IMG/VR virus record: IMGVR_UViG_651053023_000001
Span: 1-64,000 of that record
DNA length: 64,000 bases
Reading direction: 5' to 3' (one strand)
Origin: a virus
Lineage: Duplodnaviria > Heunggongvirae > Uroviricota > Caudoviricetes
Shown: positions 1 through 64,000 of the stretch, piece after piece
Layout: each line of letters begins with the position of its first letter
How positions within the stretch are numbered: position 1 is the first letter of the stretch
Notes under the pieces: model-generated
Databases searched by the model: none
What the model was told of the DNA's origin: nothing
What the model saw: only the letters and a program-made list of their open reading frames with translations
Made by a program: the position numbers and the translations under genes

Positions 1-17
1 ACATTATACGAAGTTAT
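1..17. other. loxP: partial loxP site (last 4 nt of spacer plus one 13-bp arm), cut by window start
   Basis: Window opens ACATTATACGAAGTTAT, matching the 3' 17 nt of the 34-bp loxP core; cre lies immediately downstream. Confidence 0.85.
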
Positions 18-435
18 CTTAAGGGTTATTGAACATGATTAATTTACCTGTAAATCCATACAGTTCAATGCCTTATCAGGTCAAATAGTGATCACTTGAT
101 CATTTGATCAAGGTTGCGCTACGTAAAATCTGCGAAATGTTGGCAGTGTTAGTGCTCCAGATTTCGCGTAGCGCACTTAGCACCACCAATCAATCAGAGG
201 TGAAAACTGGGATATTCAGCTGCTAAAGTGTCCACTCATCTTGAGCTTGAGAAAAACCGTGGTTACTGGCGGGCAAAATGGTTTGATCGTGATAGTTGCC
301 AACTGTCATTATCGCGCGGTGAAGAGAAAATAGAACGCACGCGCGGTCGCTGGCGTTTCTATGACGAGAACCATAAACAGGTAAAGGCAGAGCCAATCCT
401 GTACACTTTACTTAAAACCATTATCTGAGTGTTAA

Positions 436-1467
436 ATGTCCAATTTACTGACCGTACACCAAAATTTGCCTGCATTACCGGTCGATGCAACGAGTGATGA
501 GGTTCGCAAGAACCTGATGGACATGTTCAGGGATCGCCAGGCGTTTTCTGAGCATACCTGGAAAATGCTTCTGTCCGTTTGCCGGTCGTGGGCGGCATGG
601 TGCAAGTTGAATAACCGGAAATGGTTTCCCGCAGAACCTGAAGATGTTCGCGATTATCTTCTATATCTTCAGGCGCGCGGTCTGGCAGTAAAAACTATCC
701 AGCAACATTTGGGCCAGCTAAACATGCTTCATCGTCGGTCCGGGCTGCCACGACCAAGTGACAGCAATGCTGTTTCACTGGTCATGCGGCGGATCCGAAA
801 AGAAAACGTTGATGCCGGTGAACGTGCAAAACAGGCACTGGCGTTCGAACGCACTGATTTCGACCAGGTTCGTTCACTCATGGAAAATAGCGATCGCTGC
901 CAGGATATACGTAATCTGGCATTTCTGGGGATTGCTTATAACACCCTGTTACGTATAGCCGAAATTTCCAGGATCAGGGTTAAAGATATCTCACGTACTG
1001 ACGGTGGGAGAATGTTAATCCATATTGGCAGAACGAAAACGCTGGTTAGCACCGCTGGTGTAGAGAAGGCACTTAGCCTGGGGGTAACTAAACTGGTTGA
1101 GCGATGGATTTCTGTCTCTGGTGTAGCTGATGATCCGAATAACTACCTGTTTTGCCGCGTCAGAAAAAATGGTGTTGCCGCGCCATCATCCACCAGCCAG
1201 CTATCAACTCGCGCCCTGGAAGGGATTTTTGAAGCAACTCACCGATTGATTTACGGGGCAAAAGATGACTCTGGTCAGCGATACCTGGCCTGGTCTGGAC
1301 ATAGTGCCCGTGTCGGTGCCGCGCGAGATATGGCCCGCGCCGGAGTTTCAATACCGGAGATCATGCAAGCTGGTGGCTGGACCAACGTAAACATTGTCAT
1401 GAACTACATTCGTAACCTGGATAGTGAAACGGGGGCAATGGTGCGCCTGCTGGAAGATGGCGATTAG
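436..1467 (+). CDS. cre: Cre tyrosine site-specific recombinase
   Basis: 343-aa ORF MSNLLTVHQNLPALPVDATSDEVRKNLMDMFRDRQAFSEHTWKML... ending ...MVRLLEDGD, recognised as P1 Cre; adjacent to loxP. Confidence 0.97.
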   Translation: MSNLLTVHQNLPALPVDATSDEVRKNLMDMFRDRQAFSEHTWKMLLSVCRSWAAWCKLNNRKWFPAEPEDVRDYLLYLQARGLAVKTIQQHLGQLNMLHRRSGLPRPSDSNAVSLVMRRIRKENVDAGERAKQALAFERTDFDQVRSLMENSDRCQDIRNLAFLGIAYNTLLRIAEISRIRVKDISRTDGGRMLIHIGRTKTLVSTAGVEKALSLGVTKLVERWISVSGVADDPNNYLFCRVRKNGVAAPSSTSQLSTRALEGIFEATHRLIYGAKDDSGQRYLAWSGHSARVGAARDMARAGVSIPEIMQAGGWTNVNIVMNYIRNLDSETGAMVRLLEDGD

Positions 1468-1517
1468 CCATTAACGCGCAAAGGATTGCTCTGATTCTTT
1501 GATATTTATGGTGACAT

Positions 1518-1829
1518 ATGAGAAAGGATTTCAACATCGACGGAAAATATGTAGTGCTGTCTGTAAGCACTAATATTCAGTCGCCAGCCGTCATTGTCAC
1601 TGTAAAGTTGAGCGACAGGATGCCTGATATTGACTCAATATCCGTTGCGTTCCCTGTCAAAAGTATGCGTAGTGCTGAACATTTCGTGATGAATGCCACC
1701 GAGGAAGAAGCACGGCGCGGTTTTGCTAAAGTGATGTCTGAGTTTGGCGAACTCTTGGGTAAGGTTAACAATGTCCTTTCAATCAGTTCAGCAAGGTCCA
1801 AAGCGTTAACAGCTTCCATGATGAAGTAA
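1518..1829 (+). CDS. hypothetical protein in the position of P1 cra
   Basis: 103-aa ORF directly after cre on the same strand; no recognisable motif; an antisense ORF of equal length overlaps it. Confidence 0.35.
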   Translation: MRKDFNIDGKYVVLSVSTNIQSPAVIVTVKLSDRMPDIDSISVAFPVKSMRSAEHFVMNATEEEARRGFAKVMSEFGELLGKVNNVLSISSARSKALTASMMK

Positions 1830-1961
1830 AAAAAAGCCTGGCAAGGAGCCAGGCTGCACAAAAGAGCGGGTTTGTATTCCGCATCCAATCAATCAAGAAG
1901 GAGTATAGCACACTGGTACTGAAGTGAAAAAATATGATTCGCGATAAACAAAATATCTACC

Positions 1962-1985
1962 ATTGCTCTAATTTATTGCTATAAT
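1962..1985 (+). promoter_or_regulatory. C1 operator-like site (ATTGCTCTAATTTATTG) abutting a TATAAT -10 hexamer
   Basis: Matches P1 C1 operator consensus ATTGCTCTAATAAATTT with 2 mismatches; TATAAT at 1980..1985. Confidence 0.5.
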
Positions 1986-2044
1986 TGAGCCGCGGTTTTT
2001 GTCAACTACGAAGACGAGCCATTACTTAACTCCTTGACATCATT

Positions 2045-2068
2045 GGCGGCCGAAAGGCCGCCTTTTTT
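2045..2068 (+). terminator. rho-independent terminator (GGCGGCCGAAAGGCCGCC + T6)
   Basis: Perfect GC-rich hairpin followed by TTTTTT, immediately 3' of the ant-like copy A stop on the other strand. Confidence 0.6.
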
Positions 2069-2070
2069 AA

Positions 2071-3183
2071 TCATTCAGCCGCCACCGGTTTTAACAAGCC
2101 AGCATCGAGCAGTTTACGCGTCAACCACTGCTGGCCTTTACCCGTTAATTGAGGCGTCAGCCGTATCTGATAGCCATCTTCATCATCCAGCACCACTTCT
2201 TTCACTGTGAAATATCCGGCGTTTATGTACTGCTGAAACGGTACATTTTTACGTCCGCCGGACGCAATCAGGATGCCGTTCTCCCGTAACCAGGCAAACA
2301 GCGCATTTTGCTTAAGTCCAACAACCTTTGCAAAATTCCCAATCAGGATCCCCTTAGCCACTGATACCCGGTCGGCAAAATCGACCTTAGGGGCTGCGGC
2401 CACCAGCTGCTGATTTAGCTGGTGGGCTTTCTGTTCCAGAAGTTGCTTTTGTTCAGCCAGCTCGGCAGCCAGGCGCAGAGCTTCGGGAAGCGTCTGAGGG
2501 ATTGCGACCGGTTGCTGTTCTTTTTGCCGGAAGTAGCTGTCTTCCAGTTTTTCAAAGAATGCCCATGCCTGATCGGTTTCGATCATTTTAGCGTGGCGGG
2601 CTGCGCCGCGTTCCGTCCAGAGAGTGAGGTTTCTGGCGTTCTTACCAACAGAGTTACTAAAAGTAACTCTGTTCTTAAATTCTCTTAATTTTGAACCAGT
2701 TAAAAGAAAGTAGTGTTTACCTTCTTCAAAGCGATCGGAGTTGCAAGACAAATTTTTACGAATATTGCCTTCATCGGTTCCGTACCCCTTAGCAAGAGTT
2801 TCGGTTGTTACGACACGTACTCCCTGCCATTCCAGAACGGGAATTTCATCCGGCTGATTTTGAACAACCACCAGCTCCGATTCCTGAACTGAAGGTGCAT
2901 GAATTTTTTCTGATTTAACGTTAGTTGCTTTCATTCTGTGTGCCTCCTTGCGTGCTTCGGCTGCGACGGTTGCGTAATTCAGATGACCCTGTTCGAGCAG
3001 GTATTCGCGGATATCAGACAACAGGATACGGTGAACCGCGTGTTTGTCCTTTCTCCGGTAAAGTTGTTTGGTGATCATGAAGTAGTTGGCAATAACGCCT
3101 GGTATATCCCTGGTGCTGATACAGGCAGTGTGCTGTTCAATTGCCTCGATCATCTCTTCACGGGTGACTAATGACGTTCTCAT
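2071..3183 (-). CDS. antirepressor-like protein, copy A (ORF6N/Bro-N-like N-terminal region plus KilA-C/ANT C-terminal domain)
   Basis: 370 aa; C-terminal ~150 aa (PQTLPEALRLAAELAEQK...KVDFADRVSVA...GKGQQWLTRKLLDAG) shared with the canonical Ant (47170..48213) and with KilA; preceded by an icd-like ORF overlapping by ATGA. Confidence 0.8.
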   Translation of the reverse strand: MRTSLVTREEMIEAIEQHTACISTRDIPGVIANYFMITKQLYRRKDKHAVHRILLSDIREYLLEQGHLNYATVAAEARKEAHRMKATNVKSEKIHAPSVQESELVVVQNQPDEIPVLEWQGVRVVTTETLAKGYGTDEGNIRKNLSCNSDRFEEGKHYFLLTGSKLREFKNRVTFSNSVGKNARNLTLWTERGAARHAKMIETDQAWAFFEKLEDSYFRQKEQQPVAIPQTLPEALRLAAELAEQKQLLEQKAHQLNQQLVAAAPKVDFADRVSVAKGILIGNFAKVVGLKQNALFAWLRENGILIASGGRKNVPFQQYINAGYFTVKEVVLDDEDGYQIRLTPQLTGKGQQWLTRKLLDAGLLKPVAAE

Positions 3184-3401
3184 AGCCCCTCCTGAGCAGA
3201 AGCGTTAACAGGGAGGCACCAGTAACTGAGAGAATTGCGCAAATCGGTAGAAAAGCGGGCAGAGAAAATACAGGGAGCATCCGGAAGCTGAGAACGTGCC
3301 TCATCTTCTGTTGGTGCGATAACGAAGTGATAGTGACGTTTCTGGCAGGAGTAAAAGCGCCAGATAAATTCAGGGCGTGCGCAAGGATTGGCATTAACCA
3401 T
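3180..3401 (-). CDS. Icd-like small protein, copy A
   Basis: 73-aa ORF MVNANPCARPEFIWRFYSC... overlapping the ant start; same arrangement as icd-ant in the canonical immI copy. Confidence 0.7.
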   Translation of the reverse strand: MVNANPCARPEFIWRFYSCQKRHYHFVIAPTEDEARSQLPDAPCIFSARFSTDLRNSLSYWCLPVNASAQEGL

Positions 3402-3444
3402 AGTTACGGCCTCATGTACAGGTTTAACAACCTGCTACCCGCTG

Positions 3445-3525
3445 CTAAACGGGTGGCAGGACGTGACGGGGTTAGCAGACTGGCGTACATGAAACCAGCA
3501 GGCCGAAGCCTCCCCATCACGCCCC
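3445..3525 (-). ncRNA. c4-like antisense RNA, copy A (approximate bounds)
   Basis: Conserved leader block upstream of icd carrying a 6-nt element (ATGTAC in RNA sense) complementary to GTACAT overlapping the icd ribosome-binding site and to a second GTACAT further upstream. Confidence 0.4.
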
Positions 3526-3702
3526 ACCATAATTCGGGCGTAACGCGGTTTTACGGACATAAAAATACCGCAATATCGGAAATCTGCGGTTGTCCGCATG
3601 TACATTCAGGCTGCTAAACCCGGTCGCAGAATTTGCTACGACGTAGGAACTATAAGCCTGAACAACAGGAAGATCAATAGTCTGGCGTCCAATAGTAGTT
3701 TA

Positions 3703-3735
3703 TTTGCTCTAATAAATCAAATTTATTAGAGCAAT
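3703..3735. promoter_or_regulatory. overlapping head-to-head pair of C1 operator sites
   Basis: TTTGCTCTAATAAATCA on top strand and ATTGCTCTAATAAATTT on bottom strand, forming a palindrome. Confidence 0.65.
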
Positions 3736-3994
3736 AACAATCTAGTTGAATGTTTCCTCTCTGAGGTTGCAATGTGCACACTTAGTGCCTTATTTGTATG
3801 CACTAATAAATATATTATTTTTAACAATAAATAATTGACAACTGACAAGTGACTTCAGTCAGAATCATCACACGCCCGGTACGGATGGATCCCTTTTCAA
3901 ATATTCCATGGACGGCACAGTCTGAGTACCGGGCGCTACCTTAAGTTGTATTGCTAAGCCGCCGCTGGTGGCTTTTCTTTTTTGTAGGGGCGCT

Positions 3995-4636
3995 ATGGAT
4001 AAGAAAATATGCGTTGTTTCGATGAGCGTCGGCAAACCGGCGTCAATGACTGCTGCATGGATCAACAACGAGCTGATAATGGCTGAGCGGACCAGCTACC
4101 CTGAACGCCGCCGCGATATGGAACTCCAGCTGCTGCGCGAATTGCGAGAAAAAGAGGAAAAGGGTTTTATCGTGCTGGTGGAAGAGGAAAACAGCTTTAT
4201 TACTGGTCGAGTTGGCCAGCGTGTAAGGTTGCGCGATCCCTTCATGAACGGCAGGCCGGTACTAATTGAGGCCATGCAGATTTATAAGGAGCTGGAACGC
4301 CAGAAAGCAATCAAGTTACCGCGCAAGGAATCCGGCAAATACATCCTCCACCAAAGCATCTTCGATTCCGAACACGACAAAAAAGGCGATGAATTTTTCA
4401 ACATCAACTGGAGCGAAATAACGACAGAGCATGTTCTGACGTTACTATGTTGCTTTGCGACGGAATACAACAACGTTGCCAGCGCAGACTACATCAGGGC
4501 AATGGCTGGAGAAGTTGAGGCACGCCAGGAACCATCGTTACTAAGCCCTCTGATTAACATAATTCGCGGCACACAGAGACTTGCGGAAAAAAGCGTTCCA
4601 CACGGAATCTTAACTGGGAAGGGAAACTATTTTTAA
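3995..4636 (+). CDS. hypothetical protein (core of the inverted-repeat structure)
   Basis: ORF from ATG at 3995 (track ORF starts 3968) with AGGGG 5 nt upstream; no family recognised by eye. Confidence 0.5.
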   Translation: MDKKICVVSMSVGKPASMTAAWINNELIMAERTSYPERRRDMELQLLRELREKEEKGFIVLVEEENSFITGRVGQRVRLRDPFMNGRPVLIEAMQIYKELERQKAIKLPRKESGKYILHQSIFDSEHDKKGDEFFNINWSEITTEHVLTLLCCFATEYNNVASADYIRAMAGEVEARQEPSLLSPLINIIRGTQRLAEKSVPHGILTGKGNYF

Positions 4637-4669
4637 CATCCCCAAATCCTTTTGGGGAACAACTCATTC

Positions 4670-4987
4670 TTACAATAGCTGCCCCATACATTGTCTCCAG
4701 GCACTCCCCTCATTACCGTTATCAAGAAACGTAGAGGTTGCATAAGGAATGCCTCTGATTTGTGTTGATGTGAATGGACCATCAGACGTCGAAGTTGTGC
4801 GCAGTTTTGATGTAAACTCGTAATTTCCACTGATGCCTTTCTCTGCCAGAGCTTTTGATTTTGTGATAACTAAATCTGCACATTTCTCTGCGGCTACATA
4901 TTGCGGGTCTTTTTCAGCTTTTCCGGCACATGCAGTTATCGTTAAAACGATAGCTGCGGCTAACAAATTACCTAGTTTCATCTGCAT
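4670..4987 (-). CDS. small lipoprotein (signal peptide with lipobox LTITAC)
   Basis: 105 aa; N-terminal MQMKLGNLLAAAIVLTITAC is a typical lipoprotein signal peptide with cysteine; two further Cys in the mature part. Confidence 0.55.
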   Translation of the reverse strand: MQMKLGNLLAAAIVLTITACAGKAEKDPQYVAAEKCADLVITKSKALAEKGISGNYEFTSKLRTTSTSDGPFTSTQIRGIPYATSTFLDNGNEGSAWRQCMGQLL

Positions 4988-5086
4988 ACCTTATTAAGTG
5001 CATTAAAAACAGTAGGTTGCCAAGGTTTTAAACAAATTTCAATTCTCCATGACGCTCAACATGAGCAAAAATAACACACAACCCTC

Positions 5087-5120
5087 ATTGCTCTAATAAA
5101 TTTGATTTATTAGAGCAAAT
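5087..5120. promoter_or_regulatory. overlapping head-to-head pair of C1 operator sites
   Basis: ATTGCTCTAATAAATTT (perfect consensus) at 5087..5103 and its partner ATTTGCTCTAATAAATC on the bottom strand at 5104..5120. Confidence 0.65.
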
Positions 5121-5294
5121 ATCCTACCATTGCGCATAGCCCTATTGATCTCCTTACCGTTCAGGCTTATATTCATGCCGTCGTAGCAAATTCTGCGACC
5201 GGGTTTAGCAGCCTGAATACTTACGCGGACAACCGCAGATATCCGATATTGCGGTATTTTCATGTCCGTATAACCACGTTACGCCCGAATTATG

Positions 5295-5375
5295 GTGGGG
5301 CGTGATGGGGAGGCTTCGGCCTGCTGGTTTCGTAAGTGCCAGTCTGCTAACCCCGTCACGTCCTGCCACCTGTTT
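5295..5375 (+). ncRNA. c4-like antisense RNA, copy B (approximate bounds)
   Basis: Same conserved block as copy A but the 6-nt element is GTAAGT, complementary to ACTTAC at the icd ribosome-binding site (5404..5410) and at 5219..5225. Confidence 0.4.
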
Positions 5376-5420
5376 AGCAGCGGGTCGCAGGTTGTTTTAT
5401 CAACTTACGAGGCCGTAACT

Positions 5421-5642
5421 ATGGTTAATGCCAATCCTTGCGCACGCCCTGAATTTATCTGGCGCTTTTACTCCTGCCAAAAACGTCACTATCACTTCGT
5501 TATTGCACCAACAGAAGATGAGGCCCGCTCTCAGCTTCCTGACGCCCCATGTATTTTCTCTGCCCGCTTTTCTACCGATTCGCGCAATTCTCTCAGTTAC
5601 TGGTGCCTCCCTGTTAACGCTTCTGCTCAGGAGGGGCTATGA
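5421..5642 (+). CDS. Icd-like small protein, copy B
   Basis: 73 aa from ATG 5421 (track ORF 5292..5642 carries an unsupported N-terminal extension); one residue differs from copy A; overlaps the ant start. Confidence 0.7.
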   Translation: MVNANPCARPEFIWRFYSCQKRHYHFVIAPTEDEARSQLPDAPCIFSARFSTDSRNSLSYWCLPVNASAQEGL

Positions 5643-6757
5643 GAACGTCATTAGTCACCCGTGAAGAGATGATCGAGGCAATTGAACAGCACACTGCCTG
5701 TATCAGCACCAGGGATATACCAGGCGTTATTGCCAACTACTTCATGATCACCAAACAACTTTACCGGAGAAAGGACAAACACGCGGTTCACCGTATCCTG
5801 TTGTCTGATATCCGCGAATACCTGCTCGAACAGGGTCATCTGAATTACGCAACCGTCGCAGCCGAAGCACGCAAGGAGGCACACAGAATGAAAGCAACTA
5901 ACGTTAAATCAGAAAAAATTCATGCACCTTCAGTTCAGGAATCGGAGCTGGTGGTTGTTCAAAATCAGCCGGATGAAATTCCCGTTCTGGAATGGCAGGG
6001 AGTGCGTGTAGTGACAACCGAGACTCTTGCTAGAGGGTATGGGACAGAAACAATCCGTATTCGCCAAAATCATCATGAGAACAAAGTACGCTTTGTTGAA
6101 GGGAAGCACTTTTTCAAAGTTGAAGGAGAATCATTGCGCGAGTTGAAGCACAGAGTAGCTTTAAACTACTCTGTAAAAATTGCTCGCAATGTTCGCTCAC
6201 TCACCCTCTGGACAGAACGCGGCGCAGCCCGCCACGCTAAAATGCTCGAAACCGATCAGGCATGGGCATTCTTTGAAAAACTGGAAGACAGCTACTTCCG
6301 GCAAAAAGAACAGCAACCGGTTGCAATCCCCCAGACGCTTCCAGAAGCTCTGCGCCTGGCTGCCGAACTGGCTGAACAAAAGCAGCTTCTGGAACAGAAA
6401 GCCCACCAGCTAAATCAGCAGCTGGTGGCCGCCTCTCCTAAAGTCGATTTTGCCGACCGGGTATCAGTAGCTAAAGGGATCCTGATTGGGAATTTTGCAA
6501 AGGTTGTTGGTCTTAAGCAAAACGCGCTGTTTGCCTGGTTACGGGAGAACGGCATCCTGATAGCGTCCGGTGGACGTAAAAATGTGCCGTTCCAGCAGTA
6601 CATCAATGCGGGATATTTCACGGTGAAAGAAGTGGTGCTGGATGATGAAGATGGCTACCAGATACGGTTGACGCCTCAATTAACGGGTAAAGGCCAGCAG
6701 TGGTTGACGCGTAAACTGCTCGATGCTGGCTTGTTAAAACCGGTGGCGGCTGAATAA
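5639..6757 (+). CDS. antirepressor-like protein, copy B
   Basis: 372 aa; identical to copy A over the first ~131 aa and the C-terminal ANT/KilA-C domain, with a divergent patch between. Confidence 0.8.
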   Translation: MRTSLVTREEMIEAIEQHTACISTRDIPGVIANYFMITKQLYRRKDKHAVHRILLSDIREYLLEQGHLNYATVAAEARKEAHRMKATNVKSEKIHAPSVQESELVVVQNQPDEIPVLEWQGVRVVTTETLARGYGTETIRIRQNHHENKVRFVEGKHFFKVEGESLRELKHRVALNYSVKIARNVRSLTLWTERGAARHAKMLETDQAWAFFEKLEDSYFRQKEQQPVAIPQTLPEALRLAAELAEQKQLLEQKAHQLNQQLVAASPKVDFADRVSVAKGILIGNFAKVVGLKQNALFAWLRENGILIASGGRKNVPFQQYINAGYFTVKEVVLDDEDGYQIRLTPQLTGKGQQWLTRKLLDAGLLKPVAAE

Positions 6758-6764
6758 TGGAAGA

Positions 6765-6790
6765 ATGCCCGGTTGATGCCGGGCATGATT
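6765..6790 (+). terminator. hairpin (ATGCCCGG-ttgat-GCCGGGCAT) after ant copy B; weak terminator
   Basis: Perfect 8-bp stem but poor U-tract. Confidence 0.35.
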
Positions 6791-6904
6791 AAATGTCTCT
6801 TCAGCACATTACCGAAGTTCAATCTTCAACCAAGAAGTGGACTCGCATACGATTATCGCAATAAAATACTTGAAGTTTTATAAACTGTGAGTATCATTAC
6901 CCAT

Positions 6905-7360
6905 ATGAAAACATCCTATTTAACTATATTGGCTTTCCATATTCGCGATTTTCGCGAGAAGCATGGTGTTACTCAATCAGACATTGCATCTGGCCTTGGG
7001 ATAACAAGTGCCGGCTGGGGAAAAATTGAAAATGGTAAGTCCTCTCTCTCTGTAGAGAATATGATGAAATTCTGTAAAATCATTAATATTGATGCAACCA
7101 TACTTCTTGATATTTCCACAAAATCGGCAAAAAACTTAATCAAATGTGGATGGAGTGTATCTTATTCTCCTGTTGAGGATGATAATTTAATAGACGGAAA
7201 AAATATATTTGCTAAAACACATGGAATGAATAACGTTATGAGGAAATTTATAGACGGGAAACTTGGAAGTGTTTTAGACAAAGAATTTGATGATATTATT
7301 ATGAAATATGCAACATTTTATATGGTTGTAGCTAAAAATCTAAGAGATGACTTGATTTAA
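6905..7360 (+). CDS. XRE-family helix-turn-helix protein with C-terminal domain of unknown function
   Basis: HTH signature GVTQSDIASGLGITSAGWGKIENGKSSLSVENMMKF; AT-rich codon usage; start taken at ATG 6905 (track ORF begins at GTG 6887). Confidence 0.6.
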   Translation: MKTSYLTILAFHIRDFREKHGVTQSDIASGLGITSAGWGKIENGKSSLSVENMMKFCKIINIDATILLDISTKSAKNLIKCGWSVSYSPVEDDNLIDGKNIFAKTHGMNNVMRKFIDGKLGSVLDKEFDDIIMKYATFYMVVAKNLRDDLI

Positions 7361-7375
7361 AAATGGAGTGTACAT

Positions 7376-8128
7376 ATGGCATACAGAAAAGACAGCGATC
7401 TTGAATTCCTAGCTAAATGTAGCGACCGTGATCTTGATGATTTAGTTAACCTATTGATTTATGATAACGATGGCAAAAAAAGATGGACTGAAGAGTTATC
7501 TAACAATCGACAATATAAGGAATTTGCACCAAGACATAGCGTATATTGGAGAGAAATTGCTGCTGAAATTCAATGTTATGGTGGAAATACCATAGCAACT
7601 CTCTTGCGTGGTGGTAAAGGGGTCTGCTACAGAGAAATTCTCATTGATGTATGCAATAAGCTAAAGGTTAATTTCAATGCCAAGAGCCGAATAGAGGTTA
7701 TTGAACAAAATCTTCTATTAAAAATTCTCAGCGACTCTCTAGATAACATGTCATCCGAAGATATAAAAGTTTTTGCCATGGAACTTGGATTGGATGAAGT
7801 TACAAGATTTACTCCTGAGGCAGTTCTATCTGCCTTCCAATATATTTTCAGGGCCGGCGGTTTCAGATCTTATCAGGTAACTCTTAAATTTGCGAATCTT
7901 TTACTAAAAATTTTAATTGGACGCGGTTTAACACTCGCAGGTAATCAAATACTCGTAAAAGCATTATCTATTTTAACAGGCCCAATTGGTTGGGCTATAA
8001 CAGCCGCATGGACCATTGTAGATGTGGGAGGAACTGCTTATCGAGTAACAATTCCTGCTGTTATTCAAGTTGCTGTACTAAGGGCGAAAGTCAATAATAA
8101 TATTAAAGACAGCGATATTACCTTGTGA
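7376..8128 (+). CDS. hypothetical 250-aa protein with C-terminal hydrophobic segment; candidate effector of a two-gene accessory cassette
   Basis: ATG with GGAG 7 nt upstream, 15 bp after the HTH gene; hydrophobic stretch LTGPIGWAITAAWTIVDVGG near the C-terminus; AT-rich. Confidence 0.65.
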   Translation: MAYRKDSDLEFLAKCSDRDLDDLVNLLIYDNDGKKRWTEELSNNRQYKEFAPRHSVYWREIAAEIQCYGGNTIATLLRGGKGVCYREILIDVCNKLKVNFNAKSRIEVIEQNLLLKILSDSLDNMSSEDIKVFAMELGLDEVTRFTPEAVLSAFQYIFRAGGFRSYQVTLKFANLLLKILIGRGLTLAGNQILVKALSILTGPIGWAITAAWTIVDVGGTAYRVTIPAVIQVAVLRAKVNNNIKDSDITL

Positions 8129-8149
8129 TATTATAACTCCATCCATCAA

Positions 8150-8180
8150 GGAAGAGGTGCTAATCCTCTTCCTGTAATTC
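8150..8180. terminator. bidirectional terminator hairpin (GGAAGAGG-tgctaat-CCTCTTCC) between convergent genes
   Basis: Perfect 8-bp stem between the + strand cassette and the - strand lxc-like gene. Confidence 0.5.
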
Positions 8181-8203
8181 TATGATTCCTAAATGTTAAT
8201 GAG

Positions 8204-8452
8204 TCAATCAGCATTCAGAAGCAATGCGTTATCTATGATGATCTGCTCCCATTCTTCGAATGCCCGGTCGCGGACGCCCTGGGGAACGCTGTTAGTTTTG
8301 AAATCGACGACCGTACGCCATTTTCCGTCCGGACGGTACATGCGCAGAGCTTTACTTCCCCCTTCCCTGCGCACCTCAACGTTATGCTTGTCAGCAAACT
8401 CTTGTAATGCTCGTAGCGTCCCATGCTTTACTGTGTAGTATCGCTTTTTCAA
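8204..8452 (-). CDS. lxc: Lxc/Bof-like C1 co-repressor modulator (by size and synteny)
   Basis: 82-aa ORF at the end of the darB-ulx transcription unit; size and position match P1 lxc as I recall it. Confidence 0.5.
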   Translation of the reverse strand: MKKRYYTVKHGTLRALQEFADKHNVEVRREGGSKALRMYRPDGKWRTVVDFKTNSVPQGVRDRAFEEWEQIIIDNALLLNAD

Positions 8453-8889
8453 GTTTTCTCTCCAGCCTGTGCCAAGGCTTCAACTTCCAAATCGTAAGAC
8501 TCAAACTCATAGTCCTGGTCGTCAACCTCTTCAGGCACTGGCAGTAAATGCCAGGCTGAGTATATCTGACCATTATCAAAACGCTCCTGGCTGTAGAGCG
8601 TCGCAGCTATGAGCGTCAGCGCCGGGCGGTCATAACGGTAAATTTTGCGAACGTCACGGTCAACGAGACGACCGAAATTACCATAACCGCGCTCCAGTAA
8701 TAATTTTTTAATTTCCGGCCAGTATGGACCATAGCTGCGGTACAGGCGGGGATTTTTCAGTAATCGCCCGCGTAGCCCTGACAGGAAGAAATCAACGTAT
8801 TCGTCTTCTGTCTTTCCTAACAACGCCGTACGCAGTACCGCCTCAAGATATGTTTTATTCGGTTTTATTGTATCAGATAGTGTGGCCAT
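8449..8889 (-). CDS. ulx: Ulx-like protein (upstream of lxc)
   Basis: 146-aa ORF between darB and lxc, overlapping lxc start by 4 nt. Confidence 0.5.
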   Translation of the reverse strand: MATLSDTIKPNKTYLEAVLRTALLGKTEDEYVDFFLSGLRGRLLKNPRLYRSYGPYWPEIKKLLLERGYGNFGRLVDRDVRKIYRYDRPALTLIAATLYSQERFDNGQIYSAWHLLPVPEEVDDQDYEFESYDLEVEALAQAGEKT

Positions 8890-8922
8890 ATTATGCGACG
8901 CCCGGCGAACCGGGCGCTCCTG

Positions 8923-11900
8923 TTATGCGTATTGTTGGATGACGGCCAGAACGTCCGCCACGTTGTGTTTTGTCTCGATAATCCACCAGTTACCCGGGAA
9001 ATCGCTGTTCTTCGCCTTCGCTGGCAGCCAGCGAGCGCCGAATTTCGCCTTGATTGCGTCTTTCGCACGGAAAAGAACGCCTTTCATGCCTGAGGCTTCC
9101 TGAAGCCCAAATACCTCGCCAGCGGCGAATTTTGGTGCGTACATCATCTTCAGGTCGGCGGTGGATACGCGATAATTCAGACCAAGAGACTGAGCTATGC
9201 TGGTGGCATCACCCTGTATTGATGATAACTCTTCTTGTTTCTCGTTTCTGGCGGCAATCTCTTCCTCCGTGATGTTGCCAAGGGCCAGGTTTATCCGATC
9301 AGCGTCGGCCTGTTTCTCTTCATCGGTGCGCCCGGCAAGAACCGTGTTAATTCTCTGCAATATCTCCACATGATTCTTGCGCATGCTGAGCAATTCCGGC
9401 GTAACCTCGTTAAGATCCACCAGCCCAAGGATGGCAAGGTCGGAAAACATTGATACCAGGTTGTAGGTCATGCGATAGCTGAGTTGACCATAGGCTGATG
9501 GCAACTTCACCGCATCCATTTGATAGGCATCCATAAATTTAGAGCCGTCGTTTACGACATCCGCTATTGCAGGTGTGATTTTCCCTGTGGTGGCGGCCTC
9601 CCTGATTGCTGTTACCCACGATTGAGTCAGCGCGGCGACTGCATGATTCAGATTGGCTTCCCGTTCTGCTGCGATGCGCGCGCTTGCTGCGTCCATTGCC
9701 TGCTTGATCTCGGCTTTATTGCTGTAAATGCCAATGGTGCCAAACTGTGCTGTGGTGATCTCATAATCTGACGCCCGGAACTCATGGGTACCGAAAATAG
9801 CATTGGTGACCTCAAGTTCAGAGTCCCCGTTACGAGTAGCCCCCTGGCTTGTTTTCTCCGGCATTTTGGCGATCGAATCCGCTATTTTCTCCTGAAGTGC
9901 TTCAGGGGATAGCGTATCTCCGTATGACGCGATTACATCGCCATAATTGGAGCCAAACAGTTCAGTCAGGAATACTTCTGCCAAACGGACCTGGCGGTTA
10001 TTCCCTTCCGACATCATACCAAGCACCCATTTTGCAATTGACGACTTCAGCGCGCCGTCACGGCGATCCGGGTAAACCGCATGCTTCAGTGGGTCCGTAT
10101 AGGTACCAACAAAATCAATGCTATAGCCTGACTCTGTAGTCTGAACGCCGTATGAGTCAGTGATTTTGATCATGCCGCGCTGCTGGAAACGGTAGAAATC
10201 GTCACAGGAAATGATGTCGTTAATCCCGGCGATGGAGACGCCACCACTGATTTTCTGCATAACAGCATCTTCATCGGGAGTTACATCCACCTGTTTATCC
10301 AGCGTCTTCACATCCCAGTTACCCGATTTGGTGCCTTTGAAGGTAAAGATGATCTCCACGTCTGCGCGCTGGCTGTCGAAGTCCAGCGACTTAATGCGAA
10401 CGATATCACCGGCACAATCGTAGTATTGGCCTACACGCCATGAGCGATCGCCGATAACAAGGAACTCATTCGCATGGTTAACCATGTCAGGATCAATATC
10501 CAGAATGCCTTTATTTATTGCATCCTCCACCAGCGGGCGCAGGCGTTTGATATCCGTCGCGGCCTTCTGAGTACGGTTCAATAATTTCTCATAGCGTGAG
10601 ATGGCCTGAGAGATATTAGCCTTGCGCTGAATGGCGCTTTTCAACGACGCGCGATACTGTGCTAACAACATACGGTCTGTGTGATGGACACTCCCCCAGC
10701 GGGCCTTCCAGTCTGCGTTATCCGCTGCCTTGGCCATTGCCGCCTGTTTGAATTTAGCTACCTCGGCGGTGGTCTTTTCAAGTTCCGCTTTGCTTCGCTC
10801 TAATTCAGCGGTAAGTACCTCCACATCCTCGCCAGCTGCGTGCTGCGCCTTGATGTAGTTCTGAAGGTCGATAGTAGCCTGTTCTTTCTGGCGAGCGCGT
10901 TTCGCAGCTTTCGCCTTATCCATTTGAACCTGCATCATTGCCAGACGTTCGCCGTCATCCTTCGCGGTATACATCTGCATTTCGATCATGTCATTGGCGT
11001 CGGCGTTCTCCATTTCTGACTTATCTGAACGGAGGATATCGGAGATCCAGCCTGCTTTACGCTTCAGCGTCTTCAGTCGGTATTCATCGAAAGACCCCTT
11101 GCCGCAGTAGTAGTGAACGCGAACGCTTGCACGGTTGGAGCCAACTCGTGCACCGCGACCGTTACGTTGTGCGATACTGGCTGGTGTCCACGGCAACGTC
11201 AGGTGGTGGATATCCGTCGTTCCTCGATGCAGGTTGATACCCACCTCTGCCTTTTTGTTGCAGATGATGATCGGAGTCCGGCCCTCCTGGAAGTCGGCTG
11301 CAATCTTTTCCAGACCGCCCAACGACATTTCATTTTGCTGCGCGATATAGGCGTCATACAGAGCCATTTGCTCGTTGTATTTCGCTATCTGTGCATCTGT
11401 TGGTTCATCCGGTAGCTCTTTCGGCGGTTTAACCGCTTTCAGTTTCTTACCGGTTTTACCTGCCTCGGCAACCGTCTGAGCATTCAGGATCCCCACCTTT
11501 GAAGGTTCAAGGTTTAGAGCATTGCAGATAATGCGCTTGAGCTTCTGGTGCTGCGTTTTTTCATCGGTGAAGATGATTTGCTTACCTTCCGGGAAAAACT
11601 CCTTCAGCGTGGCGATCAGCTTCGCGTATTTGGGCGTAACGGGGTGAGTTACGGTCTGTTCGTCAATGCCAAACCTGGCCAGTCGCTTATTCACTTCCTG
11701 CTCGAACGCTTCCGGAACCTGCAACTGAATAAACTCGCCCTTATCTATCAGGGAGTATTGCGATTGCTGCGTGATTGAATCATCACTGTCGTCGTATTCG
11801 CTGGTGGCTTGTTTAGGCAAACTGTCCGCCAGCTGCTGCACCGCATCGGCGTACTCCGGCAGGAAACGATAGGTGATCCGGCGATAGTACAGGTCCATGT

Positions 11901-14900
11901 CAGTACATACGCGGTCCATATCCCTGATTATTGAGAAGATCGGACGGGCTTTCTCGTGCTCAATCACGCCGTCTTCATTGACCGAGGTCGTTACGCCATT
12001 GTTGGCTTTGGCCGCCGCTTCCGCCTGCTGACGCAATTCTTCATACGCCGCCAGTTGTTCTTCAGTAAGTGGTGCATCCTGCTGGTGTTCGTCCAGCTCC
12101 GGGATCTCCACGGTATCCTTAACGTCTTCCGCCGTTTTAAGCGTTACCCAGCGATGGAATATACCGCGCAGCGCATCAAGGTTTTCAAAGCCCACCAGCG
12201 CCATTTTTTCTTCAACTTCACCGCTGATTTTCTGTACCGTTTCCAGCCTGGTCTTGCCGAAGAATTTAACGAAGTCATCAGGACCGTAGATCCCCATGTT
12301 CTGCCAGTATTCCTTCGGCAGAACATGAGAAAGCATGTTGTATGCATCGATCGGGGTGTTAACGACTGGCGTTGCAGTCAGGAGAACCGGCCCGCGCCCG
12401 CCATTCTTTTTCATCAGGTACGCGTTTTTAATTGCCATATCTCGCGCCGATTGCGCCACCGCGCTGGTGGGCAGATAGGCCAGTTGTGACGCTTCGCGAC
12501 CATTTTTATAGCTATTGCGGTAGTTGTGACCTTCGTCAGCGATCACACTATCGAAGCCCATATCCTCAAAGTACGGATACTTCTCTGCTTTTTCGGTGCC
12601 GGTATCTGAATACTCCGACAATACCCGGCGACGCGCGGCCTCTTTGCGGTGGGAGTCGGAGTCCATTGCGCTGGCTACGCGTCCGGCGGCAACGAAGTCA
12701 TAAAGCATATCCTGTGCATGCTCATCTACGGTGTCATCACGTAGCGGAATGCGGGCGTATTGTTCTTTGGTAAACACGACTGCACGGTAATTTGAGTGCG
12801 GGATCGCGTTCATCCGCGCCGTGATAGTGGCTTCATCTGCCAGCTTAAGAGCATCGCGCATAACTGGAGTGCCATCAGTACCAAGAACAGGTTTACCGTT
12901 CTCATCGAGCACCGGCACCTGGCGAATCTGATCGCCATCCATCAGCACATCAAGACCGACGAACAGGTAGTTACTGAATGCCTCTTCACTCAGAAACTCT
13001 TTTGCTTCGTAATACCAGTTTTCCAGCACTGATTTAGGCACTACATACGCAGTACGGGTGGAACGACCGTTCTCATAGTTGAACGCCTCAAGCGCCAGCG
13101 CGGTCGTGGTTTTACCCAGCCCGGTGCCGAAGCCCAGGATGCCGCGCCCATCTTCGGACAGTCGGCGCACCTCGCTATTCTGGTAATCAAATGGCTGGCG
13201 CTTACCGCTTAATCCCTTCAACCCAAGCGGATCGCCAGAGTGTTCATACGGGATATTGCTATTGAACACATCGTTGTATTTGGCAACCAGCTCATCGTAG
13301 CGATCGTGCGTCTTGATCCACTTATTGAACTGGTCCTCAAGCAGTGCCATCTGCTCGCGGTAGCCGTTAGCCGTCGCGCTATCTTTGCCACCGATACGCG
13401 CACCATTGAGATACTTTTCCAGCTGTGCCGGGAACCCGGTCGCGTTTTCACCTGATTTACGGTCCCACTCGTAGCGGATCTCGCCTGTTTCTTTATCCTT
13501 GCGCTGGACGACACCGTATCGGTGCCCGACGAACAGACCATCACCACCGTGATAGGTGTCAGAAACCATTTCGTCGCCTTCAAGCTGCACTGACTGCACA
13601 TAGCGCAGATCCGGATAGCCGTTTTCCTGCAAAAATTCCAGAATGACGGAACGGTCGAACCAACGGCTATTGAGCTTAAACCGGATATTCTCTGCTGGCG
13701 TCTTGATGCGCTTCTCTTCGATCGCTGCCAGCTGATTAAGGACGTTGTTCTTTACTGGACCGTCGGGGAGCGTGGCGAGGAATTCCTGTTTTGGAGCCAC
13801 TATCTCGTTAATGTCGCCGCTGGTGGCGCGGGCGAACGGAACAATCCCGCCATACGGTGAAACCGCAATACCAGGGGTGCTGGCCAATAAATTAAGCAAC
13901 TCTTCATCACTGGCTGGCAGTTCGCCGGTAAACGCAAGGCGGAAATCATCGAGCTGGATTGGATCGCGAGTGAGATCACTGTAGAGATAACGCAGGGTGT
14001 CCTGATAGCTGGTGGAGTCATAACTTGCGCTGGAATCATGCGTAACCAGCTTTCCTGTCAGCTCGTCAGAAATAGTGCCATCCAGCTTAATTGCACCACG
14101 GAAAGCAAACCAGGCGCGCGCACCGCTCCCCGATAATTTCGCTATCGGGCCGCGACCGGGGTTACCAAAACGGTCAATCTCTGCCTGCAAACGGGATACC
14201 AGAGAAAGGCGCTGCTGTTCGATTTGTTCAGCACTATGCCCGGCGGCCTTCATGTCCTGATATTCAATTAACATCCGGCCAATCATCGCCCCGCGATACA
14301 AGCGTTCACGGTATTTTTCAGGCTGGCTGTTAATCCAGTCCACCAGCTGCACCATATCGTCGCTGATTGATGTGGTGTACTTATCGCGGACATTTGCCAT
14401 CTGGGTAAATGTCATGCCGAGACGGCCTTCTGTTGTAGTCAGGTTACGCTGAAGAGCCTCCCAGCTATCCGCGCCATAACTGGCAGCATCGATCTTAAGT
14501 TCCTTCCCGGCATCAGCTTCAATCCAGCGACCACCAGCATATTTTTGCCATACGCCATTAATCAGGCGCATTTCCCCTTCATCAACAACATCTGCGGTCG
14601 GTGACGGTTCAGCCATATCGAGCAAAGACCAGTCGATACGACTTTCGAAACGATGAATCAGCTTCGCTTTAAGAGCCTGGTTATCAATCTGCCCGTCGGC
14701 ACGAACCTCAATACGCCCCTGGAAGCCCTTTTCCTGGGTACCATGAACAAACCGGCGACCGTCCTTTTCAAACCACTTGCCAGAAATAAACGTTGGCCAA
14801 AGCACATTTGCCGATTCAAGAGTGCTTTCATCCACCAGGGGGATTTTCTCAGCCATCTCCGCCGGATGTTTGCGCATCAGCACCACATCAACGACTGTAC

Positions 14901-15690
14901 TGGTCCCGTTTGCGTCAAAAGTACCGGTAGGCAAGCGGTGAGCGCCAAGAAATTCAGCTTTACGGGATAGGCGCAGGCGTAACCGCTTCATGTTTGAACC
15001 TGAAACAATGGACGGCGGCACAATCACGCACATGAATCCGCCTGGCTTTATCTTGTCCAGCATGCGGAGCATGAAGTAAGAACCCATGTCCGTTTCTTCT
15101 GCGTAAGGCTTATCGATGTTGCGTGTGTTATCACGACCACCGAACGGAACGTTACCCACAACATGGTCGAATGAATCGTTAGGCGTGCTTACAGCCAATT
15201 GTTCGAACGGGGAAATCTGTACGCTGTCTTCCGGGTGTAACAGCTGGTTTATACGACCGGAAACACTGCTGATCTCAGTCGCGGTCATCACCGTACCAAC
15301 CGGTTTTGTCTCATTAAAAACGCCGGTTCCCGCCGATGGTTCCAGAGTGTTACCTACGTCCGCGCCGTAGAGCTTCATGATCTCCCAGACGCCTTCAGCG
15401 ATCGGCTTTGGTGTGTAATATTCGGAGACGGACCCGCCAATGCCGCCTTCACCAGTGTACCCGGCCAGGATCTGGCGCTGTTCATCTGTCAGTGTCGCGC
15501 CGTCCACCAGCGAATTAAGCAAATCTATCGCCTTCTGATTCGCCTCCCGGCGCAGTCGGTCATAGCTTTTGCCTTCCACCTTTTCCACGCCGTATTTAAT
15601 CGGCGCTCGGTGAGATGTTATTGCCCTAATGTATTTCAATATTTCGCTGACACTTGAACAGCGAAACACCCCCATAGATAGCTTGTTCAT
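8923..15690 (-). CDS. darB: DarB antirestriction protein (N6-adenine methyltransferase-like plus helicase domains)
   Basis: 2255 aa (P1 DarB length); methyltransferase-like VGNVPFGG motif near the N-terminus; helicase Walker A GFGTGLGKTTTALAL and DEGH box. Confidence 0.9.
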   Translation of the reverse strand: MNKLSMGVFRCSSVSEILKYIRAITSHRAPIKYGVEKVEGKSYDRLRREANQKAIDLLNSLVDGATLTDEQRQILAGYTGEGGIGGSVSEYYTPKPIAEGVWEIMKLYGADVGNTLEPSAGTGVFNETKPVGTVMTATEISSVSGRINQLLHPEDSVQISPFEQLAVSTPNDSFDHVVGNVPFGGRDNTRNIDKPYAEETDMGSYFMLRMLDKIKPGGFMCVIVPPSIVSGSNMKRLRLRLSRKAEFLGAHRLPTGTFDANGTSTVVDVVLMRKHPAEMAEKIPLVDESTLESANVLWPTFISGKWFEKDGRRFVHGTQEKGFQGRIEVRADGQIDNQALKAKLIHRFESRIDWSLLDMAEPSPTADVVDEGEMRLINGVWQKYAGGRWIEADAGKELKIDAASYGADSWEALQRNLTTTEGRLGMTFTQMANVRDKYTTSISDDMVQLVDWINSQPEKYRERLYRGAMIGRMLIEYQDMKAAGHSAEQIEQQRLSLVSRLQAEIDRFGNPGRGPIAKLSGSGARAWFAFRGAIKLDGTISDELTGKLVTHDSSASYDSTSYQDTLRYLYSDLTRDPIQLDDFRLAFTGELPASDEELLNLLASTPGIAVSPYGGIVPFARATSGDINEIVAPKQEFLATLPDGPVKNNVLNQLAAIEEKRIKTPAENIRFKLNSRWFDRSVILEFLQENGYPDLRYVQSVQLEGDEMVSDTYHGGDGLFVGHRYGVVQRKDKETGEIRYEWDRKSGENATGFPAQLEKYLNGARIGGKDSATANGYREQMALLEDQFNKWIKTHDRYDELVAKYNDVFNSNIPYEHSGDPLGLKGLSGKRQPFDYQNSEVRRLSEDGRGILGFGTGLGKTTTALALEAFNYENGRSTRTAYVVPKSVLENWYYEAKEFLSEEAFSNYLFVGLDVLMDGDQIRQVPVLDENGKPVLGTDGTPVMRDALKLADEATITARMNAIPHSNYRAVVFTKEQYARIPLRDDTVDEHAQDMLYDFVAAGRVASAMDSDSHRKEAARRRVLSEYSDTGTEKAEKYPYFEDMGFDSVIADEGHNYRNSYKNGREASQLAYLPTSAVAQSARDMAIKNAYLMKKNGGRGPVLLTATPVVNTPIDAYNMLSHVLPKEYWQNMGIYGPDDFVKFFGKTRLETVQKISGEVEEKMALVGFENLDALRGIFHRWVTLKTAEDVKDTVEIPELDEHQQDAPLTEEQLAAYEELRQQAEAAAKANNGVTTSVNEDGVIEHEKARPIFSIIRDMDRVCTDMDLYYRRITYRFLPEYADAVQQLADSLPKQATSEYDDSDDSITQQSQYSLIDKGEFIQLQVPEAFEQEVNKRLARFGIDEQTVTHPVTPKYAKLIATLKEFFPEGKQIIFTDEKTQHQKLKRIICNALNLEPSKVGILNAQTVAEAGKTGKKLKAVKPPKELPDEPTDAQIAKYNEQMALYDAYIAQQNEMSLGGLEKIAADFQEGRTPIIICNKKAEVGINLHRGTTDIHHLTLPWTPASIAQRNGRGARVGSNRASVRVHYYCGKGSFDEYRLKTLKRKAGWISDILRSDKSEMENADANDMIEMQMYTAKDDGERLAMMQVQMDKAKAAKRARQKEQATIDLQNYIKAQHAAGEDVEVLTAELERSKAELEKTTAEVAKFKQAAMAKAADNADWKARWGSVHHTDRMLLAQYRASLKSAIQRKANISQAISRYEKLLNRTQKAATDIKRLRPLVEDAINKGILDIDPDMVNHANEFLVIGDRSWRVGQYYDCAGDIVRIKSLDFDSQRADVEIIFTFKGTKSGNWDVKTLDKQVDVTPDEDAVMQKISGGVSIAGINDIISCDDFYRFQQRGMIKITDSYGVQTTESGYSIDFVGTYTDPLKHAVYPDRRDGALKSSIAKWVLGMMSEGNNRQVRLAEVFLTELFGSNYGDVIASYGDTLSPEALQEKIADSIAKMPEKTSQGATRNGDSELEVTNAIFGTHEFRASDYEITTAQFGTIGIYSNKAEIKQAMDAASARIAAEREANLNHAVAALTQSWVTAIREAATTGKITPAIADVVNDGSKFMDAYQMDAVKLPSAYGQLSYRMTYNLVSMFSDLAILGLVDLNEVTPELLSMRKNHVEILQRINTVLAGRTDEEKQADADRINLALGNITEEEIAARNEKQEELSSIQGDATSIAQSLGLNYRVSTADLKMMYAPKFAAGEVFGLQEASGMKGVLFRAKDAIKAKFGARWLPAKAKNSDFPGNWWIIETKHNVADVLAVIQQYA

Positions 15691-15756
15691 TGGTAATCCT
15701 TAACAAGTGACTAGTGTTAAATTCCGTTAAAACACGATGCGAATTATTCTAATTAA

Positions 15757-18487
<2,731 letters not shown>

Positions 18488-18500
18488 CCACGAAAAATAA

Positions 18501-18524
18501 CCCCGGCGGATGCCGGGGTTCTCG
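18501..18524. terminator. terminator hairpin (CCCCGGC-ggat-GCCGGGG) after pro
   Basis: GC-rich perfect stem followed by TTCTCG. Confidence 0.5.
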
Positions 18525-18778
18525 TTAACTATTATCGCCTTCGCCTGCGTGCCATATATTTGCGCACCGCGCGGCGTGGACAATCTGAAGCGGTTTCTTT
18601 CTGCTGCATCAATCTTGCAGCCATGCTCAAAAATGTCAAGCACAGCCGAAGCCCAGCATACAATAGCGGTTCCAGTGGCCACGTCTCATTGAGCACATAT
18701 ACCGCCATGAAAATCGAGTCGAAAACTATCGCCGCCAGCGATAACTTCATTGTCGAAAGTCGGCGGAGCTGCCGGAGT

Positions 18779-19336
18779 TTATTCATTGATCAGCCCCGTC
18801 AGGCAAAGCTGGCGTTCTTTTTCACGGCGAATCTTTAAACCTCGCAGGGGCACGCCGTTACTGTTCACAAAATCAGGGAGATGGTTACACATATTCACCC
18901 ATTCCCCTTTCTGCGCCCACTTGTGGATGGACGTTTCGACTCGCATGCCTCGCGCTTTGCTGTAGTAGGTCCGTAAGCTATTGCATCCCATATTGAATGC
19001 CGCGCTTGTCATTGCACTGAAGGCATTATCGGGCATGTCTTTGCCCCGAAAGTGCTGATTAATACAGCGTTCAGCGATCAGGATATTCTTTTCCCAATCA
19101 GCGGCGATTTGCTGGTCGGTTTTTCGCACACCCGGCGTTACCCCGTGTGTATTACCGATCCCGTCAGTCCATACCCCCGCCGGGCACATGTATGGATCAC
19201 GTCGGCAACCTTCAGCGTTACCAATCAGCTCAAGCCCCGCCTGGTTGGTTCGCACATTGCCATTACCCATCACGATGGTAATCATCACCGCGATAGCGCA
19301 AATTGCACCGCCTCCTGCGGCTGTTTTTCCCTTCAT
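18779..19336 (-). CDS. lyz: Lyz SAR-endolysin (T4-lysozyme-type with N-terminal signal-arrest-release segment)
   Basis: 185-aa product from internal ATG: MKGKTAAGGGAICAIAVMITIVMGNGNVRTNQAGLELIGNAEGCRRDPYMCPAGVWTDGIGNTHGVT..., recognised as P1 Lyz; track ORF has a 33-aa upstream extension. Confidence 0.9.
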   Translation of the reverse strand: MKGKTAAGGGAICAIAVMITIVMGNGNVRTNQAGLELIGNAEGCRRDPYMCPAGVWTDGIGNTHGVTPGVRKTDQQIAADWEKNILIAERCINQHFRGKDMPDNAFSAMTSAAFNMGCNSLRTYYSKARGMRVETSIHKWAQKGEWVNMCNHLPDFVNSNGVPLRGLKIRREKERQLCLTGLINE

Positions 19337-19469
19337 AAAGACCTCATAAGCGAATTTTTTACGCTCCAGGACAAACACCCATTCACAGCCAATACCGACT
19401 GACTCGATCCCTTTAGAAGGCACAGGATAATGCAAATCACTTGTTAGCTACGTTTCAAAGATATACATT

Positions 19470-19486
19470 ATTGCTCTAATTAATTT
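19470..19486 (+). promoter_or_regulatory. C1 operator-like site (ATTGCTCTAATTAATTT) between lyz and ssb
   Basis: One mismatch to the C1 operator consensus. Confidence 0.55.
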
Positions 19487-19505
19487 ATTTTATTAGGTAA
19501 GATAA

Positions 19506-19994
19506 GTGGCACAACGCGGTGTAAACAAAGTCATCCTGATTGGCACCCTGGGGCAAGACCCGGAGATCAGGTATATACCAAATGGCGGCGCGGTCGGAAG
19601 ACTCAGCATCGCAACGAATGAATCATGGCGCGACAAGCAAACGGGCCAACAGAAAGAGCAAACAGAATGGCATAAAGTCGTTTTGTTCGGAAAACTTGCT
19701 GAAATTGCGAGTGAGTATTTGCGAAAAGGTTCTCAGGTCTACATCGAAGGGAAACTTAAAACCCGTAAGTGGGCAGATGACGCCGGTGTAGAACGTTACA
19801 CGACGGAAATTATCGTCAGCCAGGGCGGCACCATGCAAATGATCGGCGCTCGCCGTGACGATTCACAGTCCTCAAATGGCTGGGGGCAATCAAACCAACC
19901 TCAAAACCACCAGCAATACAGTGGTGGCGGTAAACCTCAGAGCAACGCCAATAACGAACCTCCAATGGACTTTGACGACGATATTCCGTTTTGA
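19506..19994 (+). CDS. ssb: single-stranded DNA-binding protein
   Basis: GTG start; typical SSB N-terminus ([25 protein letters not shown]...[16 protein letters not shown]...) and acidic C-terminal tail MDFDDDIPF. Confidence 0.92.
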
Positions 19995-20191
19995 ATGTGT
20001 AAAAAACGACTGAAAGAAAAGCGGTGGTCCAGACGCCGACAAAAGCACGAACTCGCTCAAAAACGCCAAAGTTGGCAATGGCACGCGCTTTTAACGAATA
20101 GAACACCCCGAGATATTGCTTTCGCTGGTGGGAAAACATTCCTAACCAACCTGAAGGCGCAATACATCAGTTTTTAAGCAGAGAAAAGACT

Positions 20192-20986
20192 ATGACAGCA
20201 CAAAATACTAAAACCATTCAATACCGCCTACGTAATGGCCAGAGTGTCGAAGTGACCATCAATAACGAGGGAGTGCCAGGCGAAAAGGTTTCTATCTCTG
20301 ATCTGGCTATCGAAAAAACCATCATGTGCCACCTTGGCTTTACTGAAGAAGTGAGCAAAAAGCATGGTGTAGCTATCTGGCGCACAATGGATACTGGAAT
20401 GCGCAGATTCATTACTGCTCGTACCCCTGGTATGACCATGATGGACCTCATGCAGATTGCGCCGCTGTTTGAGTGTGAACCTCTGGATGTATTCAGTAAT
20501 CCAGTTATCTGCCAGCAGTTATATGGTGAGATGAAACTCGCGGTTACCCCCATCGTGCTGCATGAAGGATCGCTTGCTGGCGTATGGAAAGTAGAGCGAA
20601 TTTCAAGCTACATGCCCTTCCACGTCCATGTCAACGGCGTAATCACAGGTGAAAATCAACCTGTTTCAGTTACAAAGTCAGACCTCAAGCGTGCAATTCT
20701 TGAAGCAAGTTGTCGAGTTATCGGCCTGGGCAAACAGTCTTATGTTTGCTTCCCCGCAGGCCCAGAAGGCCAGGCTGAAATACTGGCGATGGATGCCGAT
20801 CTGCTCTGGCAAATAGAGTTTATGATAGGGAAAAGCATCATCCGAGCTGAAGAACTCGATCAGTACATTACCTGCACAATGACGGATGAGGTAAAAAGTG
20901 TGGCTATAGCCAAAGCCCGGAACCTGTGTCGTGCTGCATTAACAGAACTGCGAGAAAACACCACGGAAGAGGTGGAAAGTGATTAA
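20192..20986 (+). CDS. hypothetical protein
   Basis: 264-aa ORF, overlaps next ORF by 8 nt (operon). Confidence 0.55.
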   Translation: MTAQNTKTIQYRLRNGQSVEVTINNEGVPGEKVSISDLAIEKTIMCHLGFTEEVSKKHGVAIWRTMDTGMRRFITARTPGMTMMDLMQIAPLFECEPLDVFSNPVICQQLYGEMKLAVTPIVLHEGSLAGVWKVERISSYMPFHVHVNGVITGENQPVSVTKSDLKRAILEASCRVIGLGKQSYVCFPAGPEGQAEILAMDADLLWQIEFMIGKSIIRAEELDQYITCTMTDEVKSVAIAKARNLCRAALTELRENTTEEVESD

Positions 20987-22073
20987 TCGTATACAGAATG
21001 AATCTGCCTGGTTAGCACTGATAGAACAGTATAAAGACAATTGGGAACTGGCAGCGAAAGAGTTGCTTGATATTGAGTTAACACCTCATCAAGCAAAAAT
21101 TATTAACGCGATAAAGAACACCGGAGCCAAAGTCACTGCCACCACACCACATGGTATTGGGGAAACCTCTATTGTGGCAGTGATTAGCATCCTGCAAACA
21201 ATACTGTATTCGTGTTCCCGTACAGTGGTTGTTTCTCCTGCTATTAACGATAGTCGAAAAACAATAATTGACTATATGTTCCGTTATTGGGAGCGAGTTA
21301 CCCAAAAACACCCTTTTCTTGGCAATCATTTCAGAATGCACCCTGACAAAGGGTTGGTGCATATCAGTGAAACATGGGGATGCGTCTATATAACCTATTG
21401 TCTGAATAACGAAGTGTCTCTGGCTGGTTTTACTGGACCGCACGATCTTTTCATCGTTATTAACTCGGCGGAAATCAGCGATCGCGCTCATGCAGTGATA
21501 ACTGGCAATTTAACCAATTATGACTCGCGCCTGCTGTTGCTGTCGAAACCATCGGAACGCGAGAAAGGGTACTTTTATGATTCGCATCACCGGTTGGCCC
21601 ATAGTAAAAACAATCCTGCTGGTTTTTTCACGGCGATAACTCTAAACACAGAGGATTCGCCTCTCGTTTCTGAAGCATATCTTGAATTCAAAGCCAAAGA
21701 GTTTGGTGGGCGCAATAGCGATGAATATCGCCGATTGATCTTGGGGAAATTTCCCGGGATTCGGGAGTTGATGGAAAAGTCATCTGTTCCCCGTAATATG
21801 CACTTCACAATGACTGACGGTAGTAAATGGGTAGTGCCTACGATCGTGATCGCCAAACACCATGCGAAACATCACGCTCAAAAACACAACTCCAGCACAT
21901 TAGACTGGCTGAAGGCCTATACAATACCGTTATTCTCGGCAAACCATAACGCTATAGCTGAATGGGCTAAACAAATCCCCTGGCAGGATGTGGCTGAAGA
22001 GGCATTTGTCGAAAAACCTCCGAGAGATTTGCACGAGCACTGTTGGCTGACATCAGAAAAGAGCTTCTCGTGA
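20979..22073 (+). CDS. hypothetical protein with weak resemblance to a degenerate terminase-type ATPase fold
   Basis: 364 aa; segment TPHQAKIINAIKNTGAKVTATTPHGIGETS...LFIVINSAEIS loosely resembles terminase ATPase Walker A/B regions but lacks the canonical lysine. Confidence 0.5.
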   Translation: MINRIQNESAWLALIEQYKDNWELAAKELLDIELTPHQAKIINAIKNTGAKVTATTPHGIGETSIVAVISILQTILYSCSRTVVVSPAINDSRKTIIDYMFRYWERVTQKHPFLGNHFRMHPDKGLVHISETWGCVYITYCLNNEVSLAGFTGPHDLFIVINSAEISDRAHAVITGNLTNYDSRLLLLSKPSEREKGYFYDSHHRLAHSKNNPAGFFTAITLNTEDSPLVSEAYLEFKAKEFGGRNSDEYRRLILGKFPGIRELMEKSSVPRNMHFTMTDGSKWVVPTIVIAKHHAKHHAQKHNSSTLDWLKAYTIPLFSANHNAIAEWAKQIPWQDVAEEAFVEKPPRDLHEHCWLTSEKSFS

Positions 22074-22076
22074 GGT

Positions 22077-22105
22077 AAAAATCCCGCCGATTGGCGGGAT
22101 TTCTT
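22077..22105. terminator. bidirectional terminator (AAAATCCCGCC-gatt-GGCGGGATTTCTTT)
   Basis: Perfect stem flanked by an A-run and a T-run, between convergent transcription units. Confidence 0.6.
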
Positions 22106-22413
22106 TAATATATGATCTGGTCTATATGATCACCAAAATCATCGTCGTCGTCCTCATCGCCACCATCTACTGCTGGCCAATCAACAAACCAGCCAGCGTA
22201 AAGATGCAGCGTTCGGAGAACATCACTTGCGGGAGCATCAAGGGTGTTAACGAATCCCATATAGCTATTGGGATTTGCCCCAGCTATGGCTTCAGCGATC
22301 ATGTCCTCGGTAATGTCACCGGAGATAATGCTTAAACGCCCGGAAACTTCTTCATTATCATCAAATTCGATAATGGCATCTCCGCCTAATGGCGCTGCGA
22401 TTTTAATCTGCAT
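22105..22413 (-). CDS. small highly acidic protein at the 3' end of the dar operon
   Basis: 102 aa with acidic C-terminal tail GGDEDDDDDFGDHIDQIIY; overlaps ddrB stop. Confidence 0.5.
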   Translation of the reverse strand: MQIKIAAPLGGDAIIEFDDNEEVSGRLSIISGDITEDMIAEAIAGANPNSYMGFVNTLDAPASDVLRTLHLYAGWFVDWPAVDGGDEDDDDDFGDHIDQIIY

Positions 22414-25390
22414 TATTTAGCTCCTTTGCCACACCTAATAACAGTTCCAGCAATCCGTCACCATTCATCAGTGATGCGGCAGCGGCCTCTTTGTCATGAT
22501 ACAACTGAAGAGCCATAGAGAATACTTCCGTTGCTGACGTTTTGGAAATAGTCGGGGATTTCTGCCGAATTTTCCCAGTGTTACTTACTGAGGCTGGCGG
22601 GTATACCTTCGCCATATAAATATTACTCAATCGAGATCTGAAGCACCATTCAGGCTTGCCACGCCCACCGATATTAACGAAAGATGGCTTATCCCCTTCA
22701 ACATTGGCCTTCAGGAATGACCGGGCTTTCTCTAACAAACCAGGGTTACTGTACTCAAGATGATGACCCAGCTCGTGCCACAGTGCACTTGCATTTTCAT
22801 CGTTCAAATTGACAGCAACAACACCATTAAGATTTGCATATGCCCTTCCCTTGTGGTGAACCACCTTTGATAAGGTCGAAATTTTACCGCCGGTCAGGCG
22901 ATAAATATCAGCAAGTTCCTTGCGCAGGTCTATCCCACCATTCTGTCCAGCGCGGGCTTCTTCCACTTCTTCCGTGATAAAAGAGTCGGCCCACTCAAGA
23001 GCTTTTTCTTCAGATACGGATGAGTTTGCGATCGCACTGTTCATGGCAGATAACACTTTCTCGTGGACCGAACCCATACTTCGCTGATTCATTTGCCAGC
23101 GTGTCTGCGGGTTGTATGAGAATCGCTTAAGTAGTTGGTCAAGCTGCTCAAGTTCTTCTTCACTGACATACTTTTTAGCCTCACCAATAATGCCAGGGAG
23201 AATATTGCCGTTAGGATTAAACGCTCGCGAAAGGAAGAGTTTCAGCGCCCCCATGCCCTCCGATGCTTCAATATCACCAATAACCCGGTTAACAATGGCC
23301 GCACTCTTCGGATTAGCATCCGCCAACGCCCTGGCTACAATTTGCAGGGACGATACGACCTCACGCTGCATATCAGTCCTGATCTCATCAATAAACTCTG
23401 GCGTTATGCCGTGCTCTTTAAGGATATCCCTGCCTTCCGCCGTTACCCCATCGATATCACCGACATGTTTATTAACCTGACTTTGCAATGCCTTAAATGC
23501 CTTCAGAATTCCACGGGCATCATCAGCTTTACTAACGGCCTTCCTGAATGCTGGCAAGAAGTCTGAGTTAACCTCATTTTGTTGATCGGCCCACTGAATG
23601 GAGGCTTCTTTCATCTCGTCCAGAGTCAGATCACCCAACGCGGTATGGTCTGTGAATATGAGCGACAACCTCTGAACCATTTCTGCCAATGGTGATGCCG
23701 AATGCGCCGCGCTAAGGAATGCTTTCACCCTGGTTGGGCGAATGGAAAACCAGTCAATAGCTGGTGGCATATCTCCGTTTTTTATCGCCTGCGCTATCTC
23801 GTCAAAGCCATCGCGCCCAAGGGAGGATGCGTGATTTAACAAGCCGCGAAGTAACGAATTGCTGATACCGAATAATCGGCACCATTTTTTCACGTCGGCA
23901 ACAGGCATTCGAACAAAATGCGCAAGCACTTGTACAAGCTGTTCATCCTGGGGATCTGTGCGGGAAAGCAGCCTGATCAGATGAATAATGTCTTTGATGC
24001 CGGATGCCCGATGTAATAGCAAACTGGTATACGGAGCAACACCGTTGTAACTACCGCCGGAAACGGACTCGAAAAGACCGCCGGATATCCCTTGCATGCC
24101 TTCGTATTCCAGTTCCTGAGACACCTGGCGAAGGATATCCTGTAACGACACATCGCCGCCGCCAAACATATCCCCGAGCGCCTGGCCCTGGTGCTGTAAC
24201 TCATCATTGATACGTTGCGCCATCAACTTAAAGGCGGTGGCCATACGCTTCGCGCTACGGTTATTCGCGACGATGAACAACGCGAGTGCTTTCACTTCCG
24301 GGGCCGTTTCGCTGAACATATCCCCCTGAGCAATAACATCGGTAATATGCTGGCCTGACTCCTTCGATTGCCTTACCAGGTCTACCGCATCTTTCAATGC
24401 CGCCAGCGCCTTTTTATCGAGGCTATCCGCTGTCTCAATGCCATCAACAATAGTTGTCACAGCCTGCTTGTGCGCTTCTCCTGATAAAGCCTGCATCTGG
24501 ACAAAATCATTGGCTGCCGCATTAAGCGCCGTCAGAACATTACGCATATCCGGATCAGGTTCTTCTGCAACCATCCTTACCAGGCGCGCATCCTTATATG
24601 CCTTGGCAAAGATCGCGTTTTGTATACGGTCAACAAGTTGCCGTGTTGGTCGCCCATCTTCAGTTACAAGGCCAGCCGCCTGTGTGGCACCAACTTGCGT
24701 CATGAATCCGCGAATAAACGCGTCATTACTGCGGCTAAGCAGATCTCCGCTTTCTGACGGGTTAAACAACGCCATCATCGCCGGTGTTATGCTGTCGGCA
24801 TCAACAAAAGCCTTTTCACTGGCTGCCATTTCCTGGAGATCAGAAATATTTGAGTCCTTGGCAAACTGAACACGGTCAACCTTCGTTAACCGGCGGCGCA
24901 CCAGTACCGGAGCCGTCATTGATTCAACCTTTTCAGGCCGTATGCCGAATTCGGTCGCATGTTCAATCAGGTACTCCCGATACCGATCCGCATTACCGTC
25001 CTGATAGGCTTTGATGATCCCCATGGTCCGTCCATTACCTGACTCAACGGCATTGTCCTCACCAATTATCGGCGCGCCATGGCTGGATAAACCGGAATCA
25101 GTAAGCTGAGCAGGCCGCAAATCTTTGGATATCTGGTTAACCTGAAGAAGGCTGGATGCGCGGGTCCGGTCGCGCGGCTGAAGTTCCTGGGGATAGTCAG
25201 GATTAATTTTCCCATCCAGAGTATTGGATACCAAAAGAGCTGAGGCATCGACGATATCAAACGCTGTTTTTACCTCGTCTCCCTTCGCTGTCACCACATA
25301 CGAAACCCGCCCATAATCGGGCAGGTTCTTTAGCAGCTCGATCAGCGTTTCTATGCTGGTGGCCATTACCACCTGATCGCTTAAGCTCAT
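22403..25390 (-). CDS. ddrB: DdrB-like large Dar-system protein
   Basis: 995-aa ORF downstream of darA/ddrA in the same operon; assignment by size and synteny. Confidence 0.6.
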   Translation of the reverse strand: MSLSDQVVMATSIETLIELLKNLPDYGRVSYVVTAKGDEVKTAFDIVDASALLVSNTLDGKINPDYPQELQPRDRTRASSLLQVNQISKDLRPAQLTDSGLSSHGAPIIGEDNAVESGNGRTMGIIKAYQDGNADRYREYLIEHATEFGIRPEKVESMTAPVLVRRRLTKVDRVQFAKDSNISDLQEMAASEKAFVDADSITPAMMALFNPSESGDLLSRSNDAFIRGFMTQVGATQAAGLVTEDGRPTRQLVDRIQNAIFAKAYKDARLVRMVAEEPDPDMRNVLTALNAAANDFVQMQALSGEAHKQAVTTIVDGIETADSLDKKALAALKDAVDLVRQSKESGQHITDVIAQGDMFSETAPEVKALALFIVANNRSAKRMATAFKLMAQRINDELQHQGQALGDMFGGGDVSLQDILRQVSQELEYEGMQGISGGLFESVSGGSYNGVAPYTSLLLHRASGIKDIIHLIRLLSRTDPQDEQLVQVLAHFVRMPVADVKKWCRLFGISNSLLRGLLNHASSLGRDGFDEIAQAIKNGDMPPAIDWFSIRPTRVKAFLSAAHSASPLAEMVQRLSLIFTDHTALGDLTLDEMKEASIQWADQQNEVNSDFLPAFRKAVSKADDARGILKAFKALQSQVNKHVGDIDGVTAEGRDILKEHGITPEFIDEIRTDMQREVVSSLQIVARALADANPKSAAIVNRVIGDIEASEGMGALKLFLSRAFNPNGNILPGIIGEAKKYVSEEELEQLDQLLKRFSYNPQTRWQMNQRSMGSVHEKVLSAMNSAIANSSVSEEKALEWADSFITEEVEEARAGQNGGIDLRKELADIYRLTGGKISTLSKVVHHKGRAYANLNGVVAVNLNDENASALWHELGHHLEYSNPGLLEKARSFLKANVEGDKPSFVNIGGRGKPEWCFRSRLSNIYMAKVYPPASVSNTGKIRQKSPTISKTSATEVFSMALQLYHDKEAAAASLMNGDGLLELLLGVAKELNNAD

Positions 25391-25402
25391 CCCTGTTACG
25401 CC

Positions 25403-25768
25403 TTATGCTGCCTCTTTAATGTTGGCGGCTATCCATGCCGCCGTGTGCTGTTTAACCTGGTCCAGGTCGATGTATGTGCCAACATATTGACTCAAGTCCT
25501 GCAAGGTACCGATAAATGCATCTGTGCTCTGATCGACGAATTTATCAGCCAGGAAATCAGCAACCAGTTTTGGCACACCATCATGTTCCGAAGGTTGTTT
25601 TTCATCGCCACTACCACCGCCGGACGCGCCGTACCCCATCTGTTGCATGATCTGGTCAATTTCATCGCTGATATCCAGCAACTCCATGCCACTCGCGGTG
25701 GCCGCTTTGGACATCAGAGCATCCAACTTATCGCTGAGATCCATTAACTCAATAGCTGATAGTGTCAT
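25403..25768 (-). CDS. ddrA: DdrA-like protein
   Basis: 121-aa acidic ORF between darA and ddrB. Confidence 0.55.
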   Translation of the reverse strand: MTLSAIELMDLSDKLDALMSKAATASGMELLDISDEIDQIMQQMGYGASGGGSGDEKQPSEHDGVPKLVADFLADKFVDQSTDAFIGTLQDLSQYVGTYIDLDQVKQHTAAWIAANIKEAA

Positions 25769-27684
25769 GCCGCTACCCCCGCTTTCTGGATTGCTACCAA
25801 CAGATCAGCCAGGTGGCGAGCTGCGCCGTTAACCAGCTCTTCGTTTTCCTCAAAACGTCCGGCAGCCTGAAGGGCTGCAATCGCTTCCCGGACATTGCCC
25901 CGGGCGTTACGGATCTCCGCCATGTCAGTGCTTTGCATATCCATTACGTTATTGAGATATTCAATGGCTTTATTAGCCTCTGCATCTGCTTCGCTAACCG
26001 TTTCATCTGGCTGTGCCGGGGCCGGTTCTGGCTGAGTAATCTCACCGACTTCGGCCTGCAATGCATTGATCATGCTCTGCACCATTTTCTCGGTGCCAGC
26101 GCCCCCAGGAAACGCAATATTGGGGAAAGTTTTTTGAAACTGAGTTTTCAGCATTACGCGGAACTCGTCTGGTGAGCTGGTGGCCAGCTCCAGAGCTTTT
26201 TGTGCATATTTGCCAAACGGACCATTAGTAAGTGTCTTCGCCAGGAAGTCGAAAGAATCCTCGCGAGGCAATAACTTCAGGTCGTACTCACTCATTTGCT
26301 GATCAGAAAGCGGGGTATCGTAAGTAGCAATGCCGTAGCGTGCATATTCATAATACGGGTCACCTTCATCAGGGCGCGGCAGAATCGCTTTGTTACCTTC
26401 AGGTATTGCGCCAGGGGCCGCCGGACGCATTTGCAGGGCATATCGATATGCACCTACAGAGACTTCTGGTTCAGGCGAAGAGCTACCGGTATCCTCCGCT
26501 GGTTCAGGTTCGACGTTTTCCGGTTTATGTTCTTCTGGTTGGACCAGATATTCCGATACATTACCCGCTTTATAGGCTTTAAACAGCTTGCCGATCGCAT
26601 CTGCCATGTCCACACCCTGTATGGATTTAGCCTTGATCATGTATACGCTGCCATCCGGATCGGTTAACTGGATATACCCTTCGCCATCCCCAATGAATTG
26701 CTTCATTGATGCACCATTACTGAGCGTCGCTTCCCCGTCCATATGCATACGATTTTTGATACTGGCAAGGCGATCCGTCAGCGCGCGAGAGTGCCCACCA
26801 GTCATCCCCGCTGGAGCAATGGTATCGCGCCCACCAGTGCGATTGAGCTGATCAATCTCCGTCTGCAAACGCTCATTCTCTTCATAAAGAGAATCCGCTT
26901 CCGATGCAACAGCGTTAATTTTCTGCTCCAGATCTGCCTTCTGCCCTTCTACCGCTGCCACCTGATCCGCGAGGTCGCTCATGGCATCCTCTTTCTGGTC
27001 ACTGTCAGCCTGTAGTTGGGTTATTTCATCAACAAGGGCTTTTTTCTTCTTCTGCGCACGCTGGAATTTTGCCGAGTTTTTCTCTGCAAGGTTGGCAAGT
27101 TTCATGGTGACCTGCGCCAGCGTCATATCACGTCCACTCATCGGAGCAACGGTGTGAGTAACGTCTTTTTTATTCAGTAAGAACTGGAAAGCAACCAGCG
27201 TATCGCTATTGGTGATCCGGTTTTCCGCTGTCGGGCTATGAAACAGAATGCTGATAGTCTGACCATCACTGAGCGGAATAATGGCTGGCAAGACCGGCAG
27301 CCCGTTAACGTTACGTGCCCGGCCAATTTCAGCGCCGCCGATCGCGCGCGCGCCGCTCTGGGCCACATCCCCCGTTTTATCACTCCCCGCAGAGATTCCG
27401 GTACCATTCAGCTTCTGGTTCAATGCCCGGACAAATGCCTGCATGGTCCGGTGTAACTGCAAACGAGTAGAACTAATCGCCTCCAGTAAATCCGTAGCAC
27501 ACCAGTGGATCGGCGTGTCATAGAAGAACGTAGCCTCGATTTCCTCCAGGGTGTTGGATTCCGTCATCAGATAGCGGTCCTCACCGGCCATTAATGCGCG
27601 ATATTCATCATCAGTCACTGGCGGGGGAAGCACGTCAAGCCCAGGCTTGAGCGTCACCCCTTTATTGATATTGAACTGTTCCAT
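25765..27684 (-). CDS. darA: DarA-like internal head/antirestriction protein
   Basis: 639-aa ORF (P1 DarA size) in an hdf-darA-ddrA-ddrB order. Confidence 0.65.
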   Translation of the reverse strand: MEQFNINKGVTLKPGLDVLPPPVTDDEYRALMAGEDRYLMTESNTLEEIEATFFYDTPIHWCATDLLEAISSTRLQLHRTMQAFVRALNQKLNGTGISAGSDKTGDVAQSGARAIGGAEIGRARNVNGLPVLPAIIPLSDGQTISILFHSPTAENRITNSDTLVAFQFLLNKKDVTHTVAPMSGRDMTLAQVTMKLANLAEKNSAKFQRAQKKKKALVDEITQLQADSDQKEDAMSDLADQVAAVEGQKADLEQKINAVASEADSLYEENERLQTEIDQLNRTGGRDTIAPAGMTGGHSRALTDRLASIKNRMHMDGEATLSNGASMKQFIGDGEGYIQLTDPDGSVYMIKAKSIQGVDMADAIGKLFKAYKAGNVSEYLVQPEEHKPENVEPEPAEDTGSSSPEPEVSVGAYRYALQMRPAAPGAIPEGNKAILPRPDEGDPYYEYARYGIATYDTPLSDQQMSEYDLKLLPREDSFDFLAKTLTNGPFGKYAQKALELATSSPDEFRVMLKTQFQKTFPNIAFPGGAGTEKMVQSMINALQAEVGEITQPEPAPAQPDETVSEADAEANKAIEYLNNVMDMQSTDMAEIRNARGNVREAIAALQAAGRFEENEELVNGAARHLADLLVAIQKAGVAA

Positions 27685-27685
27685 G

Positions 27686-28297
27686 TTAATTTCCTGCTTT
27701 CAGTTGCTTAAGACGACGTTTGAGTTCGCCATTCCGTGCCTTTTCGTTATTGAGTCGGCCCGTCTCCTTATCCAGCTTCGCCCGCAAATCAGTGATCTGC
27801 TGTTGATTGAAAGACACCGAATTCTGCGCGGACTTATAAGCGGCAACCACCTGAGCATTCCGCTGTTTTGCTTCTTGCAGGCGCTGAAAGTTGGATTTAA
27901 CTGCCGGTTTCTTGTCTACCGGATTGGCAACACGCTTCGCTTTGGCGATCAGTGATTTCTGGAATTTTGCGGAGTTTTTGCGGGCCGCCTGTCCCATGAC
28001 GGTACCAAGCGTCTTGATATCCGGCGACTGAGCGTTAGGAATAGCTTTTCCATTCAGTTTCACAGACGATATATCGCCAGTATCGTTTACCTGTATGGCA
28101 AGAATTTGTCCGTCGTTAAGAACCAGCTTTGCGGTTTTAACTTTAACGCCATCTTTCGTTGTTGCGCGGTTGCTGGAGTCAACCTCAATTACCGTAACCC
28201 CGGTTTTATTGATCGCCGCGATAAGGGATTTCAGCCCCTTTTCATTAACCTGGTCAAAATCGACCGTTGCATACTTATTTTTCGTCATCTGACACAT
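27686..28297 (-). CDS. hdf: Hdf-like protein
   Basis: 203-aa ORF immediately upstream of darA. Confidence 0.5.
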   Translation of the reverse strand: MCQMTKNKYATVDFDQVNEKGLKSLIAAINKTGVTVIEVDSSNRATTKDGVKVKTAKLVLNDGQILAIQVNDTGDISSVKLNGKAIPNAQSPDIKTLGTVMGQAARKNSAKFQKSLIAKAKRVANPVDKKPAVKSNFQRLQEAKQRNAQVVAAYKSAQNSVSFNQQQITDLRAKLDKETGRLNNEKARNGELKRRLKQLKAGN

Positions 28298-28718
28298 CCT
28301 GTGCGAGATTTATTACGTAACTTCTGCGGATTTGCTGAGTAACAGGGAAAATCCGATACAACGGGTTAATGAACGAGTCGCCATGCGTAACCATGACGTT
28401 GAAATGCCACAGTCGCTCTCCTTTACCCATATATTCAGTGGGTATGTACAACCATTCACTGTTTTCGCCCTGTTCAGCCGACGTCAGACAACGTTGTTCG
28501 CCTTCAATCACTGTCGTCGGCTTCTGAACATCGCGGATCCAATATCTGACCGTTGCGCCGCGCAAAAACGGGAATTTAGACCGGTATTTGAACGGCACCC
28601 GGATGAAACCCGGTTTAATTTCCACATCACCAAGTTCTAAGTGCGTGATGTCCTTGCGTTTTAGCAAATAGCGATCGGCTAAGGCTAACGCAAGAACGCA
28701 TACACCCCAGCCAATCAT
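28275..28718 (-). CDS. LydB-like antiholin (by position)
   Basis: 147-aa ORF directly downstream of a holin-like gene, 4-nt overlap. Confidence 0.45.
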   Translation of the reverse strand: MIGWGVCVLALALADRYLLKRKDITHLELGDVEIKPGFIRVPFKYRSKFPFLRGATVRYWIRDVQKPTTVIEGEQRCLTSAEQGENSEWLYIPTEYMGKGERLWHFNVMVTHGDSFINPLYRIFPVTQQIRRSYVINLAQDVSDDEK

Positions 28719-29044
28719 TTCCCGCCTCCCTTTTTCACCAAACTTGTAAGAACATTCAGAATGCTATCGATATTCACTCGTTTCATCCCTGAAATCACCT
28801 CATGACCGTTATTGCTGGCTATCGTTACCATTAAGTACGTAATTGATAACTCCCAGCCCTCGTGTTGCCCCAATAGGTACGCCACCGCGCCAGCTGTCAC
28901 TGCAACAAAGATCTCCGTAACCAATCCTAACAAATTGCCAGACTGGCGACCGTCTCGGACATCCATCAGGAACGTGCCTATCCCACCAATTACTGAAAGC
29001 AGGAGCGCAATAGCAACTGGAGCTAATTCCTGTGTGTCAAGCAC
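28715..29044 (-). CDS. holin-like membrane protein (LydA-like)
   Basis: 109 aa with three hydrophobic transmembrane segments and a charged C-terminus. Confidence 0.5.
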   Translation of the reverse strand: MLDTQELAPVAIALLLSVIGGIGTFLMDVRDGRQSGNLLGLVTEIFVAVTAGAVAYLLGQHEGWELSITYLMVTIASNNGHEVISGMKRVNIDSILNVLTSLVKKGGGK

Positions 29045-29111
29045 AAGTTCCCTCCTACGTTGTCAGGAGGTAATGGTATGCAAAGTAACTTCTCAACCGG
29101 TCATTTGTTGC

Positions 29112-29393
29112 TTAAGAGGCATTTCTATTGAGGTGCGAATCGATAATCCTTTGTAACTTTTCAAGAATGAGCCTGTTATTGATGCTGCAAATAATAGTCA
29201 CGCAATTCTGAAGACTTTCATCCATACCCTTATATTCCGCGAAATACATGCCTATAAAGCCTGCAAGTACGGCAGCAATACACTCGGCCATCAATTGCCT
29301 GCATGACGCTTCGTAACGTTTTTCACGAACCCCATTCAGAAACGAATGCACCCCGCCAAGGATGGAGAGGAGCATTATTGTGAAATCACACAT
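29112..29393 (-). CDS. small membrane protein, holin-like
   Basis: 93 aa with two hydrophobic segments, upstream of the lyd-like genes. Confidence 0.4.
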   Translation of the reverse strand: MCDFTIMLLSILGGVHSFLNGVREKRYEASCRQLMAECIAAVLAGFIGMYFAEYKGMDESLQNCVTIICSINNRLILEKLQRIIDSHLNRNAS

Positions 29394-29520
29394 AACTATT
29401 TCCTTAATAGTGAATTAAATATCATTGGGAAACGGTATGTACTTTGTGATTTCCACACATACTGGTTTTTGTTAATTAAAATCCGCAGCTTGCTATAAAT
29501 AACGATAGTGAGCAGAAAAT

Positions 29521-30081
29521 ATGCTAATAGGCTATGTACGCGTATCAACAAATGAACAAAACACTGCTTTACAACGAAACGCTCTTGAAAGCGCAGGATG
29601 TGAGCTAATTTTTGAGGACAAGGCGAGCGGCAAAAAGGCTGAACGCCCTGGGTTAAAAAAGGTTCTCCGTATGCTTTCCAGAGGTGACACCCTAGTCGTA
29701 TGGAAGTTAGATCGTCTTGGGCGCAGCATGCGTCACTTAGTTGTGCTGGTGGAAGAGCTGCGTGACAGAGGCATTAACTTCCGGAGTCTCACTGACTCCA
29801 TCGACACCAGTACACCAATGGGGCGCTTTTTCTTTCACGTAATGGGGGCGCTGGCTGAAATGGAACGTGAGCTTATCGTTGAACGTACACGCGCTGGACT
29901 TGATGCAGCTCGCGCAGAAGGTCGTATAGGTGGACGTCGGCCTAAATACCAAGAAGAAACATGGCAGCAAATGCGGCGATTGCTCGAGAAGGGCATCCCC
30001 CGTAAGCAGGTTGCAATCATCTATGATGTGGCTGTTTCCACGCTTTATAAGAAGTTTCCGGCGTCATCATTTCAATCCTAA
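29521..30081 (+). CDS. cin: Cin serine DNA invertase
   Basis: 186 aa; serine recombinase N-terminus MLIGYVRVSTNEQN...; abuts a cix site and the invertible segment. Confidence 0.92.
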   Translation: MLIGYVRVSTNEQNTALQRNALESAGCELIFEDKASGKKAERPGLKKVLRMLSRGDTLVVWKLDRLGRSMRHLVVLVEELRDRGINFRSLTDSIDTSTPMGRFFFHVMGALAEMERELIVERTRAGLDAARAEGRIGGRRPKYQEETWQQMRRLLEKGIPRKQVAIIYDVAVSTLYKKFPASSFQS

Positions 30082-30098
30082 ACCTTGGTTTAAGAGAA
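30073..30098 (-). other. cixL crossover site
   Basis: Bottom strand reads TTCTCTTAAACCAAGGTTTAGGATTG, a 26-bp site of the hix/gix/cix type with central AA. Confidence 0.75.
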
Positions 30099-30940
30099 CT
30101 CGGTACCAGCGGTGAAAAGATCCCCCTGTTGAGCACGGCTAACACATGGAGTTCACGCCAGACTTTCAACGGCGGGATCACCGGGGCGCTGGCAGGGAAT
30201 GCCGACACCGCGACGAAATTGAAAACAGCACGCTCGATTGGCGGTGTGGCATTTGATGGCTCGGCCAATATCAATCTTCCAGGTGTAAATACAACAGGTA
30301 ACCAGAACACCACGGGGAATGCTGCTACCGCGACGAAACTTGCGACGGCAAGAAACATCAACGGTGTTAAATTTGATGGTTCTGTGGACATTTCGATACC
30401 AACAATTACGTCCAGAGGGCGTGTTACTGCGCTCACCGGTACAACACAAGGTGCTGCTACTGGATTGCAAATGTATGAGGCGTACAACAACGGCTATCCT
30501 TCTGCTTACGGGAATGTGCTTCATCTTAAGGGCGCAACGGCAGTTGGTGAAGGTGAGTTGTTCATAGGTTGGAGCGGTACAAGTGGCGCTCATGCACCTG
30601 TACATGTACGTTCGCGACGAGATACTGATACAGCCAGTTGGTCAGAGTGGGCGCAGGTCTACACATCGAAGGATTCCATCCCTGGTGTAAATACCACGGG
30701 CAACCAGAACACAACCGGAAACGCGGCGTCTGCAACGAAATTACAAACGGCAAGAACTATTGGTGGTGTTTCATTTAATGGCACCGCAAACATCGACCTG
30801 CCGGGCGTGAATAAAACAGGTAATCAGAACACAACCGGTAATGCAGCGACAGCGACCAAGTTACAAACCGCTCGAACTATAAATGGGGTCTCGTTTGATG
30901 GTTCTAAAAATATTGAGCTAACGGCTGAAAATTTAAATCT
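30084..30940. repeat. left inverted repeat of the invertible C segment (~0.85 kb)
   Basis: Reverse complement of 33971..34827; identical translated ORFs on opposite strands (30153..30605 vs 34306..34758). Confidence 0.85.
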
Positions 30941-31097
30941 TGAGCGAACAGTAGAATTAGCCGCTGGGTCATTGCAGAAAAATCAGAACGGCGCGGATAT
31001 TCCTGGAAAGATACCTTCACTAAAAATATTGGTGCATGTCGCGCTTTTCACAGTTCTATTAGTACAGGTGCAGGGAACTGGACAACGGCACAATTGA
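30129..31097 (+). CDS. alternative tail-fibre variable segment Sv', N-terminal part (promoterless until inversion); apparently frameshifted near 31005
   Basis: Shares the IR-encoded repeat-rich region with S; after the IR the reading frame degenerates and stops. Confidence 0.5.
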   Translation: MSTANTWSSRQTFNGGITGALAGNADTATKLKTARSIGGVAFDGSANINLPGVNTTGNQNTTGNAATATKLATARNINGVKFDGSVDISIPTITSRGRVTALTGTTQGAATGLQMYEAYNNGYPSAYGNVLHLKGATAVGEGELFIGWSGTSGAHAPVHVRSRRDTDTASWSEWAQVYTSKDSIPGVNTTGNQNTTGNAASATKLQTARTIGGVSFNGTANIDLPGVNKTGNQNTTGNAATATKLQTARTINGVSFDGSKNIELTAENLNLERTVELAAGSLQKNQNGADIPGKIPSLKILVHVALFTVLLVQVQGTGQRHN

Positions 31098-31813
31098 TTG
31101 AATGGCTGGATTCTCAAGGGGCATTCAATCACCCATACTGGATGTGCAAATGTTCATGGTCGTACGGCAATAATAAAATTATAACCGATACTGGCTGTGG
31201 AACTATTCATCTTGCAGGTTGCGTTATTGAGGTTATGGGTAATAAAGGTGCCATGACCATCCGTGTAACAACACCAAGCACTTCCAGCGGTGGCGGAATC
31301 ACTAATGCTCAATTCACTTATATTAATCATGGTGATGCTTACGCTCCTGGCTGGCGACGAGACTACAACACGAAAAACCAGCAGCCTGCATTTGCTTTAG
31401 GGCAAACAGGACGCAGGGTCGCAAATGATAAAGCTGTTGGCTGGAACTGGAATAGCGGTGTTTATGATGCAGATATCAGTGGTGCATCGACATTAATCCT
31501 CCACTTCAATATGAATGCGGGGAGTTGCCCTGCTGTACAGTTCCGCGTGAATTACAGGAACGGCGGTATTTTTTATCGTTCAGCGCGTGATGGTTATGGC
31601 TTTGAAGCTAACTGGTCAGAGTTTTACACCACAACACGCAAACCCTCTGCGGGAGATGTTGGTGCATATACGCAGGCAGAATGTAACTCAAGGTTATTAC
31701 AGGTATTCGCCTTGGCGGTCTGTCATCTGTTAAGACATGGAATGGTCCCGGCTGGTCTGACAGGTCAGGTTATGTCGTTACAGGTTCAGTTAACGGAAAC
31801 CGTGATGAATTAA
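31094..31813 (+). CDS. Sv' tail-fibre C-terminal part (frame continues from ~30956)
   Basis: This frame is open from 30956 and encodes tail-fibre-like sequence ...KNIGACRAFHSSISTGAGNWTTAQLIEWLDSQGAF...; it overlaps the upstream frame for ~140 nt. Confidence 0.5.
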   Translation: MIEWLDSQGAFNHPYWMCKCSWSYGNNKIITDTGCGTIHLAGCVIEVMGNKGAMTIRVTTPSTSSGGGITNAQFTYINHGDAYAPGWRRDYNTKNQQPAFALGQTGRRVANDKAVGWNWNSGVYDADISGASTLILHFNMNAGSCPAVQFRVNYRNGGIFYRSARDGYGFEANWSEFYTTTRKPSAGDVGAYTQAECNSRLLQVFALAVCHLLRHGMVPAGLTGQVMSLQVQLTETVMN

Positions 31814-31886
31814 TTGATACAACTCAGGCAAGGCCAATTCAGTATTGCATTAATGGAACGTGGTATAACGCGGGGAGTATTTAATT

Positions 31887-32420
31887 ATGATGCACTTAAA
31901 AAATATTACTGCTGGCAACCCTAAAACAAAAGAGCAATACCAGCTAACGAAACAATTTAACATCAAATGGCTTTATACAGAGGATGGGAAAAACTGGTAT
32001 GAGGAACAAAAGAACTTTCAGCCTGATACGTTGAAAATGGTCTATGACCACAACAACGTTATTATTTGTATTGAAAAGGATGTTTCAGCAATTAATCCAG
32101 AAGGCGCAAGCGTCGTTGAGGTTCCTGATATTACAGCAAATCGCCGGGCTGATATTTCTGGTAAATGGATGTTCAAAGATGGCGTAGTGATAAAGCGAAC
32201 TTATACCGAGGAGGAACAGAGGCAGCAGGCAGAGAATGAAAAGCAAAGCCTGTTGCAACTTGTCAGGGATAAAACCCAGCTATGGGACTCACAGCTACGG
32301 CTGGGCATCATTTCCGACAAGAATAAACAAAAATTAACCGAGTGGATGCTCTATGCGCAGAAAGTCGAATCTACAGACACCTCCAGCCTGCCAGTAACAT
32401 TTCCCGAACAACCTGAATGA
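31887..32420 (+). CDS. tail-fibre assembly chaperone U'
   Basis: 177 aa, paralogous to the oppositely oriented U (shared [22 protein letters not shown]...ANRRAD...GKWMFKDG). Confidence 0.75.
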   Translation: MMHLKNITAGNPKTKEQYQLTKQFNIKWLYTEDGKNWYEEQKNFQPDTLKMVYDHNNVIICIEKDVSAINPEGASVVEVPDITANRRADISGKWMFKDGVVIKRTYTEEEQRQQAENEKQSLLQLVRDKTQLWDSQLRLGIISDKNKQKLTEWMLYAQKVESTDTSSLPVTFPEQPE

Positions 32421-32448
32421 GACAAGGCCCGATAGCGGGCCTTAATTT

Positions 32449-32976
32449 TTATTCAGGCTTTTGTGGCCATTCAGGATTTGCCGTATCCACACGGCTGACC
32501 AGAACACTGTAGCGTTCCCATGCTTCCAGTCGTGTGCGTTCCTCGTCTGTTGCCATATTCAACCTGACAGCGCGTTCCAGCGGCTGGATGACTGATTCAG
32601 CTTCGGAAAGCAATGCGGCCTTTTGTGATTCGGCTTGTTGTTGCTGTTCGTCTGCCGTATAAATCCGTTTAACTACAGATCCATCCTTAAACATCCACTT
32701 CCCTGAATCATCGGCACGACGATTGGCTGTTATATCTGGAATCTCAACGACACTAAAGCCTTCGGGATTAAGCGTTGAGGCATCTTTGGTTATGGCAACA
32801 ATAATATTATTTTCGTCGTATACAATCTTTATGGTGTCGTCCTGAAAGTTATTTACTTCCTCATACCAGTTTTTACCGTCTTCGGACCATAACCAGATAA
32901 CATCAAAATTCTTTGTTAGCTGATATTGTTCTTTCGTTTTAGGATTTCCAGACTTAATATTTTTTAAATGCTGCAT
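32449..32976 (-). CDS. tail-fibre assembly chaperone U
   Basis: 175-aa paralogue of U' directly downstream of S. Confidence 0.75.
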
Positions 32977-32979
32977 AAT

Positions 32980-35900
32980 TTACACCTGTGCTACGTTATA
33001 CCATGTGCCATTGATGTATTTTTGTATTGGTCTGAAGATGGCTTCATCATCGCCATCTACTTCACCAATGATTCTTAATCCGGTAATTGCGTGTCCGGCT
33101 TTTTCATAACGACCACCACGCGCCATCAATTGAACAACACGCGTACCCAGGCGAACATCTTTCACATAGCGTGAGTCAAAATTGCCATAATTTCCGGGAA
33201 TAATTTGCGCACCGCAAAGCCAGTTACCGTTATTGTCCATGTACGCCTGACCATCGGTGCCATTGGCTGTCCTTGAGTTATTAATCATGTAGATGCCAAA
33301 TTGCTTATTTCCCAGACCGCCAATCATAAATTTGCGGTCGGCATGGTCCTGACGGAGCAAGGCCTGAGCACCATCAGTGGATACCGCATTACGTCCCATA
33401 ATAACGTTCTGGTCACGCATATTAATCCACATGCCTGTACTGCTGTTAATAGCAAAACGGTCTGAAAGTGTCTCCCCTGAAACATTAAGGCCACGCCCCA
33501 TCGAAACAGCGCCAGTAGCGTTATTAATCCATAATGGCCTTAATCCGTTATAAGTCCCCATGTTGTCACCGGAGTTTGTCAACATGAAGTATGTATTTGA
33601 ACCATCATTACGAATAAAGAATCCGTAATTACCATAAGCAATACGTAGGCCGTTTGCTGATTTTGATATGACTTCGCCATTTACAATGGCATTGACAAGA
33701 ACATACAAAGCATCCCATTTAAGATTCATCAGGTCTTTTGTTGTGGTGCTTTGTTTGCTTCTCCATTTGAAATATTCATTGCCGTTGTCGCCTGTTTCAA
33801 ACCACATGTATGAATCAGTGTCACCATCAGCATCATTTTTAAATCCAATCTTCGCCCAGTCAGTATTTCGAATCCAGGCAAGGATTGAGTCATTTTTAAA
33901 AGTAAGCCCACCGGACAAAGTATCGCCTGAACGCTGAACGGCATTATTTGCTTTATTAATAAATTCCTGTAGATTTAAATCTTCCGCCGTTAGCTCAATA
34001 TTTTTAGAACCATCAAACGAGACCCCATTTATAGTTCGAGCGGTTTGTAACTTGGTCGCTGTCGCTGCATTACCGGTTGTGTTCTGATTACCTGTTTTAT
34101 TCACGCCCGGCAGGTCGATGTTTGCGGTGCCATTAAATGAAACACCACCAATAGTTCTTGCCGTTTGTAATTTCGTTGCAGACGCCGCGTTTCCGGTTGT
34201 GTTCTGGTTGCCCGTGGTATTTACACCAGGGATGGAATCCTTCGATGTGTAGACCTGCGCCCACTCTGACCAACTGGCTGTATCAGTATCTCGTCGCGAA
34301 CGTACATGTACAGGTGCATGAGCGCCACTTGTACCGCTCCAACCTATGAACAACTCACCTTCACCAACTGCCGTTGCGCCCTTAAGATGAAGCACATTCC
34401 CGTAAGCAGAAGGATAGCCGTTGTTGTACGCCTCATACATTTGCAATCCAGTAGCAGCACCTTGTGTTGTACCGGTGAGCGCAGTAACACGCCCTCTGGA
34501 CGTAATTGTTGGTATCGAAATGTCCACAGAACCATCAAATTTAACACCGTTGATGTTTCTTGCCGTCGCAAGTTTCGTCGCGGTAGCAGCATTCCCCGTG
34601 GTGTTCTGGTTACCTGTTGTATTTACACCTGGAAGATTGATATTGGCCGAGCCATCAAATGCCACACCGCCAATCGAGCGTGCTGTTTTCAATTTCGTCG
34701 CGGTGTCGGCATTCCCTGCCAGCGCCCCGGTGATCCCGCCGTTGAAAGTCTGGCGTGAACTCCATGTGTTAGCCGTGCTCAACAGGGGGATCTTTTCACC
34801 GCTGGTACCGAGTTCTCTTAAACCAAGGTATTGGATAACAGCAAGAACGCTTGTTTTGGCCAGAATATCGCGACCAACTGACGTTAAGTCAGTCTGAGAA
34901 ACAGTGTCTGTACCGGTAAAGTACGGCAATTTATTTGCGCCTGTCGCAAGACCAGCAAGCGCGGTTAAAGTTGCATCAAGTGGCTGTTTCCCTGCCAGCG
35001 CATTTGTCATTGTTGTCGCAAAGTTCGGGTCATTGCCCAGTGCTGCTGCAAGCTCATTCAGGGTATCAAGAGCTTCAGGTGATGAGCCGACCAATGCAGA
35101 GATAGCAGCCCGTACGTAAGCAGTCGTAGCGATCTGCGTATTGTTTGTGCCCTGTGCAGCCGTAGGCGCAGTAGGGACACCCGTTAATGCAGGGCTTGCC
35201 AAAGGCGCTTTGAGAGCCAAGGCATTGTTGATAGTTGTGCTGTAATTCGGGTCGTTATTGATCGCAGCCGCTATTTCTTTCAGCGTATCCAGTGTGCCAG
35301 GCGCACCGTTGATAAGTGCAGTTATAGCTGCCTTAACAAAGGCTGTATTTGCGATCTGCGTGCTGTTTGTACCTTGCGCTGCCGTCGGCGCTGTTGGCGT
35401 TCCTGTCAGACTCGGGCTTTCTATTGGCGCTTTGGTATCAGCCAGATCTTTTATAGACTTAACAGCTTTAGGGGTAGCCGCCATTGTTTCGCTGTCGCTG
35501 TTAGTTGCGCTACTGAGCTGAACTAATCCCTTTTGCGTTGTGCTTGCATCCTGCGCCGTATACTTGCTTTTCGCCAGATCGTAGGCTTTTTTAACTGCCA
35601 GCGAACTTGCCGCAACATCACTTCTGGTACTGGTTACAGAGTCTGAAATATCAATGCCGATAGTGCGGTTGATACGCTCTGATGTATCAATCATCTCTTG
35701 GGTAATGGCAGATACACCAGCAGGAATATTCACCGTACAAACAAGCAGCTCTCCATCTCCTAACTGATATGAATCGGTATAGGTTCTGGCAATAAATTCA
35801 GCCGCATGAATATGTGACGCTGTATTAACCTGATAGGTATCTTCTCCAAGGAGGTATCTTCCCTTCAGCACAATTGCATATTTCTTGCCTGCACTAAGTG

Positions 35901-36186
35901 CAAGAGAAATATCCTTACGGTGCTGAATAGTTACCTGGTAGAATTCACCAATATCCACCGACGCCGCGCCTGCGGTTTTATCACCATCCACTGAGGTGAT
36001 TAACAGGTTCATCCCACCGCCAGGCTTAGGTAAGAAACCGGCATAAAATCCCGGGTCAACAATCCCCCTGAATTTTCGGTTTAGCGCGGCTGACAGATAT
36101 GGTTCGTGGTATTGCACATCAGCCACCAGAGCCAACGACTCGGGTGATGGGTAAGTAACTGATGTAACAACTGTAACGTCATTCAT
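32980..36186 (-). CDS. tail-fibre protein S (constant Sc part fused to variable Sv in this orientation)
   Basis: Start set at ATG 36186 (AAGGA upstream; track ORF starts 36273); repeated PGVNTTGNQNTTGNAATATKL motifs; spans cixR. Confidence 0.8.
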   Translation of the reverse strand: MNDVTVVTSVTYPSPESLALVADVQYHEPYLSAALNRKFRGIVDPGFYAGFLPKPGGGMNLLITSVDGDKTAGAASVDIGEFYQVTIQHRKDISLALSAGKKYAIVLKGRYLLGEDTYQVNTASHIHAAEFIARTYTDSYQLGDGELLVCTVNIPAGVSAITQEMIDTSERINRTIGIDISDSVTSTRSDVAASSLAVKKAYDLAKSKYTAQDASTTQKGLVQLSSATNSDSETMAATPKAVKSIKDLADTKAPIESPSLTGTPTAPTAAQGTNSTQIANTAFVKAAITALINGAPGTLDTLKEIAAAINNDPNYSTTINNALALKAPLASPALTGVPTAPTAAQGTNNTQIATTAYVRAAISALVGSSPEALDTLNELAAALGNDPNFATTMTNALAGKQPLDATLTALAGLATGANKLPYFTGTDTVSQTDLTSVGRDILAKTSVLAVIQYLGLRELGTSGEKIPLLSTANTWSSRQTFNGGITGALAGNADTATKLKTARSIGGVAFDGSANINLPGVNTTGNQNTTGNAATATKLATARNINGVKFDGSVDISIPTITSRGRVTALTGTTQGAATGLQMYEAYNNGYPSAYGNVLHLKGATAVGEGELFIGWSGTSGAHAPVHVRSRRDTDTASWSEWAQVYTSKDSIPGVNTTGNQNTTGNAASATKLQTARTIGGVSFNGTANIDLPGVNKTGNQNTTGNAATATKLQTARTINGVSFDGSKNIELTAEDLNLQEFINKANNAVQRSGDTLSGGLTFKNDSILAWIRNTDWAKIGFKNDADGDTDSYMWFETGDNGNEYFKWRSKQSTTTKDLMNLKWDALYVLVNAIVNGEVISKSANGLRIAYGNYGFFIRNDGSNTYFMLTNSGDNMGTYNGLRPLWINNATGAVSMGRGLNVSGETLSDRFAINSSTGMWINMRDQNVIMGRNAVSTDGAQALLRQDHADRKFMIGGLGNKQFGIYMINNSRTANGTDGQAYMDNNGNWLCGAQIIPGNYGNFDSRYVKDVRLGTRVVQLMARGGRYEKAGHAITGLRIIGEVDGDDEAIFRPIQKYINGTWYNVAQV
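33971..34827. repeat. right inverted repeat of the invertible C segment
   Basis: Reverse complement of 30084..30940. Confidence 0.85.
34813..34838 (+). other. cixR crossover site
   Basis: TTCTCTTAAACCAAGGTATTGGATAA on top strand, inverted relative to cixL, inside the S gene at the Sc/Sv junction. Confidence 0.75.
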
Positions 36187-36197
36187 CAAGCATATCC

Positions 36198-36632
36198 TTA
36201 TGCTGTTGTCGTGTTTATGGCCATAACTGCGGTATATGTTTTGCCCACATACAGCGAGTCTTCCTGGACACAAATAATGGCGATTGGCTTGTTCTCGTTA
36301 TCCAGAACAACCAGAGTGTTGAATGGGTAGTTTTTCCCTTCCTGCAACTGGCTTTGATCAAGGTCCATTCGGACAGTAATTATCCCGCCTGAGTAGGTTG
36401 GGACGAGGTTGATGGTGCAAAATTGACTGGTCAGTTCTGCCAGATCGAAAACCTTTGGCAGTTCTCCAATCTCATAAGTGCCATCTCCTTTCTTAGTAAC
36501 CAGTGAACTGGTACCGAAAACGGCCTTGCTGATTAAAAATCGAGAGCCTTTGTTAATGGACGATTCAGCGCGCCGCTGATAGTAATAGTCCAACAACTGA
36601 CTCTTATAGAGGTTTGTTGAGACGTCAGACAT
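36198..36632 (-). CDS. tail protein R-like (by synteny upstream of S)
   Basis: 144-aa ORF immediately upstream of S on the same strand. Confidence 0.5.
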   Translation of the reverse strand: MSDVSTNLYKSQLLDYYYQRRAESSINKGSRFLISKAVFGTSSLVTKKGDGTYEIGELPKVFDLAELTSQFCTINLVPTYSGGIITVRMDLDQSQLQEGKNYPFNTLVVLDNENKPIAIICVQEDSLYVGKTYTAVMAINTTTA

Positions 36633-36710
36633 GATTTTCCCTAATCAATGTTGTGAAGCCTCATTGTAAGAGAAGTAACTTGTCACCCCGCCCTGCGGAC
36701 GGGGTGATTG

Positions 36711-37550
36711 TCAGGCGTCGCTATCCAGCAACAAATCATCTGCGCGTGTGCGATCAAACGTAGGTGTCGCTTTCACAATAGTGCCACCAGGCGTTGCGGT
36801 GATCGGGGCGCTAATCGACGTAACTCCAGTAAGCGAAGTTGTATCCGAAGTTTCAAACCAGCAGAATGCTTTTTCGGTATCAGAAATCTCGTTCAAAGTG
36901 ATCATGTCGGCCTGTTCATTTACAACAACCGACAAATAGAGCGTAAGCCCATCAAACACTATATGCAGTGGCAGTAGAGGCTTTACGAACTGATTAAACT
37001 TTCTGAGAATTTCTTCTGTAATTGCGGACTGATCTATCGTGCCAGTAATCCCCATTGTCCGGGCCAGGTCGTTTATGGGAATACTGATCATCCCTCTGGA
37101 AGTCAGAAACATCTCGCCGAATGTGCCGCCGGTAGTCTCCAGTGTGCTTTCTGGTATTAGAACCGTGCCATAGGGATGACGCTCAAGGTCCACCGGTGCA
37201 TATATCGGATCCCATAAAACAGAAATACCGTTAAATTCGCGGTAAATTGTCTGGTTTATAGGGCGTTCAGTCCCCTTAAAGTGAATCTCATCAAGACGCT
37301 GTTGTAACAACATCGGAACGGAAGATGAGTTCGACGTTCTGATAGTAAAGAACTGGCCAAGTTCATTTGTCCTGGTCTCCAGATCCTCCTTGCTCATGGA
37401 AAAAATAGACTTCCGGTTGGTAATTCGCTCCAACCATGGGTCAACAAAGGTATCCATCATTGACTGAACCAAATCAGCCAATGATTTATAGAGCAATGAC
37501 TTTTGCTTAGCTGATGTAAGCCGGTTATTAAACCAGGAACGCTGCATCAC
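36711..37550 (-). CDS. baseplate protein (gene 16-like, by synteny)
   Basis: 279-aa ORF in the tail/baseplate block, overlapping the next gene by 4 nt. Confidence 0.45.
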   Translation of the reverse strand: MMQRSWFNNRLTSAKQKSLLYKSLADLVQSMMDTFVDPWLERITNRKSIFSMSKEDLETRTNELGQFFTIRTSNSSSVPMLLQQRLDEIHFKGTERPINQTIYREFNGISVLWDPIYAPVDLERHPYGTVLIPESTLETTGGTFGEMFLTSRGMISIPINDLARTMGITGTIDQSAITEEILRKFNQFVKPLLPLHIVFDGLTLYLSVVVNEQADMITLNEISDTEKAFCWFETSDTTSLTGVTSISAPITATPGGTIVKATPTFDRTRADDLLLDSDA

Positions 37551-38980
37551 TCCTCCTCATACGAAATATTAAAGGTGGAGTTTTCTGTATCCAGATAAAC
37601 GAAATCGTAAAAGCCGTTGGACTCATTCCACTCGACAAATTCCAGATAAAAGTCGCGGAAATAACCCAGCGTTTCGATAAATGCCCAAACGTCTTTTTTC
37701 TTGATTAGGATGTACTTGCCGACACGGTTCGGATCAAAGAAAGTTGAGTCACGCCCAAATTTTGTTTCCAGTGCCGACTTCAGCTCATCAGTCACGTTCT
37801 CAATGGTCAGGCTTGCCGATATCCGCCCGGTGATGGTGATCTTAAAGGGTAGTTTTCTGACCTCTTTATACGAGAATTTCTTGTTCAACTCATTCGGCAC
37901 CTTCTTAAAGGCAGCCAGGATCATTTCTTCAAGCTCTGACTGGCTTTTGTTTGGATGCCATCCTGAAATAAATATCTTATTGATATTCCGAACATTATAA
38001 GCACCATCTAATTTCTCTTGCTGGCCTTCGCCCCATGCCTTTACCCAGGACAGTCCCGGGATGTTACGCACCAGAAAATACGTATAGTCCCCGCCCCATA
38101 CGACCTGATCATCATAGGCAAGGTAATATTGTGCACGATTACGTGTGATCTCCGTTGTTTCGGCATCGGTACCTGCGGTTATGGGTGTCGTTGTCTTAAC
38201 TGAAATCAAATTAGCTAAATTAGCCGCAGAATCGACAGGCGTCAGATTTTGGCCAGCAACCAAGGTTATATCTCCGTTGGTGCACCATACCTTAAGTGTA
38301 ATGGTCGAGCCTTCTGGCGGTATTTGCCCAATTAGCCCATCACCGAATCGAACCCCCAACTGCTCGGATGGTTTATAAAACTCAACGTAGACCTGGCTTT
38401 TACTACCGGCTAACCGGAACATAGTGCTGGAAGACCACTGCGTGGTCTTACCATCGGTCGTCACGAATACTTCCAGCTTATAGCAGACAGCAGTGAGAGC
38501 CTTTGATAACACGACTTCCAGAAATTCTTTGGCAGCCGTAACGGTATATGTCACCTCCTGGATTTCCAACTGTGCCACTTCTACCGTACCGGTGCCGTCA
38601 ACCAACCTGCATACATCCATAGTCATGTAAGGGTACTGGTCGTCAGATATTAAAGGCATGTTTTTGGGGATTACCGCTGGGGCATCTTCACTTGTGGCGG
38701 TGATCTCAATCATCCCCGATGACGGTGTTGGCTTGGTACCAACGTAACTATTCGTTTCTGCCGCTGCCAGGATAGAGGAACGCCGCGTCGCGGTCGATAT
38801 AAAGCCTTCAGCCAGCGCCGCATCGGCATACTGAAAGCACCTGTAGACAATCTGGGTAATAAACAATGTCAGCATCGAGACAAATTGAGAGCCGACAAAC
38901 TTCGACCAGAATGAATCTTTCTCGACAAGCTCTTCAAACTCTGCACGAATACTGTCTTTAGTCGGTGTTGTTTTACTCAT
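37547..38980 (-). CDS. baseplate protein (BplA-like, by synteny)
   Basis: 477-aa ORF, translationally coupled to neighbours. Confidence 0.45.
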   Translation of the reverse strand: MSKTTPTKDSIRAEFEELVEKDSFWSKFVGSQFVSMLTLFITQIVYRCFQYADAALAEGFISTATRRSSILAAAETNSYVGTKPTPSSGMIEITATSEDAPAVIPKNMPLISDDQYPYMTMDVCRLVDGTGTVEVAQLEIQEVTYTVTAAKEFLEVVLSKALTAVCYKLEVFVTTDGKTTQWSSSTMFRLAGSKSQVYVEFYKPSEQLGVRFGDGLIGQIPPEGSTITLKVWCTNGDITLVAGQNLTPVDSAANLANLISVKTTTPITAGTDAETTEITRNRAQYYLAYDDQVVWGGDYTYFLVRNIPGLSWVKAWGEGQQEKLDGAYNVRNINKIFISGWHPNKSQSELEEMILAAFKKVPNELNKKFSYKEVRKLPFKITITGRISASLTIENVTDELKSALETKFGRDSTFFDPNRVGKYILIKKKDVWAFIETLGYFRDFYLEFVEWNESNGFYDFVYLDTENSTFNISYEEE

Positions 38981-39336
38981 AGCACCACGTCCTGTGTGAT
39001 AGTTATATCCCTGATACGAATGGATATTTTCAACTTATCAAAAGCATCTCCCTCGGCTACTGACAAGCCAGAAATCGGTATGTCAGGTAAATCTACCGTC
39101 AGTTTTTGCAACAGCATTGCCTCAACCGCAATTTGAACATGCGACAAGTTGGTCGGTTCGTGTTTAAACTGCGGTAAAACATTGCCCCATGACGGATCCC
39201 CGTATACCTCACCCTGATAAGTGTTTAGCCACTCATATAAACGAGCGCCCCAGGCCTCCTCTTGGGACTCATACGTTTTTACGCCGGATAACTCCAGCGT
39301 CAGCAAAGGATCAATTTCGTTATTGTTGGCCATCAA
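38977..39336 (-). CDS. small tail morphogenesis protein
   Basis: 119-aa ORF between the sit-like and baseplate genes. Confidence 0.4.
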   Translation of the reverse strand: MMANNNEIDPLLTLELSGVKTYESQEEAWGARLYEWLNTYQGEVYGDPSWGNVLPQFKHEPTNLSHVQIAVEAMLLQKLTVDLPDIPISGLSVAEGDAFDKLKISIRIRDITITQDVVL

Positions 39337-42300
39337 TCAACTCTCGCGTAGTCATTCATCAACGGATCATCAATTGACAGTGGCACCGTGCGCATAACGC
39401 CCGGTTGAGGCGTGCTGACCTTTACGACAGTTCCCTGGCCTTTCGCCGAGTCTTTAGTGTGCTCTTCAATCCTGGCAAGCAATGAGGTCATCTGCGCAAA
39501 CAGCCGCTTCGTTTCACCATCAAGTGAAACGGTATTATCAGCCAACTGCATTGTCGGCTTGGCACCGGAGCCGCCAAGGTCACTAATAACCTGTCCGTCT
39601 ATCTGCATACGACCGGTTGGTTGCTGCAAATCGTTGGCGGCAGTCGTCACCTGGGACGTGGAGGCTGGTTCAGGCGCATTATTTTTCCGCATCCCCGGCG
39701 AGTTGCGGAGTTTATCGAATAGTCCATCAATCCCCATTTGTGCGCCGAGCTGGTCAAAGTAACTTGAGTTGTTGGCCACCGGACGCGCCTCTTCAACTGG
39801 CATCGGGGTATCAACATACACATTGCCAGCTGCTGTTGCGGTCCCCTTCCCTCGTGCACGTTCTTCGAGCGTTCCCTGAACGACTTCCCGACGCATACCC
39901 CGGCCATTCATGAATTTGTTGACCAGATCGTTAACGCCAACAGCATTGCCGATTTTGTCTACCAGACCGCCTTTCTCAAACGGGCTATCACCAGGGGTAA
40001 ACGCCAAGCCAGTAGACTGATCGATAACAGCGTTATCAGGCAGTGGTCCCCTCACTCCATATTGCGCCCCACCCTGTGCTCCTGCTCCAGGTGTATAGAT
40101 TTCACCACCTAAATAGCGAGCACGATGAGTATTGACCTTGATCGCGTACTCACGGTTTTCTTTCGATAAGTCACCTGTGCCTTTTTTCCACTTATTGATA
40201 GTGCCAAACCCAGCGTTATATGCAGTGATGGCCTCGTTTAAGTCTCCATTGGCTTGCTTCAGATACTTGCTCATGAGAAGAGCCGCAGCTTCTGCCGATT
40301 TCACAGGATCAAACGATTCACCTTCAGCTAAGCCAGTCTCTTCACGAGCAATCCCCGTGAACTGAAACATTCCCAGAGCACCGGTTTGGGATTTTGCATA
40401 CGGATTACCACCAGATTCAGTTGCAGCAATCGCGTAAAGAGTGCCTTCTGGAAGACCGTATTTATTCTCTAGTTCGGCAAAATACGGAGCCAACTTATCG
40501 AGATTTGCCTTACCTTCAGCGCCAAGACTTCCGACTTTTACATCTAAGTTGCCATTGTTGTAAGTATCCGCAGCTTTCTGAATGTCATTCCTGGTGCCAG
40601 TAGTATTAAGCGACGATGATGATGAGCTATTTTGACCAATAGCATTATCAATTTTCTGCAACGCGCTATTGCCCGTTTCTACGGCATTTGCATTGATAAT
40701 CTGATTGGCAGTTTCTTTAACTGTTTTATTGCTATCTTTCGCCGTATCTAGGGATGCATTTACAACACGAGTGACAATATTAGCCTTTTTAGGGGTATAT
40801 TCAGTCTTAGGAGCATTGTCCTCCTGACTTTCTTTAGCTGGTGTTTTTAATTCAGGTGTAACCTCTTTCGCATCCGCTTTGTTGACTAGCTTTGATGCAA
40901 CCCAGGCCACAGGGGTGCTCTGAACAGCGGCATCTGCAACCTCACCTGAAAGCTCTTTTGCGGCACTCCATAGATTACTGCCAGCTTCTTTAATGTATTT
41001 CCCTGGGTTCTTAATGAAATCAATTGCACTATCAATTGCATCACTGAAAACCTGTTTCAGGTTATCGACAGTAAAGAAGTTTTTGATGGCGTCTAATTTT
41101 TCGTTCAGGTTCTTTGTTGTGTCACTGAACCATGCTGAAATAGCATCACCAATCTTTGCAGTATAATCACTAAATGTCGTGGATATAGTATCACCAAGGT
41201 TAGAAATATATGTTTCTAAATTGGTAATCCCACTATCAATGGCCTGGGCAATACTTTCCGTCGAAAATGATTGCAACATATTGCCGATATCCTCAAATCC
41301 AAGTGATTTGAGAACGCCGCCAATGGCACTGCTAATACCAGATACCAGTCCTCCCATATCGAGAACGTTAGCCAGTGTATAAGCCGCTTTTTGCTGAAAA
41401 GATGGATCTTCCCCATCCTTAAGCCCAAAGGTCCGACGTTGTGCTTCTGTATCATTCCAACCGGTTACCGCATCATAGATACCTCCAGCCACCGTGCCGA
41501 CTAGCGGAATTGCGCGTAAAGCCCCCTTTGCAAGAGCCTTAACACCTAGTTTCCCCAATCCCTTAGTTGCAAGTTTTCCGGCACCGCGAGTAGCCAATTC
41601 GCCAGCTTCTTTGGCAGCAGCTTTTTTCCCACCAAAGCCCAATAAGCTTGCAACTTTTTTTATACCTAAAGCGCCTAGTGCCATCGAGCCAACTTTCTTT
41701 AGTACCCCACGGCCAAAAATAAGGGAAGCAATACCACCGGCCCCCTTCCCTAACAGGCTAAATAGTTTGGACAGCAAGCCGCCCTTCTTTTTCCCGGTGT
41801 TTTTGGCTATCTGATCAAGGGCGCTGAGAATCTTGTCATTGCCCTCTTTAATTTCGCTGGTCTGCTCCTGAAGTTCCTGAACCGTCCGTTTTTGGGTGTT
41901 AACCTGAACGACATCGGCACTATTTTGCGATTTACGCCTAAAAAAACCTTTTCTACGGCTGTTATCGTCATTGCCACGAATCACATCGGCAATAGACTTT
42001 CTGGCACCATTAAGCGATCCACCAACTTCTTTTGATATCCCGCCAAGCTCCTTCCCTGCTGCCCACAATGGACCAGCAACGGCATAACCTAACGCATCGA
42101 CGGCACGAGTCTCTGAAGGGTTACCTATGCCTTCAGCTACTTTTGACAGTTTTTTTAATAAACCTGATTCAGCATTTAGACGCTCATCATCCTCTTTGCG
42201 CCTGGCCTTTTCAGCACGTTCAGCACGGGCATCTTCCGCTGCGGCCTTACTCCCTGACTTTCCAATAAAACGACCACGCGCATCGCGTTGGTTTTGGCTT

Positions 42301-43028
42301 TTTTGCGCACCGCCTTTTTGATCGAACATTTTGCGAGCGTGTTCGGCTGCTTCGGTCCGTTGTGCCTTTATATCCTCTGGTATAGCCTTCCTGCGTCGTT
42401 TTTTACCCTTTGGTGTAGTTGATTTGGCCTGCTGTTCCTGTTGAGCAATGCCCTCCTGAACTACACGAGAAACGTCCCCTAAATTAAGCCGTTTCATTGC
42501 ATCAACAATAGGGTCTACTGATGGCGCATTGGCCACAAAGTCTGGCCGGGAATTTTCGATTGTTCGATTTAATGCCGACACACTGCGAGATACTGGGTCA
42601 ACCGTTGCAACGCGTTCCCCTTTCAAATCACGATCGAGTTTGACCGTTTCTAACCGCTGTGCTTTAACATCCTCTGTTATTGCCTCTCTTCGTCTATTTG
42701 GGGGATTGTGCGCTGTTGGTGCAGCCTGCTGTTCACGGTTAGTGACTTTGTCCTCCCGTATACGAGAAACGTCCCCTAAATTAAGCCGTTTCATTGCGTC
42801 AACAATAGAGTCCACTGATGGCGCATTGGTCACAAAGTCAGGACGTGAATTTTCGATTGTGCGATTTAATGCCGACACACTGCGAGAGACAGGATCAACA
42901 GTTGCAACTCGTTCCCCTTTCAAATCTTCAACAGCTTCCCGAATACCTGCAAGCTCTTCCAGCTCTTTCGCGCTGGCGGTTTCAACTGTCCTTATAACAT
43001 CGTCAATATTGGCGTTTTTTCTTTCCAT
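39333..43028 (-). CDS. sit: Sit-like tape-measure/injection protein with lytic transglycosylase domain
   Basis: 1231 aa; SLT-type motif ...ATESGGNPYAKSQTGALGMFQF...; Gly/Ala/Lys-rich central region; internal tandem duplication. Confidence 0.8.
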   Translation of the reverse strand: MERKNANIDDVIRTVETASAKELEELAGIREAVEDLKGERVATVDPVSRSVSALNRTIENSRPDFVTNAPSVDSIVDAMKRLNLGDVSRIREDKVTNREQQAAPTAHNPPNRRREAITEDVKAQRLETVKLDRDLKGERVATVDPVSRSVSALNRTIENSRPDFVANAPSVDPIVDAMKRLNLGDVSRVVQEGIAQQEQQAKSTTPKGKKRRRKAIPEDIKAQRTEAAEHARKMFDQKGGAQKSQNQRDARGRFIGKSGSKAAAEDARAERAEKARRKEDDERLNAESGLLKKLSKVAEGIGNPSETRAVDALGYAVAGPLWAAGKELGGISKEVGGSLNGARKSIADVIRGNDDNSRRKGFFRRKSQNSADVVQVNTQKRTVQELQEQTSEIKEGNDKILSALDQIAKNTGKKKGGLLSKLFSLLGKGAGGIASLIFGRGVLKKVGSMALGALGIKKVASLLGFGGKKAAAKEAGELATRGAGKLATKGLGKLGVKALAKGALRAIPLVGTVAGGIYDAVTGWNDTEAQRRTFGLKDGEDPSFQQKAAYTLANVLDMGGLVSGISSAIGGVLKSLGFEDIGNMLQSFSTESIAQAIDSGITNLETYISNLGDTISTTFSDYTAKIGDAISAWFSDTTKNLNEKLDAIKNFFTVDNLKQVFSDAIDSAIDFIKNPGKYIKEAGSNLWSAAKELSGEVADAAVQSTPVAWVASKLVNKADAKEVTPELKTPAKESQEDNAPKTEYTPKKANIVTRVVNASLDTAKDSNKTVKETANQIINANAVETGNSALQKIDNAIGQNSSSSSSLNTTGTRNDIQKAADTYNNGNLDVKVGSLGAEGKANLDKLAPYFAELENKYGLPEGTLYAIAATESGGNPYAKSQTGALGMFQFTGIAREETGLAEGESFDPVKSAEAAALLMSKYLKQANGDLNEAITAYNAGFGTINKWKKGTGDLSKENREYAIKVNTHRARYLGGEIYTPGAGAQGGAQYGVRGPLPDNAVIDQSTGLAFTPGDSPFEKGGLVDKIGNAVGVNDLVNKFMNGRGMRREVVQGTLEERARGKGTATAAGNVYVDTPMPVEEARPVANNSSYFDQLGAQMGIDGLFDKLRNSPGMRKNNAPEPASTSQVTTAANDLQQPTGRMQIDGQVISDLGGSGAKPTMQLADNTVSLDGETKRLFAQMTSLLARIEEHTKDSAKGQGTVVKVSTPQPGVMRTVPLSIDDPLMNDYARVD
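42470..42940. repeat. tandem duplication (~297-bp period) inside the sit 5' region
   Basis: Protein repeat DLKGERVATVDPVSRSVSALNRTIENSRPDFV.NAPSVD.IVDAMKRLNLGDVSR occurs twice ~97 aa apart; mirrored in the antisense ORF 42529..43056. Confidence 0.6.
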
Positions 43029-43109
43029 GATCTTATCGCCTACCGTTTCGGTTTAAGTTTTTCTTCCAGTTTCTCCAACAGGAAAAACGCATAGGATTCA
43101 GTAAGCCTT

Positions 43110-43991
43110 TCAGCGTCCTGAATCGGTATACCCCCATACAAAACCAGGTTGGACACTAAGGTCTGATAGCTTTTCAATCCCCACCTGTGGAATGAAGTCG
43201 GTAGCCCGAAAGGGCACCCACAGACGGGTATATGCACCCTCTGTGGACTCCTTTTTATCCTGATTTGGGCATTTATGCGGCGGGAGACGAAGACGCATTT
43301 CACCTTTATCGATGTAGCACGGTAAACCATGTTCGAGCTTTTCATGAGCCAGTCGGATGTGTGCCGCCAGCTTCATAAATTCAGTATCAATGGCCATCCG
43401 TTTAATCGTTTCATAACGACGCTCAGCCTGATCTTCACGAGTACCGCTAACATCGTTATAAAGCTCACACTGATAAGCGAATTCCCAAAAACGCAAATCA
43501 ACGATCGCTTCTTTGAATTCCGCGTCGTCTTCAGGTGGCAATGCTGCACGGCGCATCTCCAGCATTTCCATTGCCCAACCATCAAGCGGCACGATACGCC
43601 ATTGATAAGGTACTCCCTCTACAGACACCTCAATATCGTCAATGAAAGGTTCCACTTCCAGGACCTGGATATCTTCAGCCAGAGCATTCATATCGCAATC
43701 GTAATAATGCTCTTTACCGCAATGTTTACAGGTGTAGGTGAATGTCTCGACCGGTGTTTCACGGGAGCCGGTAAATATCCACCATAACGCGGTAATCCGG
43801 TCCTGCGCCGTCCATGTCAGGGGATCATGTTTCGCGGGTTCAGCAAGCAAGGCTTTTAAATACGCCGTTGTCTGTTGTTCTTGTTCCTCCGGTGTTATCG
43901 AGTTGAAACGCATCGCATCAGCAATATTTGGCTGACGGAACTGGATCAATTCAGTTGGCCGCGATGGTAGCGGGAAAAGAGGTAAAAGCAT
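43110..43991 (-). CDS. hypothetical morphogenesis protein
   Basis: 293-aa ORF upstream of sit. Confidence 0.45.
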   Translation of the reverse strand: MLLPLFPLPSRPTELIQFRQPNIADAMRFNSITPEEQEQQTTAYLKALLAEPAKHDPLTWTAQDRITALWWIFTGSRETPVETFTYTCKHCGKEHYYDCDMNALAEDIQVLEVEPFIDDIEVSVEGVPYQWRIVPLDGWAMEMLEMRRAALPPEDDAEFKEAIVDLRFWEFAYQCELYNDVSGTREDQAERRYETIKRMAIDTEFMKLAAHIRLAHEKLEHGLPCYIDKGEMRLRLPPHKCPNQDKKESTEGAYTRLWVPFRATDFIPQVGIEKLSDLSVQPGFVWGYTDSGR

Positions 43992-44005
43992 CCTTGCTCC
44001 TTAAT

Positions 44006-44617
44006 TCAAAGAGAAAAGCTAAAGCCCAGAAGGGAAGCCAAAGAACTTGAGGATTGGTTAAACGTGCTGTGCAATGCGAAGGTCATTGGGAATGACTTAA
44101 ATTCAGTAACCTGATCTCGCGCATAGGTGACATCGCCGGTAGTGACCGGGAATACCGTCATCTCATTTTCCAGTTTGGTTAAGCCGGAAGACAGCAACCG
44201 ATAAATACGCACATTGAGCAAATATTTAGACGGTATATTCCCGGTACCGTCCGGATTGATCACCCGACTTTTTGCCGTCTTAAACCAGTCCAAAACGAGG
44301 CCATCAACGGTATCCCTGACCATCATTGTTATCTGCCCAGGCGAACGCTCCGTTGGTTGAAGGATATTCCCTCCGCCGATTTTAATCGTTTCATATTCGA
44401 TGCTGTAATCGTGGTAGGTAATGTCTTTGGCAAAGAAGTCTGCCCCCTCCAGTCCATCAACTTCGACAGAGAACTGCCATCCTTGCGCGAACAGCATTTT
44501 GTTCATGATGATTGACGTCAGCTTACCAACTTCCCGCTCACCAACGCCGGAGCCAAATAATGTCGTCGTTAATGCCGAAGATACATAAGACTTTACTGAA
44601 GCAACATTAAGCCCCAT
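44006..44617 (-). CDS. hypothetical tail protein
   Basis: 203-aa ORF in the tail block. Confidence 0.45.
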   Translation of the reverse strand: MGLNVASVKSYVSSALTTTLFGSGVGEREVGKLTSIIMNKMLFAQGWQFSVEVDGLEGADFFAKDITYHDYSIEYETIKIGGGNILQPTERSPGQITMMVRDTVDGLVLDWFKTAKSRVINPDGTGNIPSKYLLNVRIYRLLSSGLTKLENEMTVFPVTTGDVTYARDQVTEFKSFPMTFALHSTFNQSSSSLASLLGFSFSL

Positions 44618-44627
44618 ATCAGCCCCC

Positions 44628-45218
<591 letters not shown>

Positions 45219-45274
45219 TTAACAGATTCTACGAGTTGTCATTTGTGACAGTATGCTCGCAATCGTAGTGATTA

Positions 45275-45814
45275 CTACCACCAACTGCTAGCTTTCTTCT
45301 CTCTAGCTTTTCCTTCGCTTTGCAGTAAATCTTTACTTCCTGTAGAAATATTTCTATTTGCATCAGCCTCAGACTGAATTACATCTGTCTTAGCTGCTCT
45401 CTCCTTCAACTCCTGCTCTATAAAATCGTTTTCTCGCTGGACACGAGCCGCTTTTGCTTGCAGTTCGAGTTTCATGCTTTCGAGTTGCAGCTTGCGAAGC
45501 TCATCCTCATAAGCTTGATCTCGCTTCTTGTCATTTGCTAGCTCGGCTTCTCGTTTCGCTCTACGTTCATTTTCTGCAGCAACACGCTGTTTTTCGCGTG
45601 CAGCAGCGGCAGATGCTGCTTTTTCTCTTCTAATACGTTCAGCTTGTGCTTGTTGGCGAATAAGTTCTTTTCTGGCATCCTCAGCTTGCTGCTCTTTAGC
45701 TCGCCCTTCATTTTCCGCTTGAGCAATAGCAGCAATTTGACTTTGCAACGAGTTAGCCAAGGCAGTGCCTACACTAAACGTAGAAAAGATTAGAAATAAA
45801 ATAATTTTATTCAT
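45275..45814 (-). CDS. secreted charged coiled-coil protein (TolA domain II-like Ala/Glu/Lys/Arg repeats)
   Basis: N-terminal signal peptide MNKIILFLIFSTFSVGTALA followed by ~140 aa of highly charged helical repeat; AT-rich. Confidence 0.55.
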   Translation of the reverse strand: MNKIILFLIFSTFSVGTALANSLQSQIAAIAQAENEGRAKEQQAEDARKELIRQQAQAERIRREKAASAAAAREKQRVAAENERRAKREAELANDKKRDQAYEDELRKLQLESMKLELQAKAARVQRENDFIEQELKERAAKTDVIQSEADANRNISTGSKDLLQSEGKAREKKASSWW

Positions 45815-45817
45815 AAA

Positions 45818-46339
45818 TTATTTCTTTTCTGGACAAGTAGCATTTGGCTGAATTCGAGTTTCATTATCTTTAGTTGAAATAAGCACAGCAAGCCCCGTTG
45901 TAAACTGGCATGCTTTACCAACTTGAGTTGAAGTGAACACCTTAGTTCCTTCTTTATAAGTCAGTGAAACACCTTCAACAATTGTTTTATCACTAACCAA
46001 AGAACCAGCCGCTGCACCAAGAGCCGCACCACCAGTACCGCCAGCTACAGCACCCAGTGTCGATGTGCCTTTAACATTATAACCGGCAACGCCCCCAGCA
46101 ACAGCTCCCAGTACCGCACCAAATGTCTGTGCCGCTTCTTTATTAGCTTTATTATCAACTTTCACTTTAGCTGGAAGCACAGAGATAATATTGACTGTCT
46201 TTGTTTCCTGCTTCGAATTCAATTGAGCGGTATCATAAACATCGGCAGCATAATCAGCACCGCTAGATTGACACCCAGAAAGAAGAATTGCAGATACAAC
46301 AAGAGCGCATAAAGTATACTTTTTAGACATAAGAATCAT
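45818..46339 (-). CDS. glycine-zipper lipoprotein (SlyB/Pcp-like)
   Basis: Lipobox ILLSGC; glycine-zipper GAVLGAVAGGVAGYNV...GAVAGGTGGAALGAAAGSL; AT-rich. Confidence 0.55.
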   Translation of the reverse strand: MILMSKKYTLCALVVSAILLSGCQSSGADYAADVYDTAQLNSKQETKTVNIISVLPAKVKVDNKANKEAAQTFGAVLGAVAGGVAGYNVKGTSTLGAVAGGTGGAALGAAAGSLVSDKTIVEGVSLTYKEGTKVFTSTQVGKACQFTTGLAVLISTKDNETRIQPNATCPEKK

Positions 46340-46620
46340 CCCAGAAAAACAAAAACCGGCGAGAAGTTACCACGAGAACGGAAAGTAAACAAGAATACTC
46401 CCATTGACTTATATCAATTAATCAACTTTTTATAAGCTATCCCTAACTTATTGTGTATAGCTGAAAAGTCAGAGACAAGTTCACCATCTGCATTATTTCT
46501 TAAGTTAATAGTTTATTGCTAACTTAATTTATGCATCGACTATTGATATCCATCTTAAAGTTACAATATCCCTCTGCATTATTTTTCATCACAAATAATA
46601 TATCTATTGCACGACACTAA

Positions 46621-46637
46621 CCTGCTCTAATAAATTT
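46621..46637 (+). promoter_or_regulatory. C1 operator-like site upstream of the canonical immI module
   Basis: CCTGCTCTAATAAATTT, 2 mismatches to consensus. Confidence 0.5.
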
Positions 46638-46824
46638 GTATTTTTAAGTCGCGAATGCTATCTTTTCGCATCATATTGACCTTTTAATCGTTCAGGCTTA
46701 TAGTTTCGCCGTCGTAGCAAATTCTGCGACCGGGTTTAGCAGCCTGAATGATTGTGCGGACAGCCGCAGATATCCGATATTGCGGTATTTTTGTGTCCGT
46801 AAAACCGCGTTACGCCCAAATTAT

Positions 46825-46905
46825 GGTGGGGCGTGATGGGGAGGCTTCGGCCTGCTGGTTTCACAATCGCCAGTCTGCTAACCCCGTCACGTCCTGCCAC
46901 CTGTT
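46825..46905 (+). ncRNA. c4: c4 antisense RNA of the canonical immI region (approximate bounds)
   Basis: Conserved leader block with element ACAATC complementary to GATTGT at the icd ribosome-binding site (46933..46939) and at 46750..46756. Confidence 0.45.
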
Positions 46906-46951
46906 TAGCAGCGGGTAGCAGGTTGTTAAACCTGATTGTGAGGCCGTAACT

Positions 46952-47173
46952 ATGGTTAATGCCAATCCTTGCGCACGCCAAGAATTCATCTGGCGTTTCT
47001 ATTCCTGCAAAAAACACCACTATCACTTCGTCATCGCAGCAACAGAAGACGAAGCACGCTCTCAATTGCCTGATGGCCCCTGCATTTTTACTGCCCGTTT
47101 TTCAACTAACTCGCGCAATTCACTTAGTTACTGGAACCTCCCCTTCTCTGCCGACGTTCAGGGGGGTTTATGA
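46952..47173 (+). CDS. icd: Icd (interference with cell division) small protein
   Basis: 73-aa ORF MVNANPCARQEFIWRFYSC... overlapping the ant start, downstream of the c4 leader. Confidence 0.75.
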   Translation: MVNANPCARQEFIWRFYSCKKHHYHFVIAATEDEARSQLPDGPCIFTARFSTNSRNSLSYWNLPFSADVQGGL

Positions 47174-48213
47174 AAAAACCTCTCGTCACCCGTAATGAAA
47201 TAGCCGAAGCGATCGCCCTGCATACAACCTGTATGCCGACACGGGAGATCCCCGGCGCAATTGCCAACTATTTCATGATAACCAGGCGTTTTTATACCCG
47301 AACAGATAAGGCTGTGATCAACAAGCTACTGATAGCCGAGATCAGGGATTATTTGATTGAACAAGGACGTCTACGTTACGCAACAGTGGCAGCAGAAATA
47401 AGAAAGGAGGCACATAGAATGACCGGTAATAATTTGAATGTTGAAAAAACAGCACCTGTTACGTCAGCTACGCCAGCACCAGCCGTGAATATCATCCCCA
47501 ACACCGGAGACACAATCGACAGCCAAACATTGTTGAAGATGGTCAATGAGGCACGCAAGTTATGTGGAGAACCAGAGGTTAGAAACAATAAATTCATCGA
47601 AAAAATACTCGATGAACTTGAAGGTGAATTTTACACAAAAAGTGCAAAATCCCATGGCACAAGGGCTGGGCGCTCTTTTGAGGTCATCACCATGACCTAC
47701 AAACAAGCCCTGCGAGTTGCCGCGCGCGAGTCAAAAGCGGTCCGCCGTTCGCTGATCGACAAACTGGAAGAATTACAGCAGGCAAACTCCCCTACCCCAT
47801 CGATCCCCCAGACATTACCAGAAGCCCTACGCCTGGCTGCCGAGTTAGCAGAACAGAAAATGCAGTTGGAACAACAGCTGGTGGCCGCAGCCCCTAAAGT
47901 CGATTTTGCCGACCGGGTATCAGTGGCCAATGGAATCCTGATCGGGAACTTTGCAAAGGTCGTTGGACTTAAGCAAAACGCCCTTTTCTCATGGTTGCGC
48001 CAGAATGGCATTCTCATGGCTTTTGGAGCGCGCAAAAACGTACCGCGCCAACAGTACATCAACGCCGGGTATTTCACGGTGAAAGAAGTGGTGCTGGATG
48101 ATGAAAATGGCTACCAGATACGGCTGACGCCCCAATTAACGGGTAAAGGCCAGCAGTGGTTAACTCGCAAGCTACTTGATGCTGGTTTGTTAAAACCAGT
48201 AGCAATAGGTTAA
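47170..48213 (+). CDS. ant: Ant antirepressor (canonical immI copy)
   Basis: 347 aa with KilA-C/ANT C-terminal domain; followed by kilA-repL as in P1. Confidence 0.85.
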   Translation: MKKPLVTRNEIAEAIALHTTCMPTREIPGAIANYFMITRRFYTRTDKAVINKLLIAEIRDYLIEQGRLRYATVAAEIRKEAHRMTGNNLNVEKTAPVTSATPAPAVNIIPNTGDTIDSQTLLKMVNEARKLCGEPEVRNNKFIEKILDELEGEFYTKSAKSHGTRAGRSFEVITMTYKQALRVAARESKAVRRSLIDKLEELQQANSPTPSIPQTLPEALRLAAELAEQKMQLEQQLVAAAPKVDFADRVSVANGILIGNFAKVVGLKQNALFSWLRQNGILMAFGARKNVPRQQYINAGYFTVKEVVLDDENGYQIRLTPQLTGKGQQWLTRKLLDAGLLKPVAIG

Positions 48214-48226
48214 CAAAAGAAAAAAA

Positions 48227-48252
48227 CCTGCCAGCAAACTGGCAGGTTTCTG
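48227..48252 (+). terminator. rho-independent terminator after ant (CCTGCCAG-caaa-CTGGCAGG + TTTC)
   Basis: Perfect 8-bp stem and downstream T-rich tract. Confidence 0.6.
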
Positions 48253-48291
48253 AGCAGATCGTCCAACCCGATCTGGATCGAGTCAGAAAAA

Positions 48292-48308
48292 TTTGCTCTA
48301 ATAAATTT
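48292..48308 (+). promoter_or_regulatory. C1 operator at the kilA-repL promoter
   Basis: TTTGCTCTAATAAATTT, one mismatch to consensus, ~70 bp upstream of kilA. Confidence 0.65.
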
Positions 48309-48377
48309 CGTTTTCTAAGTGCAAAGAATCACCATTTCGAGCTGGTGATTGAAGGTTGATGCAAATTTGGAGAAAAA

Positions 48378-49178
48378 ATGCAACAAACATTCAATGCGGA
48401 TATGAATATATCAAACCTTCATCAAAATGTCGATCCTTCAACCACTCTGCCCGTTATTTGTGGTGTTGAAATTACGACCGACCGCGCTGGCCGTTACAAC
48501 CTTAATGCTCTACACAGAGCGAGCGGACTCGGTGCCCATAAAGCGCCAGCTCAATGGCTAAGAACGCTGTCAGCTAAACAGCTCATCGAAGAGCTTGAAA
48601 AAGAAACTATGCAGAATTGCATAGTTTCGTTCGAAGGCCGTGGCGGCGGCACTTTTGCCCATGAATTGCTCGCAGTGGAGTACGCTGGTTGGATTTCTCC
48701 CGCGTTTCGGCTGAAGGTAAACCAGACATTTATCGACTATCGAGCCGGAAGATTACAACCTGCTATTCCGCAGAGTCTCCCTGAAGCTCTCCGTTTGGCT
48801 GCCGACCTGGCAGAGCAAAAGCAACGGCTGGAACAAAAAATGCTTATGGATGCACCTAAAGTCGAATTCGCCGAACGCGTTGCTACCGCCAGCGGGGTTC
48901 TAATCGGCAACTATGCCAAAGTGCTCGGTCTGGGCCAAAACTATCTCTTCACCTGGTTGCGTGATAACGGAATTCTGATCGCAACCGGTGAACGCAGGAA
49001 CGTCCCCAAACAAGAATACATATCCCGTGGGTATTTCACCCTTAAAGAAACCGTGATCGATACAAGCAATGGAATCAGGATTTCTTTCACGACTCGTATA
49101 ACCGGCAAAGGTCAGCAGTGGCTGATGAAGCGATTGCTTGATACTGGTGTGCTGGTACCTGTCGCGGCAACGCGCTAA
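48378..49178 (+). CDS. kilA: KilA (KilA-N plus KilA-C domains)
   Basis: 266 aa; C-terminal domain shares PQSLPEALRLAADLAEQK...GKGQQWL with the Ant proteins; precedes repL. Confidence 0.88.
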   Translation: MQQTFNADMNISNLHQNVDPSTTLPVICGVEITTDRAGRYNLNALHRASGLGAHKAPAQWLRTLSAKQLIEELEKETMQNCIVSFEGRGGGTFAHELLAVEYAGWISPAFRLKVNQTFIDYRAGRLQPAIPQSLPEALRLAADLAEQKQRLEQKMLMDAPKVEFAERVATASGVLIGNYAKVLGLGQNYLFTWLRDNGILIATGERRNVPKQEYISRGYFTLKETVIDTSNGIRISFTTRITGKGQQWLMKRLLDTGVLVPVAATR

Positions 49179-49207
49179 CAGACGTAGTAAGAACCACCAG
49201 CATTGTA

Positions 49208-50053
49208 ATGCTGGCTAAAGTCACTTTCCTGAGCTGTATAACGATGAGCGATTTTACTTTTTCTGGCTATGAATTGGCCTGCTTTGTAACACACTCCGGT
49301 CTATCCCGTAGCGCCGGGCATATCCTGTCGCAATGTGCAAATCTAGCGGCAACAACCAGTGAATACTTCATTCACAAGCCTCACCGCCTGATCGCGGCAG
49401 AAACTGGTTATAGCCAATCAACCGTCGTTCGTGCATTCCGTGAAGCTGTAAACAAAGGAATTCTGTCTGTAGAGATTGTTATCGGCGATCACCGTGAACG
49501 TCGCGCTAACCTGTACCGGTTTACACCATCCTTTTTGGCCTTCGCACAACAAGCCAAAAATGCGCTGATTGAAAGCAAATTAAAGATCTCTTCAGCGGCA
49601 ACCAAGGTTAAAGCTGTTCTCGCTAAGACATTGGCTTTATTTAATTTTTTATCCACACCCCCATGTCAAAATGATACCCCCTCCCCCTGTCAGGATGACG
49701 TGGCAATAAAGAATAAGAAGTCACAAGTTAAAAAAACAGAAAGATCAGTTTCCGGCGGTGCCGGAACGACCAGGCTCAAAAATTTGACTTCCTGGATCGC
49801 TGAGGCAAAAGCAAAGGCTGACAATCTGCGGTTATCCAAAAAACGCGCTCAAAAACATGAGTTCAAGCAGAAAGTAGAGGCGGCAGCGCGGAAATATGCT
49901 TACCTGAAGAACAAGCGTTCTCCTGATATTGGCGGGGTATCAAACTTCGATAATCTGCCGCATTGCATGACGGTAAACGAAGCTCTTAATGCGGTTTTAG
50001 CCAAAAATAAAGATAACGAACAATGGGGTATACCGGCAGGATTCAGAGGGTGA
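49208..50053 (+). CDS. repL: RepL lytic replication initiator
   Basis: 281-aa ORF immediately after kilA, matching the P1 lytic replicon arrangement and size. Confidence 0.85.
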   Translation: MLAKVTFLSCITMSDFTFSGYELACFVTHSGLSRSAGHILSQCANLAATTSEYFIHKPHRLIAAETGYSQSTVVRAFREAVNKGILSVEIVIGDHRERRANLYRFTPSFLAFAQQAKNALIESKLKISSAATKVKAVLAKTLALFNFLSTPPCQNDTPSPCQDDVAIKNKKSQVKKTERSVSGGAGTTRLKNLTSWIAEAKAKADNLRLSKKRAQKHEFKQKVEAAARKYAYLKNKRSPDIGGVSNFDNLPHCMTVNEALNAVLAKNKDNEQWGIPAGFRG

Positions 50054-50103
50054 TAGATTGCTCTAATCTGGAGTCACCTGGCGTTTTCAGTTTGAGGTCG
50101 GAG

Positions 50104-50349
50104 ATGCAATCTGATTTTTTACAGTTAGCGATCGCTTTTGCAGGATATGTTTGTATTGGCTTCTGTGTATACATGATCAGCCGAAAAATGCTTGTCGATA
50201 TCGACCGCAAAGAACAAGCAGAGGAGATCTTAGAATGGATTTTCTTTGGCGCGGTCTGGCCATTAGGGATCATGTTTGCTGCAACATTTCTTCTGATGTG
50301 GATATTCACCCTTCCAGGTGATTTCTATAGAAAAAAAGCCAGACATTGA
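50104..50349 (+). CDS. small membrane protein (rlf-region gene by position)
   Basis: ORF from internal Met of track ORF 50023..50349; two hydrophobic segments. Confidence 0.35.
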   Translation: MQSDFLQLAIAFAGYVCIGFCVYMISRKMLVDIDRKEQAEEILEWIFFGAVWPLGIMFAATFLLMWIFTLPGDFYRKKARH

Positions 50350-50429
50350 TACAATCGTTGCGGGTGCTTGAGGCTATCAGCTTCAGGCATTACCCGAAAA
50401 GCAGATAGAAGAAAGCCCCAGATAACATT

Positions 50430-50500
50430 ACGCGTCCTGCAAGACGCTTAACATTAATCTGAGGCAATATCTATGCTTAGCATACGTAGATTAGCCTCTT
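50430..50500 (-). ncRNA. putative Sok-like antisense RNA (position inferred)
   Basis: Inferred only from hok/mok architecture, where the antitoxin RNA is antisense to the mok start region; not delimited from sequence. Confidence 0.25.
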
Positions 50501-50679
50501 ACCGACCAAAAGGTCAAGGAGTAGCAGGCTATGAAGCAGCAAAAAGCGATGTTAATCGCTCTGATCGTCATCTGTTTAACCGTCATTGTGACGGCACTGG
50601 TAACGAGGAAAGACCTCTGCGAGGTACGAATCCGAACCGCCCAGACGGAGGTCACTGTCTTCACAGCCTACGAATCTGA
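50473..50679 (+). CDS. mok: Mok-like overlapping reading frame
   Basis: 68-aa ORF overlapping nearly all of hok in another frame, as in hok/sok loci. Confidence 0.5.
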   Translation: MLSIRRLASYRPKGQGVAGYEAAKSDVNRSDRHLFNRHCDGTGNEERPLRGTNPNRPDGGHCLHSLRI

Positions 50680-50686
50680 AAGGTAA
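50531..50686 (+). CDS. hok: Hok/Gef-family type I toxin (51 aa); not in the supplied ORF track
   Basis: Translation MKQQKAMLIALIVICLTVIVTALVTRKDLCEVRIRTAQTEVTVFTAYESER matches the Hok pattern (single TM helix, LTRK.LCE.R.R....EV..F.AYES). Confidence 0.85.
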   Translation: MKQQKAMLIALIVICLTVIVTALVTRKDLCEVRIRTAQTEVTVFTAYESER

Positions 50687-50759
50687 GAGACCTGGCGGGG
50701 AGAGATCCTCGCCACTCTTCGTGTGTCAGGTATCCTCAATGCACCCTTTCCTCTCCAAA

Positions 50760-50787
50760 TAAAAAAGCTCCCGAAGGAGCTTTAAAA
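50760..50787. terminator. bidirectional terminator (AAAAAAGCTCC-cgaa-GGAGCTTTAAAA)
   Basis: Perfect stem flanked by A- and T-tracts between hok and the convergent tail-gene block. Confidence 0.6.
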
Positions 50788-50802
50788 TACAAGGGATGAC
50801 TC

Positions 50803-51312
50803 TTAATCCCACTCAATCCAGTTGTAGACGATACGAAGTGACGGGCGCACAGCGGCAGTCACATCTTCGGTACTAAAGTCGATTGCATCACTGTAGATTT
50901 TGCAGTCCAACATTTCAATTGTTGTAGCAGCTTTTGTCACAGCGTTAACCCCGGAAGATTTGGATTCAGGGGTCGCAGCCATCGTGATATCAACATAGTC
51001 CTTCGCCGCAATGCGATCTTTAATGAACTGAAGAATATCGCCTTCGATAGTCTCCACGCACTGGACCTGGATTTCCCCAGAGTTTCGAATTGGACCGTGC
51101 TGGTTGAACTTCACACCATTCGGACCATAGTCCTCCACATCCTCGCGGGTCATTTCAGGAATTTGCGACGTGCGAACCAGTACGCTGATATCTTCATGGC
51201 CTGCAAAAGTGAGCTGGAATTCAGAAGATACCAGTCGTTCGCCTTTGGCCGCGTTGGCAGTATAGCGGCCCTTAATAAATTTACGGTTTCCCTTAGTGTT
51301 ATTGTGCCCCAT
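50803..51312 (-). CDS. hypothetical structural protein
   Basis: 169-aa ORF at the end of the sheath/tube/head block. Confidence 0.45.
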   Translation of the reverse strand: MGHNNTKGNRKFIKGRYTANAAKGERLVSSEFQLTFAGHEDISVLVRTSQIPEMTREDVEDYGPNGVKFNQHGPIRNSGEIQVQCVETIEGDILQFIKDRIAAKDYVDITMAATPESKSSGVNAVTKAATTIEMLDCKIYSDAIDFSTEDVTAAVRPSLRIVYNWIEWD

Positions 51313-51323
51313 ATAAAATCCTT

Positions 51324-51905
51324 TTACTGGAACGCCCGAACAATATCGGAGCTGTTATATATCGAAGAACCGGTCAACTGGAGGTTGACGGTGTTTTTCA
51401 GGAAATGCCCATTGCTGTCCCTGGGCGCATCGAGATCGAAACTTATGTCCTGGATAGCGACATCAATGATGTTGATCCGGCGACCAATGTTTAGCGTCAC
51501 ACGCTCCGGGATTCGACCACCAATGCTGGCATCTTTAAGTTCCGGGCTAATCATCGCTGACAATGCGGCGATAGCTCCTGAAACCTCCGTGAATGGGTCA
51601 AACAAAGCGATGAAAGTTACTGGCAGCGTGAAAGTCGGCGGTGTTCCCCCCTCCCAAACCATTAAGCTGTTCCAACGGGCCACCGACGTTGTTTCAGTAC
51701 CAACCTGCGCAAAACCACTGAAAGCACCAGCAACAGACCCCATGGACATACCGGTAAACGGCGCTTCCCAATTCTGGGCCATGTTCATTGCTGCCCCCTG
51801 GCTGATATATCCGGTAACCTGGTACTGAGAGTTCGTTAAAGTAACTTTCAGAAATGGCGATACACCGTCAGCCTGGCTGTAAACCCCATAAGGTATAGGT
51901 GCCAT
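51324..51905 (-). CDS. putative tail tube protein (by size and position next to sheath)
   Basis: 193-aa ORF downstream of the sheath-like gene. Confidence 0.45.
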   Translation of the reverse strand: MAPIPYGVYSQADGVSPFLKVTLTNSQYQVTGYISQGAAMNMAQNWEAPFTGMSMGSVAGAFSGFAQVGTETTSVARWNSLMVWEGGTPPTFTLPVTFIALFDPFTEVSGAIAALSAMISPELKDASIGGRIPERVTLNIGRRINIIDVAIQDISFDLDAPRDSNGHFLKNTVNLQLTGSSIYNSSDIVRAFQ

Positions 51906-51940
51906 TCAAGTTAAAGGCCGGAGTTCTCCGGCCTCCTCCT

Positions 51941-52756
51941 TTAGCCAAGGCGCTTACGGCGCAGTTTCATTGACTTTTTGCGGGCAAGTTTTGCCGCGCC
52001 GGTCTGGGCTTTTCGACGCGCTTTTTTCAGCGCCGATTTTTGAGCCGCAGTCAGACGTTTTTTACGCAGGCGTTTACGGATGAGTTTGATCTCACCATTA
52101 CGAACAACCTTCTTAAATGCTTCAGTCAGCATTTCATCAGAAGTGCCAGCAACAACAAACGCCGCTTCCAGTTCGTCGCGGTCGTCGCTATCTAAACCAG
52201 CGATAGAGGCACCAACATCAGCAGCTGCGTCGTCGTCTTCATCGTCAGCCAGTGCTTCGATCAGGTCATCATCTACACCGCATGCTGCGAGGAAGTCAGC
52301 AACATTTGCCCATGCTTCGTTATAGGCATCGTCCTGTTCTTCTGTAACTTCGGAGTCGTCGTCATCAGAGATACCAGCGATAGCCTGAACGAAACCATCA
52401 AGGGAGTCGAAAGTCAGATCACCGCTATCAGCCCAGGCGAAAACGGCGTCGGCCGCATCACTCAACGCATTCTGCATAGCACTTCGATTTGCAGCTTCCA
52501 GAATCATCTGGTGCGCCTGTTCGACGGTCCATTCTTTACCGTCTTTCCCTTCCAGGATTTGCTCAGGAGCCGGGGCAGATGGAACGTTATCGTTAGTCTG
52601 TGCCGCCGGTTCCGGATTATTATTAATAACCGGATCTGTTGGCGGTTCAGCGCTTGCTCGGGCAGACTCCATCAGCTGCACAGGATCAGAGTTCAAAGCG
52701 AAACGGGACAGTCCATTCCCCAAAAATGCCCCGGATTGAAAAAAGTTTTTGCTCAT
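51941..52756 (-). CDS. acidic hypothetical protein
   Basis: 271-aa ORF with strongly acidic central region and basic C-terminus. Confidence 0.45.
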   Translation of the reverse strand: MSKNFFQSGAFLGNGLSRFALNSDPVQLMESARASAEPPTDPVINNNPEPAAQTNDNVPSAPAPEQILEGKDGKEWTVEQAHQMILEAANRSAMQNALSDAADAVFAWADSGDLTFDSLDGFVQAIAGISDDDDSEVTEEQDDAYNEAWANVADFLAACGVDDDLIEALADDEDDDAAADVGASIAGLDSDDRDELEAAFVVAGTSDEMLTEAFKKVVRNGEIKLIRKRLRKKRLTAAQKSALKKARRKAQTGAAKLARKKSMKLRRKRLG

Positions 52757-52765
52757 TGTATTTCC

Positions 52766-54355
52766 TTACTTAATAAGCAGCGGTACGCCCTGGATACGAC
52801 GGGCTACGCCAGTCGGGCAGCAGGCCCAGACTACTTCCCATTTATCGAATTCCGCCTGCGTAACTTTCAGCACATACGGTTCTGTACCGTCAGCATCAGG
52901 ATCACGAGGAGCCACCAGAGCGCCGGAGGCGACAAAGCGATCCAAAAGTTTGGTCATCCCTTTAGTCAGGCCAGACTCAGTAATGCCGTCCGGGTTATGC
53001 TTCATCTGTCGGGCTAACTGGACAAAGAAACGGCTGATTGCATTCATCAGGGATGGGACGTGCTGGAAATGCAGATAGTTGTCCTGCGTGCAGCAAGTTA
53101 AAGCATCATCGATGATCATCTGGCCCGAAGTACCTACAGATACTTTATTGAGTCGGCCCTTGACCATAGCTTCTTCGTCCGGGGTGTCTTCCGGATACAG
53201 CGGTTGAAGTGATGCACGAGCAATGACGGCACGTTCTTCACCAGCCGGTGAGTAATGCCAACCGCCGACATCGGAGTTTTTCTTGACGCCACGAGCTTTC
53301 GCCGCATACGCCGCGCCAGACAGACCGAAGACCACGCGGGATTGGGTCCATTTGTCTTTGCAGGAGAACGGGAAATGATAGACAGCACAGCTTACATAAT
53401 CGGTACCAAGTAAACCGGTATCTTCAACAGCAGAGATCGCTTCCGTGTACGTCAATGTCGGTTTGACATCAAAGAAGCCATCAATCAGGCGATCTGCACA
53501 GATTTTACCTAATGCGGTGATAGCCGCATTGTCATAGCAGCCCAAGCCAAGAACAGCGGTGTACATGTACGGCGCATTATTCAGCACTTTAACCGCACGC
53601 AGGTACGCAGCGGTTGAGATTTTCGACTGATCGCCGTTGGTACCGCCAGTGAACGCCAACGATTTTTTGTTTGTTACTTTCGCTGTCGAAATCAGCTCTT
53701 CATTAACAACCGCGCGCAGATATTTAGAACGGGCTTCCAGAGCCGTAGGCAGATAACACAAGCGGCCCATGTCATCTTTCGCTTCTTCCGCCAAAGACAC
53801 AGTGTGTGTCTCCAGGGTCGTTACCACGCCGAGCGAAGTCGTCTGGGTCAGTTTTAAGAGGAAGCGTTCATTACCCGCGCTGTCCGCTGTTGCCGTTTCG
53901 ATGGTTAACTCACGGGTAGGTGAAATACACGGATCACCATCATCAACGTAGATAGCAAAGGCTTCGCCGCTATCAAGTTCAATTTCAGAACCGTATGGCA
54001 ACGCACTGTTAGCCGGTTCGCCTGATTCATCGAACATAATAATCGGGAACTTCGCATCATCCGGAACAGCACGGACAACATAACCAGACGTTTGCTGAAT
54101 AGCTTCGTACACATGGCGAATTGGTTCAAACTGTGAGCCGGAAGACGGCTTCAGCGGTTCGCCAAGAACATCTTCGTAATTGGACTCAGTAACCGCAAGA
54201 ACAGTAAACGGCTTGCCACGCGCAAATACGCCAATACCAGCCCACAAGCTGCTATTTAATGCAACACCGGTAGATAACGTCGCATCGGCATTGATCGGGC
54301 TAACCGCGACGCCGGATGCATTACCTAATGACTGTTGAATTGAATATTGAGACAT
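52766..54355 (-). CDS. putative contractile tail sheath protein
   Basis: 529 aa; AGGGAAAG ribosome-binding site; size and position match the P1 sheath gene upstream of the major head gene. Confidence 0.55.
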   Translation of the reverse strand: MSQYSIQQSLGNASGVAVSPINADATLSTGVALNSSLWAGIGVFARGKPFTVLAVTESNYEDVLGEPLKPSSGSQFEPIRHVYEAIQQTSGYVVRAVPDDAKFPIIMFDESGEPANSALPYGSEIELDSGEAFAIYVDDGDPCISPTRELTIETATADSAGNERFLLKLTQTTSLGVVTTLETHTVSLAEEAKDDMGRLCYLPTALEARSKYLRAVVNEELISTAKVTNKKSLAFTGGTNGDQSKISTAAYLRAVKVLNNAPYMYTAVLGLGCYDNAAITALGKICADRLIDGFFDVKPTLTYTEAISAVEDTGLLGTDYVSCAVYHFPFSCKDKWTQSRVVFGLSGAAYAAKARGVKKNSDVGGWHYSPAGEERAVIARASLQPLYPEDTPDEEAMVKGRLNKVSVGTSGQMIIDDALTCCTQDNYLHFQHVPSLMNAISRFFVQLARQMKHNPDGITESGLTKGMTKLLDRFVASGALVAPRDPDADGTEPYVLKVTQAEFDKWEVVWACCPTGVARRIQGVPLLIK

Positions 54356-54415
54356 AACTTTCCCTGTTATGCGCCCCGCACGGGGGCGCTATGTTAAACG
54401 GAGAACTTCCCCTGA

Positions 54416-56122
54416 TTACTCAGAGTCACCGGCATCAATCGTGTCGCCGCTAATGAAGTTAAGCCCGCCTTTTTTGGCCATTGTCAGCGTTACACGAGTG
54501 AAGTAATCAGCGCCGTTGCGTGGGTGCATATCGTTGATAGCCGAACCCCACAGTGTGGTACGGTTGACCAGCGCCGGAGTGGTCGGATGCTGGAACGGGA
54601 TAGCCGGGACAGCATCACCAGTCACGAAGCCTGCTTTACCCGGATTTTCATCACGGACGTAGCACAGCACATCCATCGAGCTGAACTGAATGTTCTCTGT
54701 CGTTAAGTTCTTACAAATACCAGCAGGTACTTCGTACACTTTCACGTTACCGAACAGGGTACCGATGTAGTGAACATACGGAGTCTGGATATAGTCTTCG
54801 GCTGGCTGGAAGAAATCCTTCGGCAACTGTTTGAAGAAAGATGCTGCATCAGCACCAGCAAACATCCCCATCGCACCAGAAGATTTAACGCGCTCAATAA
54901 TGTCGCGATATACAGTCTGGAATTTGCCACGAATGATGGTTGCCCATACACCAAAGGACTGGTTAACCGGCAGAGCGATGTCAAAGGTGTCGGTCGCAAG
55001 AGTACGCCAGATCATGATGCGAAGACGCAGCATATCCTGTTCATGAGACAGGTATTCCTTCAGGGTGCGGAACTGTAGGGAACCCAGGTCCAGACCAAAT
55101 TCACGCTGTGCTTCATACGCTGCCTGTACCGTGTGCTCAGCCGCGATAACGAACTGACTTGGGAACAGGGTGTATTTCTTCATTTCGTGGTTGATCAGCG
55201 GGATCAGCTCAGGAGCGGCTTCAATATTGATTTCCGTCTCAATTGCGATCTCAGTGCCTTTATCCGGCGCTTTGGAGAACGACAGGGCAATCTGACCAAT
55301 GTTGTAGTTCAGAGAGCAGGTAACAGTGATTTGCTCACCAGCAGCATTAGTAAACGAGTGAAGTAGGCTGCCGGAACCGTTATCAACAACAGACTTAATA
55401 CGGTTAACGTAGATGTTAGTGCGACCTTTTCGGATTGGTACATTCTGGCCTTCGAAGTCTTCCATCTTGAAGGTTGCGGTTTTGCTAGTGCCATCGGAGC
55501 TTGCCACCAGCACATAGCGGCGACGTAACTGGCTGTACACACCGACGGATTGCATGTCCAGAACATCACCAGCAGCATAAGAACCAAAAGAGGAACCTGC
55601 CACGTTAAAGACTTCATAGATGTCGGACTGGTCACGCGTAACCGGAATGAAGGTACACGCATCAGCGGTAGCTGCCCCCAACTGAACAGGCAGGATCATC
55701 GCGAGGAATAAAGGCAGACGCATAACACCGTCAGAAACGCTCATCATCTCTGCTGCGACGGATTCCAGCATCGCTTTATTAGTGGCATCCATGCTATTGC
55801 GGGTGGACTCTATCAGGCAGTTTTCCAGCGTCTGGTGGCAGGAGGCCAGAATTTCCGGACGCGGCATAGATTTATGTGCTGCGGCGTAGTCAGCCAGTGC
55901 ACTTGCCCACGCTGTAGCGATTTGAGCGGTGGCATTATCAGAGATACCCGCAAAAACCGGGTCTTTACGTGCAGCTTCAAGGATAGATGCGGCACGCGCG
56001 GCATCATCTTTAATGAATTGGTTATCAGTACCGAACTGCGCAGTGCTTGCCCAGCCAAGCACAGCTTTAGAGCGTTTTGCGATATCTGCAATACGATTCT
56101 GGTATTCGCGTAAGTTACTCAA
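54416..56122 (-). CDS. putative major head (capsid) protein
   Basis: Start placed at TTG 56122 with AAGGAAGAG upstream (track ORF starts 56143); adjacent to parS as P1 gene 23 is. Confidence 0.5.
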   Translation of the reverse strand: MSNLREYQNRIADIAKRSKAVLGWASTAQFGTDNQFIKDDAARAASILEAARKDPVFAGISDNATAQIATAWASALADYAAAHKSMPRPEILASCHQTLENCLIESTRNSMDATNKAMLESVAAEMMSVSDGVMRLPLFLAMILPVQLGAATADACTFIPVTRDQSDIYEVFNVAGSSFGSYAAGDVLDMQSVGVYSQLRRRYVLVASSDGTSKTATFKMEDFEGQNVPIRKGRTNIYVNRIKSVVDNGSGSLLHSFTNAAGEQITVTCSLNYNIGQIALSFSKAPDKGTEIAIETEINIEAAPELIPLINHEMKKYTLFPSQFVIAAEHTVQAAYEAQREFGLDLGSLQFRTLKEYLSHEQDMLRLRIMIWRTLATDTFDIALPVNQSFGVWATIIRGKFQTVYRDIIERVKSSGAMGMFAGADAASFFKQLPKDFFQPAEDYIQTPYVHYIGTLFGNVKVYEVPAGICKNLTTENIQFSSMDVLCYVRDENPGKAGFVTGDAVPAIPFQHPTTPALVNRTTLWGSAINDMHPRNGADYFTRVTLTMAKKGGLNFISGDTIDAGDSE

Positions 56123-56254
56123 TTTACTCTTCCTTAAACACAAGGCACTTGTGTGAATCCCTTTTCGGAAGAGATTTTATTGAAAGTCACTTGTTGACTT
56201 TCTCGTGACAAGCAAATTTTTATTTTTTTCGGGAGGAGGGGAGGAAGGTAAAAT

Positions 56255-56345
56255 CCAAGGTGAAATCGTGGCGATTTCACCTTGAAATTTTAGAGCAATT
56301 TACTTTAAAAACAGTCAGTTAATAGTGAAATTTGAATGGCGAAAG
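56255..56345. other. parS: parS partition site
   Basis: Immediately downstream of parB; inverted ATTTCAC heptamers flanking a TCGCCA-type hexamer (GTGAAATCGTGGCGATTTCAC) plus an AT-rich putative IHF region. Confidence 0.65.
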
Positions 56346-56346
56346 T

Positions 56347-57348
56347 TTAAGGCTTCGGCTTTTTATCGAGGCTCTTTCTAAGGATATGCCCAATCATCCT
56401 GTCGAGTTCTTCCTGTAACTCTTTTGAGAGTCGATTAAACTCATAAGAAAATGCACGGCCTTTCACGCGCTTCCTTGCAAAGCGATCCTTGTCCTCAAAT
56501 TTCCATAATTCAGTAACTACGGACTTATCTTTAGAACCTTTATCCGTGAGTAGTGAGGCTTCCTTTGTTATCAAGCGCAGGATTTTATTTTTAACTTCAT
56601 CTTCGGCCATTTCTTCAATGGATAAGATGTCGTTTATTTCCGGGGATATGTTTTGAATAAGCTGATCAAACTCTAAATTCTTGTTCCCCATTTCGTCGCC
56701 AACAGCACAAAGCGTTTTGTAGTCCGAAAAGGTTAATTCCGACTGCACAGGGAAAAGGGCGACTAATTCTTCCGGAGCACTCGCTGCCTGGAGAGCACGC
56801 GTGACCTTCGCCTGAGACAGCCCTTCTTTGGCTGCAATATCCTTCTGACTCATCCCATCATTTTTCATTCGCATCAAACGCAGACCTATTTCTCGAATGC
56901 TGTGCTGCAATGCTGTCTGAACGTCTTTCGCTAAATTTTGCGCTTCCTGAACGCTGATCTCCTGGTCCGTGACTAAAACCCGCAATCCTACGTTCTCTAA
57001 GATGGCAGAAGCTCGACGCCGGGAACCATCCAAAATTTCAATTTTCCCTGTAGCCCGTCTAACACCTATTGCAGGGTAAAATTGCTGATGCTTAATAGTG
57101 CTTCGGATACTTTTTAATGATTTTGGCGTAAGAGATGCCTGGTCACGCCCGTTGTTATGCTGATCAACAAAGGTATCGCTTTCTACCTGGTTCGGAGGAA
57201 TTACCTCCTCGATAAATGTGGCCTGGCGACCAGTAGATAACTTGAATACCTGCTCGACTCGATCGCCAGAGGCTGAAGAACTATCAAATCCGCTTAATAT
57301 TGAAGGATTAAGGGTTCGCCCAATTGTTGGTCTGTTTTTCTTTGACAT
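56347..57348 (-). CDS. parB: ParB partition protein
   Basis: 333-aa ORF MSKKNRPTIGRTLNPSILSGFDSS... recognised as P1 ParB; downstream of parA. Confidence 0.93.
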   Translation of the reverse strand: MSKKNRPTIGRTLNPSILSGFDSSSASGDRVEQVFKLSTGRQATFIEEVIPPNQVESDTFVDQHNNGRDQASLTPKSLKSIRSTIKHQQFYPAIGVRRATGKIEILDGSRRRASAILENVGLRVLVTDQEISVQEAQNLAKDVQTALQHSIREIGLRLMRMKNDGMSQKDIAAKEGLSQAKVTRALQAASAPEELVALFPVQSELTFSDYKTLCAVGDEMGNKNLEFDQLIQNISPEINDILSIEEMAEDEVKNKILRLITKEASLLTDKGSKDKSVVTELWKFEDKDRFARKRVKGRAFSYEFNRLSKELQEELDRMIGHILRKSLDKKPKP

Positions 57349-57364
57349 GGGGGTTTCTTACTCC

Positions 57365-58561
57365 TCAGTTAGATCTGATAAATTCAATACGGTCAAAAAC
57401 TGCTTTAGCAAAATCTTCCGCGGCAATTCGCGCGTTCTTCAATGCATCAGCACTACCAACATACGTTGCCGGGTTAGCTGAAATAACAGTGTCAAAAGAC
57501 TCGCCGCAACGTTCAAAACCGTCAAGGCGAGGGAGGACGACATCGAGCATATCCCCACCGAACACTTCTTTAGCCAAGCTATGGCAATACTTATGATCTG
57601 CCTTGTTACTCAACTTGGACATAAAACCAATGTTAGTCGCAAGCTGGCACTCGCAGCCTTCATCAGAAATGAGTTTCACCAACTCAGGAAGGCGGGCAAC
57701 GTATTTAAGCGATGAGTGGAAATCGACAGTTGCTGGCGGCAGAGGTGTAAACAGTATATTGGCCGAGGCCAAAGCATTTTTCAGGAAGGCGTCAAGGTGA
57801 GGACCACTATCAACGAGGATAAAGTCATAATCGCTCTTCAGCTTATCAATCACATTTTCTTTCAGGACTGCATGGATGTTCTGACCCGGTAGATGCTCAT
57901 TGCACAGCTCTCTCCAATCGGATGCAATAAAGGCATCGTCAATCGACGCAGGCATAACGTCAACCCCAGGTACAACAGAAGGAACAATAAACTCCTCTAA
58001 CAGCTCTTCACGGCTTACATTCTGCAACATAGCCTGTGCAGATGTTGCGTTTACGATACCAATAGAGTGTTTATGGCTTAAAAACATCGTTGCTGAAGAT
58101 TGCGGATCAAGGTCAATAACCAGAATTCTTAAATCTTCCATCAGAAGATGAGGGTGGGCACGCATTGCATGCGCCAGAGAAACCGTCGATACAGTTTTTG
58201 ACACACCGCCTTTAAGATTGGAGATGAAAATCACATACGCTTCGCTGTAGCGATCCCGGTATTTTGGCACTCCGCGATGTTCATATATGTCAATGATGTT
58301 CTGAATTGACATCGCATATTTCATTGAAGAGCCAGCAGGGCGTTTATCGAAAACATAACCCTTTTCTTCCATTTCACTTACGGCATAGTCAACGTTCGCT
58401 CGAGTCAGTAGAGGCAATTTTGCCAGTGCCGCTTTCGCATAGACCTGGTAAAACTCGTTCGCGTGTAGCTCATCCTTTTGCAACTGTACTTGTTCAGTCA
58501 GAACATTGAGCATTCTGTTTGCTCTTTGAGCAACCTTGTGAAGCTGGCTGGAATCACTCAT
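57365..58561 (-). CDS. parA: ParA partition ATPase
   Basis: 398-aa ORF with deviant Walker A NLKGGVSKT; N-terminus MSDSSQLHKVAQRANRMLNVLTEQ... recognised as P1 ParA. Confidence 0.95.
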   Translation of the reverse strand: MSDSSQLHKVAQRANRMLNVLTEQVQLQKDELHANEFYQVYAKAALAKLPLLTRANVDYAVSEMEEKGYVFDKRPAGSSMKYAMSIQNIIDIYEHRGVPKYRDRYSEAYVIFISNLKGGVSKTVSTVSLAHAMRAHPHLLMEDLRILVIDLDPQSSATMFLSHKHSIGIVNATSAQAMLQNVSREELLEEFIVPSVVPGVDVMPASIDDAFIASDWRELCNEHLPGQNIHAVLKENVIDKLKSDYDFILVDSGPHLDAFLKNALASANILFTPLPPATVDFHSSLKYVARLPELVKLISDEGCECQLATNIGFMSKLSNKADHKYCHSLAKEVFGGDMLDVVLPRLDGFERCGESFDTVISANPATYVGSADALKNARIAAEDFAKAVFDRIEFIRSN

Positions 58562-58834
58562 CGAAAGTCATCCTTTATGCTGTATTTTTGAATTTAATTA
58601 AAAATGCTGCATAAAATAATAATGTATGCGTAGATGCTTGTACATAGCGTTCTCTGCATGTTTACTCCTTTGCCAAGTGTGTCACAACATGCTTTGGCAT
58701 CCTCCACGCATAAACGAAGCGGATTTCTTCTACGTTCAGGTTGTAGCCTGAATCATTTTGGTGATTTCCTGCTTCAACGGGCAGCAAGGCTTCACTCTCT
58801 ATCAACTAGTGAGAACGGCTTGCCCGGCAGCATC

Positions 58835-59120
58835 GATGTGTGCTGGAGGGAGAATAAAAGTCTAAGATGTGCGATAGAGGGAAGTCGCATTGAATTATGT
58901 GCTGTGGAGGGATCGCTGGTATCAAATATGTGTGCTGGAGGGAAAGGCAGATAATTACATGTGCACTGGAGGGAAAAACGGATGGACAGATGTGTGCTGG
59001 AGGGAAAGTCTGGGCAAACTGCGGGGCGTCCCCCTCCAGCGCACATCAAAAACGGGAAATTAGACAAGCCTTCCCGGCAGCACACATTTTTTTAATGCAG
59101 CTGCCCTCCAGCACACACTT
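58835..59120. repeat. incA iteron array (about nine ~19-bp RepA-binding repeats)
   Basis: Repeats of GATGTGTGCTGGAGGGAAA and variants in both orientations, downstream of repA. Confidence 0.85.
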
Positions 59121-59979
59121 ATTCGGGGAGTTTCAGCTTTGGATTGCGAGAATGGACGATTACAAAACTTTCCCGGCCTTTCTTCTCAATTGAACAGTCG
59201 AGATAGCCGATTGTTTTAAGCTGTTCTATCGCTTTCTTAATGATACGGTTTTGCTCGCCAACAGCCGACTGCAAAGCCAGGCGCTCACGGATTCGCGCGA
59301 ACGATAGCGGCAACGGGTTCTGCGGAAGGCTTTCGATAAAAGTGTAAATGGCTTGTGCTGCTTCTTTCTTCGGAAGGGCACGCAAGGCGTGGTGCTGCAA
59401 CAGGACGCGATAATCAAGCTGGAACAGCTCCCACAGCTTCGAGTCGGCTTCCAGCTCGATCAGATCGAGGTCAGCATCGAAACGTCCGACCTTCAACAGA
59501 CCAGTCTGGTAGCCACCTTTAGCATCTTTACCACGCTTAAAAGCGATACCCTTGTTACGCAAGCGCCCAAGTGATTCATGAATGGTTAAACGCAGTTTCG
59601 CATCCAGACGTTTTGAGGGGAAACCACAGGCTTTAGCGAATTCCTGAAACGATAACTGGATGGTGTTTGAGGACAAGCCGTATTTGCTGAACGCGTAGAT
59701 AACACCGATCCACGTTTTGAAATCAGTATCCATATCGAGTCGAGGACCGGTGATTTTAATGTCATCGTAACCTTCTGCTTTAGCTATCTCCAGCTGGGAA
59801 AACGCTTTGGTGGCATCAATCTCTTTACTTTCTCCTTTGCTCTTTGATGGCTTCGGCACGAATACCCCCAAGCGCATCAACGCTACAGGCTGCACAGTGT
59901 TGTTTGAATTAACTGTTAGTTCTTTTGCCTTACTTTCAATGTCTGCGTAAAGAATATCGGAGATAAAAGATTGATTCAT
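59119..59979 (-). CDS. repA: RepA plasmid replication initiator
   Basis: 286-aa ORF MNQSFISDILYADIESKAKELTVNSNN... recognised as P1 RepA; flanked by incC and incA iterons. Confidence 0.95.
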   Translation of the reverse strand: MNQSFISDILYADIESKAKELTVNSNNTVQPVALMRLGVFVPKPSKSKGESKEIDATKAFSQLEIAKAEGYDDIKITGPRLDMDTDFKTWIGVIYAFSKYGLSSNTIQLSFQEFAKACGFPSKRLDAKLRLTIHESLGRLRNKGIAFKRGKDAKGGYQTGLLKVGRFDADLDLIELEADSKLWELFQLDYRVLLQHHALRALPKKEAAQAIYTFIESLPQNPLPLSFARIRERLALQSAVGEQNRIIKKAIEQLKTIGYLDCSIEKKGRESFVIVHSRNPKLKLPE

Positions 59980-60038
59980 ATTACTTTTTCCGAATTGTGT
60001 GGATAGTTTTTATAAGTGGTGATAACTACCCAGGCTTT

Positions 60039-60260
60039 CCCGTCAGCACACATCCTATATCCCGCCAGCACACATTAGCAACCCGTCAGCACACATTTTT
60101 ATCCCTCCAGCACACATCGTTTTCCCTCCAGCACACATCGCGATACACTTCTAAGCCAGACGTGGCGCGGCCTGCAACGATCAGGGATCTATATGGATCT
60201 AATTGGGATCTGTATGGACCTAATTATTGGATCTACCCAGTGGATAATGTGGATAAGTGA
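60039..60260. other. oriR plasmid origin: five incC iterons, GATC cluster, DnaA boxes
   Basis: Five CC(C/T)(G/T)(T/C)CAGCACACAT iterons (60039..60140), four GATC sites (60186..60234), tandem TGGATAA DnaA-box-like sequences (60241..60258). Confidence 0.85.
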
Positions 60261-60296
60261 AAAACCGGCCAACATAGCCGGTTGGAAGGAAGGGTA

Positions 60297-60689
60297 TTAT
60301 TCTACGCTTTCGATAAGAAGACCATGTTCATAACATTTAAGCTCATCGCCTTCGTACAGGAATTGGTATCCAATACCACCATTTTCATGGACATTAGGGA
60401 ATAACTCATAACTCACTGAAGAGCAAATCACACCAATGCAACGCTCAACGCCTTCTCGTTCTTCAGTGCTGAAAAAATCCTCTTCGGTAAGAACATGAGT
60501 ACATTGCTCATCAGCATAGGTCGGAAATACATGCTCGATGCAATCCGGGTGTTTTAAACCAAGCTGATCGGCAAGCTCGAAAGCATGACGGTATTGTTCA
60601 GATCCTGGCTTGCCAACAGTGATGTGCTCAATTTTGTAGATTGAAGTCGCTTTGTTGATAGTTTGCTTTACTGTTACTTTATCAGACAT
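60297..60689 (-). CDS. hypothetical protein downstream of the replicon (upfA position)
   Basis: 130-aa ORF. Confidence 0.5.
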   Translation of the reverse strand: MSDKVTVKQTINKATSIYKIEHITVGKPGSEQYRHAFELADQLGLKHPDCIEHVFPTYADEQCTHVLTEEDFFSTEEREGVERCIGVICSSVSYELFPNVHENGGIGYQFLYEGDELKCYEHGLLIESVE

Positions 60690-60700
60690 AAAAATCCCTT

Positions 60701-61033
60701 TTAGTTACCGCTGATAGCGCGGTTGTAATCATTAACGTTGCGATTCTTCCTGTTAATCCCCATCAGCATCGTTTCTGTATCGAGGATATACGCTGGCAGA
60801 TCATCAAAATATTCACTGCTAAACTCTGGCATCCTGCACATAAATGCACTTTTTGGGGCAGGGTGGTTAACCTTTGTCGGCGTCGGCGTTAAATTCGCTG
60901 ATCGACTCCCGGAGCAACCGCTGAGTGTCAGCAGGAATACGCTGGCGAACATTACCCGCCGCAACAAGTTGTTTCTGAACTTCAGCTTTTCGTTCCATTT
61001 GCCTGTCAGCATACTTGGCTTGTTCTGATTCAT
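60701..61033 (-). CDS. lipoprotein (lipobox LTLSGC) with proline-rich mature N-terminus
   Basis: Signal peptide and lipobox within track ORF; real start probably the internal Met; begins inside the 3' part of the upstream gene in another frame. Confidence 0.5.
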   Translation of the reverse strand: MNQNKPSMLTGKWNEKLKFRNNLLRRVMFASVFLLTLSGCSGSRSANLTPTPTKVNHPAPKSAFMCRMPEFSSEYFDDLPAYILDTETMLMGINRKNRNVNDYNRAISGN

Positions 61034-61316
61034 TTTTCACTTCCTGGCTGTGAAAATGTTGCTCTGCTTTGTTCATCGTCTCAATGGTCTGGTTAAGATC
61101 CATTATTGACTTATCACGTTCCTTAACAGCCTGATCAAGACTGCCAATTTTCTCCATGGCTTGCTTTAGCTGATGACGTTCCCACGCAAACCCAGCACCA
61201 ACAAGTGCGCAAATCAGAACAAGAACACCAGTAGCAGCAAGTTTCTCCTTCAAAGACAAAGCTGTTTTTAACGTAGAAAAGAATGACATGTCTTCCTCCT
61301 GAAGAAAAATTATCAA
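60867..61316 (-). CDS. membrane-anchored coiled-coil protein
   Basis: N-terminal hydrophobic anchor ATGVLVLICALVGAGFAW followed by charged helical region; 3' end overlaps the lipoprotein gene. Confidence 0.5.
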   Translation of the reverse strand: MIIFLQEEDMSFFSTLKTALSLKEKLAATGVLVLICALVGAGFAWERHQLKQAMEKIGSLDQAVKERDKSIMDLNQTIETMNKAEQHFHSQEVKNESEQAKYADRQMERKAEVQKQLVAAGNVRQRIPADTQRLLRESISEFNADADKG

Positions 61317-61328
61317 TGAAGTCCTTTG

Positions 61329-61682
61329 TTACCGTGCCGCTTTGTTTAATTCATCAAGAACAGAATCAGGAACCAAAGCGGCGACTGCGCTGGCTGTGCT
61401 GGCCTTATTTGCTGATGCTTCCGCAAGCGCGGTACCGATAGCATGGTTATAAGCAGTTATGGCTACGTTGGCGCTTTCATTCGCTCGTTCATACTGCTGT
61501 TGTAACGCAGTTGTGAGTGCTGTTGTCTGGTTGAAAACAACCCCAAACTGTTCAGTTGCTACTTTCAGAGATTCAATTTGCTCTTCTGTTAGTGCTGGTG
61601 GGGGAGTGGCAGTGCCGCCGCCTGAACCAGAGCCTGACGAGCTTCCTGAGCCAGTGTTAAGGGTCTGGTTAATCTCCCCCAT
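61329..61682 (-). CDS. hypothetical Gly/Ser-rich protein
   Basis: 117-aa ORF with N-terminal GSGSSSGSGSGGG tract. Confidence 0.45.
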   Translation of the reverse strand: MGEINQTLNTGSGSSSGSGSGGGTATPPPALTEEQIESLKVATEQFGVVFNQTTALTTALQQQYERANESANVAITAYNHAIGTALAEASANKASTASAVAALVPDSVLDELNKAAR

Positions 61683-61795
61683 AGCAGCGACTAAACTTGA
61701 TCGATAGGAATTTAAATCCCCAAAAGACTAAAAAAGCACCACAAAACGGATGTTTCTTCAACACCCCTTGTGCACCATATGAGCGGAAACGACTA

Positions 61796-63169
61796 TTAAA
61801 CAGGATGACACTGATTGATACAGGGTATGAATGGCGGTTTTTTGCTCCGTTTCCGGTAAAATGGACGCAACTTCCCCTCTGCGGCTCTCAGCCGCACACC
61901 TGCTGTCGTGCCAAGTCGCTCATGCATCAGGACCAGCTCTGCCAGTCGGTAACCCCGCTTCAGCCCCGTAAAACGCATCTGACTTCCGCACAGAATGCAC
62001 TTCAGCGGGTCAACCTTCAGTAACCTCTGATACATCCCTCTCCACCTGATTTGCATCGCCGTTTTTCTCACCGTCTCCGTTATGACGTACACAACTTCTT
62101 CCAGTAACCGGCGCTTCACCGGACTCAGGAAACCGTAGTACCTCACCATACGGAACCCCTTATCTGCTACATGCCAGGAGAACCTTTCCATGAACTCATC
62201 TCCACTCATCAACAGGTATTCTTCCCGTTTTGTACGGTGACTGTTGTAACGCAGACCGATTTCATCCTGACCGGCATAATGCTCCAGCCGACTCATCGGC
62301 ACCGGTGGCTTTTTCAGGTAAGAGCCGAAGTACACCGCCACATGTGTGGCGTTATCCATCACCCTGGATATGTTGACATTCCAGCCGCGGCGGTAATGCG
62401 TGTCCAGGAAGCAATTCCAGTCCCGTTTGCTGTTTCCTTCCACTGCCAGTTCATCCGGTATCACCAGCTCCGGGTATTTCCGGGACAGTAGCCGCGTTAT
62501 CCGGTAACGCCACATGCTCATCACCTTACGGGCGTAAAAATGAAGATTTTTCCAGGTGTGGCCCGACGTCACACCACCGGCAGTTGTCGATAAATGGATA
62601 TGCGGATGCCACTGCTGGTCACGCCCCCATGTGTGGATCACCGTGAATATCCCCGGCTCCACATCTGTCTGATGGCAGATTTCCAGTATCACATCCGCTG
62701 CAATGCGGCTCATCTCTGCCAGTAACCACCGGTTGTGGAACACCAGGGACCAGTACTGGCAGGGAAGTGTGAACACAATATGCTGCCACGGGCAGTCGGG
62801 GACCAGGCTCAGCAGATACTGTATCCACTGTGCGCCAGCCTTCACCCCGCAGTGCGGACAGGAGCGGCTTTTACACCGGAAGCAGACCTTTTTGGTGTGG
62901 CAACAGTCCGGTGACGAACAGCACCATTGCGTGTAGCCCATCAGCGTGGTCCCGCATGCCATGATTTTTGTCACTGACTCAGTCACCACCGGACGCACTG
63001 AACCTTCCGGCTGTTTCTCCAGCCAGTTAAGCCAGCGGTTACCCTGCTGAAAAATGTCGGCAAAACGGGGAAGCATCAGAAGGCGGGGGGACTCCGTCCG
63101 GCCAGTGAACCGTGCCACACTCCGGGCAGTACATGCCGCCGGCGCTGATACCGGCAAGAATGGTCGCAA
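61796..63169 (-). CDS. tnpA: IS91-family (Y2 HUH, rolling-circle) transposase
   Basis: 457 aa; N-terminal Cys-rich zinc-binding region (CCSSPDCCHTKKVCFRCKSRSCPHCG), HUH motif HPHIH, conserved RYYGFL block; true start may be internal. Confidence 0.75.
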   Translation of the reverse strand: MRPFLPVSAPAACTARSVARFTGRTESPRLLMLPRFADIFQQGNRWLNWLEKQPEGSVRPVVTESVTKIMACGTTLMGYTQWCCSSPDCCHTKKVCFRCKSRSCPHCGVKAGAQWIQYLLSLVPDCPWQHIVFTLPCQYWSLVFHNRWLLAEMSRIAADVILEICHQTDVEPGIFTVIHTWGRDQQWHPHIHLSTTAGGVTSGHTWKNLHFYARKVMSMWRYRITRLLSRKYPELVIPDELAVEGNSKRDWNCFLDTHYRRGWNVNISRVMDNATHVAVYFGSYLKKPPVPMSRLEHYAGQDEIGLRYNSHRTKREEYLLMSGDEFMERFSWHVADKGFRMVRYYGFLSPVKRRLLEEVVYVITETVRKTAMQIRWRGMYQRLLKVDPLKCILCGSQMRFTGLKRGYRLAELVLMHERLGTTAGVRLRAAEGKLRPFYRKRSKKPPFIPCINQCHPV

Positions 63170-63440
63170 ACTCCCGCTCCGTGCAGCGGGCTATTTCAGG
63201 ATACCCTTCGTCATCGACACGAACAAACCAGAAGACCAGCTTTTTGTTTCCGGCATCCACAAAGAAGGGAATATTCAGGTCTGCGCAGCACTCAACGGCA
63301 TCGTCAAAATTATCAAAGCGCAGAGCTTCTGCGTCTTCTTCGTCAAAGAAGTCATCGTCGTGAAGCTTCACGACATAGCGGGGAAGTTTGCTTCTTTGAG
63401 GGGCAGGTTTTCGTTTACGGGGTTTAGCTGAACGGGACAT
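63039..63440 (-). CDS. small ORF upstream of and overlapping the IS91-family transposase gene
   Basis: 133-aa basic/acidic ORF with CxxC pair; position matches the small accessory ORF of IS91-type elements. Confidence 0.4.
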   Translation of the reverse strand: MSRSAKPRKRKPAPQRSKLPRYVVKLHDDDFFDEEDAEALRFDNFDDAVECCADLNIPFFVDAGNKKLVFWFVRVDDEGYPEIARCTEREFATILAGISAGGMYCPECGTVHWPDGVPPPSDASPFCRHFSAG

Positions 63441-63946
63441 ATAACTACCTGAAAGACAATGATATTGTCTGTTTTTATAACGGTAATTTCAGGCCATGAC
63501 AAGCCGCAGCCGCCAGGCTGCCTACTCGATGTATTAAGCGCGTTTACAGCGTCCTCAAGCGATTTAGTAATAGTCACATCACCAATGGCAATAGAGATCG
63601 GCAGTTCTGATACTTCTCGCTCATTAGCACGGCAGTAAACATCCCAACCAATATCGAGTTGAAGCAGCATTGACAGATCTGCATAACCAGCCAACAGGTC
63701 CGCGTGCTTAGTTGCCAGTTCTCCAATGTTCGTTAAGCCGGTTGTGGTTGTTCTGATCGTTGAAACATAGCTGGTAATAGTGTCGGGATAGACAATTGTA
63801 TCCAGAATTAATCCGGTCAATTCTTCTGCAAGCAGTTTTGCTGTGTTAGCACTGTTTCGTGCCGATGTTATGGCACCAGGTGTTTTCATCCCACCGGCGG
63901 CGGCCAATTTTTTATATGCGGATAACTGGTAGTCTTTTTCCAGCAT
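63368..63946 (-). CDS. hypothetical protein, possibly 3'-disrupted by the IS91-family insertion
   Basis: 192-aa ORF whose 3' portion runs into the presumed IS end and overlaps the IS-internal ORF. Confidence 0.35.
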   Translation of the reverse strand: MLEKDYQLSAYKKLAAAGGMKTPGAITSARNSANTAKLLAEELTGLILDTIVYPDTITSYVSTIRTTTTGLTNIGELATKHADLLAGYADLSMLLQLDIGWDVYCRANEREVSELPISIAIGDVTITKSLEDAVNALNTSSRQPGGCGLSWPEITVIKTDNIIVFQVVICPVQLNPVNENLPLKEANFPAMS

Positions 63947-64000
63947 GATATCTCCTAACTTACCTGAACCAGGCCGTCTCCGGACGCTACGGTAGATCCG

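Follow-up and report, generated by a model that had tools for sequence, protein, structure and literature searches.

A copy-variable, in-frame 99-residue module near the N-terminus of the P1-family tail protein Sit, with a possible role in tail length

In the stretch of viral DNA analysed here (the window: 64,000 nucleotides, positions 1 to 64,000 of IMG/VR record IMGVR_UViG_651053023_000001), the homologue of the P1 gene sit carries two adjoining copies of an N-terminal module of 99 amino acids (aa), and alleles with one, two and three copies are found among its relatives. We consider it fairly probable (about 0.6) that this is an old, recombining, copy-variable in-frame module whose extra units lengthen the tail ruler. 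In-frame duplication within a phage tape measure protein (TMP) is a known kind of variation; what is new is the natural one-, two- and three-unit polymorphism of the P1 tape measure, and our literature search found no paper describing a polymorphism in sit unit number.

The sit gene and its internal repeat

The window as a whole looks like a P1-type phage-plasmid and, judged by homology, by its SLT domain and by synteny, its sit gene (Table 1) clearly belongs to the P1 Sit family. At the nucleotide level it is 99.7% identical to the sit gene of phage phi456, 99.0% identical to that of vB_EcoM-673R5 and 91.6% identical to P1 sit with 91% of the gene aligned, and its 5' 829 nt are 100% identical to plasmid CP142546.1 from a swine E. 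coli. The PF01464 match in the C-terminal third of the protein scored 94.3 bits against a cut-off of 21.3, and the phrog_2533 profile (positions 35-1130) matched Sit aa 134-1231, together with a second stretch. The gene order tub-pmgB-sit-pmgA-bplA, all on the minus strand, agrees with the annotated P1 and phi456 loci, and the product of pmgB has been proposed as a tape-measure chaperone in P1 (PMC9024508). P1 Sit (AAQ14011.1, 1140 aa) and the window protein are thus alike in gene, synteny, SLT domain and conserved termini, and their alignment is colinear except for the extra unit: P1 Sit has one 99-aa unit whereas the window protein has two. Compared with P1, the window protein also has an 8-aa KLATKGLG insertion and a divergent Gly/Lys-rich block at about aa 430-500.

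Table 1. Position of the sit repeat, its parts and the neighbouring genes in the window
Feature	Position	Strand	Remarks
sit homologue, putative tail tape measure / structural injection transglycosylase	39333-43028	-	1231 aa
Repeat copy 1	42630-42926	-	aa 35-133; extra unit, missing from P1-type single-copy alleles
Conserved sub-module of copy 1	42762-42926	-	unit nt 1-165, aa 35-89, DLKGERV...MKRLNLGDVSR
Divergent charged linker half of copy 1	42630-42761	-	unit nt 166-297, IREDKVTN...LETVKLDR; private to multi-copy alleles
Novel junction R133/D134 from the duplication	42629-42630	-	no spacer, frame preserved
Repeat copy 2	42333-42629	-	aa 134-232; orthologue of the single unit of P1
Conserved sub-module of copy 2	42465-42629	-	unit nt 1-165
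Linker half of copy 2, P1-type	42333-42464	-	VVQEGIAQQ...TEAAEHAR
SLT lytic transglycosylase domain of Sit	40155-40484	-	aa 849-958, Pfam PF01464, E 4.8e-27
tub homologue	44006-44617	-	synteny
pmgB homologue	43110-43991	-	293 aa; directly upstream of sit; synteny with P1, phi456 annotation
pmgA homologue, baseplate wedge	38977-39336 (about)	-	about 118 aa; directly downstream of sit, overlaps its stop codon
bplA homologue	37547-38980	-	synteny

The tandem, in-frame duplication that had originally been predicted for the N-terminal part of a sit-like gene was borne out: the 5' part of the open reading frame (ORF) contains a direct repeat with a period of 297 nt (99 codons). Our direct-repeat search paired positions 42418-42629 with 42715-42926 (212 nt, 84% identity, starts 297 nt apart). 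The self-comparison that had been suggested as a check agrees with this, since the best 212-nt diagonal held 179 matches and 200 shuffled sequences averaged 80.5 and never exceeded 90, which places the repeat far above chance. Tandem Repeats Finder, run with a minimum score of 30, did not report the 297-nt sit repeat. Alignment of both 297-nt units, together with reading of the sequence, places the two copies head to tail and in frame with no spacer. The whole array extends over 42333-42926; the range first proposed for it (42470-42940) takes in copy 1 and only the conserved first half of copy 2. The antisense ORF at 42529-43056 (plus strand, 175 aa) was judged to be a by-product of the sit repeat rather than a gene.

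The two copies are 78% identical in nucleotides and 72% in amino acids, with 65 of the 297 nt differing, and this divergence is distributed very unevenly along the unit. Over the first 55 aa the copies share 92.1% of their nucleotides and 96% of their amino acids, 11 of the 13 differences being synonymous (dS 0.32, dN 0.017), and over the last 44 aa they share only 60.6% and 41%, respectively (dS about 0.99, dN 0.47). The drop in similarity at unit nt 165/166 is abrupt, the mismatches per 33 nt rising from 0 to 14-16, and the longest identical runs in register between the copies are 36, 26, 17 and 16 nt, all in the conserved sub-module. The conserved half of both copies is under strong purifying selection (dN/dS about 0.05). 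The linker halves are charged, have few hydrophobic residues and are hypervariable across the wider family. The unit consists of a conserved 55-aa part and a fast-evolving charged linker of 44 aa. A repeat of about 97 aa with high identity had been predicted; the repeat itself stands, but its unit measures 99 aa and the high identity is confined to the first 55.

Unit number among relatives of Sit

Seven named phages of the P1 group (P1, P7, SJ46, JL22, RCS47, MH422554 and Ro157c2) have one unit each in the protein alignment, and so the two-copy arrangement is not universal in P1-family sit genes, as it would have to be to refute the original prediction. In these phages the 99-aa gap falls opposite copy 1 and the single unit is the counterpart of copy 2. 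The second half of copy 2 is 94.7% identical in nucleotides to the P1 unit, and its linker half, taken in windows of 33 nt, agrees with the nearest single-copy allele without any mismatch. More distant relatives with 50-70% identity, Cronobacter phage JK004 and the IMG/VR loci L099-L102, also have one unit each; these units keep the anchors SLKG, PRSVAA, AMKxLNLG and EAAxQAR around a hypervariable linker of other length and composition. Since the named P1-group phages and the distant relatives are all single-unit, the ancestral state was one unit. A profile search of genome contigs with the window/JK004 alignment added two Escherichia loci, both single-copy. Searching 1.84 billion representative proteins with one unit (phmmer) returned three P1-like proteins and a 72-aa fragment with 96% identity over the first 24 residues of the unit, and on this search the module is confined to the P1 Sit family. 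The only other match, the 727-aa protein P0025 with six weak stretches of similarity (26% identity, E 2.6e-5), was rejected as an unrelated beta-rich repeat protein.

Across the loci that could be parsed from IMG/VR contigs, GenBank phage and PLSDB records and the window, we counted 63 one-unit, 20 two-unit and 3 three-unit alleles. Natural sit alleles differ by whole numbers of 99-aa units, and the lengths of their proteins follow unit number (1130-1140 aa with one, 1229-1246 aa with two and 1338 aa with three). Three-unit alleles were found in pEC15-3, pXH987-OQX and phage 813R1, and in pRIVM_C029554_1 the three-unit gene is intact and encodes 1338 aa. Two three-copy alleles are frameshifted further downstream, which reflects either sequencing error or decay. 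The segment specific to copy 1 is present in 137 of 479 sit-bearing PLSDB plasmids (29%; about 71% single-copy), whose hosts include Escherichia, Salmonella, Shigella and Klebsiella. It is also present in 197 of the 471 sit-bearing genomes (42%; about 58% single-copy) among 5426 complete E. coli genomes, in which nine additional places are candidate three-copy alleles. The N-terminus of phi456 Sit (WNL49372.1) has two units identical to those of the window, and CP142546.1 likewise carries essentially the same repeat. The two-copy allele is widespread and itself diversified, and is neither rare nor private to the window record.

The annotation of these alleles is uneven. In one two-copy record the RefSeq coding sequence begins at M234, right after the repeats, although the ORF is intact, and many other two-copy records have no annotated feature over the repeat. 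Annotation that starts past the repeats, or is blank over them, makes the polymorphism invisible to protein-level surveys.

An assembly or sequencing artefact, i.e., a repeat expanded in the window record, was already considered in the original prediction, and could be suspected given that some related phage records (vB_EcoM-673R5, 813R1) are full of frameshifts. We nevertheless give this explanation virtually no chance. With 65 of 297 nt differing between the copies and no identical run longer than 36 nt, assemblers would neither expand nor collapse them. Further, NCBI lists the exact 1231-aa protein, generically named, for 67 contigs (EEQ2016080.1 and others), and the two-copy arrangement recurs in the 197 complete E. 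coli genomes and in the independently isolated phi456.

Origin of the extra unit and exchange between units

Comparison of the array with the 63 single-copy units indicates where the extra sequence lies. Copy 1 has 43 bases absent from all of these units at unit nt 166-297 and one more at nt 118; in copy 2, four synonymous changes at unit nt 27-39 are private. Multi-copy alleles alone thus carry the interior of the array, and they share its outer parts with the single-copy pool. The second half of copy 1 has no close relative in any single-copy allele, and the matches of its linker in the databases are bimodal, with identities of either at least 93% or at most 55%. A private interior between shared flanks is what would be expected if an old in situ duplication had later swapped its flanks with single-copy alleles in register, and on this pattern we somewhat favour an old in situ duplication over import as the source of the extra unit.

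Import by recombination from a divergent, unsampled sit lineage, which would make the apparent duplication a mosaic insertion, is in our view the less probable origin, though one with several observations in its favour. The boundary at unit nt 165/166 is sharp, there are zero intermediates between linkers of the IREDK type (copy 1) and the VVQE type (copy 2), mosaicism is pervasive in this part of sit, and the first half of copy 1 resembles the P1 unit (93.3%) as closely as it does its own copy 2 (92.1%). However, no donor was found among phages, plasmids, 5.8 billion clustered proteins or 1.84 billion representative proteins. Searches for a donor of the IREDK linker by tblastn of plasmids and phages (E up to 1-10) and by phmmer of the 1.84 billion proteins returned only sit; Bacillus-phage matches at E=4 were weak and were treated as chance. 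Nothing matches the IREDK segment better than its own paralogue, which has the same length of 44 aa, and the two paralogous linkers keep the motif order RRR-AI-ED-KAQR whereas the linkers of distant lineages differ in length and composition. The shared flanks and private interior, too, fit in-register exchange following an old duplication in situ. In homologous-protein searches, nearly all matches to the N-terminal 300 aa were partial proteins, and the 61-aa junction peptide matched one fragment.

Under either origin, the divergence of the copies indicates that the duplication is not recent. The original prediction had taken the repeat as a possible mark of recent rearrangement, and this does not agree with 65 of 297 nt differing, with a dS of 0.3 for the first half and of about 1 for the second, or with an allele that is widespread and diversified. 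Rather, judging from the allele sequences, what is recent and recurrent is the change of copy number among existing units, seen as expansions from two to three copies and as mosaic single-copy alleles. The middle unit of three-copy alleles is a hybrid whose first half is of the copy-2 type and whose second half is of the copy-1 type, the product expected of unequal crossover in the conserved half. In our haplotype table L011/L012 cross over at unit nt 160-166 and L095 does so at about nt 105-111, and two different crossover points imply at least two independent expansions to three copies. Other alleles also have mixed ancestry: L082 is a single-copy allele bearing a copy-1-type patch, L093 is a mosaic whose first copy has a single-type first half, L028 and L094 have the extra unit together with a copy 2 of the SJ46 type, and the 5' end of copy 1 shows conversion tracts that vary in length. 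Certain multi-copy alleles have 1400-nt flanks identical to those of single-copy alleles, and multi-copy alleles are on average as distant from single-copy alleles as the alleles of either class are from one another. Since single- and multi-copy alleles have flanks in common, copy number is uncoupled from the flanking haplotype. Together, the hybrid units, conversion tracts and shared flanks point to recurrent unequal recombination.

In these respects sit resembles the VNTR-like genes of bacterial surface proteins, which also vary by whole in-frame units and contain hybrid units and gene-conversion tracts. Unlike those genes, sit has only 1-3 copies, with 22% divergence between units and identical runs of at most 36 nt. 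Given this divergence and these short runs, switching should be rare and high-frequency phase variation is unlikely.

The tape-measure role of Sit and the length of the tail

P1 Sit has been detected in the virion by LC-MS/MS and was assigned as the TMP from its size, predicted helicity and SLT domain (PMC9024508). A 2026 cryo-EM study of P1 names Sit as the TMP without resolving its structure, only low-resolution density being seen in the hub; the same study counts 53 sheath rings and 52 tube rings in the tail, and finds that the termini of the tail terminator turn disordered once the TMP leaves (PMC12810830). Sit being the assigned TMP of P1 (PMC9024508, PMC12810830), a longer tape measure is a reasonable reading of the earlier suggestion that such duplications change its length. 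In the mechanism that we propose, Sit would occupy the lumen of the tail tube, the conserved C-terminus placed in the baseplate hub and the N-terminal end facing the tail terminator. Both this orientation and the extension of the protein are assumed here, and an extra helical unit should then lengthen the ruler. Each additional, largely helical unit would add about 15 nm (99 aa x 0.15 nm), corresponding to about 4 more tube and sheath rings, with infectivity retained. Copy number itself keeps shifting as the conserved half of the unit undergoes gene conversion and unequal homologous recombination.

We infer that the extra unit lengthens the tail by analogy with other phages. The TMPs lambda gpH, T4 gp29 and that of TP901-1 are long and mainly helical tail proteins, as Sit is predicted to be, and in-frame internal duplications are on record for them. 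In-frame TMP duplications reportedly lengthen the tail in both lambda (Katsura & Hendrix 1984) and T4 (Abuladze 1994). The tail of TP901-1 follows the length of its TMP at 0.145 nm per aa, and a duplication in the N-terminal part of that TMP gives a longer tail with no drop in titre (PMC5099701). The scaling expected for such length variants is about 0.15 nm per residue (PMC5099701), and their genes, like sit in the window, lie between tube/chaperone and baseplate genes. A two-unit Sit evidently works, since phi456, whose N-terminus has the identical two units, is a plaque-forming phage of myovirus morphology (PMC10967188). The phi456 paper reports no tail length and does not mention the duplication (PMC10967188), and the papers on 673R5 and 813R1 likewise give no tail lengths and make no remarks on sit.

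The module may instead be copy-variable but not length-setting, belonging to an N-terminal region outside the ruler, with the polymorphism being neutral or affecting assembly or ejection; the unit could, for example, bind PmgB or the terminator, form an ejected or periplasmic segment, or act as a flexible spacer folded inside the tube. We hold this to be rather unlikely, but several features would suit it. An all-helical ruler of 1140 aa x 0.15 nm measures 171 nm and is shorter than 52 tube rings of about 4 nm each, so that the simple helix rule fits even P1 imperfectly and part of Sit may be non-ruler. The linker halves, charged, hypervariable and low in hydrophobic residues, look disordered, which makes the length added per residue uncertain. 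In TP901-1 the N-terminal 154 aa of the TMP are essential and partly embedded rather than length-setting, and extrapolation suggests that about 127 terminal residues add no length (PMC5099701). One-, two- and three-copy alleles also occur on near-identical backgrounds, as they would for a nearly neutral trait. On the other hand, the strong purifying selection on the conserved half of both copies argues that the extra unit is not junk, and our AF2 single-sequence model of Sit aa 1-350, of low confidence (mean pLDDT 56.6), shows mainly helix that is interrupted at the linkers, so that most of the unit is predicted to be helical. The lengthening of tails by TMP duplication in TP901-1 (PMC5099701) also speaks against a module with no effect on length. 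The reported results for lambda and T4 point the same way.

An extension of the tail-lengthening reading is a three-state tail-length switch (about 53/57/61 sheath rings) in the P1-family phage-plasmids of natural E. coli populations, in which recurrent unequal recombination in the N-terminal module would generate the states and selection, for instance by hosts that differ in the thickness of O-antigen or capsule, would keep about 30-40% of alleles multi-copy. We regard this as quite doubtful; if true, no earlier case of a natural, balanced polymorphism in tail length would be on record for a model myophage.

The tape-measure role of Sit in P1 is still presumptive: the protein is invisible in the cryo-EM map and its length is a poor fit to that of the tail by the simple helix rule. 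Alleles of sit with one, two and three units on near-identical backgrounds provide a ready-made test of it as a ruler. If the number of sheath rings rises with the number of units, Sit would be confirmed as the ruler, the nanometres per residue could be calibrated in a myophage, and virion geometry would differ among the P1-like elements of clinical and veterinary E. coli. If tail length is unaltered, the variation is a routine mosaic polymorphism.

Unit duplications also occur in mycobacteriophage TMPs. Compared with the engineered and natural TMP variants of other phages, the sit unit is long (99 aa), only half-conserved and located at the extreme N-terminal end. It further differs from them in being a common natural three-state polymorphism within one phage species group.

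Annotation of multi-copy sit genes

We found that the 99-aa repeat near the N-terminus of Sit, the presumed tape-measure protein, is often missed by annotation. In NZ_CP031654.1, which carries a two-copy sit, the current RefSeq/PGAP start is placed at M234 (MFDQKGG...), directly past the repeats, although the ORF is unbroken from MERKNANI and encodes 1246 aa. Many other two-copy sit records in complete E. coli genomes have no annotated feature over the repeat, and the N-terminal 233 aa of Sit are therefore absent from protein databases for these records. The three-copy sit genes of NZ_CP060921.1 and NZ_CP102674.1 are not annotated, and both contain a frameshift near aa 520, ~1560 nt into the gene, reading NSRRKVFLGV... 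in place of NSRRKGFFRR... This frameshift is either a homopolymer sequencing error or genuine decay. Another three-copy sit, that of the P1-like plasmid pRIVM_C029554_1, is unbroken and encodes 1338 aa. We also observed a chimeric protein of 1009 aa (P0022, a representative matched in the protein search) that runs from the end of copy 1 through copy 2 and ~100 aa of Sit into a long stretch of unrelated sequence. Either a rearranged P1-like element or a misassembly could account for this protein.

Other features in and around sit

Coordinates of features discussed in the text
Feature	Sequence	Position	Strand	Location
Antisense ORF, 175 aa	Window	42529-43056	+	Within sit repeat region
Second Sit length polymorphism	Window	~41540-41740		Sit aa ~430-497
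Small ORF	Window	45275-45814	minus	Upstream of pmgC-like gene
Small ORF	Window	45818-46339	minus	Upstream of pmgC-like gene
Two-copy sit	NZ_CP031654.1	3763-7503

Within the antisense ORF a peptide recurs (KSGREFSIVRFNADTLR.TGSTVATRSPFKS), a reflection on the opposite strand of the sit duplication, and we found no evidence that this ORF is a gene. Separate from the 99-aa repeat, the Sit alignment revealed another length polymorphism, with an 8-aa insertion (KLATKGLG) in the window, phi456 and SJ46. The surrounding Gly/Lys/Ala-rich block in these three is strongly unlike its counterpart in P1, P7 and RCS47, a sequence divergence suggesting a mosaic block swap.

One of the two small ORFs encodes 179 aa rich in Ala, Glu, Arg and Lys, and its counterpart in NZ_CP031654.1 carries the annotation DUF5384 family protein; the product of the other, 173 aa long, has an N-terminus resembling that of lipoproteins and contains a stretch rich in Gly and Ala. 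Given that pRIVM_C029554_1 has different genes here, the position looks like a variable accessory slot. Phage P1 carries three tRNA genes. ARAGORN found none within the 64-kb window (1-64000); such genes may lie beyond it or be missing from this lineage.

Sit length and the P1 tail

Gonzales et al. gave the P1 tail as 120 nm, into which ~750 helical residues were argued to fit (PMC9024508), and a cryo-EM study of P1 reported 53 rings in the sheath and 52 in the tube (PMC12810830). Taken at ~4 nm each, these rings place the tail near 210 nm, whereas the 1140 aa of P1 Sit would span 171 nm as a pure helix. On that estimate, P1 Sit is too short to act as a simple helical ruler.

Follow-up and report, generated by a model that had tools for sequence, protein, structure and literature searches.

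The site at which P1 carries simC-simB-simA is occupied in the window (the whole 64,000-nucleotide stretch analysed here) by a two-gene cassette, which takes the place of the sim genes exactly, with the late promoter LPsit on one side and the C1 operator Oc4 on the other. The two exported proteins encoded by this cassette are the products of the already annotated P7 genes upf50.5 and upf50.0, and sequence comparison identifies them as mobile paralogues of the core chromosomal proteins YfgH and YfgI. The cassette is on balance probably a two-gene accessory (moron) operon, namely an envelope-remodelling lysogenic-conversion module that acts like YfgH/YfgI.

The boundaries of the cassette (45247..46622, 1376 bp, P7-type) were defined by blastn and by alignments. 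Homology to P1 ends at 45246 and restarts at 46623, and the stretch between these points corresponds to simC-simB-simA in P1. In blastn comparisons with P1, 673R5 and Ro157c2YLVW, homology ends at 45246-45251 and resumes at 46602-46623, in agreement with the alignments. The first-pass annotation had placed the pair roughly where P1 carries its sim genes; the correspondence is in fact exact. Its description of the region as AT-rich also holds, with 40.5% GC in the cassette and 32% in the leader, compared with 47-48% in the flanks. At the left junction lies LPsit (-10 and -22 box; 45226..45245, minus strand; transferred from the P7/P1 annotation), the late promoter of the tail operon pmgC-tub-pmgB-sit, whose sequence is shared with P1 up to 45246. 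A hairpin at 45195-45241 may stop read-through from the cassette into pmgC. At the right junction lies Oc4 (CCTGCTCTAATAAATTT; 46621..46637, plus strand), which has two mismatches to the operator consensus and is annotated in P7 as Op(c4). The first two bases of this operator fall on the cassette side of the breakpoint. A pattern search of the window returned nine operator-like sites, with 0.23 expected by chance.

The canonical immI module follows on the plus strand (46698..48213) and was delimited using Rfam, open reading frames, phrog_63 and the P7 annotation. It comprises the c4-a1b1 targets (46698-46750) and the C4 RNA (46819-46904), which score above the gathering thresholds of Rfam RF03163 and RF01695, as well as icd (46952..47173) and ant (47170..48213), the product of the latter matching phrog_63 at 1e-102. 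Both cassette genes were found on the minus strand, while the C1 operator, C4 RNA, icd and ant lie on the opposite strand, so that the divergent arrangement initially described is correct. Between the lipoprotein gene and Oc4 extends a 283-bp leader (46340..46622), with the presumed promoter region of the operon at 46340..46620 on the minus strand. It contains a weak sigma-70-like match (-35 at 46606-46601, -10 at 46583-46578; 9 of 12 positions matching) and a direct repeat, AAATAATGCAGAkGG, at 46570-46586 and 46484-46500. The promoter and terminator scan of the leader gave no more sites than shuffled sequence, and neither an SdiA box nor another regulator site was identified in it. The DNA-level match to chromosomal yfgHI ends within the lipoprotein gene, and the leader is unrelated to that of the chromosomal operon. 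When it was compared with the leaders of K-12 yfgH and of other alleles, a single common 10-mer was found (TTTACTTTCC, at ~-57 and -63), no more than chance would give in AT-rich DNA.

The same cassette is present in P7 (AF503408), where it is also located between LPsit and Op(c4). Cassette DNA in the window is 99.2% identical to positions 49432-50982 of the P7 record, and both proteins are 100% identical to their P7 counterparts, the lipoprotein to Upf50.5 and the helical protein to Upf50.0. The P7 record already labels the pair as an outer-membrane lipoprotein and a membrane protein similar to E. coli K-12 proteins. Outside the cassette, the flanks of the window are ~97% identical to P7, and the phage-plasmid of the window differs from P7 in having extra immI-like modules. 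Further carriers are SJ46, RCS47, JL22 and phi456, and the cassette DNA is 99.2-99.9% identical across the P7-type carriers. Among ~506 P1-like plasmids in PLSDB, 167 contain the cassette, all at an identity of at least 99% and with both reading frames intact. The labels attached to the pair elsewhere, "tail proteins" in phi456 and "DNA methyltransferase" in RefSeq, are unsupported by any profile search.

The first gene of the pair (45818..46339, minus strand) encodes Upf50.5, a YfgH-like glycine-zipper lipoprotein of the SlyB family with 173 aa and a predicted lipobox cysteine at position 23. The lipobox reads LSGC, with Gln at +2 and no Asp retention signal, and its cysteine is invariant across the 37 homologues of the family alignment; the P7 record likewise annotates a signal peptide on this protein. 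Gly, Ala and Ser make up 59% of residues 71-116, a segment that includes 18 small-xxx-small motifs, and the AlphaFold2 monomer has helices at 64-88 and 94-113, with low confidence (pLDDT 54). The protein is 67% identical to K-12 YfgH over 171 aa (E 6e-73). The profile of its family matches SlyB (PDB 7OJF/7OJG) over the full length (E 2.8e-9, positions 9-162 against 6-153), and these two comparisons bear out the earlier description of a SlyB-like lipoprotein. The domain Rick_17kDa_Anti (Pfam) is recorded in many homologues, and the single phage sequence scores 18.2 bits against it, under the cut-off of 24.2.

SlyB is a stress-induced lipoprotein that forms rings around nanodomains of lipid and outer-membrane proteins. 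The homology to the phage lipoprotein extends from the lipobox through the N-terminal strand and the glycine-zipper hairpin to the C-terminal beta region. However, SlyB is a distant relative that lacks a DUF5384 partner, and in the YfgH family, unlike in SlyB, two further cysteines are conserved in the C-terminal domain. Of the columns of the family alignment, 34 are invariant, Cys144 and Cys169 among them, and the phage copy retains every one. Because the AlphaFold2 monomer reaches a pLDDT of only 54, the formation of rings by the phage lipoprotein is proposed from homology alone.

The second gene begins after a gap of 3 nt (45275..45814, minus strand) and encodes Upf50.0, a YfgI-like secreted protein of 179 aa, of which 159 aa would remain in the mature form. 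It scores 147.8 bits in the Pfam family DUF5384 (PF17358), where the cut-off is 25 bits (E 3e-43; the match spans positions 4-145 of the 145-position profile), and is 47% identical to K-12 YfgI. The hydrophobic N-terminus ends in ALA|NS and is annotated as a signal peptide in the P7 record; together with the lipobox of its partner, it confirms that both proteins carry export signals. Asp, Glu, Lys and Arg account for 41% of the mature protein, and Ala, Gln, Glu, Lys and Arg for 65%. AlphaFold2 predicts a single continuous helix over residues 3-178 (pLDDT 89), the mature part of which would be ~24 nm long. Conservation within the DUF5384 family is concentrated in the C-terminal ~85 aa; the N-terminal half varies.

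This protein had been described as an almost entirely charged coiled coil resembling domain II of TolA. The coiled coil is not supported as such, since hydrophobicity at heptad positions a and d does not exceed that of shuffled sequence, except at residues ~91-132. The likeness to TolA domain II is limited to composition and shape, that is, to a long charged helix. Pfam assigns DUF5384 and no TolA family, and the PDB profile search with the helical protein returned no relative. TolA has an N-terminal membrane anchor and a C-terminal domain III, whereas the helical protein has a cleavable-type signal in place of the anchor. Consequently, "TolA-like coiled coil" can serve only as an analogy.

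The nearest relatives of the pair belong to the core genome of the host. A chromosomal yfgHI operon is located beside guaA in 5419 of 5426 complete E. coli genomes, and it agrees with the cassette in protein families, gene order and tight spacing. The phage copy differs from it in GC content (42-44% compared with 47-49%), in its signal peptides, in the zipper loop, in the N-terminal half of the YfgI-like protein, and in its location on a phage-plasmid. The two genes are adjacent in every context examined, including the chromosome, the P7-type cassette, the end of a P2-like prophage, a Rep3 phage-like element and islands. In the P2-like prophage, a sister allele pair lies next to tail-fibre genes. 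Neighbour-joining trees of both genes are congruent and place the P7, island and P2-like-prophage alleles in a mobile clade apart from the chromosomal genes of E. coli. With dN/dS of 0.06-0.13 within this clade, both genes are under strong purifying selection. A Salmonella element of ~102 kb, termed phage-like solely from the PHROG hits of neighbouring genes, had no megablast match among phages. TL-2011b and ~60 IMG/VR contigs, with copies at 47% identity, were considered as further phage carriers and rejected: these copies are chromosomal yfgHI lying beside guaA at the edge of a prophage call.

The most relevant experimental information concerns YfgH itself, a reported stabiliser of the outer membrane. 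According to a preprint (10.64898/2025.12.22.696046), loss of YfgH causes SDS/EDTA sensitivity and depletion of outer-membrane proteins, its overexpression rescues the depletion of outer-membrane biogenesis genes, and it is predicted to form SlyB-like rings. No paper mentioning upf50.x or DUF5384 was found in the literature. In a receptor-screen paper yfgH is merely listed as a membrane protein gene, and in a Dub-seq paper it receives an incidental mention.

Within the favoured explanation, both products would be exported through Sec. The lipoprotein would be lipidated at Cys23 and, given the residue at +2, sent to the outer membrane. Its glycine-zipper hairpin would insert there and assemble into SlyB-type ring oligomers, which may fence in lipids and outer-membrane proteins in the manner seen in the SlyB structure and suggested for YfgH. 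The YfgI-like partner would enter the periplasm as a free, charged helical rod, and its conserved C-terminal segment probably docks on the lipoprotein or on the membrane. In a lysogen, expression from the AT-rich leader of the cassette would give the cell a second version, diverged in sequence, of a module that stabilises the outer membrane. The added module would alter the robustness and surface organisation of the envelope, which constitutes lysogenic conversion, and incoming phages would be affected, if at all, through this same envelope activity. An accessory role agrees with published work on the slot: eight regions of P1-like phage-plasmids are variable, the sim region among them (PMC9603915), and P1 grows without the sim genes (PMC10695390). 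Two points count against the favoured role. A host with its own yfgHI has no obvious gain from another copy, so that a diverged use specific to the phage becomes more plausible, and the sole characterised occupant of the slot, Sim, has an exclusion function.

An appreciable, though clearly smaller, likelihood is given to the explanation that the cassette is an analogue of Sim, in which outer-membrane rings and a periplasm-length rod block adsorption or DNA transit of P1-type or other phages, and that this is the selected function of the phage copy. The cassette and the P1 sim operon share the exact slot and the orientation away from immI, and both encode exported products and are non-essential accessories; the P1 operon has three genes rather than two. 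Sim itself causes superinfection exclusion, as stated in a passage of PMC8546580 citing Kliem & Dreiseikelmann 1989. All other cassettes examined in the slot encode signal-peptide proteins. In addition, the sister pair lies next to tail-fibre genes at a P2-like prophage end, a typical location for exclusion morons, and the phage copies have diverged from the host copies, to 67% and 47% identity. No homology of the pair to P1 structural or lysis proteins, which had been named beforehand as grounds for abandoning an exclusion role, was found.

However, the suggested comparison with the P1 sim proteins gave no similarity to SimC: the BLASTP matches (E 5.0 and E 0.044) are short spurious segments, and the PHROG families of the pair differ from those of Sim. 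PADLOC-DB v2 contains no defence family that matches either protein at E up to 0.1, and NCBIfam gave no meaningful match for the pair. The PHROG matches to Cor and Rz are marginal and limited to the N-terminal 45-67 residues, including the signal peptide. Closest to the pair are envelope genes of the host core genome and not known exclusion proteins, and no phage-resistance phenotype for yfgH or yfgI was found in the literature. An exclusion role is a hypothesis built on position, a circumstantial argument, and on the recurrence of the pair as cargo in other temperate phages.

A related proposal, held with slightly less conviction still, extends beyond the P7-type slot. The mobile yfgH-yfgI clade as a whole, in P7-type phage-plasmids, the P2-like prophage and islands, may have been co-opted as a phage-encoded envelope gate, whose SlyB-type outer-membrane rings, coupled to a ~24 nm rod of possibly periplasm-spanning length, would shield receptors or block DNA transit of superinfecting phages. 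This gate would replace Sim and parallel TraT. TraT forms a decameric outer-membrane ring anchored by a helical barrel, and it is of chromosomal origin and was co-opted by plasmids for surface exclusion (PMC11733297); this parallel also lends weight to an analogue of Sim. Like the phage protein, TraT is an outer-membrane lipoprotein with a Gly/Ala-rich helical hairpin. An hhalign comparison of lipoprotein residues 74-148 with TraT 119-211 gave 85% probability and E 5.9e-6 over 73 columns, a weak similarity covering the hairpin only. The lipoprotein scores 23.1 bits against the Pfam TraT family PF05818, under the cut-off of 31, and the PDB profile search with the lipoprotein family did not return TraT. 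Moreover, TraT has 243 aa and an extracellular ring domain, whereas the phage lipoprotein is 70 residues shorter and lacks this domain.

It is improbable that the pair is a virulence or host-interaction moron, which would provide resistance to serum and complement, bile or antimicrobial peptides, as TraT, Bor and Iss do, and which might be switched by SdiA and AHL. The accessory yfgHI-like operon srgIL of Salmonella Typhi, for which Typhimurium has no orthologue, is induced 14-fold by SdiA and AHL, but in the same study E. coli yfgHI was not regulated by SdiA (PMC11619404), and the leader described above contains no identified SdiA box. The weakly similar TraT confers complement resistance (PMC11733297), and the cassette is common in plasmids of gut and livestock isolates. 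The proposal overlaps heavily with the favoured role, since both would rest on one biochemical activity.

It is very unlikely that the cassette is mere passenger DNA and serves no selected function in the phage. The slot tolerates full replacement, and the sim genes are dispensable for growth of P1 (PMC10695390); nevertheless, the intact reading frames in 167 plasmids, the low dN/dS between mobile alleles and the independent carriage of the pair by several kinds of mobile element all argue against it. A lysis or late function, either as a spanin-like couple or as a factor for the adjacent tail operon, is close to refuted: the superficial architectural likeness to Rz1/Rz, the position of the pair directly upstream of the late tail operon in the same orientation and the phi456 annotation are outweighed by the location of the pair upstream of LPsit rather than behind it, its absence from P1 and many P1-like phages with identical tail genes, and orthologues that are core chromosomal genes outside prophages. 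The pair does not lie in a lysis cassette, and its lipoprotein gene, with a glycine-zipper product of 150 aa, comes first, which is the reverse of the Rz-Rz1 order. The Rz i-spanin has an N-terminal transmembrane anchor, whereas the N-terminus of the helical protein is a cleavable signal peptide and no membrane anchor. The Rz-like PHROG match (E 0.038) covers residues 10-67 only, signal peptide included.

P1-like phage-plasmids commonly carry resistance genes in E. coli and Salmonella, and in about one third of them the sim slot is filled by this second, diverged version of an operon that stabilises the outer membrane of the host. If the copy changes envelope robustness or phage susceptibility, it would represent a widespread lysogenic-conversion trait and a handy genetic handle on two envelope proteins that are still poorly understood, YfgH and the wholly uncharacterised YfgI. 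If the pair acts as an envelope gate, this would be the first function for YfgI/DUF5384. Since the genes were already annotated in P7, the finding is a reasonable experimental lead and not a discovery.

A second exported gene divergent from an immI-like promoter had been pointed out at 4670..4987, and this recurrence is borne out. The reading frame (minus strand) encodes a small lipoprotein of 105 aa with a predicted lipobox, ITAC, at Cys20. The protein had no Pfam, NCBIfam or PADLOC match and belongs to phrog_16031 (unknown function), a family unrelated to the cassette pair. A bivalent C1 operator (5087-5119) lies ~100 bp from the start of the gene and belongs to a second c4-icd-ant-like module that also contains a C4 RNA (5288-5373) and an ant-like gene (5639..6757).

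The feature described in the first-pass annotation, two genes for exported proteins in AT-rich DNA on the strand opposite to the canonical immI module, is real and essentially rightly described, as confirmed by the open reading frames, base composition and Rfam matches. The lipoprotein gene (YfgH-like, P7 Upf50.5; 173 aa) occupies 45818..46339 on the minus strand and is separated by 3 nt from the DUF5384 gene (YfgI-like, P7 Upf50.0; 179 aa) at 45275..45814 on the same strand. The flanking DNA has a GC content of 47-48%; that of the cassette (45247..46622) is 40.5%, and its 283-bp leader has only 32%. To the right stands the canonical immI module, with a C1 operator (46621-46637), the c4-a1b1 targets, the C4 RNA, icd and ant; the targets and the C4 RNA exceed the Rfam thresholds. 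In the leader of the lipoprotein gene the motif AAATAATGCAGAkGG (coding strand) is directly repeated, at 46484-46500 and 46570-46586 (86 bp apart). One copy overlaps a weak -10 match, and the repeat may represent a duplicated promoter or regulator site.

Homology to P1 stops at 45246, just beyond the -22 box of the late promoter LPsit, and restarts at 46623, within the C1 operator Oc4. Because the 1.5 kb between the same breakpoints in P1 consists of simC-simB-simA, the pair is an exact cassette replacement of sim, which sharpens the earlier placement of the pair roughly where P1 carries these genes; the exact boundaries, at two regulatory elements, are an addition of the present analysis. P1-like phage-plasmids have eight known variable regions, the sim region among them (PMC9603915), and sim is not needed for P1 growth (PMC10695390). 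No similarity of the pair to SimC was found. The same slot holds two unrelated proteins in Ro157c2YLVW and sim-like genes in 673R5. All five slot products translated (SimA, SimB, SimC and the two Ro157c2YLVW proteins) begin with a signal peptide, and it is likewise new that every sim-slot cassette translated encodes exported proteins. Among about 506 P1-like plasmids in PLSDB, counted by the marker pmgC, this cassette is present in 167, always at 99% identity or more, and the full P1-type sim cassette in 137.

Two further observations concern this slot. Apart from one substitution, residues 10-45 of P1 SimA (52 aa; simA at L002 3771-3929) agree with residues 1-36 of a 215-aa protein with a signal peptide that Ro157c2YLVW encodes in the same slot (L005 2255-2902), so that simA resembles what is left of an older gene of the cassette. 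On the left side, minus-strand RNA running from the cassette into pmgC, the first gene of the late tail operon, is predicted to form a strong hairpin at 45195-45241 (-24.3 kcal/mol, z -4.9), with the pmgC Shine-Dalgarno sequence GAGG within its 3' arm. A transcript initiated at LPsit (about 45219) does not include the 5' arm and remains open (-3.2 kcal/mol). The hairpin, whose sequence is also conserved in P1, could shield the late tail operon against upstream transcription.

By sequence, the pair consists of previously annotated P7 genes that belong to known families. DNA identity of the cassette region is 99.2% with phage P7 and 99.3-99.9% with SJ46, RCS47, JL22, phi456 and others, and the two proteins are 100% identical to P7 Upf50.5 and Upf50.0, respectively. 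In the P7 record they are already entered as an outer-membrane lipoprotein and as a membrane protein resembling E. coli K-12 proteins. The K-12 proteins in question are YfgH and YfgI, with protein identities of 67% and 47%, respectively. A DNA search located chromosomal yfgI-yfgH (roughly 69% identity), adjoining guaA, in 5419 of 5426 complete E. coli genomes. Other public labels, namely "DNA methyltransferase" for the lipoprotein (RefSeq P7 NC_050152, SJ46 NC_031129, RCS47 NC_042128 and TL-2011b NC_019445; phrog_1277) and "minor tail protein" or "tail tip protein" for the pair (phi456, OR339795), are supported by no profile search and are judged to be annotation errors.

The 173-aa product carries a lipoprotein signal with lipobox LSGC (Cys23, Gln at +2), and its residues 71-116 are 59% Gly/Ala/Ser with 18 small-xxx-small motifs. 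Its proposed nature as a SlyB-like glycine-zipper lipoprotein proves correct, since a profile built from 37 homologues matches SlyB (PDB 7OJF/7OJG) end to end (E 2.8e-9). Conservation in the family is high: 34 alignment columns are invariant, Cys144 and Cys169 among them, and variation lies in the signal peptide and in the loop joining the two zipper helices. The AlphaFold2 monomer is poor (pLDDT 54), and its secondary structure still follows the SlyB order of strand, helical hairpin and strands.

The 179-aa product belongs to Pfam DUF5384 (147.8 bits, cut-off 25). Its signal peptide ends in ALA|NS; of the mature residues, 41% are charged and 65% are Ala, Gln, Glu, Lys or Arg. In this family the N-terminal half is variable and rich in alanine and charge, while the C-terminal ~85 residues are conserved and end in aromatic residues. 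AlphaFold2 predicts a single continuous helix over residues 3-178 (pLDDT 89), about 24 nm long for the mature 159 residues. Opposite-charge pairs at i/i+4 are enriched in the N-terminal half (10 vs 5.4 ± 1.9), as in single alpha-helix domains. There is no general coiled-coil register: outside a stretch around residues 91-132, the a/d heptad positions are no more hydrophobic than in shuffled sequence. No solved relative is found in the PDB, and the earlier comparison with TolA domain II is thus an analogy in shape and composition only. The literature searched contained no mention of upf50.x or DUF5384.

Related pairs occur at the end of a P2-like prophage by yecD-aspS, adjoining tail-fibre genes (68% identity), in genomic islands that also carry transposases, AlpA or integrase (78-92%), and, more diverged (63% and 44%), in a phage-like element on a Salmonella contig of ~102 kb, which has a Rep3 replicon and genes of phage type. 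The Salmonella element also has exonuclease VIII-like and endolysin-like genes, its pair has a GC content of 54-59%, and no close match to it was found in the phage collection. Neighbour-joining trees of the two proteins, computed without bootstrap, are congruent and join the P7-type, island and P2-like-prophage alleles in a clade that excludes the chromosomal YfgH/YfgI of E. coli. For both genes, dN/dS within this clade is 0.06-0.13; its GC content of 40-44% compares with 47-49% for the K-12 genes. These comparisons point to a mobile yfgHI clade under purifying selection, a further addition of this work. Apparent phage copies in TL-2011b and many IMG/VR contigs (L042-L099) were discounted, being chromosomal genes at the edges of prophages. 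The TL-2011b-like prophage next to guaA is regularly called with boundaries that extend into chromosomal yfgI-yfgH-yfgG-pdeF, and chromosomal yfgHI is therefore listed as viral in phage collections.

The best-supported reading, modestly favoured, is that the cassette is an accessory operon acting like YfgH/YfgI; its basis is homology, export signals, two-gene linkage and purifying selection. The lipoprotein, sorted by Lol, would assemble in the outer membrane in the manner of SlyB, its partner would be a helical rod in the periplasm, and the products would remodel or stabilise the envelope of the lysogen; localisation, oligomerisation, interaction and expression timing are presumed. In E. coli, yfgH deletion causes SDS/EDTA sensitivity, higher permeability and reduced amounts of outer-membrane proteins under stress, overproduced YfgH rescues depletion of outer-membrane biogenesis genes, and SlyB-like rings are predicted for YfgH; yfgI goes unmentioned there (preprint 10.64898/2025.12.22.696046). 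Mutants in yfgI are reported to be DNA-damage-sensitive, and the accessory yfgHI-like operon srgIL of S. Typhi is induced by SdiA plus AHL (PMC11619404).

Selection of the phage copy for superinfection exclusion, as first proposed, is the main alternative, less likely than the first reading but a fair and testable lead. The pair occupies the sim slot, a relative adjoins tail fibres in another prophage, and TraT, a lipoprotein that forms rings and was taken over by mobile elements, offers a precedent (PMC11733297). The hairpin similarity to TraT is weak: Pfam gives 23.1 bits, which falls short of its cut-off of 31, and hhalign aligns 73 columns with 85% probability. Neither protein is covered by a PADLOC model. 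A role in virulence or serum resistance, sharing its biochemistry with the YfgH/YfgI-like reading, is improbable. Passenger DNA is largely excluded, as is, still more firmly, a spanin or late function.

The window contains three immI-like modules, which is unusual for one P1-like element compared with P1 and P7. Their C4 RNAs lie at 3449-3534(-), 5288-5373(+) and 46819-46904(+), and each has c4-a1b1 targets and C1 operators (3703-3735, 5087-5119 and 46621-46637). Two stand head-to-head, enclosing ORFs 3968..4636 (222 aa, phrog_1837) and 4670..4987, and the second has an ant-like gene at 5639..6757. Directly downstream of repL, a sok antisense RNA of the hok/sok toxin-antitoxin type is detected at 50362-50536(+) (Rfam RF01794, 109.7 bits).

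Follow-up and report, generated by a model that had tools for sequence, protein, structure and literature searches.

The segment described here is probably a complete hok/mok/sok module of the lambdoid-prophage hokD/hokW lineage, located in variable region 5 of a P1-like phage-plasmid, where it replaces the genes rlfA-rlfB-pmgF of reference P1. It was found in a stretch of 64,000 nucleotides of a caudoviral IMG/VR record (IMGVR_UViG_651053023_000001, positions 1 to 64,000), which we call the window and to which all coordinates refer. The encoded toxin belongs to the Hok/Gef family, the RNA elements of the family are present, their folds co-vary among homologs, and the genomic replacement is seen in the alignment with reference P1. 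By analogy with plasmid R1, we consider it likely that the module is intact and working, and that it stabilizes the plasmid prophage by post-segregational killing.

An initial annotation, made from the letters of the sequence, had read the locus as a Hok/Mok type I module of this kind. This reading is supported by the matches to Pfam HOK_GEF and Rfam RF01794 and by an antisense Sok RNA that can be placed by homology; for the killing role, the argument is the likeness to R1.

Genomic setting and junctions

The 3 kb around the cassette are 99% identical to a genome deposited as 'Punavirus P1' (MH422554) and to other P1-like phage-plasmids, and collinearity with MH422554 extends over most of the window (c1/cre end, tail genes, par/rep region). 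The cassette is flanked by kilA, with its KilA-N and ANT domains, and repL; then follow bplB and pmgG on the opposite strand. Homology to reference P1 (NC_005856) breaks off at 50067 and is found again from 50761 onward. The 693 bp in between (50068..50760), which hold orf81 and hok/sok, stand in place of about 1.8 kb with rlfA, rlfB and pmgF, i.e. the gene order between repL and bplB in NC_005856, which is absent from the window. The earlier statement that the module is not part of canonical P1 is correct at this repL-bplB locus; megablast matched a single place of NC_005856. In a survey of P1-like phage-plasmids, rlfA/rlfB/pmgF constitute variable region 5, and hok is not named (PMC9603915). 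The junctions and the accompanying gene are as follows:

50057..50067, + strand: retained core of the C1 operator Orlf/Op55, 11 nt, ATTGCTCTAAT, located by alignment with NC_005856, which has the operator annotated at the corresponding position; the left junction lies directly after it
50104..50349, + strand: orf81, coding for a predicted two-helix membrane protein of 81 aa, which came in with hok
50761, no strand assigned: right junction, in the A-tract of the hairpin 50764..50783

For orf81, a longer ORF call exists (50023..50349, 108 aa), whose residues 28-108 match PHROG 3772, a family of unknown function (E=4e-53); the shorter start agrees with this profile and with RefSeq, where the gene is annotated as an 81-aa hypothetical protein. 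A Pfam search of orf81 gave no match, and its DNA has matches only in P1-like phages. The hok cassette proper, from the -10 box to the fold-back inhibitory element fbi (50350..50746), is 87-90% identical at the nucleotide level to hokW/hokD loci of lambdoid and Stx prophages, among them hokW/mokW/sokW of 933W and the hokD-type loci of Rac and Qin. The homology with the lambdoid loci ends at fbi.

Prevalence and existing annotation

The arrangement repL-orf81-hok occurs in at least 262 plasmids of PLSDB at a query coverage of at least 80%; at the same coverage, the reference segment rlfA-rlfB-pmgF is found in 99. The arrangement is also present in 234 of 5,426 complete E. coli genomes, and the hok allele is at least 99% identical across hundreds of P1-like plasmids. 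Hence, most of the sequenced P1-like plasmids have the hok/sok allele, about 2.6 times as many of them carrying it as carry rlfA-rlfB-pmgF, and the textbook P1 genome represents the minority allele at this locus.

The cassette is an ordinary, database-annotated feature of most sequenced P1-like plasmid prophages. RefSeq annotates the toxin gene, under the name hokD, and the hypothetical orf81, but neither mok nor Sok; in MH422554 the toxin is labeled 'MokW'. Our literature search for hok on P1-like phage-plasmids found no description. What is newly placed here are mok, Sok and the boundaries of the mRNA, of which RefSeq marks the toxin CDS only. The understanding of hok/sok itself is unchanged by these results, and their importance is modest.

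The toxin gene and the overlapping mok frame

The two reading frames and their ribosome-binding sites are these:

50461..50464, + strand: Shine-Dalgarno (SD) sequence of mok, GAGG, 8 nt 5' of the mok ATG, read from the sequence
50473..50679, + strand: mok, an ATG frame of 68 codons that overlaps hok out of frame
50516..50521, + strand: SD sequence of hok, AAGGAG, read from the sequence
50531..50686, + strand: hok, an ATG ORF of 51 aa, coding for a membrane toxin of the HokD/HokW type

The Hok product matches the Pfam family HOK_GEF (PF01848) at 42 of the 42 profile positions with 71.9 bits, the cutoff being 22 (E=3.1e-20), and PHROG 251, 'MokW-like host killing', with E=4.6e-31. According to tblastn, it is 90-98% identical to phage HokW/HokD proteins; the identity is 90-94% to Hok of 933W and the lambdoid loci and about 92% to the toxin of K-12 hokD (relF), a K-12-type sequence that is represented by loci L006-L011 of our homolog set. 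The mok frame matches PHROG 37205 (E=9e-20). Taken as sequence matches, those of Hok, of mok and of the Rfam leader model discussed below are not due to chance. Both frames had been placed at exactly these coordinates in the initial annotation, the one as a 51-codon Hok/Gef-family ORF and the other as a 68-aa Mok-like frame, and the alignment to Hok/Gef profiles that it proposed as a check came out positive.

The assignment is less uniform across curated models. Hok scores 46.3 bits with NCBIfam NF007279 ('type I toxin-antitoxin system Hok family toxin'), below the curated cutoff of 73, and 35.8 bits with NF007290 (HokA equivalog), below the cutoff of 89. Judged by these scores, the window Hok is outside both models, and the RefSeq name hokD must therefore rest on other evidence. 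A sequence search of the PDB found no solved structure with a related sequence.

The start codon of mok lies 58 nt upstream of that of hok. In the loci hokW of 933W and hokC of K-12, by contrast, the two starts are 57 nt apart, and the Mok proteins annotated there extend Hok in frame. The alignment with 933W reveals a single extra base in the window, T50514; it accounts for the spacing of 58 instead of 57 nt and thus for the mok frame being out of frame with hok, where MokW is in frame. For R1, we take the spacing of the two starts to be 58 nt likewise. As far as the sequence allows us to judge, mok has the form typical of the hok/mok/sok family, an overlapping upstream frame with an SD sequence of its own, and translation of hok is predicted to be coupled to it.

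The hok mRNA and its conformational switch

The leader of the hok mRNA is matched end to end by Rfam RF01794, named 'sok' (50362..50536 on the + strand, 109.7 bits, gathering score 59, E=5e-24). The model describes the hok mRNA leader, i.e. its 5' UTR; the antisense RNA is not its subject. The elements of the mRNA were placed as follows:

50328..50355, + strand: promoter of the hok/mok mRNA (TAGAAA, 16-nt spacer, TACAAT, with a TG extended -10), from a promoter scan
50362, + strand: predicted mRNA start, G50362, from position 1 of the Rfam model and the conservation of GGGTGCTTGAGG in homologs
50362..50787, + strand: predicted full-length hok mRNA, about 426 nt, whose closed fold pairs the 5' end with the 3' end
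50362..50373, + strand: tac, the translational activator element, GGGUGCUUGAGG, from the fold, Rfam and covariation
50413..50425, + strand: ucb, the anti-SD box, AAGCCCCAGAUAA, from covariation and the structure of the Rfam model
50494..50498, + strand: dcb, GCCUC, which pairs with the mok SD GAGGC
50734..50746, + strand: fbi, the fold-back inhibitory element, CCUCAAUGCACCC, which pairs with tac

The tac element has three alternative partners: fbi in the closed form, ucb in the open form, and the sequence just 3' of it in the nascent, metastable form. Likewise, ucb changes partners: it pairs with the region of the mok SD when the mRNA is closed and with tac when it is open. The tac/fbi lock, the anti-SD role of ucb, the tac/ucb and SD/dcb stems of the processed mRNA and the nascent tac hairpin have all been defined in R1 (PMC9841398).

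The closed fold of 50362..50787 has a minimum free energy (MFE) of -161 kcal/mol (z=-8.95) and includes a tac-fbi helix of 12 pairs (50362-50373 with 50734-50746). The homolog set comprises 46 loci from Escherichia, Kluyvera, Citrobacter, Photorhabdus, Pantoea and Erwinia, of which 24 were aligned. In these 24 sequences, 87.5% of the cells are paired under the closed fold, compared with 38-43% in slid controls, and 35 pairs are changed on both sides, compared with 10-15; the share of paired cells is inflated, since the closed structure comes from the window sequence itself, but the compensatory counts also exceed the controls about 2.5-fold. None of 500 shuffles reaches the observed values. 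For the tac/fbi helix itself, 90.6% of the cells are paired and three pairs are changed on both sides; the columns 4/402, for instance, hold UA in 15 sequences and CG in eight. In the ucb/mok-SD helix (helix 4 of the closed fold), six pairs are changed on both sides.

The open form, for which the Rfam structure was used, is paired in 74% of the cells (34-45% in slid controls), with 15 pairs changed on both sides (2-8 in the controls). Its tac/ucb stem of seven pairs and its SD/dcb stem of five, GAGGC/GCCUC, are essentially invariant in the 24 sequences, and inner pairs co-vary; invariant stems count as neutral in the covariation evidence. The sole variable base of tac, U or C, is the bulge of the tac/ucb stem, and it co-varies with fbi. 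When fbi is removed in silico, tac folds onto the adjoining downstream sequence and forms a hairpin of the nascent type, as in R1; the MFE fold of this fbi-less mRNA retains a long-range helix and does not by itself give the tac/ucb form. Since the truncated mRNA yields the nascent-type hairpin, thermodynamic prediction alone cannot decide between the forms. Taken together, covariation in the 24 homologs supports the view that the mRNA encodes the conformational switch of its family, including, in the modeled fold, the long-range closure by tac and fbi.

A further helix, CUCUUAC/GUAAGAG (50496-50503 with 50682-50689), had been considered as ucb/dcb and was rejected on the definitions of PMC9841398. 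This long-range helix is invariant in the alignment, and covariation is neutral on it.

The 3' end and the extent of the locus

Downstream of fbi, the mRNA runs into a hairpin of the phage backbone:

50764..50783, no strand assigned: hairpin AAAGCTCC-CGAA-GGAGCTTT, terminator of bplB (- strand) in the P1 backbone and presumed 3' end or stabilizer of the hok mRNA

This structure had been described as a strong bidirectional terminator. The hairpin and its action on the minus strand are borne out, but not the action on the + strand: it is scored as a terminator on the minus strand only, where a T6ATTT tail follows on the bplB side, while on the + strand the stem is followed by only three U. An identical hairpin is found in reference P1, which places it outside the imported cassette. 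Most non-P1 homologs in the alignment have a GC hairpin and T-run of their own just after fbi, though 933W has none; the P1-type copies (the window, L003 and L004) are without such a terminator and have the bplB hairpin in its place. Because the native terminator is absent and only three U are available on the hok strand, the manner in which the 3' end of the hok mRNA is formed is uncertain.

The locus had originally been delimited to 50430-50790. It is real, but it starts further upstream: given a promoter at 50328..50355 and an mRNA that begins at 50362, it extends over approximately 50328..50787.

The predicted antisense RNA Sok

For Sok, Rfam had been proposed as the source of evidence on the opposite strand. 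The search was positive, but the match is to the + strand and stops at the hok ATG, and as a candidate for the antisense RNA it was rejected. A Sok on the minus strand can nevertheless be placed by homology to sokC and sokW:

50481 to 50405/50411, - strand: predicted Sok antisense RNA, 71-77 nt, with coordinates carried over from K-12 sokC and 933W sokW
50488..50517, - strand: Sok promoter, with -35 TTGACC (50517..50512), an 18-nt spacer, -10 TAATCT (50493..50488) and start at 50481, read from the sequence

The annotated coordinates of K-12 sokC (16952..17010) and 933W sokW were carried through pairwise alignments to the window. According to the annotations, sokC begins 9 nt inside mokC and sokW 9 nt inside mokW. 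The alignments put the 5' end of the window Sok at 50481, which is 9 nt inside mok as in 933W, and the 3' end at 50411 (from 933W) or 50405 (from K-12). The predicted RNA folds into a single-stranded 5' tail and a long terminator hairpin (50465..50416), followed by a CUUUCUUCU tail (z=-5.5); an 18-nt insertion in this hairpin is common to the window and the 933W/lambdoid loci. The complementarity of Sok covers the mok SD (GAGG) as well as the opening three codons (9 nt) of mok.

The position of the Sok promoter fits exactly with the 5' end carried over from sokC and sokW. Only three of the six positions of its -10 box TAATCT agree with the consensus, which explains why the promoter was missed by a consensus scan. 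The window therefore appears to encode, as is characteristic of the family, a cis antisense Sok with its own promoter and terminator over the start region of mok; the Sok transcript is a predicted one.

Comparison with known systems

The archetype of the family, hok/mok/sok (parB) of plasmid R1, shares with the window the same elements and the same logic (tac/fbi, ucb, SD/dcb, nascent tac hairpin, out-of-frame mok, Sok). However, the two sequences have diverged too far to be matched directly at the nucleotide level, and the window Hok belongs to the HokD/HokW clade. Two further differences concern the 3' terminator, which in the window does not belong to the cassette itself, and the state of knowledge: stabilization and killing have been demonstrated for R1 and are predicted for the window allele. 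Compared with 933W, besides the extra base already mentioned, the upstream -35 region and all sequence past fbi differ. The host elements are different as well, a P1-like plasmid prophage for the window and an integrated lambdoid phage for 933W. In K-12, hokD is reported to have been inactivated by rearrangement and to lack components of the system (PMC12214031). Likewise, the truncated homolog L011 has no leader, while the window copy possesses promoter, leader, mok and sok.

P1 itself is known for phd-doc, a type II system whose presumed role, like that of hok/sok, is to kill cells in which the plasmid prophage has been lost; phd-doc is a protein-protein system, unrelated to hok/sok and sited elsewhere. 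It was not found within the 64-kb window. In MH422554, which carries the same hok allele, phd and doc lie at 88.1-88.7 kb, and this co-occurrence argues that hok/sok supplements phd-doc instead of replacing it.

Proposed function and alternatives

Transcription, processing, killing and stabilization would follow the course established for the homologous system of R1. According to this model, the weak hok promoter would give rise to a stable mRNA of about 426 nt, in which the 5' tac is locked to the 3' fbi and ucb hides the ribosome-binding site of mok; in this closed form, the mRNA would neither be translated nor bind Sok. Slow trimming of the 3' end would take off fbi, whereupon tac would move to ucb and the target hairpin of mok SD and dcb would form. 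In plasmid-bearing cells, the unstable Sok, made from the stronger promoter on the opposite strand, would pair across the mok SD and start codon; translation of mok and of the coupled hok would be blocked and the duplex degraded. Upon loss of the plasmid prophage, Sok would decay first, the processed hok mRNA would be translated, and the 51-aa Hok would depolarize the inner membrane and thus kill the cell. The module would act as a second addiction system beside phd-doc. We favor this working module because the SD sequences, ORFs and RNA elements are intact and the allele is conserved across P1-like plasmids. In a preprint census of Hok, an enrichment of hok loci in prophages and large plasmids is reported, and toxicity was seen for 42 of 45 homologs examined (10.1101/2025.08.07.668861). 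Against a working module speak the missing native terminator, the poor agreement of the Sok -10 box with the consensus, the NCBIfam scores below cutoff, the MFE fold of the truncated mRNA, which lacks the tac/ucb form, and the chromosomal hok loci that failed to kill, which are taken up next.

The cassette could instead be an inert passenger, intact in sequence but silent or non-killing, and hitch-hiking in a recombination hot spot. The region is indeed a known variable hot spot (PMC9603915), the native terminator has been lost, the termination signal on the + strand is weak, and relatives of the window element already possess phd-doc and par systems; furthermore, the same preprint cites a failure of chromosomal hokA, hokB and hokC to mediate post-segregational killing (10.1101/2025.08.07.668861). 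We nevertheless hold this explanation to be unlikely: both promoters, tac, ucb, dcb, fbi, both SD sequences, both ORFs and the Sok hairpin are all intact; the lesions typical of dead loci are absent, there being no IS insertion while promoter and sok are retained; and the hok allele is the commoner one in PLSDB, with 262 plasmids against 99 for the reference allele. Quite improbable, too, is defense or competition as the main role, for instance that the module would abort infection by other phages that shut off host transcription, or exclude competing elements. Older reports of T4 exclusion by R1 hok/sok, summarized in PMC13047441, stand against a re-test of 2026 in which R1 hok/sok gave no protection from T4 (PMC13047441). 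Similarly, Mok/Hok/Sok is listed as a defense system by defense-finding pipelines, but PADLOC gives no match for Hok, Mok or orf81; the neighbors in the window are replication and tail genes and not a defense island, and hok is not enriched near defense systems according to the preprint (10.1101/2025.08.07.668861).

The position of the cassette brings up a third possibility, that it is wired into the lytic cycle of P1, with read-through or convergent antisense transcription after induction unlocking Hok and so affecting host shut-off or the timing of lysis. The cassette lies directly 3' of the C1-repressed kilA-repL operon, with the core of the C1 operator kept; repL and hok are parted only by a weak hairpin with T-run (50306..50321), and the terminator is common to the convergent late bplB operon. 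This is an argument from position, however, and elsewhere the same cassette functions on its own, the fold of hok is independent of the upstream context, and reference P1 develops normally without the cassette; we regard such a role as extremely improbable. Also very doubtful is the related idea that the cassette has been rewired in P1-like phage-plasmids, in that it lost its own terminator, shares the bplB hairpin and came to lie next to the C1-controlled kilA-repL and a retained operator core. On induction, Hok could then be released by transcription that reads through from repL or by late antisense transcripts that cross fbi. If this were true, Hok would have a phage-timed host-killing or lysis-assisting function besides addiction.

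Under the preferred reading, a working module for post-segregational killing, many P1-like plasmids may carry two independent addiction systems, hok/sok and phd-doc. This would be relevant to their persistence and to curing strategies; ESBL and other resistance genes are spread by P1-like phage-plasmids.

A candidate editing site in hok

One further feature of the hok reading frame concerns the toxin itself:

50668..50674, + strand: candidate TadA A-to-I site, A50670 in CUACGAA, where the codon TAC of Tyr47 (50669..50671) is followed by G

Cys30 of the window Hok is encoded in the DNA, and the motif YTACGAA is present in all aligned homologs. In HokB, the corresponding disulfide is required for full toxicity. 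Both the window hok and K-12 hokD encode Cys30 in the DNA and have the codon of Tyr47 within TACG, which makes this Tyr potentially editable. TadA edits the equivalent Tyr to Cys in hokC, hokD and hokE, and for hokD an editing level of 6% is reported (PMC5630033, PMC12214031). In the local fold, A50670 lies in a loop of 9 nt, but this fold is no better than that of shuffled sequence (z=0.06); in the closed fold of the full-length mRNA, the site is paired. By analogy with the edited genes, a change of Tyr47 to Cys by TadA may further tune the toxicity of Hok.

Flanking sequence and companion gene of hok

A conserved 11-nt sequence, ATTGCTCTAAT (50057-50067), which is the core of the C1 operator Orlf/Op55, immediately precedes the left breakpoint of the replacement that carries hok. 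Because this core is kept up to the breakpoint, a C1 site that may still function is present between repL and orf81/hok.

50104-50349: orf81, PHROG 3772 (annotated 'unknown function')

The product of orf81, predicted to be a small two-helix membrane protein, is a companion of hok in P1-like elements, and the gene's 3' end runs into the -35 region of the promoter of hok. At the DNA level, matches to orf81 were found in P1-like phages only; RCS47 and SJ46 retain just its last ~110 bp.

Variation within and beyond the hok locus

The frame of mok relative to hok is set by a one-base indel at window position 50514. With the 58-nt spacing of the window, Mok is an out-of-frame overlapping ORF, and the same spacing and arrangement are those of R1; with the 57-nt spacing annotated for mokW of phage 933W (L053) and mokC of K-12 (L051), Mok is an in-frame N-terminal extension of Hok.

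A second TACG within hok (50625-50628; context GUA-CGA, Val-Arg) is held in a repeat, UACGAAUC, that is also present at the candidate TadA editing site at Tyr47. A-to-I editing at the second TACG would be synonymous; phage 933W differs in having a G at the corresponding position.

Assemblies from outside the enterobacteria also contain near-identical hok fragments (98-100% at the amino acid level), but the contigs concerned are very short and this looks like contamination rather than genuine presence:

L012: Acinetobacter idrijaensis, 275-bp contig
L024: Xanthomonas pisi, 431-bp contig
L048: MAG

Immunity modules and other segments of the window

Beside the resident immI region, the window contains two additional, diverged immunity modules:

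2039-3680, minus strand: extra module 1; C4 RNA 3449-3534 (-), a1b1 3603-3655 (-)
5142-6789, plus strand: extra module 2; C4 RNA 5288-5373 (+), a1b1 5167-5219 (+)
Resident immI region: C4 46819-46904, a1b1 46698-46750

Either extra module comprises a C4 RNA, a1b1 targets, an Icd-like ORF and an ORF6N+ANT antirepressor ORF (370/372 aa). The two modules flank mat as the arms of a 1.6-kb inverted repeat and are 93% complementary; their identity to the resident immI is only 83-86%. The double arrangement reaches at least 80% query coverage in only 3 PLSDB records; a single extra copy is found in many more.

Four segments (6742-8205, 30902-34009, 58664-60247 and 61702-63523) have no megablast match in the otherwise collinear 'Punavirus P1' record MH422554. 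Among their contents are genes for an HTH protein and for a DUF3944 protein (6887-8128), as well as part of the tail-fibre region and the plasmid-replicon region. The segments probably correspond to further regions already known to vary among P1-like plasmids.

Follow-up and report, generated by a model that had tools for sequence, protein, structure and literature searches.

In phage lambda, the inner-membrane protein Rz has an N-terminal anchor, two periplasmic domains of helical structure connected by a linker, and two periplasmic cysteine residues, and its partner Rz1 is a small outer-membrane lipoprotein with a proline-rich segment, having a signal peptide of 19 residues and a mature length of 40 residues. 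The rz1 frame is the +1 frame of the partner's DNA and is wholly embedded in rz, and both genes are located directly after the genes encoding holin and endolysin. The LysB/LysC system of phage P2 shows the overlapped architecture, whereas the genes encoding the functional T4 spanins PseT.3 and PseT.2 do not overlap at all. In the latter pair, periplasmic cysteine residues are absent from the i-spanin PseT.3 and are found, two in number, in the o-spanin PseT.2, which exceeds Rz1 in size and is predicted to have a C-terminal helix. In T4, both spanin genes lie unlinked to those for endolysin and holin. Across 528 two-component spanins, 507 possess at least one periplasmic cysteine. The criteria for two-component spanins applied in the following are those of Summer (2007) and Kongari (2018).

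For phage P1, ppfA and mlp are already known as a predicted spanin pair, having been put forward in 2007, curated in SpaninDB and annotated in RefSeq. In SpaninDB (Kongari, 2018), P1 is classified as 'ovl', with gp064 as overlapped i-spanin of 140 aa (104 periplasmic residues, no periplasmic cysteine, 'one in TMD') and gp063 as overlapped o-spanin of 110 aa (71 residues in the mature form, lipobox TLSG, one periplasmic cysteine, LipoP cleavage after residue 39, 'Too long signal sequence', no Prosite match). Both proteins are assigned there to two-member families consisting of P1 and P7, a protein being admitted to a family if no less than 40% of its periplasmic domain aligns with a member at 40% identity or more. 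The same assignment is found in Bednarek (2022), where it is credited to Summer (2007) as a prediction only and the P1 spanin genes are placed 'in yet another unlinked operon'. In RefSeq, mlp is named 'Rz-like spanin', and several GenBank records use the names Rz and Rz1 for the pair. Moreover, in a survey of P1-like phage-plasmids, mlp and ppfA are listed among 21 'extremely conserved' genes. Hence, the Rz/Rz1-type spanin pair proposed in a first-pass annotation from the nucleotide sequence corresponds to the published assignment (SpaninDB, Bednarek 2022, the RefSeq and GenBank names, and the PHROG profiles described below), in all of which the function is a predicted one, and the discovery value is small, as the pair has been the predicted P1 equivalent of Rz/Rz1 since 2007. 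P1 serves, however, as a workhorse of phage research, and resistance genes are spread by phage-plasmids of its type; the lysis system of P1 is unusually scattered, and the predicted spanin pair is one part of the description of this system.

The stretch of DNA analyzed here (64,000 nt, referred to as the window) is derived from a P1-type phage-plasmid. Over a segment of 801 nt around ppfA/mlp, nucleotide identity is 98.8% with phage P1 (NC_005856) and 99.6% with other P1 records, and the neighboring genes are P1-like as well, with parA, incA, repA, oriR and upfA on one side and upfB on the other. The pair is therefore that of P1, and the overlap of 167 nt, the ribosome sites, the lipobox TLSG↓C and the neighbors (upfB upstream, upfA and repA downstream) are identical in P1 and P7. 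Compared to the P1 reference, PpfA has M45 in place of I45 and Mlp has L23 in place of W23; with this single amino acid difference per protein from the P1 entry, both fall into the SpaninDB families of P1 and P7. The PpfA sequence is 100% identical to the PpfA of several P1-like phages. The elements of the locus are as follows.

60867..61289, minus strand: ppfA coding sequence, 140 aa, predicted i-spanin, anchored at the N-terminus, with some 104 aa of helical sequence in the periplasm
61295..61300, minus strand: Shine-Dalgarno sequence AGGAGG of ppfA, 5 nt before the ATG, read from the sequence and given at the same site in SpaninDB
61182..61241, minus strand: codons of the PpfA TM segment, residues ~17-36, LAATGVLVLICALVGAGFAW, the Kyte-Doolittle maximum
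60701..61033, minus strand: mlp coding sequence, 110-aa precursor and 71-aa mature protein, predicted outer-membrane o-spanin lipoprotein
61040..61045, minus strand: Shine-Dalgarno-like AGGAAG of mlp, before the ATG; SpaninDB marks AGGA here
60914..60925, minus strand: lipobox codons L37-S38-G39-C40 of Mlp, located by regular expression and hydrophobicity
60867..61033, minus strand: dual-coding overlap of 167 nt, encoding residues 86-140 of PpfA together with residues 1-55 of Mlp
60263..60283, minus strand: terminator-like hairpin with a T run behind it, immediately past upfA, from a consensus scan only

Transcription of the upfC-upfB-ppfA-mlp-upfA unit probably ends at the hairpin at 60263..60283.

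For ppfA, the longest open reading frame (60867..61316, minus strand) begins with TTG, and it is in this extent that the first-pass annotation had reported a membrane-anchored gene. The frame and its membrane anchor were correctly recognized, but the start was likely not TTG 61316. Most likely, the true start is ATG 61289, nine codons inside the longest frame, because it is preceded by AGGAGG at a spacing of 5 nt and the same start is used in the P1 record, where ppfA has 423 nt and is listed as gp064, as well as in SpaninDB. Counted from this codon, PpfA is strongly hydrophobic in a single segment, residues ~17-36 (Kyte-Doolittle value of 2.35 over 19 residues), and the 16 N-terminal residues ahead of it include three lysines and one glutamate. 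We infer a type II topology (N-in, C-out). The sole cysteine of PpfA is located inside the TM segment, leaving none in the periplasmic part, which comprises 104 residues, of which 35% are charged, and is low in glycine and proline. In the AlphaFold2 model (20 homologues, mean pLDDT 71), a helix traversing the TM segment is predicted for residues 13-110, followed by a break at 111-119 and another helix at 120-139, and a mostly helical periplasmic domain is supported by this prediction of moderate confidence. A crude, home-made score for heptad periodicity was reached by 58 of 500 shuffled sequences and was therefore not significant, so that the coiled coil named in the first-pass annotation is not supported by it. 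Searching BFVD with the PpfA model by Foldseek did not result in any match at E ≤ 0.001, as expected with a single long helix, and a PDB sequence search gave nothing meaningful, with no solved relative.

The second gene had been described as encoding a lipoprotein with a lipobox at 60701..61033 and a proline-rich mature N-terminus, and both statements hold, the latter in a moderate sense. Mlp starts with a basic stretch of 27 residues, followed by an uncharged hydrophobic run and the lipobox LSG↓C at Cys40, in line with the LipoP cleavage given in SpaninDB. Lipidation is predicted to occur at Cys40, and since the residue at +2 is serine and not aspartate, sorting to the outer membrane is predicted. 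Mature Mlp has four prolines in its first 23 residues and six in all 71, and contains one further cysteine, Cys66. In the AlphaFold2 model, short C-terminal helices can be seen, but at a pLDDT of 57 this low-confidence structure is a hint only. At 39 residues, the signal peptide is unusually long. Met8 and Met28, which would result in shorter signal peptides, were considered as alternative starts and rejected, as neither is kept in diverged relatives; Met28 is replaced by valine in some P1-like loci. Conservation extends to the first ATG with its ribosome site but not to Met8 and Met28, from which we argue that the long signal peptide flagged as 'too long' by SpaninDB is likely real and not the consequence of a miscalled start. 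Public gene calls routinely omit mlp, shorten it or merge it with ppfA; the merged calls of 195 aa, carried for instance by ERR14116099 and GCA_002535195.1, may be real frameshift alleles or homopolymer sequencing errors. For annotators, the conservation of the start site and this routine miscalling of mlp may be the useful part of the present analysis.

The mlp frame starts 256 nt into ppfA, shares 167 nt with it in the +1 frame and continues for 166 nt past the ppfA end, substantiating the out-of-frame overlap of anchor and lipoprotein genes noted in the first-pass annotation. With both genes adjacent and the i-spanin gene first, this arrangement corresponds to the 'overlapped' spanin class. 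The part of Mlp encoded by the overlap comprises the signal peptide and the first, Pro/Thr-rich residues of the mature form. A relaxed six-frame search of the 64 kb for lipobox-containing ORFs gave about six hits, among which mlp alone overlaps a gene for a membrane-anchored protein.

An open frame in and after ppfA might also have arisen by chance and stay untranslated. Gene callers usually skip or truncate mlp, and in the long ORFs of the window, 7.6% of the 55-codon windows in the +1 frame are free of stop codons by chance, although so low a share also speaks against an opening of this kind. However, purifying selection acts on both frames, and both are real genes. Among the close relatives (79 P1-like viral contigs from IMG/VR), 16 of the 21 variable sites in the mlp-only segment are at third codon positions (p = 7e-5), and the ppfA-only segment shows 20 of 36 (p = 0.005). 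An intact Mlp of 110 aa is encoded at every one of the 79 loci and an intact PpfA at 78, and the LSGC lipobox is invariant throughout. Four diverged relatives, from Cronobacter, Salmonella, Klebsiella and one unassigned sample, with PpfA identities of 59-64%, all have the same layout of 589 nt without indels and have kept the lipoprotein ORF in the +1 frame. In comparison with these, 97 of 164 substitutions in the mlp-only segment are at third positions (p = 1e-11). Their lipoboxes read LSAC, LNGC or LNAC, and the mlp start codon with an AGGAGG site is found one codon off the P1 position. None of the relatives, neither the 79 loci nor the diverged ones, has lost Cys66. Retention of lipobox, Cys66, start codon and ribosome site at this degree of PpfA divergence, together with the third-position bias, leaves hardly any probability for a chance frame, and this explanation of mlp can be regarded as effectively refuted at the sequence level.

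The overlap itself is more conserved than the ppfA-only part, with nucleotide identities to the diverged relatives of 0.75-0.78 versus about 0.60. Changes within it mainly affect third codon positions of ppfA, which are second codon positions of mlp, and this pattern matches an Mlp signal peptide that is poorly conserved in its N-terminal part (22-30% identity), as compared to the nearly invariant C-terminus of PpfA in the diverged relatives. The best-conserved parts are the C-terminus of PpfA (RQRIPADTQRLLRESISEFNADA) and the C-terminal half of Mlp, which is suggestive only of a contact between both proteins at these sites.

With regard to the systems mentioned at the beginning, PpfA resembles lambda Rz in its predicted N-terminal inner-membrane anchor and, according to the moderate-confidence AlphaFold2 model, in a helical periplasmic part divided in two by a break, and Mlp resembles Rz1 as a small predicted outer-membrane lipoprotein with a proline-rich segment encoded in the +1 frame of its partner. 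In contrast to the fully embedded rz1, mlp reaches 166 nt beyond its partner gene; mature Mlp is longer (71 residues versus 40), as is its signal peptide (39 versus 19), and the two periplasmic cysteines of Rz have no counterpart in PpfA. Similarity of PpfA to Rz is not significant (BLASTP E = 0.26; hhalign profile-profile probability of 1.6%), and the alignment of Mlp with Rz1 is limited to the signal peptide and the proline-rich stretch (E = 0.005 in a single comparison). The cysteine distribution is closer to that of T4, as PpfA, like PseT.3, is without a periplasmic cysteine and the o-spanin provides it, with one residue (Cys66) in Mlp versus two in PseT.2; having one such cysteine, the P1 pair also accords with the 507 of 528 systems mentioned above. 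Short C-terminal helices are seen in the low-confidence Mlp model, as a C-terminal helix is predicted for PseT.2, whereas the gene overlap sets ppfA/mlp apart from pseT.3/pseT.2. In sharing the overlapped architecture, the P1 pair is like P2 LysB/LysC, and among NCBIfam models the best matches are indeed P2 LysB (TIGR03495) for PpfA and P2 LysC (NF038368) for Mlp. Both are sub-threshold, however, with 19.0 bits versus a cut-off of 92.75 and 14.7 versus 27, respectively. The P1 proteins are not equivalogs of LysB and LysC, and the two matches, though coherent, give no more than a hint of a remote kinship with this classic overlapped pair.

Profile comparisons are consistent with the spanin assignment. 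PpfA matches PHROG 89 'Rz-like spanin' at E = 1.5e-25 (positions 3-137 of the 143-position profile) as well as PHROG 739 and PHROG 214, both also 'Rz-like spanin', and Mlp matches PHROG 30284 at E = 2.6e-77 and PHROG 456 at E = 2.8e-5, again both 'Rz-like spanin', though these matches are maybe partly circular because the P1 proteins are probably among the PHROG source sequences. No Pfam family was found at threshold for PpfA or Mlp. In a tblastn search of PpfA against 50,697 phage records, only P1-like phages were retrieved, even at E values up to 10, and a profile-guided IMG/VR scan for PpfA resulted in 80 loci, all of them 96-100% identical. Homologues of PpfA residing in canonical lysis cassettes were not among these matches. 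A search for Mlp among 5.8 billion proteins gave 28 clusters, all P1-like and mostly made up of truncated calls. Consequently, ppfA/mlp is Rz/Rz1-like by architecture, yet forms its own small sequence family.

In contrast to the lambda genes, the P1 pair is remote from the remaining lysis functions. The P1 lysis genes are present in the window. Each of them is encoded on the minus strand and has a match among the PHROG lysis families.

About 18779-19339, minus strand: lyz, PHROG lysis family match
18532-18786, minus strand: lydD, PHROG lysis family match
28275-28718, minus strand: lydB, PHROG lysis family match
28715-29044, minus strand: lydA, PHROG lysis family match
29112-29393, minus strand: lydC, PHROG lysis family match

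As had been remarked in the first-pass annotation, ppfA/mlp lies far from these genes, with lyz/lydD at 18.5-19.3 kb and lydC/A/B at 28.3-29.4 kb of the window, corresponding to distances of about 41 kb to lyz and about 32 kb to lydA/B. The comparison with a curated spanin database suggested at that time leads to the SpaninDB listing of P1 gp064/gp063 as an overlapped pair. In a six-frame search of the 64 kb, no other lipobox ORF was found near lyz/lydD or lydABC, and ppfA/mlp is therefore the sole two-component spanin candidate in the window.

Taken together, we regard it as likely that ppfA-mlp represents a two-component spanin of the 'overlapped' architecture in this P1-type phage-plasmid. 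PpfA, as dimers, would be held in the inner membrane by one N-terminal TM helix, exposing its mostly helical domain of about 104 residues to the periplasm. Mlp would be exported via the 39-residue signal peptide, lipidated on Cys40 and, with serine at +2, transferred to the outer membrane, probably forming a homodimer via Cys66, its single conserved periplasmic cysteine. Binding of both proteins through their conserved C-terminal parts, as in lambda Rz/Rz1, would then establish a periplasm-spanning bridge. Such bridges would be restrained by the peptidoglycan mesh until, upon triggering of the holins LydA and LydD, degradation of the wall by the SAR endolysin Lyz sets them free, whereupon they would cause fusion or disruption of both membranes and complete lysis. 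Complex formation, disulfide linkage, membrane fusion and expression timing are parts of this scheme that we infer from the lambda and T4 paradigm.

Position and expression of the genes could also be explained by functions outside lysis. The pair adjoins repA/oriR/par and is distant from all lysis genes, and in the P1 record only predicted sigma-70 promoters are given for ppfA/mlp. A late-promoter -22 box was not found upstream of ppfA, upfB or upfC, although the motif is derived from the single LPlyz example and is thus too weak for concluding on absence; the same search recovered lyz and, ahead of gene 23, a site that looks plausible. A sigma-70 consensus scan gave sites no more numerous than in shuffled sequences. 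CRISPRi knock-down resulted in EOP values of 1.3 ± 1.2 for ppfA and 0.24 ± 0.19 for mlp, and both were scored as non-essential for plaques, in an assay that reads plaques and not lysis kinetics and with a knock-down strength varying among targets. This unaffected plaque formation, the promoter predictions and the position next to the replication and partition functions, along with the lack of significant lambda Rz/Rz1 similarity and of a Pfam match, would be compatible with a non-lysis envelope complex, involved in superinfection exclusion, envelope modification or a plasmid-related process and being spanin-like in topology only. We consider this unlikely, as the combination of a membrane anchor, an out-of-frame lipoprotein and a periplasmic cysteine is the defining one for spanins, the PHROG spanin profiles match both proteins, the P2 LysB/LysC models match weakly, and an alternative spanin candidate is absent from the 64 kb. 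A location apart from the lysis genes has a precedent in T4 pseT.3/pseT.2. Likewise, dispensability for plaque formation hardly discriminates, since spanins are generally dispensable for plaques in standard laboratory conditions (Bednarek, 2022).

In a variant of this idea, the proteins would indeed connect both membranes, but as a constitutive or early bridge belonging to the plasmid-prophage lifestyle and not as the lysis spanin of P1-type phages. Such a role fits the position at the replication and partition genes, the missing recognizable late promoter and the plaque dispensability, and would imply that P1 breaches the outer membrane in another way; we deem it improbable. Even less can be said for a function in modulating the timing of lysis instead of disrupting the outer membrane, which we judge to be very improbable. 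It goes back to the note on mlp in the P1 record, 'possibly involved in regulation of lysis (by homology)', and would suit a lysis system that is unusually complex, with several holins and an antiholin (Bednarek, 2022). This wording, however, is older than the spanin concept and stems from a time when Rz1-like lipoproteins were without known role, the authors of the follow-up to the P1 genome paper now refer to spanins, and neither PpfA nor Mlp has any holin- or antiholin-like feature. Hence, a spanin function in lysis is the reading that we prefer for ppfA/mlp.

Finally, the window differs from P1 and P7 in that upfB is split. An IS91-like element (61698-63523) interrupts this gene about 400 bp upstream of ppfA, in the same orientation as the pair, and this insertion could alter the transcription of ppfA and mlp.

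PpfA is, as predicted from sequence, the membrane-anchored i-spanin and Mlp the lipoprotein o-spanin of the pair, matching SpaninDB (Kongari et al., 2018; compare the Introduction of PMC9025707). Good lipoprotein signals also occur in two other ORFs of the window, neither of which shows an mlp-style overlap with, or adjacency to, an N-terminally anchored partner gene:

4670-4981, minus strand: ORF of 103 aa (MKLGNLLAAAIVLTITAC...)
45818-46330, minus strand: Gly/Ala-rich ORF of 170 aa (…LLSGC…)

Gene callers usually miss mlp or shorten it to calls of 46-52 aa starting downstream of the lipobox, as is seen in MH422554 and in two loci of diverged P1-like relatives:

L002 (MH422554), 3102-3242: shortened mlp call
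L004, 3449-3589: shortened mlp call
L005, 3431-3589: shortened mlp call

The 'Rz1' annotation of MH422554 comprises only 141 nt, and Mlp is represented by only 28 protein clusters versus 76 for PpfA, the missed or shortened calls illustrating the caller bias against overlapping genes described by Kongari et al. (2018).

Proteins of 195 aa representing a PpfA-Mlp fusion are numerous in public databases (P0003, P0010, P0017, P0019, P0028, P0039, and P0046), with the position of the frame switch within the overlap differing among entries. Such an ORF is the outcome of any 1-nt deletion inside the dual-coding overlap of ppfA and mlp, and all five contigs checked (fusion-related loci L089-L093, deletions equivalent to window positions 61037, 61000, and 60875) have lost one base from a short run of A (A5 to A4 or A3 to A2). 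These deletions may be real alleles or sequencing errors; in the A5 to A4 allele, located at the mlp start, Mlp stays intact.

Directly upstream of ppfA, upfB is interrupted by an IS91-like element, both flanks being P1 sequence again with a junction ambiguity of 3 nt:

61698-63523, same orientation as ppfA-mlp: IS91-like element of 1826 bp
61796-63169, minus strand: transposase ORF of the element
61329-61697 and 63524-64000+: flanking upfB fragments

Such an insertion may have a polar effect on the spanin pair, or ppfA-mlp transcription may instead be driven by it.

Comparison of P1, the window and four diverged relatives reveals a variable slot directly downstream of mlp, in which a Gp49-like gene (PF13876) stands in place of upfA in three of the relatives, while no gene was called there in the Klebsiella relative; in phage JL22, a blaCTX-M-55 module is likewise inserted in upfA.

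Window, 60297-60689: upfA, present there in P1 too
L004, 3600-3959; L005, 3600-3953; L007, 3597-3965 (diverged relatives): Gp49-like gene
Window, 60263-60283, minus strand: terminator-like hairpin with a stem of 9 pairs, then a T run

The hairpin lies 14 nt past the upfA stop and likely marks the end of an upfC-upfB-ppfA-mlp-upfA transcription unit.

Elsewhere in the window, a late-promoter-like site lies just upstream of the probable gene 23 (major head protein), a 586-aa ORF at 54419-56176:

56174-56192, minus strand: AAGTGACTT-N4-TAAAAT

Considering this position and the single mismatch to the -22 box in LPlyz, the annotated P1 late promoter of lyz and the single example from which the motif was derived, the site is probably the late promoter of gene 23.

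Follow-up and report, generated by a model that had tools for sequence, protein, structure and literature searches.

What occupies the 1.8-kb stretch close to the right-hand end of this P1-like phage-plasmid, how it came to be there and what it did to the gene it entered are the questions raised by the locus, which lies in a window of 64,000 nt (the whole stretch of viral DNA that was analysed; positions 1 to 64,000 of IMG/VR record IMGVR_UViG_651053023_000001). We conclude with near certainty that a complete IS91 isoform of 1829 bp (61700..63528, with orf121 and tnpA on the minus strand) inserted into upfB of the phage-plasmid by rolling-circle (single-strand) transposition. The element is of an ordinary kind that has been catalogued before, and it represents no new system.

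The extent of the element was defined by comparison with P1 genomes, which are uninterrupted across the insertion point. The window is not colinear with them: against P1 isolate OP279344 it carries a clean 1829-bp insert, and the boundaries of that insert reproduce exactly the start given in the preliminary description (61700–63500) and place the end 28 bp further out, at 63528. At the left junction the window reads ...ACTAAACTTG joined to ATCGATAGG, and uninterrupted P1 reads ...ACTAAACTTG joined to ATGTATTAAGC; the arrangement CTTG–element–ATGTATT thus stands against CTTG–ATGTATT, with zero bases duplicated or lost and no target duplication. The CTTG target tetranucleotide (61696..61699, plus strand, which is the transferred “bottom” strand) adjoins the 5′ side of the oriIS end, and CTTG and GTTC are the targets that IS91 prefers by experiment (PMC13181058). 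A longer, 6-nt target with AT following the tetranucleotide, suggested by the first three sites, was rejected, as AT occurs in only 18 of 68 distinct flanks. In nearly all of these 68 flanks a purine stands at +1, directly 3′ of the insertion site; the known 4-nt target would be extended by this position. The element is present once in the 64-kb window and differs in composition from its surroundings (53.1% G+C vs 44.9–46.4% in the flanks), and the same upfB–terIS junction is found in the Logan assembly of read set SRR4179081.

The two ends are dissimilar, with oriIS on the left beside the 3′ end of tnpA and terIS on the right, and they carry palindromes in subterminal positions in place of long terminal inverted repeats. 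The oriIS end (61700..61772, plus strand; terminus ATCGATAGG) contains two short imperfect palindromes, GGA-N7-TCC at 61707–61719 and a second at 61740–61772, in agreement with the published description. Since its fold energy is no better than that of shuffled sequences (z 0.02), a stable hairpin at oriIS is rejected and the assignment of this end rests on sequence conservation, its terminus being identical in copies L002, L003, L004, L008 and L009. The terIS end (63506..63528, plus strand) consists of the hairpin GCAGCC-GCCA-GGCTGC (63506–63521; fold z about −2.6) followed by CTACTCG, so that the element closes with ...GCCTACTCG at 63528; this terminus is identical across all copies examined. 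Its last four bases (63525–63528) are the cleavage tetranucleotide CTCG, the IS91-specific terIS cleavage site (PMC13181058). Four other copies have both termini in common with the window copy, and their targets are GTTC or CTTG. Furthermore, both promoters that have been defined experimentally for IS91 (PMC13181058) have predicted counterparts here, judged by motif presence: the −10 box TATAAA of Porf121, the principal promoter driving orf121 and tnpA, at 63474..63479, and the −35 box TTGCCG of the weak internal promoter PtnpA at 63152..63157 (both minus strand).

The tnpA gene (61796..63076, minus strand) encodes a Y2-HUH transposase of 426 aa. Its open reading frame spans 61796–63169 (minus strand, 1.37 kb) when taken from the first TTG, with the real start at ATG 63076 and the stop at 61798–61796. 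The preliminary description had recognized an HUH/Y2 transposase with an N-terminal zinc-binding Cys cluster and an HPHIH motif, and each of these features is borne out: the protein matches Pfam Y2_Tnp (PF04986, 1e-38) and Zn_Tnp_IS91 (PF14319, 1e-18), contains nine Cys in the segment from residue 41 to residue 76, and has HPHIH at residues 157–161 (62608–62594) and two catalytic tyrosines in YFGSY at residues 249–253 (62332–62318). It also scores 287.4 bits against the NCBIfam equivalog model NF033538 (transpos_IS91), for which the cut-off is 125. The sequence is exactly that of AEJ60209.1 (“IS91 transposase”, from an E. coli UMNF18 plasmid) and of the PIR IS91 entry. The usual length of TnpA is 395 aa; among the 37 full-length copies examined, only the window copy has 426 aa. 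Relative to the copies checked, an extra T (an A on the plus strand at 61913/61914) replaces the last 7 TnpA residues by 38. The altered residues begin at 389 and lie outside Pfam Y2_Tnp, and the NCBIfam IS91 model ends at residue 365. Going by the 47 kDa of the His-tagged protein, recent experiments apparently used the 395-aa TnpA and the current reference apparently has it; in this respect the window copy differs from most copies and would differ from the reference as well.

The small overlapping upstream ORF that the preliminary description had noticed is an orf121 variant of 133 aa (63039..63440, minus strand), which keeps the C105-X2-C108 pair and overlaps tnpA by 38 nt. It agrees with Orf121 of other copies over about the first 118 residues, until the last few codons. 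The run of C before the usual TGATG is one C short compared with the 121-aa copies, and because of this missing base orf121 reads 38 nt past the tnpA start and the TGATG sequence, a one-base overlap of orf121 stop and tnpA start, is absent from the window copy. In published work this overlap is typical and not obligatory, occurring in 80.6% of IS91 isoforms; its loss is ascribed to indels of 1–2 nt in homopolymer runs, and its removal cut Porf121-driven expression of a lacZ reporter in the tnpA position 2.9-fold (PMC13181058). Long forms made up 17 of the 134 IS91 isoforms surveyed, a 133-aa stop-loss form among them, and the window copy fits that description of long-Orf121 isoforms exactly (Fauconnier et al. 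2026, PMC13181058). An Orf of 133 aa was found in 3 of the 37 full-length copies examined (the two further copies being metagenomic), and that of the window copy is exactly WP_001398189.1 and AEJ60039.1, the latter from a different UMNF18 plasmid. More broadly, many independent assemblies contain a 133-aa form, with cluster member P0018 present on 62 contigs.

In the comparison with IS91 itself, two proxies stood in for the reference X17114.5. One was a set of copies that RefSeq lists as “IS91-like element IS91 family transposase”, and the other was the PIR IS91 TnpA, to which TnpA of the window copy is identical. Full-length identity to the RefSeq-annotated copies is 97.5%. The description of the locus as an IS91-family rolling-circle element of about 1.8 kb thus holds on the strength of the Pfam and NCBIfam assignments and of matches at 97–98% to IS91-annotated copies. 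A chance feature is excluded because more than 2000 plasmid records carry matching DNA (90–98% identical) annotated as IS91. Searches of PLSDB, complete RefSeq E. coli genomes, IMG/VR and 107 metagenome contigs gave no identical full-length copy, the best match reaching 98.2%, and a search of 50,697 phage records turned up no full IS91. Like the IS91 reference, the window copy is about 1.83 kb long with orf121 followed by tnpA, has both an oriIS and a terIS, and shows a CTTG target, a CTCG terIS site and no target duplication; it departs from the reference in its 133-aa (vs 121-aa) Orf and the lost TGATG overlap. IS91 (X17114) was reportedly first described on E. coli alpha-haemolysin plasmids.

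Membership of another branch of the family was weighed against this assignment. IS1294, IS801 and ISCR share with the window copy the Y2-HUH transposase fold, GTTC-type tetranucleotide targets adjoining oriIS and one-ended transposition. They differ from it in their distant sequences, in a terIS site of GTTC instead of CTCG and in having no orf121, a gene that to our knowledge has been reported for IS91 only. The window element, in contrast, possesses orf121, a terIS ending in CTCG, two oriIS palindromes, 97.5% DNA identity to annotated IS91 and a TnpA equal to the PIR IS91 protein; moreover, both of its ends are present, whereas ISCR elements usually have no recognisable terIS. The presence of orf121, the CTCG terIS and the DNA identity rule out IS1294, IS801 or ISCR, and we regard any of these identities as virtually impossible; no observation spoke against IS91 itself.

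The insertion split a single gene. Excising 61700–63528 in silico restores a UpfB of 262 aa, 256 of whose 262 residues are identical to UpfB of P1 isolate OP279344, and the position of upfB matches the P1 order repA, upfA, mlp/ppfA, upfB. The preliminary description had placed the element between two genes and suspected disruption of a backbone gene; the disruption is confirmed, and the two supposed genes prove to be the halves of upfB. On the left, the 3′ fragment (61329..61699, minus strand, by comparison with P1) includes the Gly/Ser-rich 117-aa ORF (61329–61682), which is UpfB residues 146–262 restarting at an internal ATG. On the right, the 5′ fragment of about 140 codons (63529..63946, minus strand) continues as a chimeric ORF to 63368. 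The resulting 192-aa ORF (63368–63946), whose 3′ end does run into the element as had been noted, comprises ~140 N-terminal UpfB residues followed by ~52 residues read from the terIS end. In GenBank this fragment is the hypothetical protein AEJ60210.1, whose start is 19 codons further upstream and just past the end of the window. Thus, upfB now consists of an N-terminal ORF, truncated and chimeric, and a C-terminal piece that lacks a promoter, and the insertion shows that the gene is dispensable for plasmid maintenance. The insertion point corresponds to P1 64350/64351, and the predicted internal ppfA promoters (P1 63984–64010 and 64200–64229) are left intact because they lie downstream of it.

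Two IS91 lineages have contributed to the window copy, a hybrid with its crossover at 63042–63055: its terIS–orf121 part is about 99.4% identical to the O111-type element of plasmid pIDPH8234-2, and its tnpA–oriIS part is about 99.8% identical to ETEC-type IS91. IS91-type elements are also found in upfB of pIDPH8234-2, pE2855-2 and the ETEC1731 and ETEC1730 plasmids, with the same orientation and termini, at 92.5% (O111 type) or 97.5% (ETEC type) identity to the window copy. Most of them lie at a GTTC 209 bp from the window site. In upfB, each of two tetranucleotides has been entered by different IS91 lineages, and the orientation never varies. Unlike the simple insertion in the window, two of these elements are accompanied by a loss of backbone next to terIS, amounting to 1.8 kb or 7.8 kb, and terIS abuts hrdC or ban in two relatives. 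Nothing specific on IS91 in upfB of P1-like elements came up in a search of the literature. It is conceivable, though less likely than not, that upfB is a recurrent IS91 landing pad whose occupants remodel the backbone through terIS-side deletions or one-ended events. With equal reserve, the hybrid isoform, whose orf121 is uncoupled from tnpA and whose TnpA is extended at the C-terminus, may be an active variant with altered control of termination.

The shared sites and the hybrid structure bear on how the copy arrived. It is conceivable, if unlikely in our judgement, that the insertion was inherited or recombined from a P1-like plasmid already carrying an IS91-type element at this CTTG and was later remodelled by another IS91 copy: the element of pIDPH8234-2 (92.5% identical) occupies exactly the same CTTG, and the window copy joins an O111-type terIS–orf121 part to an ETEC-type tnpA–oriIS part. 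However, converting tnpA–oriIS alone in place would require the tract to stop inside the element's final 21 bp, and a hybrid that had formed beforehand and transposed as a unit would fit the finding of the identical 133-aa Orf on another UMNF18 plasmid. Independent hits at this position are also plausible, because CTTG is a preferred target and upfB has no other CTTG on that strand.

The single-base changes in both genes invite two further readings. Both affect short runs (CC vs CCC, TT vs T), and the matching GenBank proteins come from the 2011-era genome of E. coli UMNF18, a period whose assemblies were prone to homopolymer errors. The 133-aa Orf and 426-aa TnpA might then be sequencing errors in a standard element with 121-aa and 395-aa products, which we judge improbable: the PIR IS91 entry is an independent record of the 426-aa sequence, and 133-aa forms recur in P0018 (62 contigs), in two metagenome copies and in the published list (PMC13181058). 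If the changes are real, they could instead have left an immobile or crippled copy, a relic stranded in upfB with uncoupled expression and an altered TnpA C-terminus. The rarity of the 426-aa TnpA (1/37 full-length copies) and 133-aa Orf (3/37), the lack of an identical second copy in the collections searched and the lowered Porf121-driven expression on overlap removal (PMC13181058) would all suit such a relic, but we think it doubtful. The altered TnpA residues (from 389) are outside Pfam Y2_Tnp and the NCBIfam IS91 model, neither the catalytic motifs nor the two ends are damaged, and the PIR IS91 entry is the same 426-aa sequence. In addition, the exact 133-aa Orf on a different UMNF18 plasmid (AEJ60039.1) suggests that the isoform has moved. 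Finally, Orf121 is an inhibitor of IS91 transposition (PMC13181058), so its weakening need not reduce mobility.

For the complete IS91 isoform, published IS91 work points to the following route. TnpA would nick after the tetranucleotide at oriIS, and the plus strand of the window would be displaced 5′ to 3′ up to CTCG at terIS. A single-stranded circle with the junction CTCG/ATCG would then be inserted 3′ of CTTG or GTTC in a new target; a bottom-strand circle of IS91 has been described (PMC13181058). Orf121, expressed from Porf121 in the terIS end, would damp transposition and sharpen termination. With oriIS on the left and terIS on the right, any one-ended read-through would run rightwards, into the P1 backbone and not the replicon, and failed termination would carry the 5′ part of upfB, uhr, hrdC and dmt. 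The relevance to cargo acquisition raised in the preliminary description stands as potential only, since the event in the window is a simple insertion that brought no cargo with it.

IS91 has long been studied, and the transposase of the window copy already had a GenBank annotation, on an E. coli UMNF18 plasmid; little is new in the element itself. For phage-plasmid annotation, the two flanking “genes” should be merged into one disrupted upfB. An IS91 carried by a phage-plasmid could in principle shuttle between plasmids and a packaged phage genome and take neighbouring DNA along through one-ended transposition.

From lox onwards, the window is colinear with phage P1, and in P1-type genomes the flanks of the element region were matched while its interior was not. 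Alignment to OP279344, an uninterrupted P1 isolate, reaches 61701 and resumes at 63524, with a 7-bp overlap on the P1 side that is junction ambiguity (the same P1 bases can be matched by both flanks) rather than duplicated window sequence. At this site OP279344 reads ...ACTAAACTTG/ATGTATTAAGC and the window reads ...ACTAAACTTG/ATCGATAGG ... GCCTACTCG/ATGTATTAAGC, so the insert spans 61700–63528 (1829 bp). A preliminary description had placed an IS91-family element at 61700–63500; its start stands, and the comparison with P1, which is not colinear across this clean insert, moves its end to 63528. The element, present once in the window, lies directly 3′ of CTTG with no base duplicated or lost, and its G+C content is 53.1% against ~45–46% in the flanks. 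The event seen here is a simple insertion, at a canonical target, of an IS91 that looks intact.

The P1 counterpart of the insertion point (P1 64350/64351) falls within upfB, in the P1 order repA, upfA, mlp/ppfA, upfB, (upfC), uhr, hrdC, dmt. In silico excision of 61700–63528 yielded a 262-aa ORF identical to UpfB of OP279344 at 256 of 262 residues. The two ORFs previously described on either side of the element do flank it, but as parts of this one gene: the “Gly/Ser-rich gene” (61329–61682) encodes UpfB residues 146–262 from an internal ATG, and the “192-aa ORF” (63368–63946) encodes ~140 N-terminal UpfB residues followed by ~52 translated from the right end of the element (terIS), as anticipated by the proposal that it runs into the element and that a backbone gene is disrupted. 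Predicted ppfA promoters inside upfB (P1 63984–64010 and 64200–64229) lie downstream of the insertion point and are untouched.

The region holds a single long minus-strand ORF (61796–63169, counted from the first TTG), whose tnpA product is 426 aa when read from the ATG at 63076. This ORF matches Pfam Y2_Tnp (1e-38) and Zn_Tnp_IS91 (1e-18) and the NCBIfam equivalog transpos_IS91 (287 bits; cut-off 125), with nine cysteines clustered between TnpA residues 41 and 76, HPHIH at residues 157–161 and the two-tyrosine motif YFGSY at 249–253. The upstream ORF, a 133-aa form of orf121 (63440–63039, minus strand), matched nothing in Pfam or NCBIfam. The earlier reading of a Y2-HUH transposase with a small overlapping upstream ORF is therefore sound, as is the family assignment: full-length copies annotated “IS91-like element IS91 family transposase” are 97–98% identical to the window element, and the PIR entry for IS91 transposase is the same 426-aa sequence.

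We compared this anatomy with that published by Fauconnier et al. 2026 (PMC13181058), in which IS91 is alone within its family in carrying orf121 upstream of tnpA. There, IS91 is also described as preferring CTTG and GTTC targets adjoining oriIS, being cleaved after CTCG at terIS, having two imperfect palindromes at oriIS and one at terIS, and using a bottom-strand single-stranded circle as its functional intermediate. The window plus strand reads 5′-CTTG/oriIS ... terIS-CTCG/-3′ and hence corresponds to the published bottom strand. The terIS hairpin (63506–63521) folds well (z about −2.6); the oriIS palindromes (61707–61719 and 61740–61772) are present and fold no better than shuffles. The Porf121 −10 box TATAAA (63479–63474) and the PtnpA −35 box TTGCCG (63157–63152), as defined in PMC13181058, are in place.

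The window copy is peculiar in three respects. First, it is a recombinant of two IS91 lineages that share only 90% identity: its left part (61700 to ~63041) is 99.8% identical to IS91 of ETEC plasmids (e.g., NZ_CP122822), its right part (~63056 to 63528) shows 99.4% identity to the other lineage, that of O111:H8 plasmids, and the crossover falls at 63042–63055, just inside tnpA. No isoform identical to this hybrid was found in any collection searched. Furthermore, the C-run ahead of the usual TGATG junction is one C shorter than in 121-aa copies, which extends orf121 to 133 aa, with a 38-nt overlap with tnpA and C105-X2-C108 kept, whereas the ETEC copy lacks two C and fuses both ORFs (516 aa). 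Both forms occur among 134 IS91 isoforms surveyed; there, removing the overlap lowered Porf121-driven lacZ (at the tnpA position) 2.9-fold, and Orf121 inhibits transposition, with fewer one-ended events (PMC13181058). Lastly, an extra T in tnpA (A on the plus strand, 61913/61914) exchanges the final 7 residues found in the usual 395-aa protein for 38 others. The altered segment falls outside both the Pfam domain and the NCBIfam model, the latter ending at residue 365. The 426-aa form was confined to the window copy among 37 full-length copies collected, and the 47 kDa stated for His-tagged TnpA (PMC13181058) fits 395 aa (computed 47.3 kDa) rather than 426 aa (50.8 kDa). Both indels sit in short homopolymers and may be sequencing errors, although the 426-aa PIR entry and numerous independent records of the 133-aa product speak for the existence of both forms.

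The element is already known and its position already annotated in GenBank; the preliminary description was correct apart from gene structure. The exact 426-aa TnpA is AEJ60209.1 (“IS91 transposase”), which E. coli UMNF18 encodes on a plasmid of 103,130 bp. The neighbouring protein AEJ60210.1 falls into one 90%-identity cluster with the chimeric 192-aa ORF; at 211 aa, it is as long as that ORF would be if extended by 19 codons, to a start slightly past the window end. Very probably, therefore, the window belongs to this plasmid or to one nearly identical to it. The upfB–terIS junction also occurs in Logan assembly SRR4179081. Both termini are exactly shared with four other copies, flanked by GTTC or CTTG, and related DNA occurs in >2000 plasmid records and 1933 of 5426 complete E. 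coli genomes. Full IS91 was found in none of 50,697 phage records. In that collection, upfB is uninterrupted in all P1-type records, and only Escherichia phage phi456 (OR339795.1) carries an IS91 fragment (298 bp, 90.6% identical to the tnpA 3′ region).

The window departs from P1 elsewhere as well. The res-mod-IS5 region is replaced by two extra immI-like copies, an HTH protein (6887–7360) and a DUF3944 protein (7376–8128). The extra copies (2071–6757; 80–86% identical to P1) are inverted, one on each side of mat, and bring the immI-like modules to three with the canonical c4-icd-ant region; each extra copy comprises an ANT/ORF6N antirepressor ORF and a C4 antisense RNA (3449–3534, minus strand; 5288–5373, plus strand) together with the a1/b1 targets of that RNA, and the canonical C4 lies at 46819–46904. 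The stretch that replaces rlfA/rlfB (50068–50760) contains a sok antitoxin RNA (50362–50536; Rfam RF01794, 110 bits), from which a hok/sok post-segregational killing module is implied. Two further non-P1 stretches lie at 20988–22104 and 45247–46622: isaA-IS1-isaB gives way to a 364-aa ORF without a Pfam match, and most of the sim superimmunity region to a DUF5384 protein and one that is weakly TraT-like.

Among complete RefSeq E. coli genomes, other P1-like plasmids likewise have upfB occupied by an IS91-type element, always in the same orientation (comparison loci L002, 3192–5021; L003, 3192–5018; L008, 3401–5228; L009, 3192–5020). That of pIDPH8234-2, of the O111 lineage, occupies the same CTTG (window 61696–61699); there, 1.76 kb has been deleted and terIS is joined to hrdC. 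In five plasmids, representing both lineages, the element sits at a GTTC 209 bp from that CTTG (window 61487–61490), and in one of them, ETEC1730, a 7.8-kb deletion joins terIS to ban. This pattern suggests a site at which such elements land repeatedly and delete DNA next to them, and it may reflect target preference, since upfB has only one CTTG, and six GTTC, on that strand; alternatively, the elements may have been inherited, with later recombination between IS copies. In 68 distinct flanks (loci L002–L120 and window 63529), some of them deletion or one-ended junctions rather than original targets, the first base 3′ of the terIS CTCG was A in 41, G in 24, C in 3 and T in none, a strong purine bias directly past the 4-nt target that the IS91 literature covered does not mention.

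Following that literature, TnpA would nick at oriIS, the plus strand would be displaced up to CTCG, and the resulting circle would insert 3′ of CTTG or GTTC. One-ended transposition had been put forward as relevant to cargo acquisition; no foreign DNA accompanies the window copy, and what stands is a potential directed at the right-hand backbone genes. If termination at terIS failed, the DNA co-mobilised would be rightward (the 5′ part of upfB, uhr, hrdC and dmt) and not the left-hand replicon.
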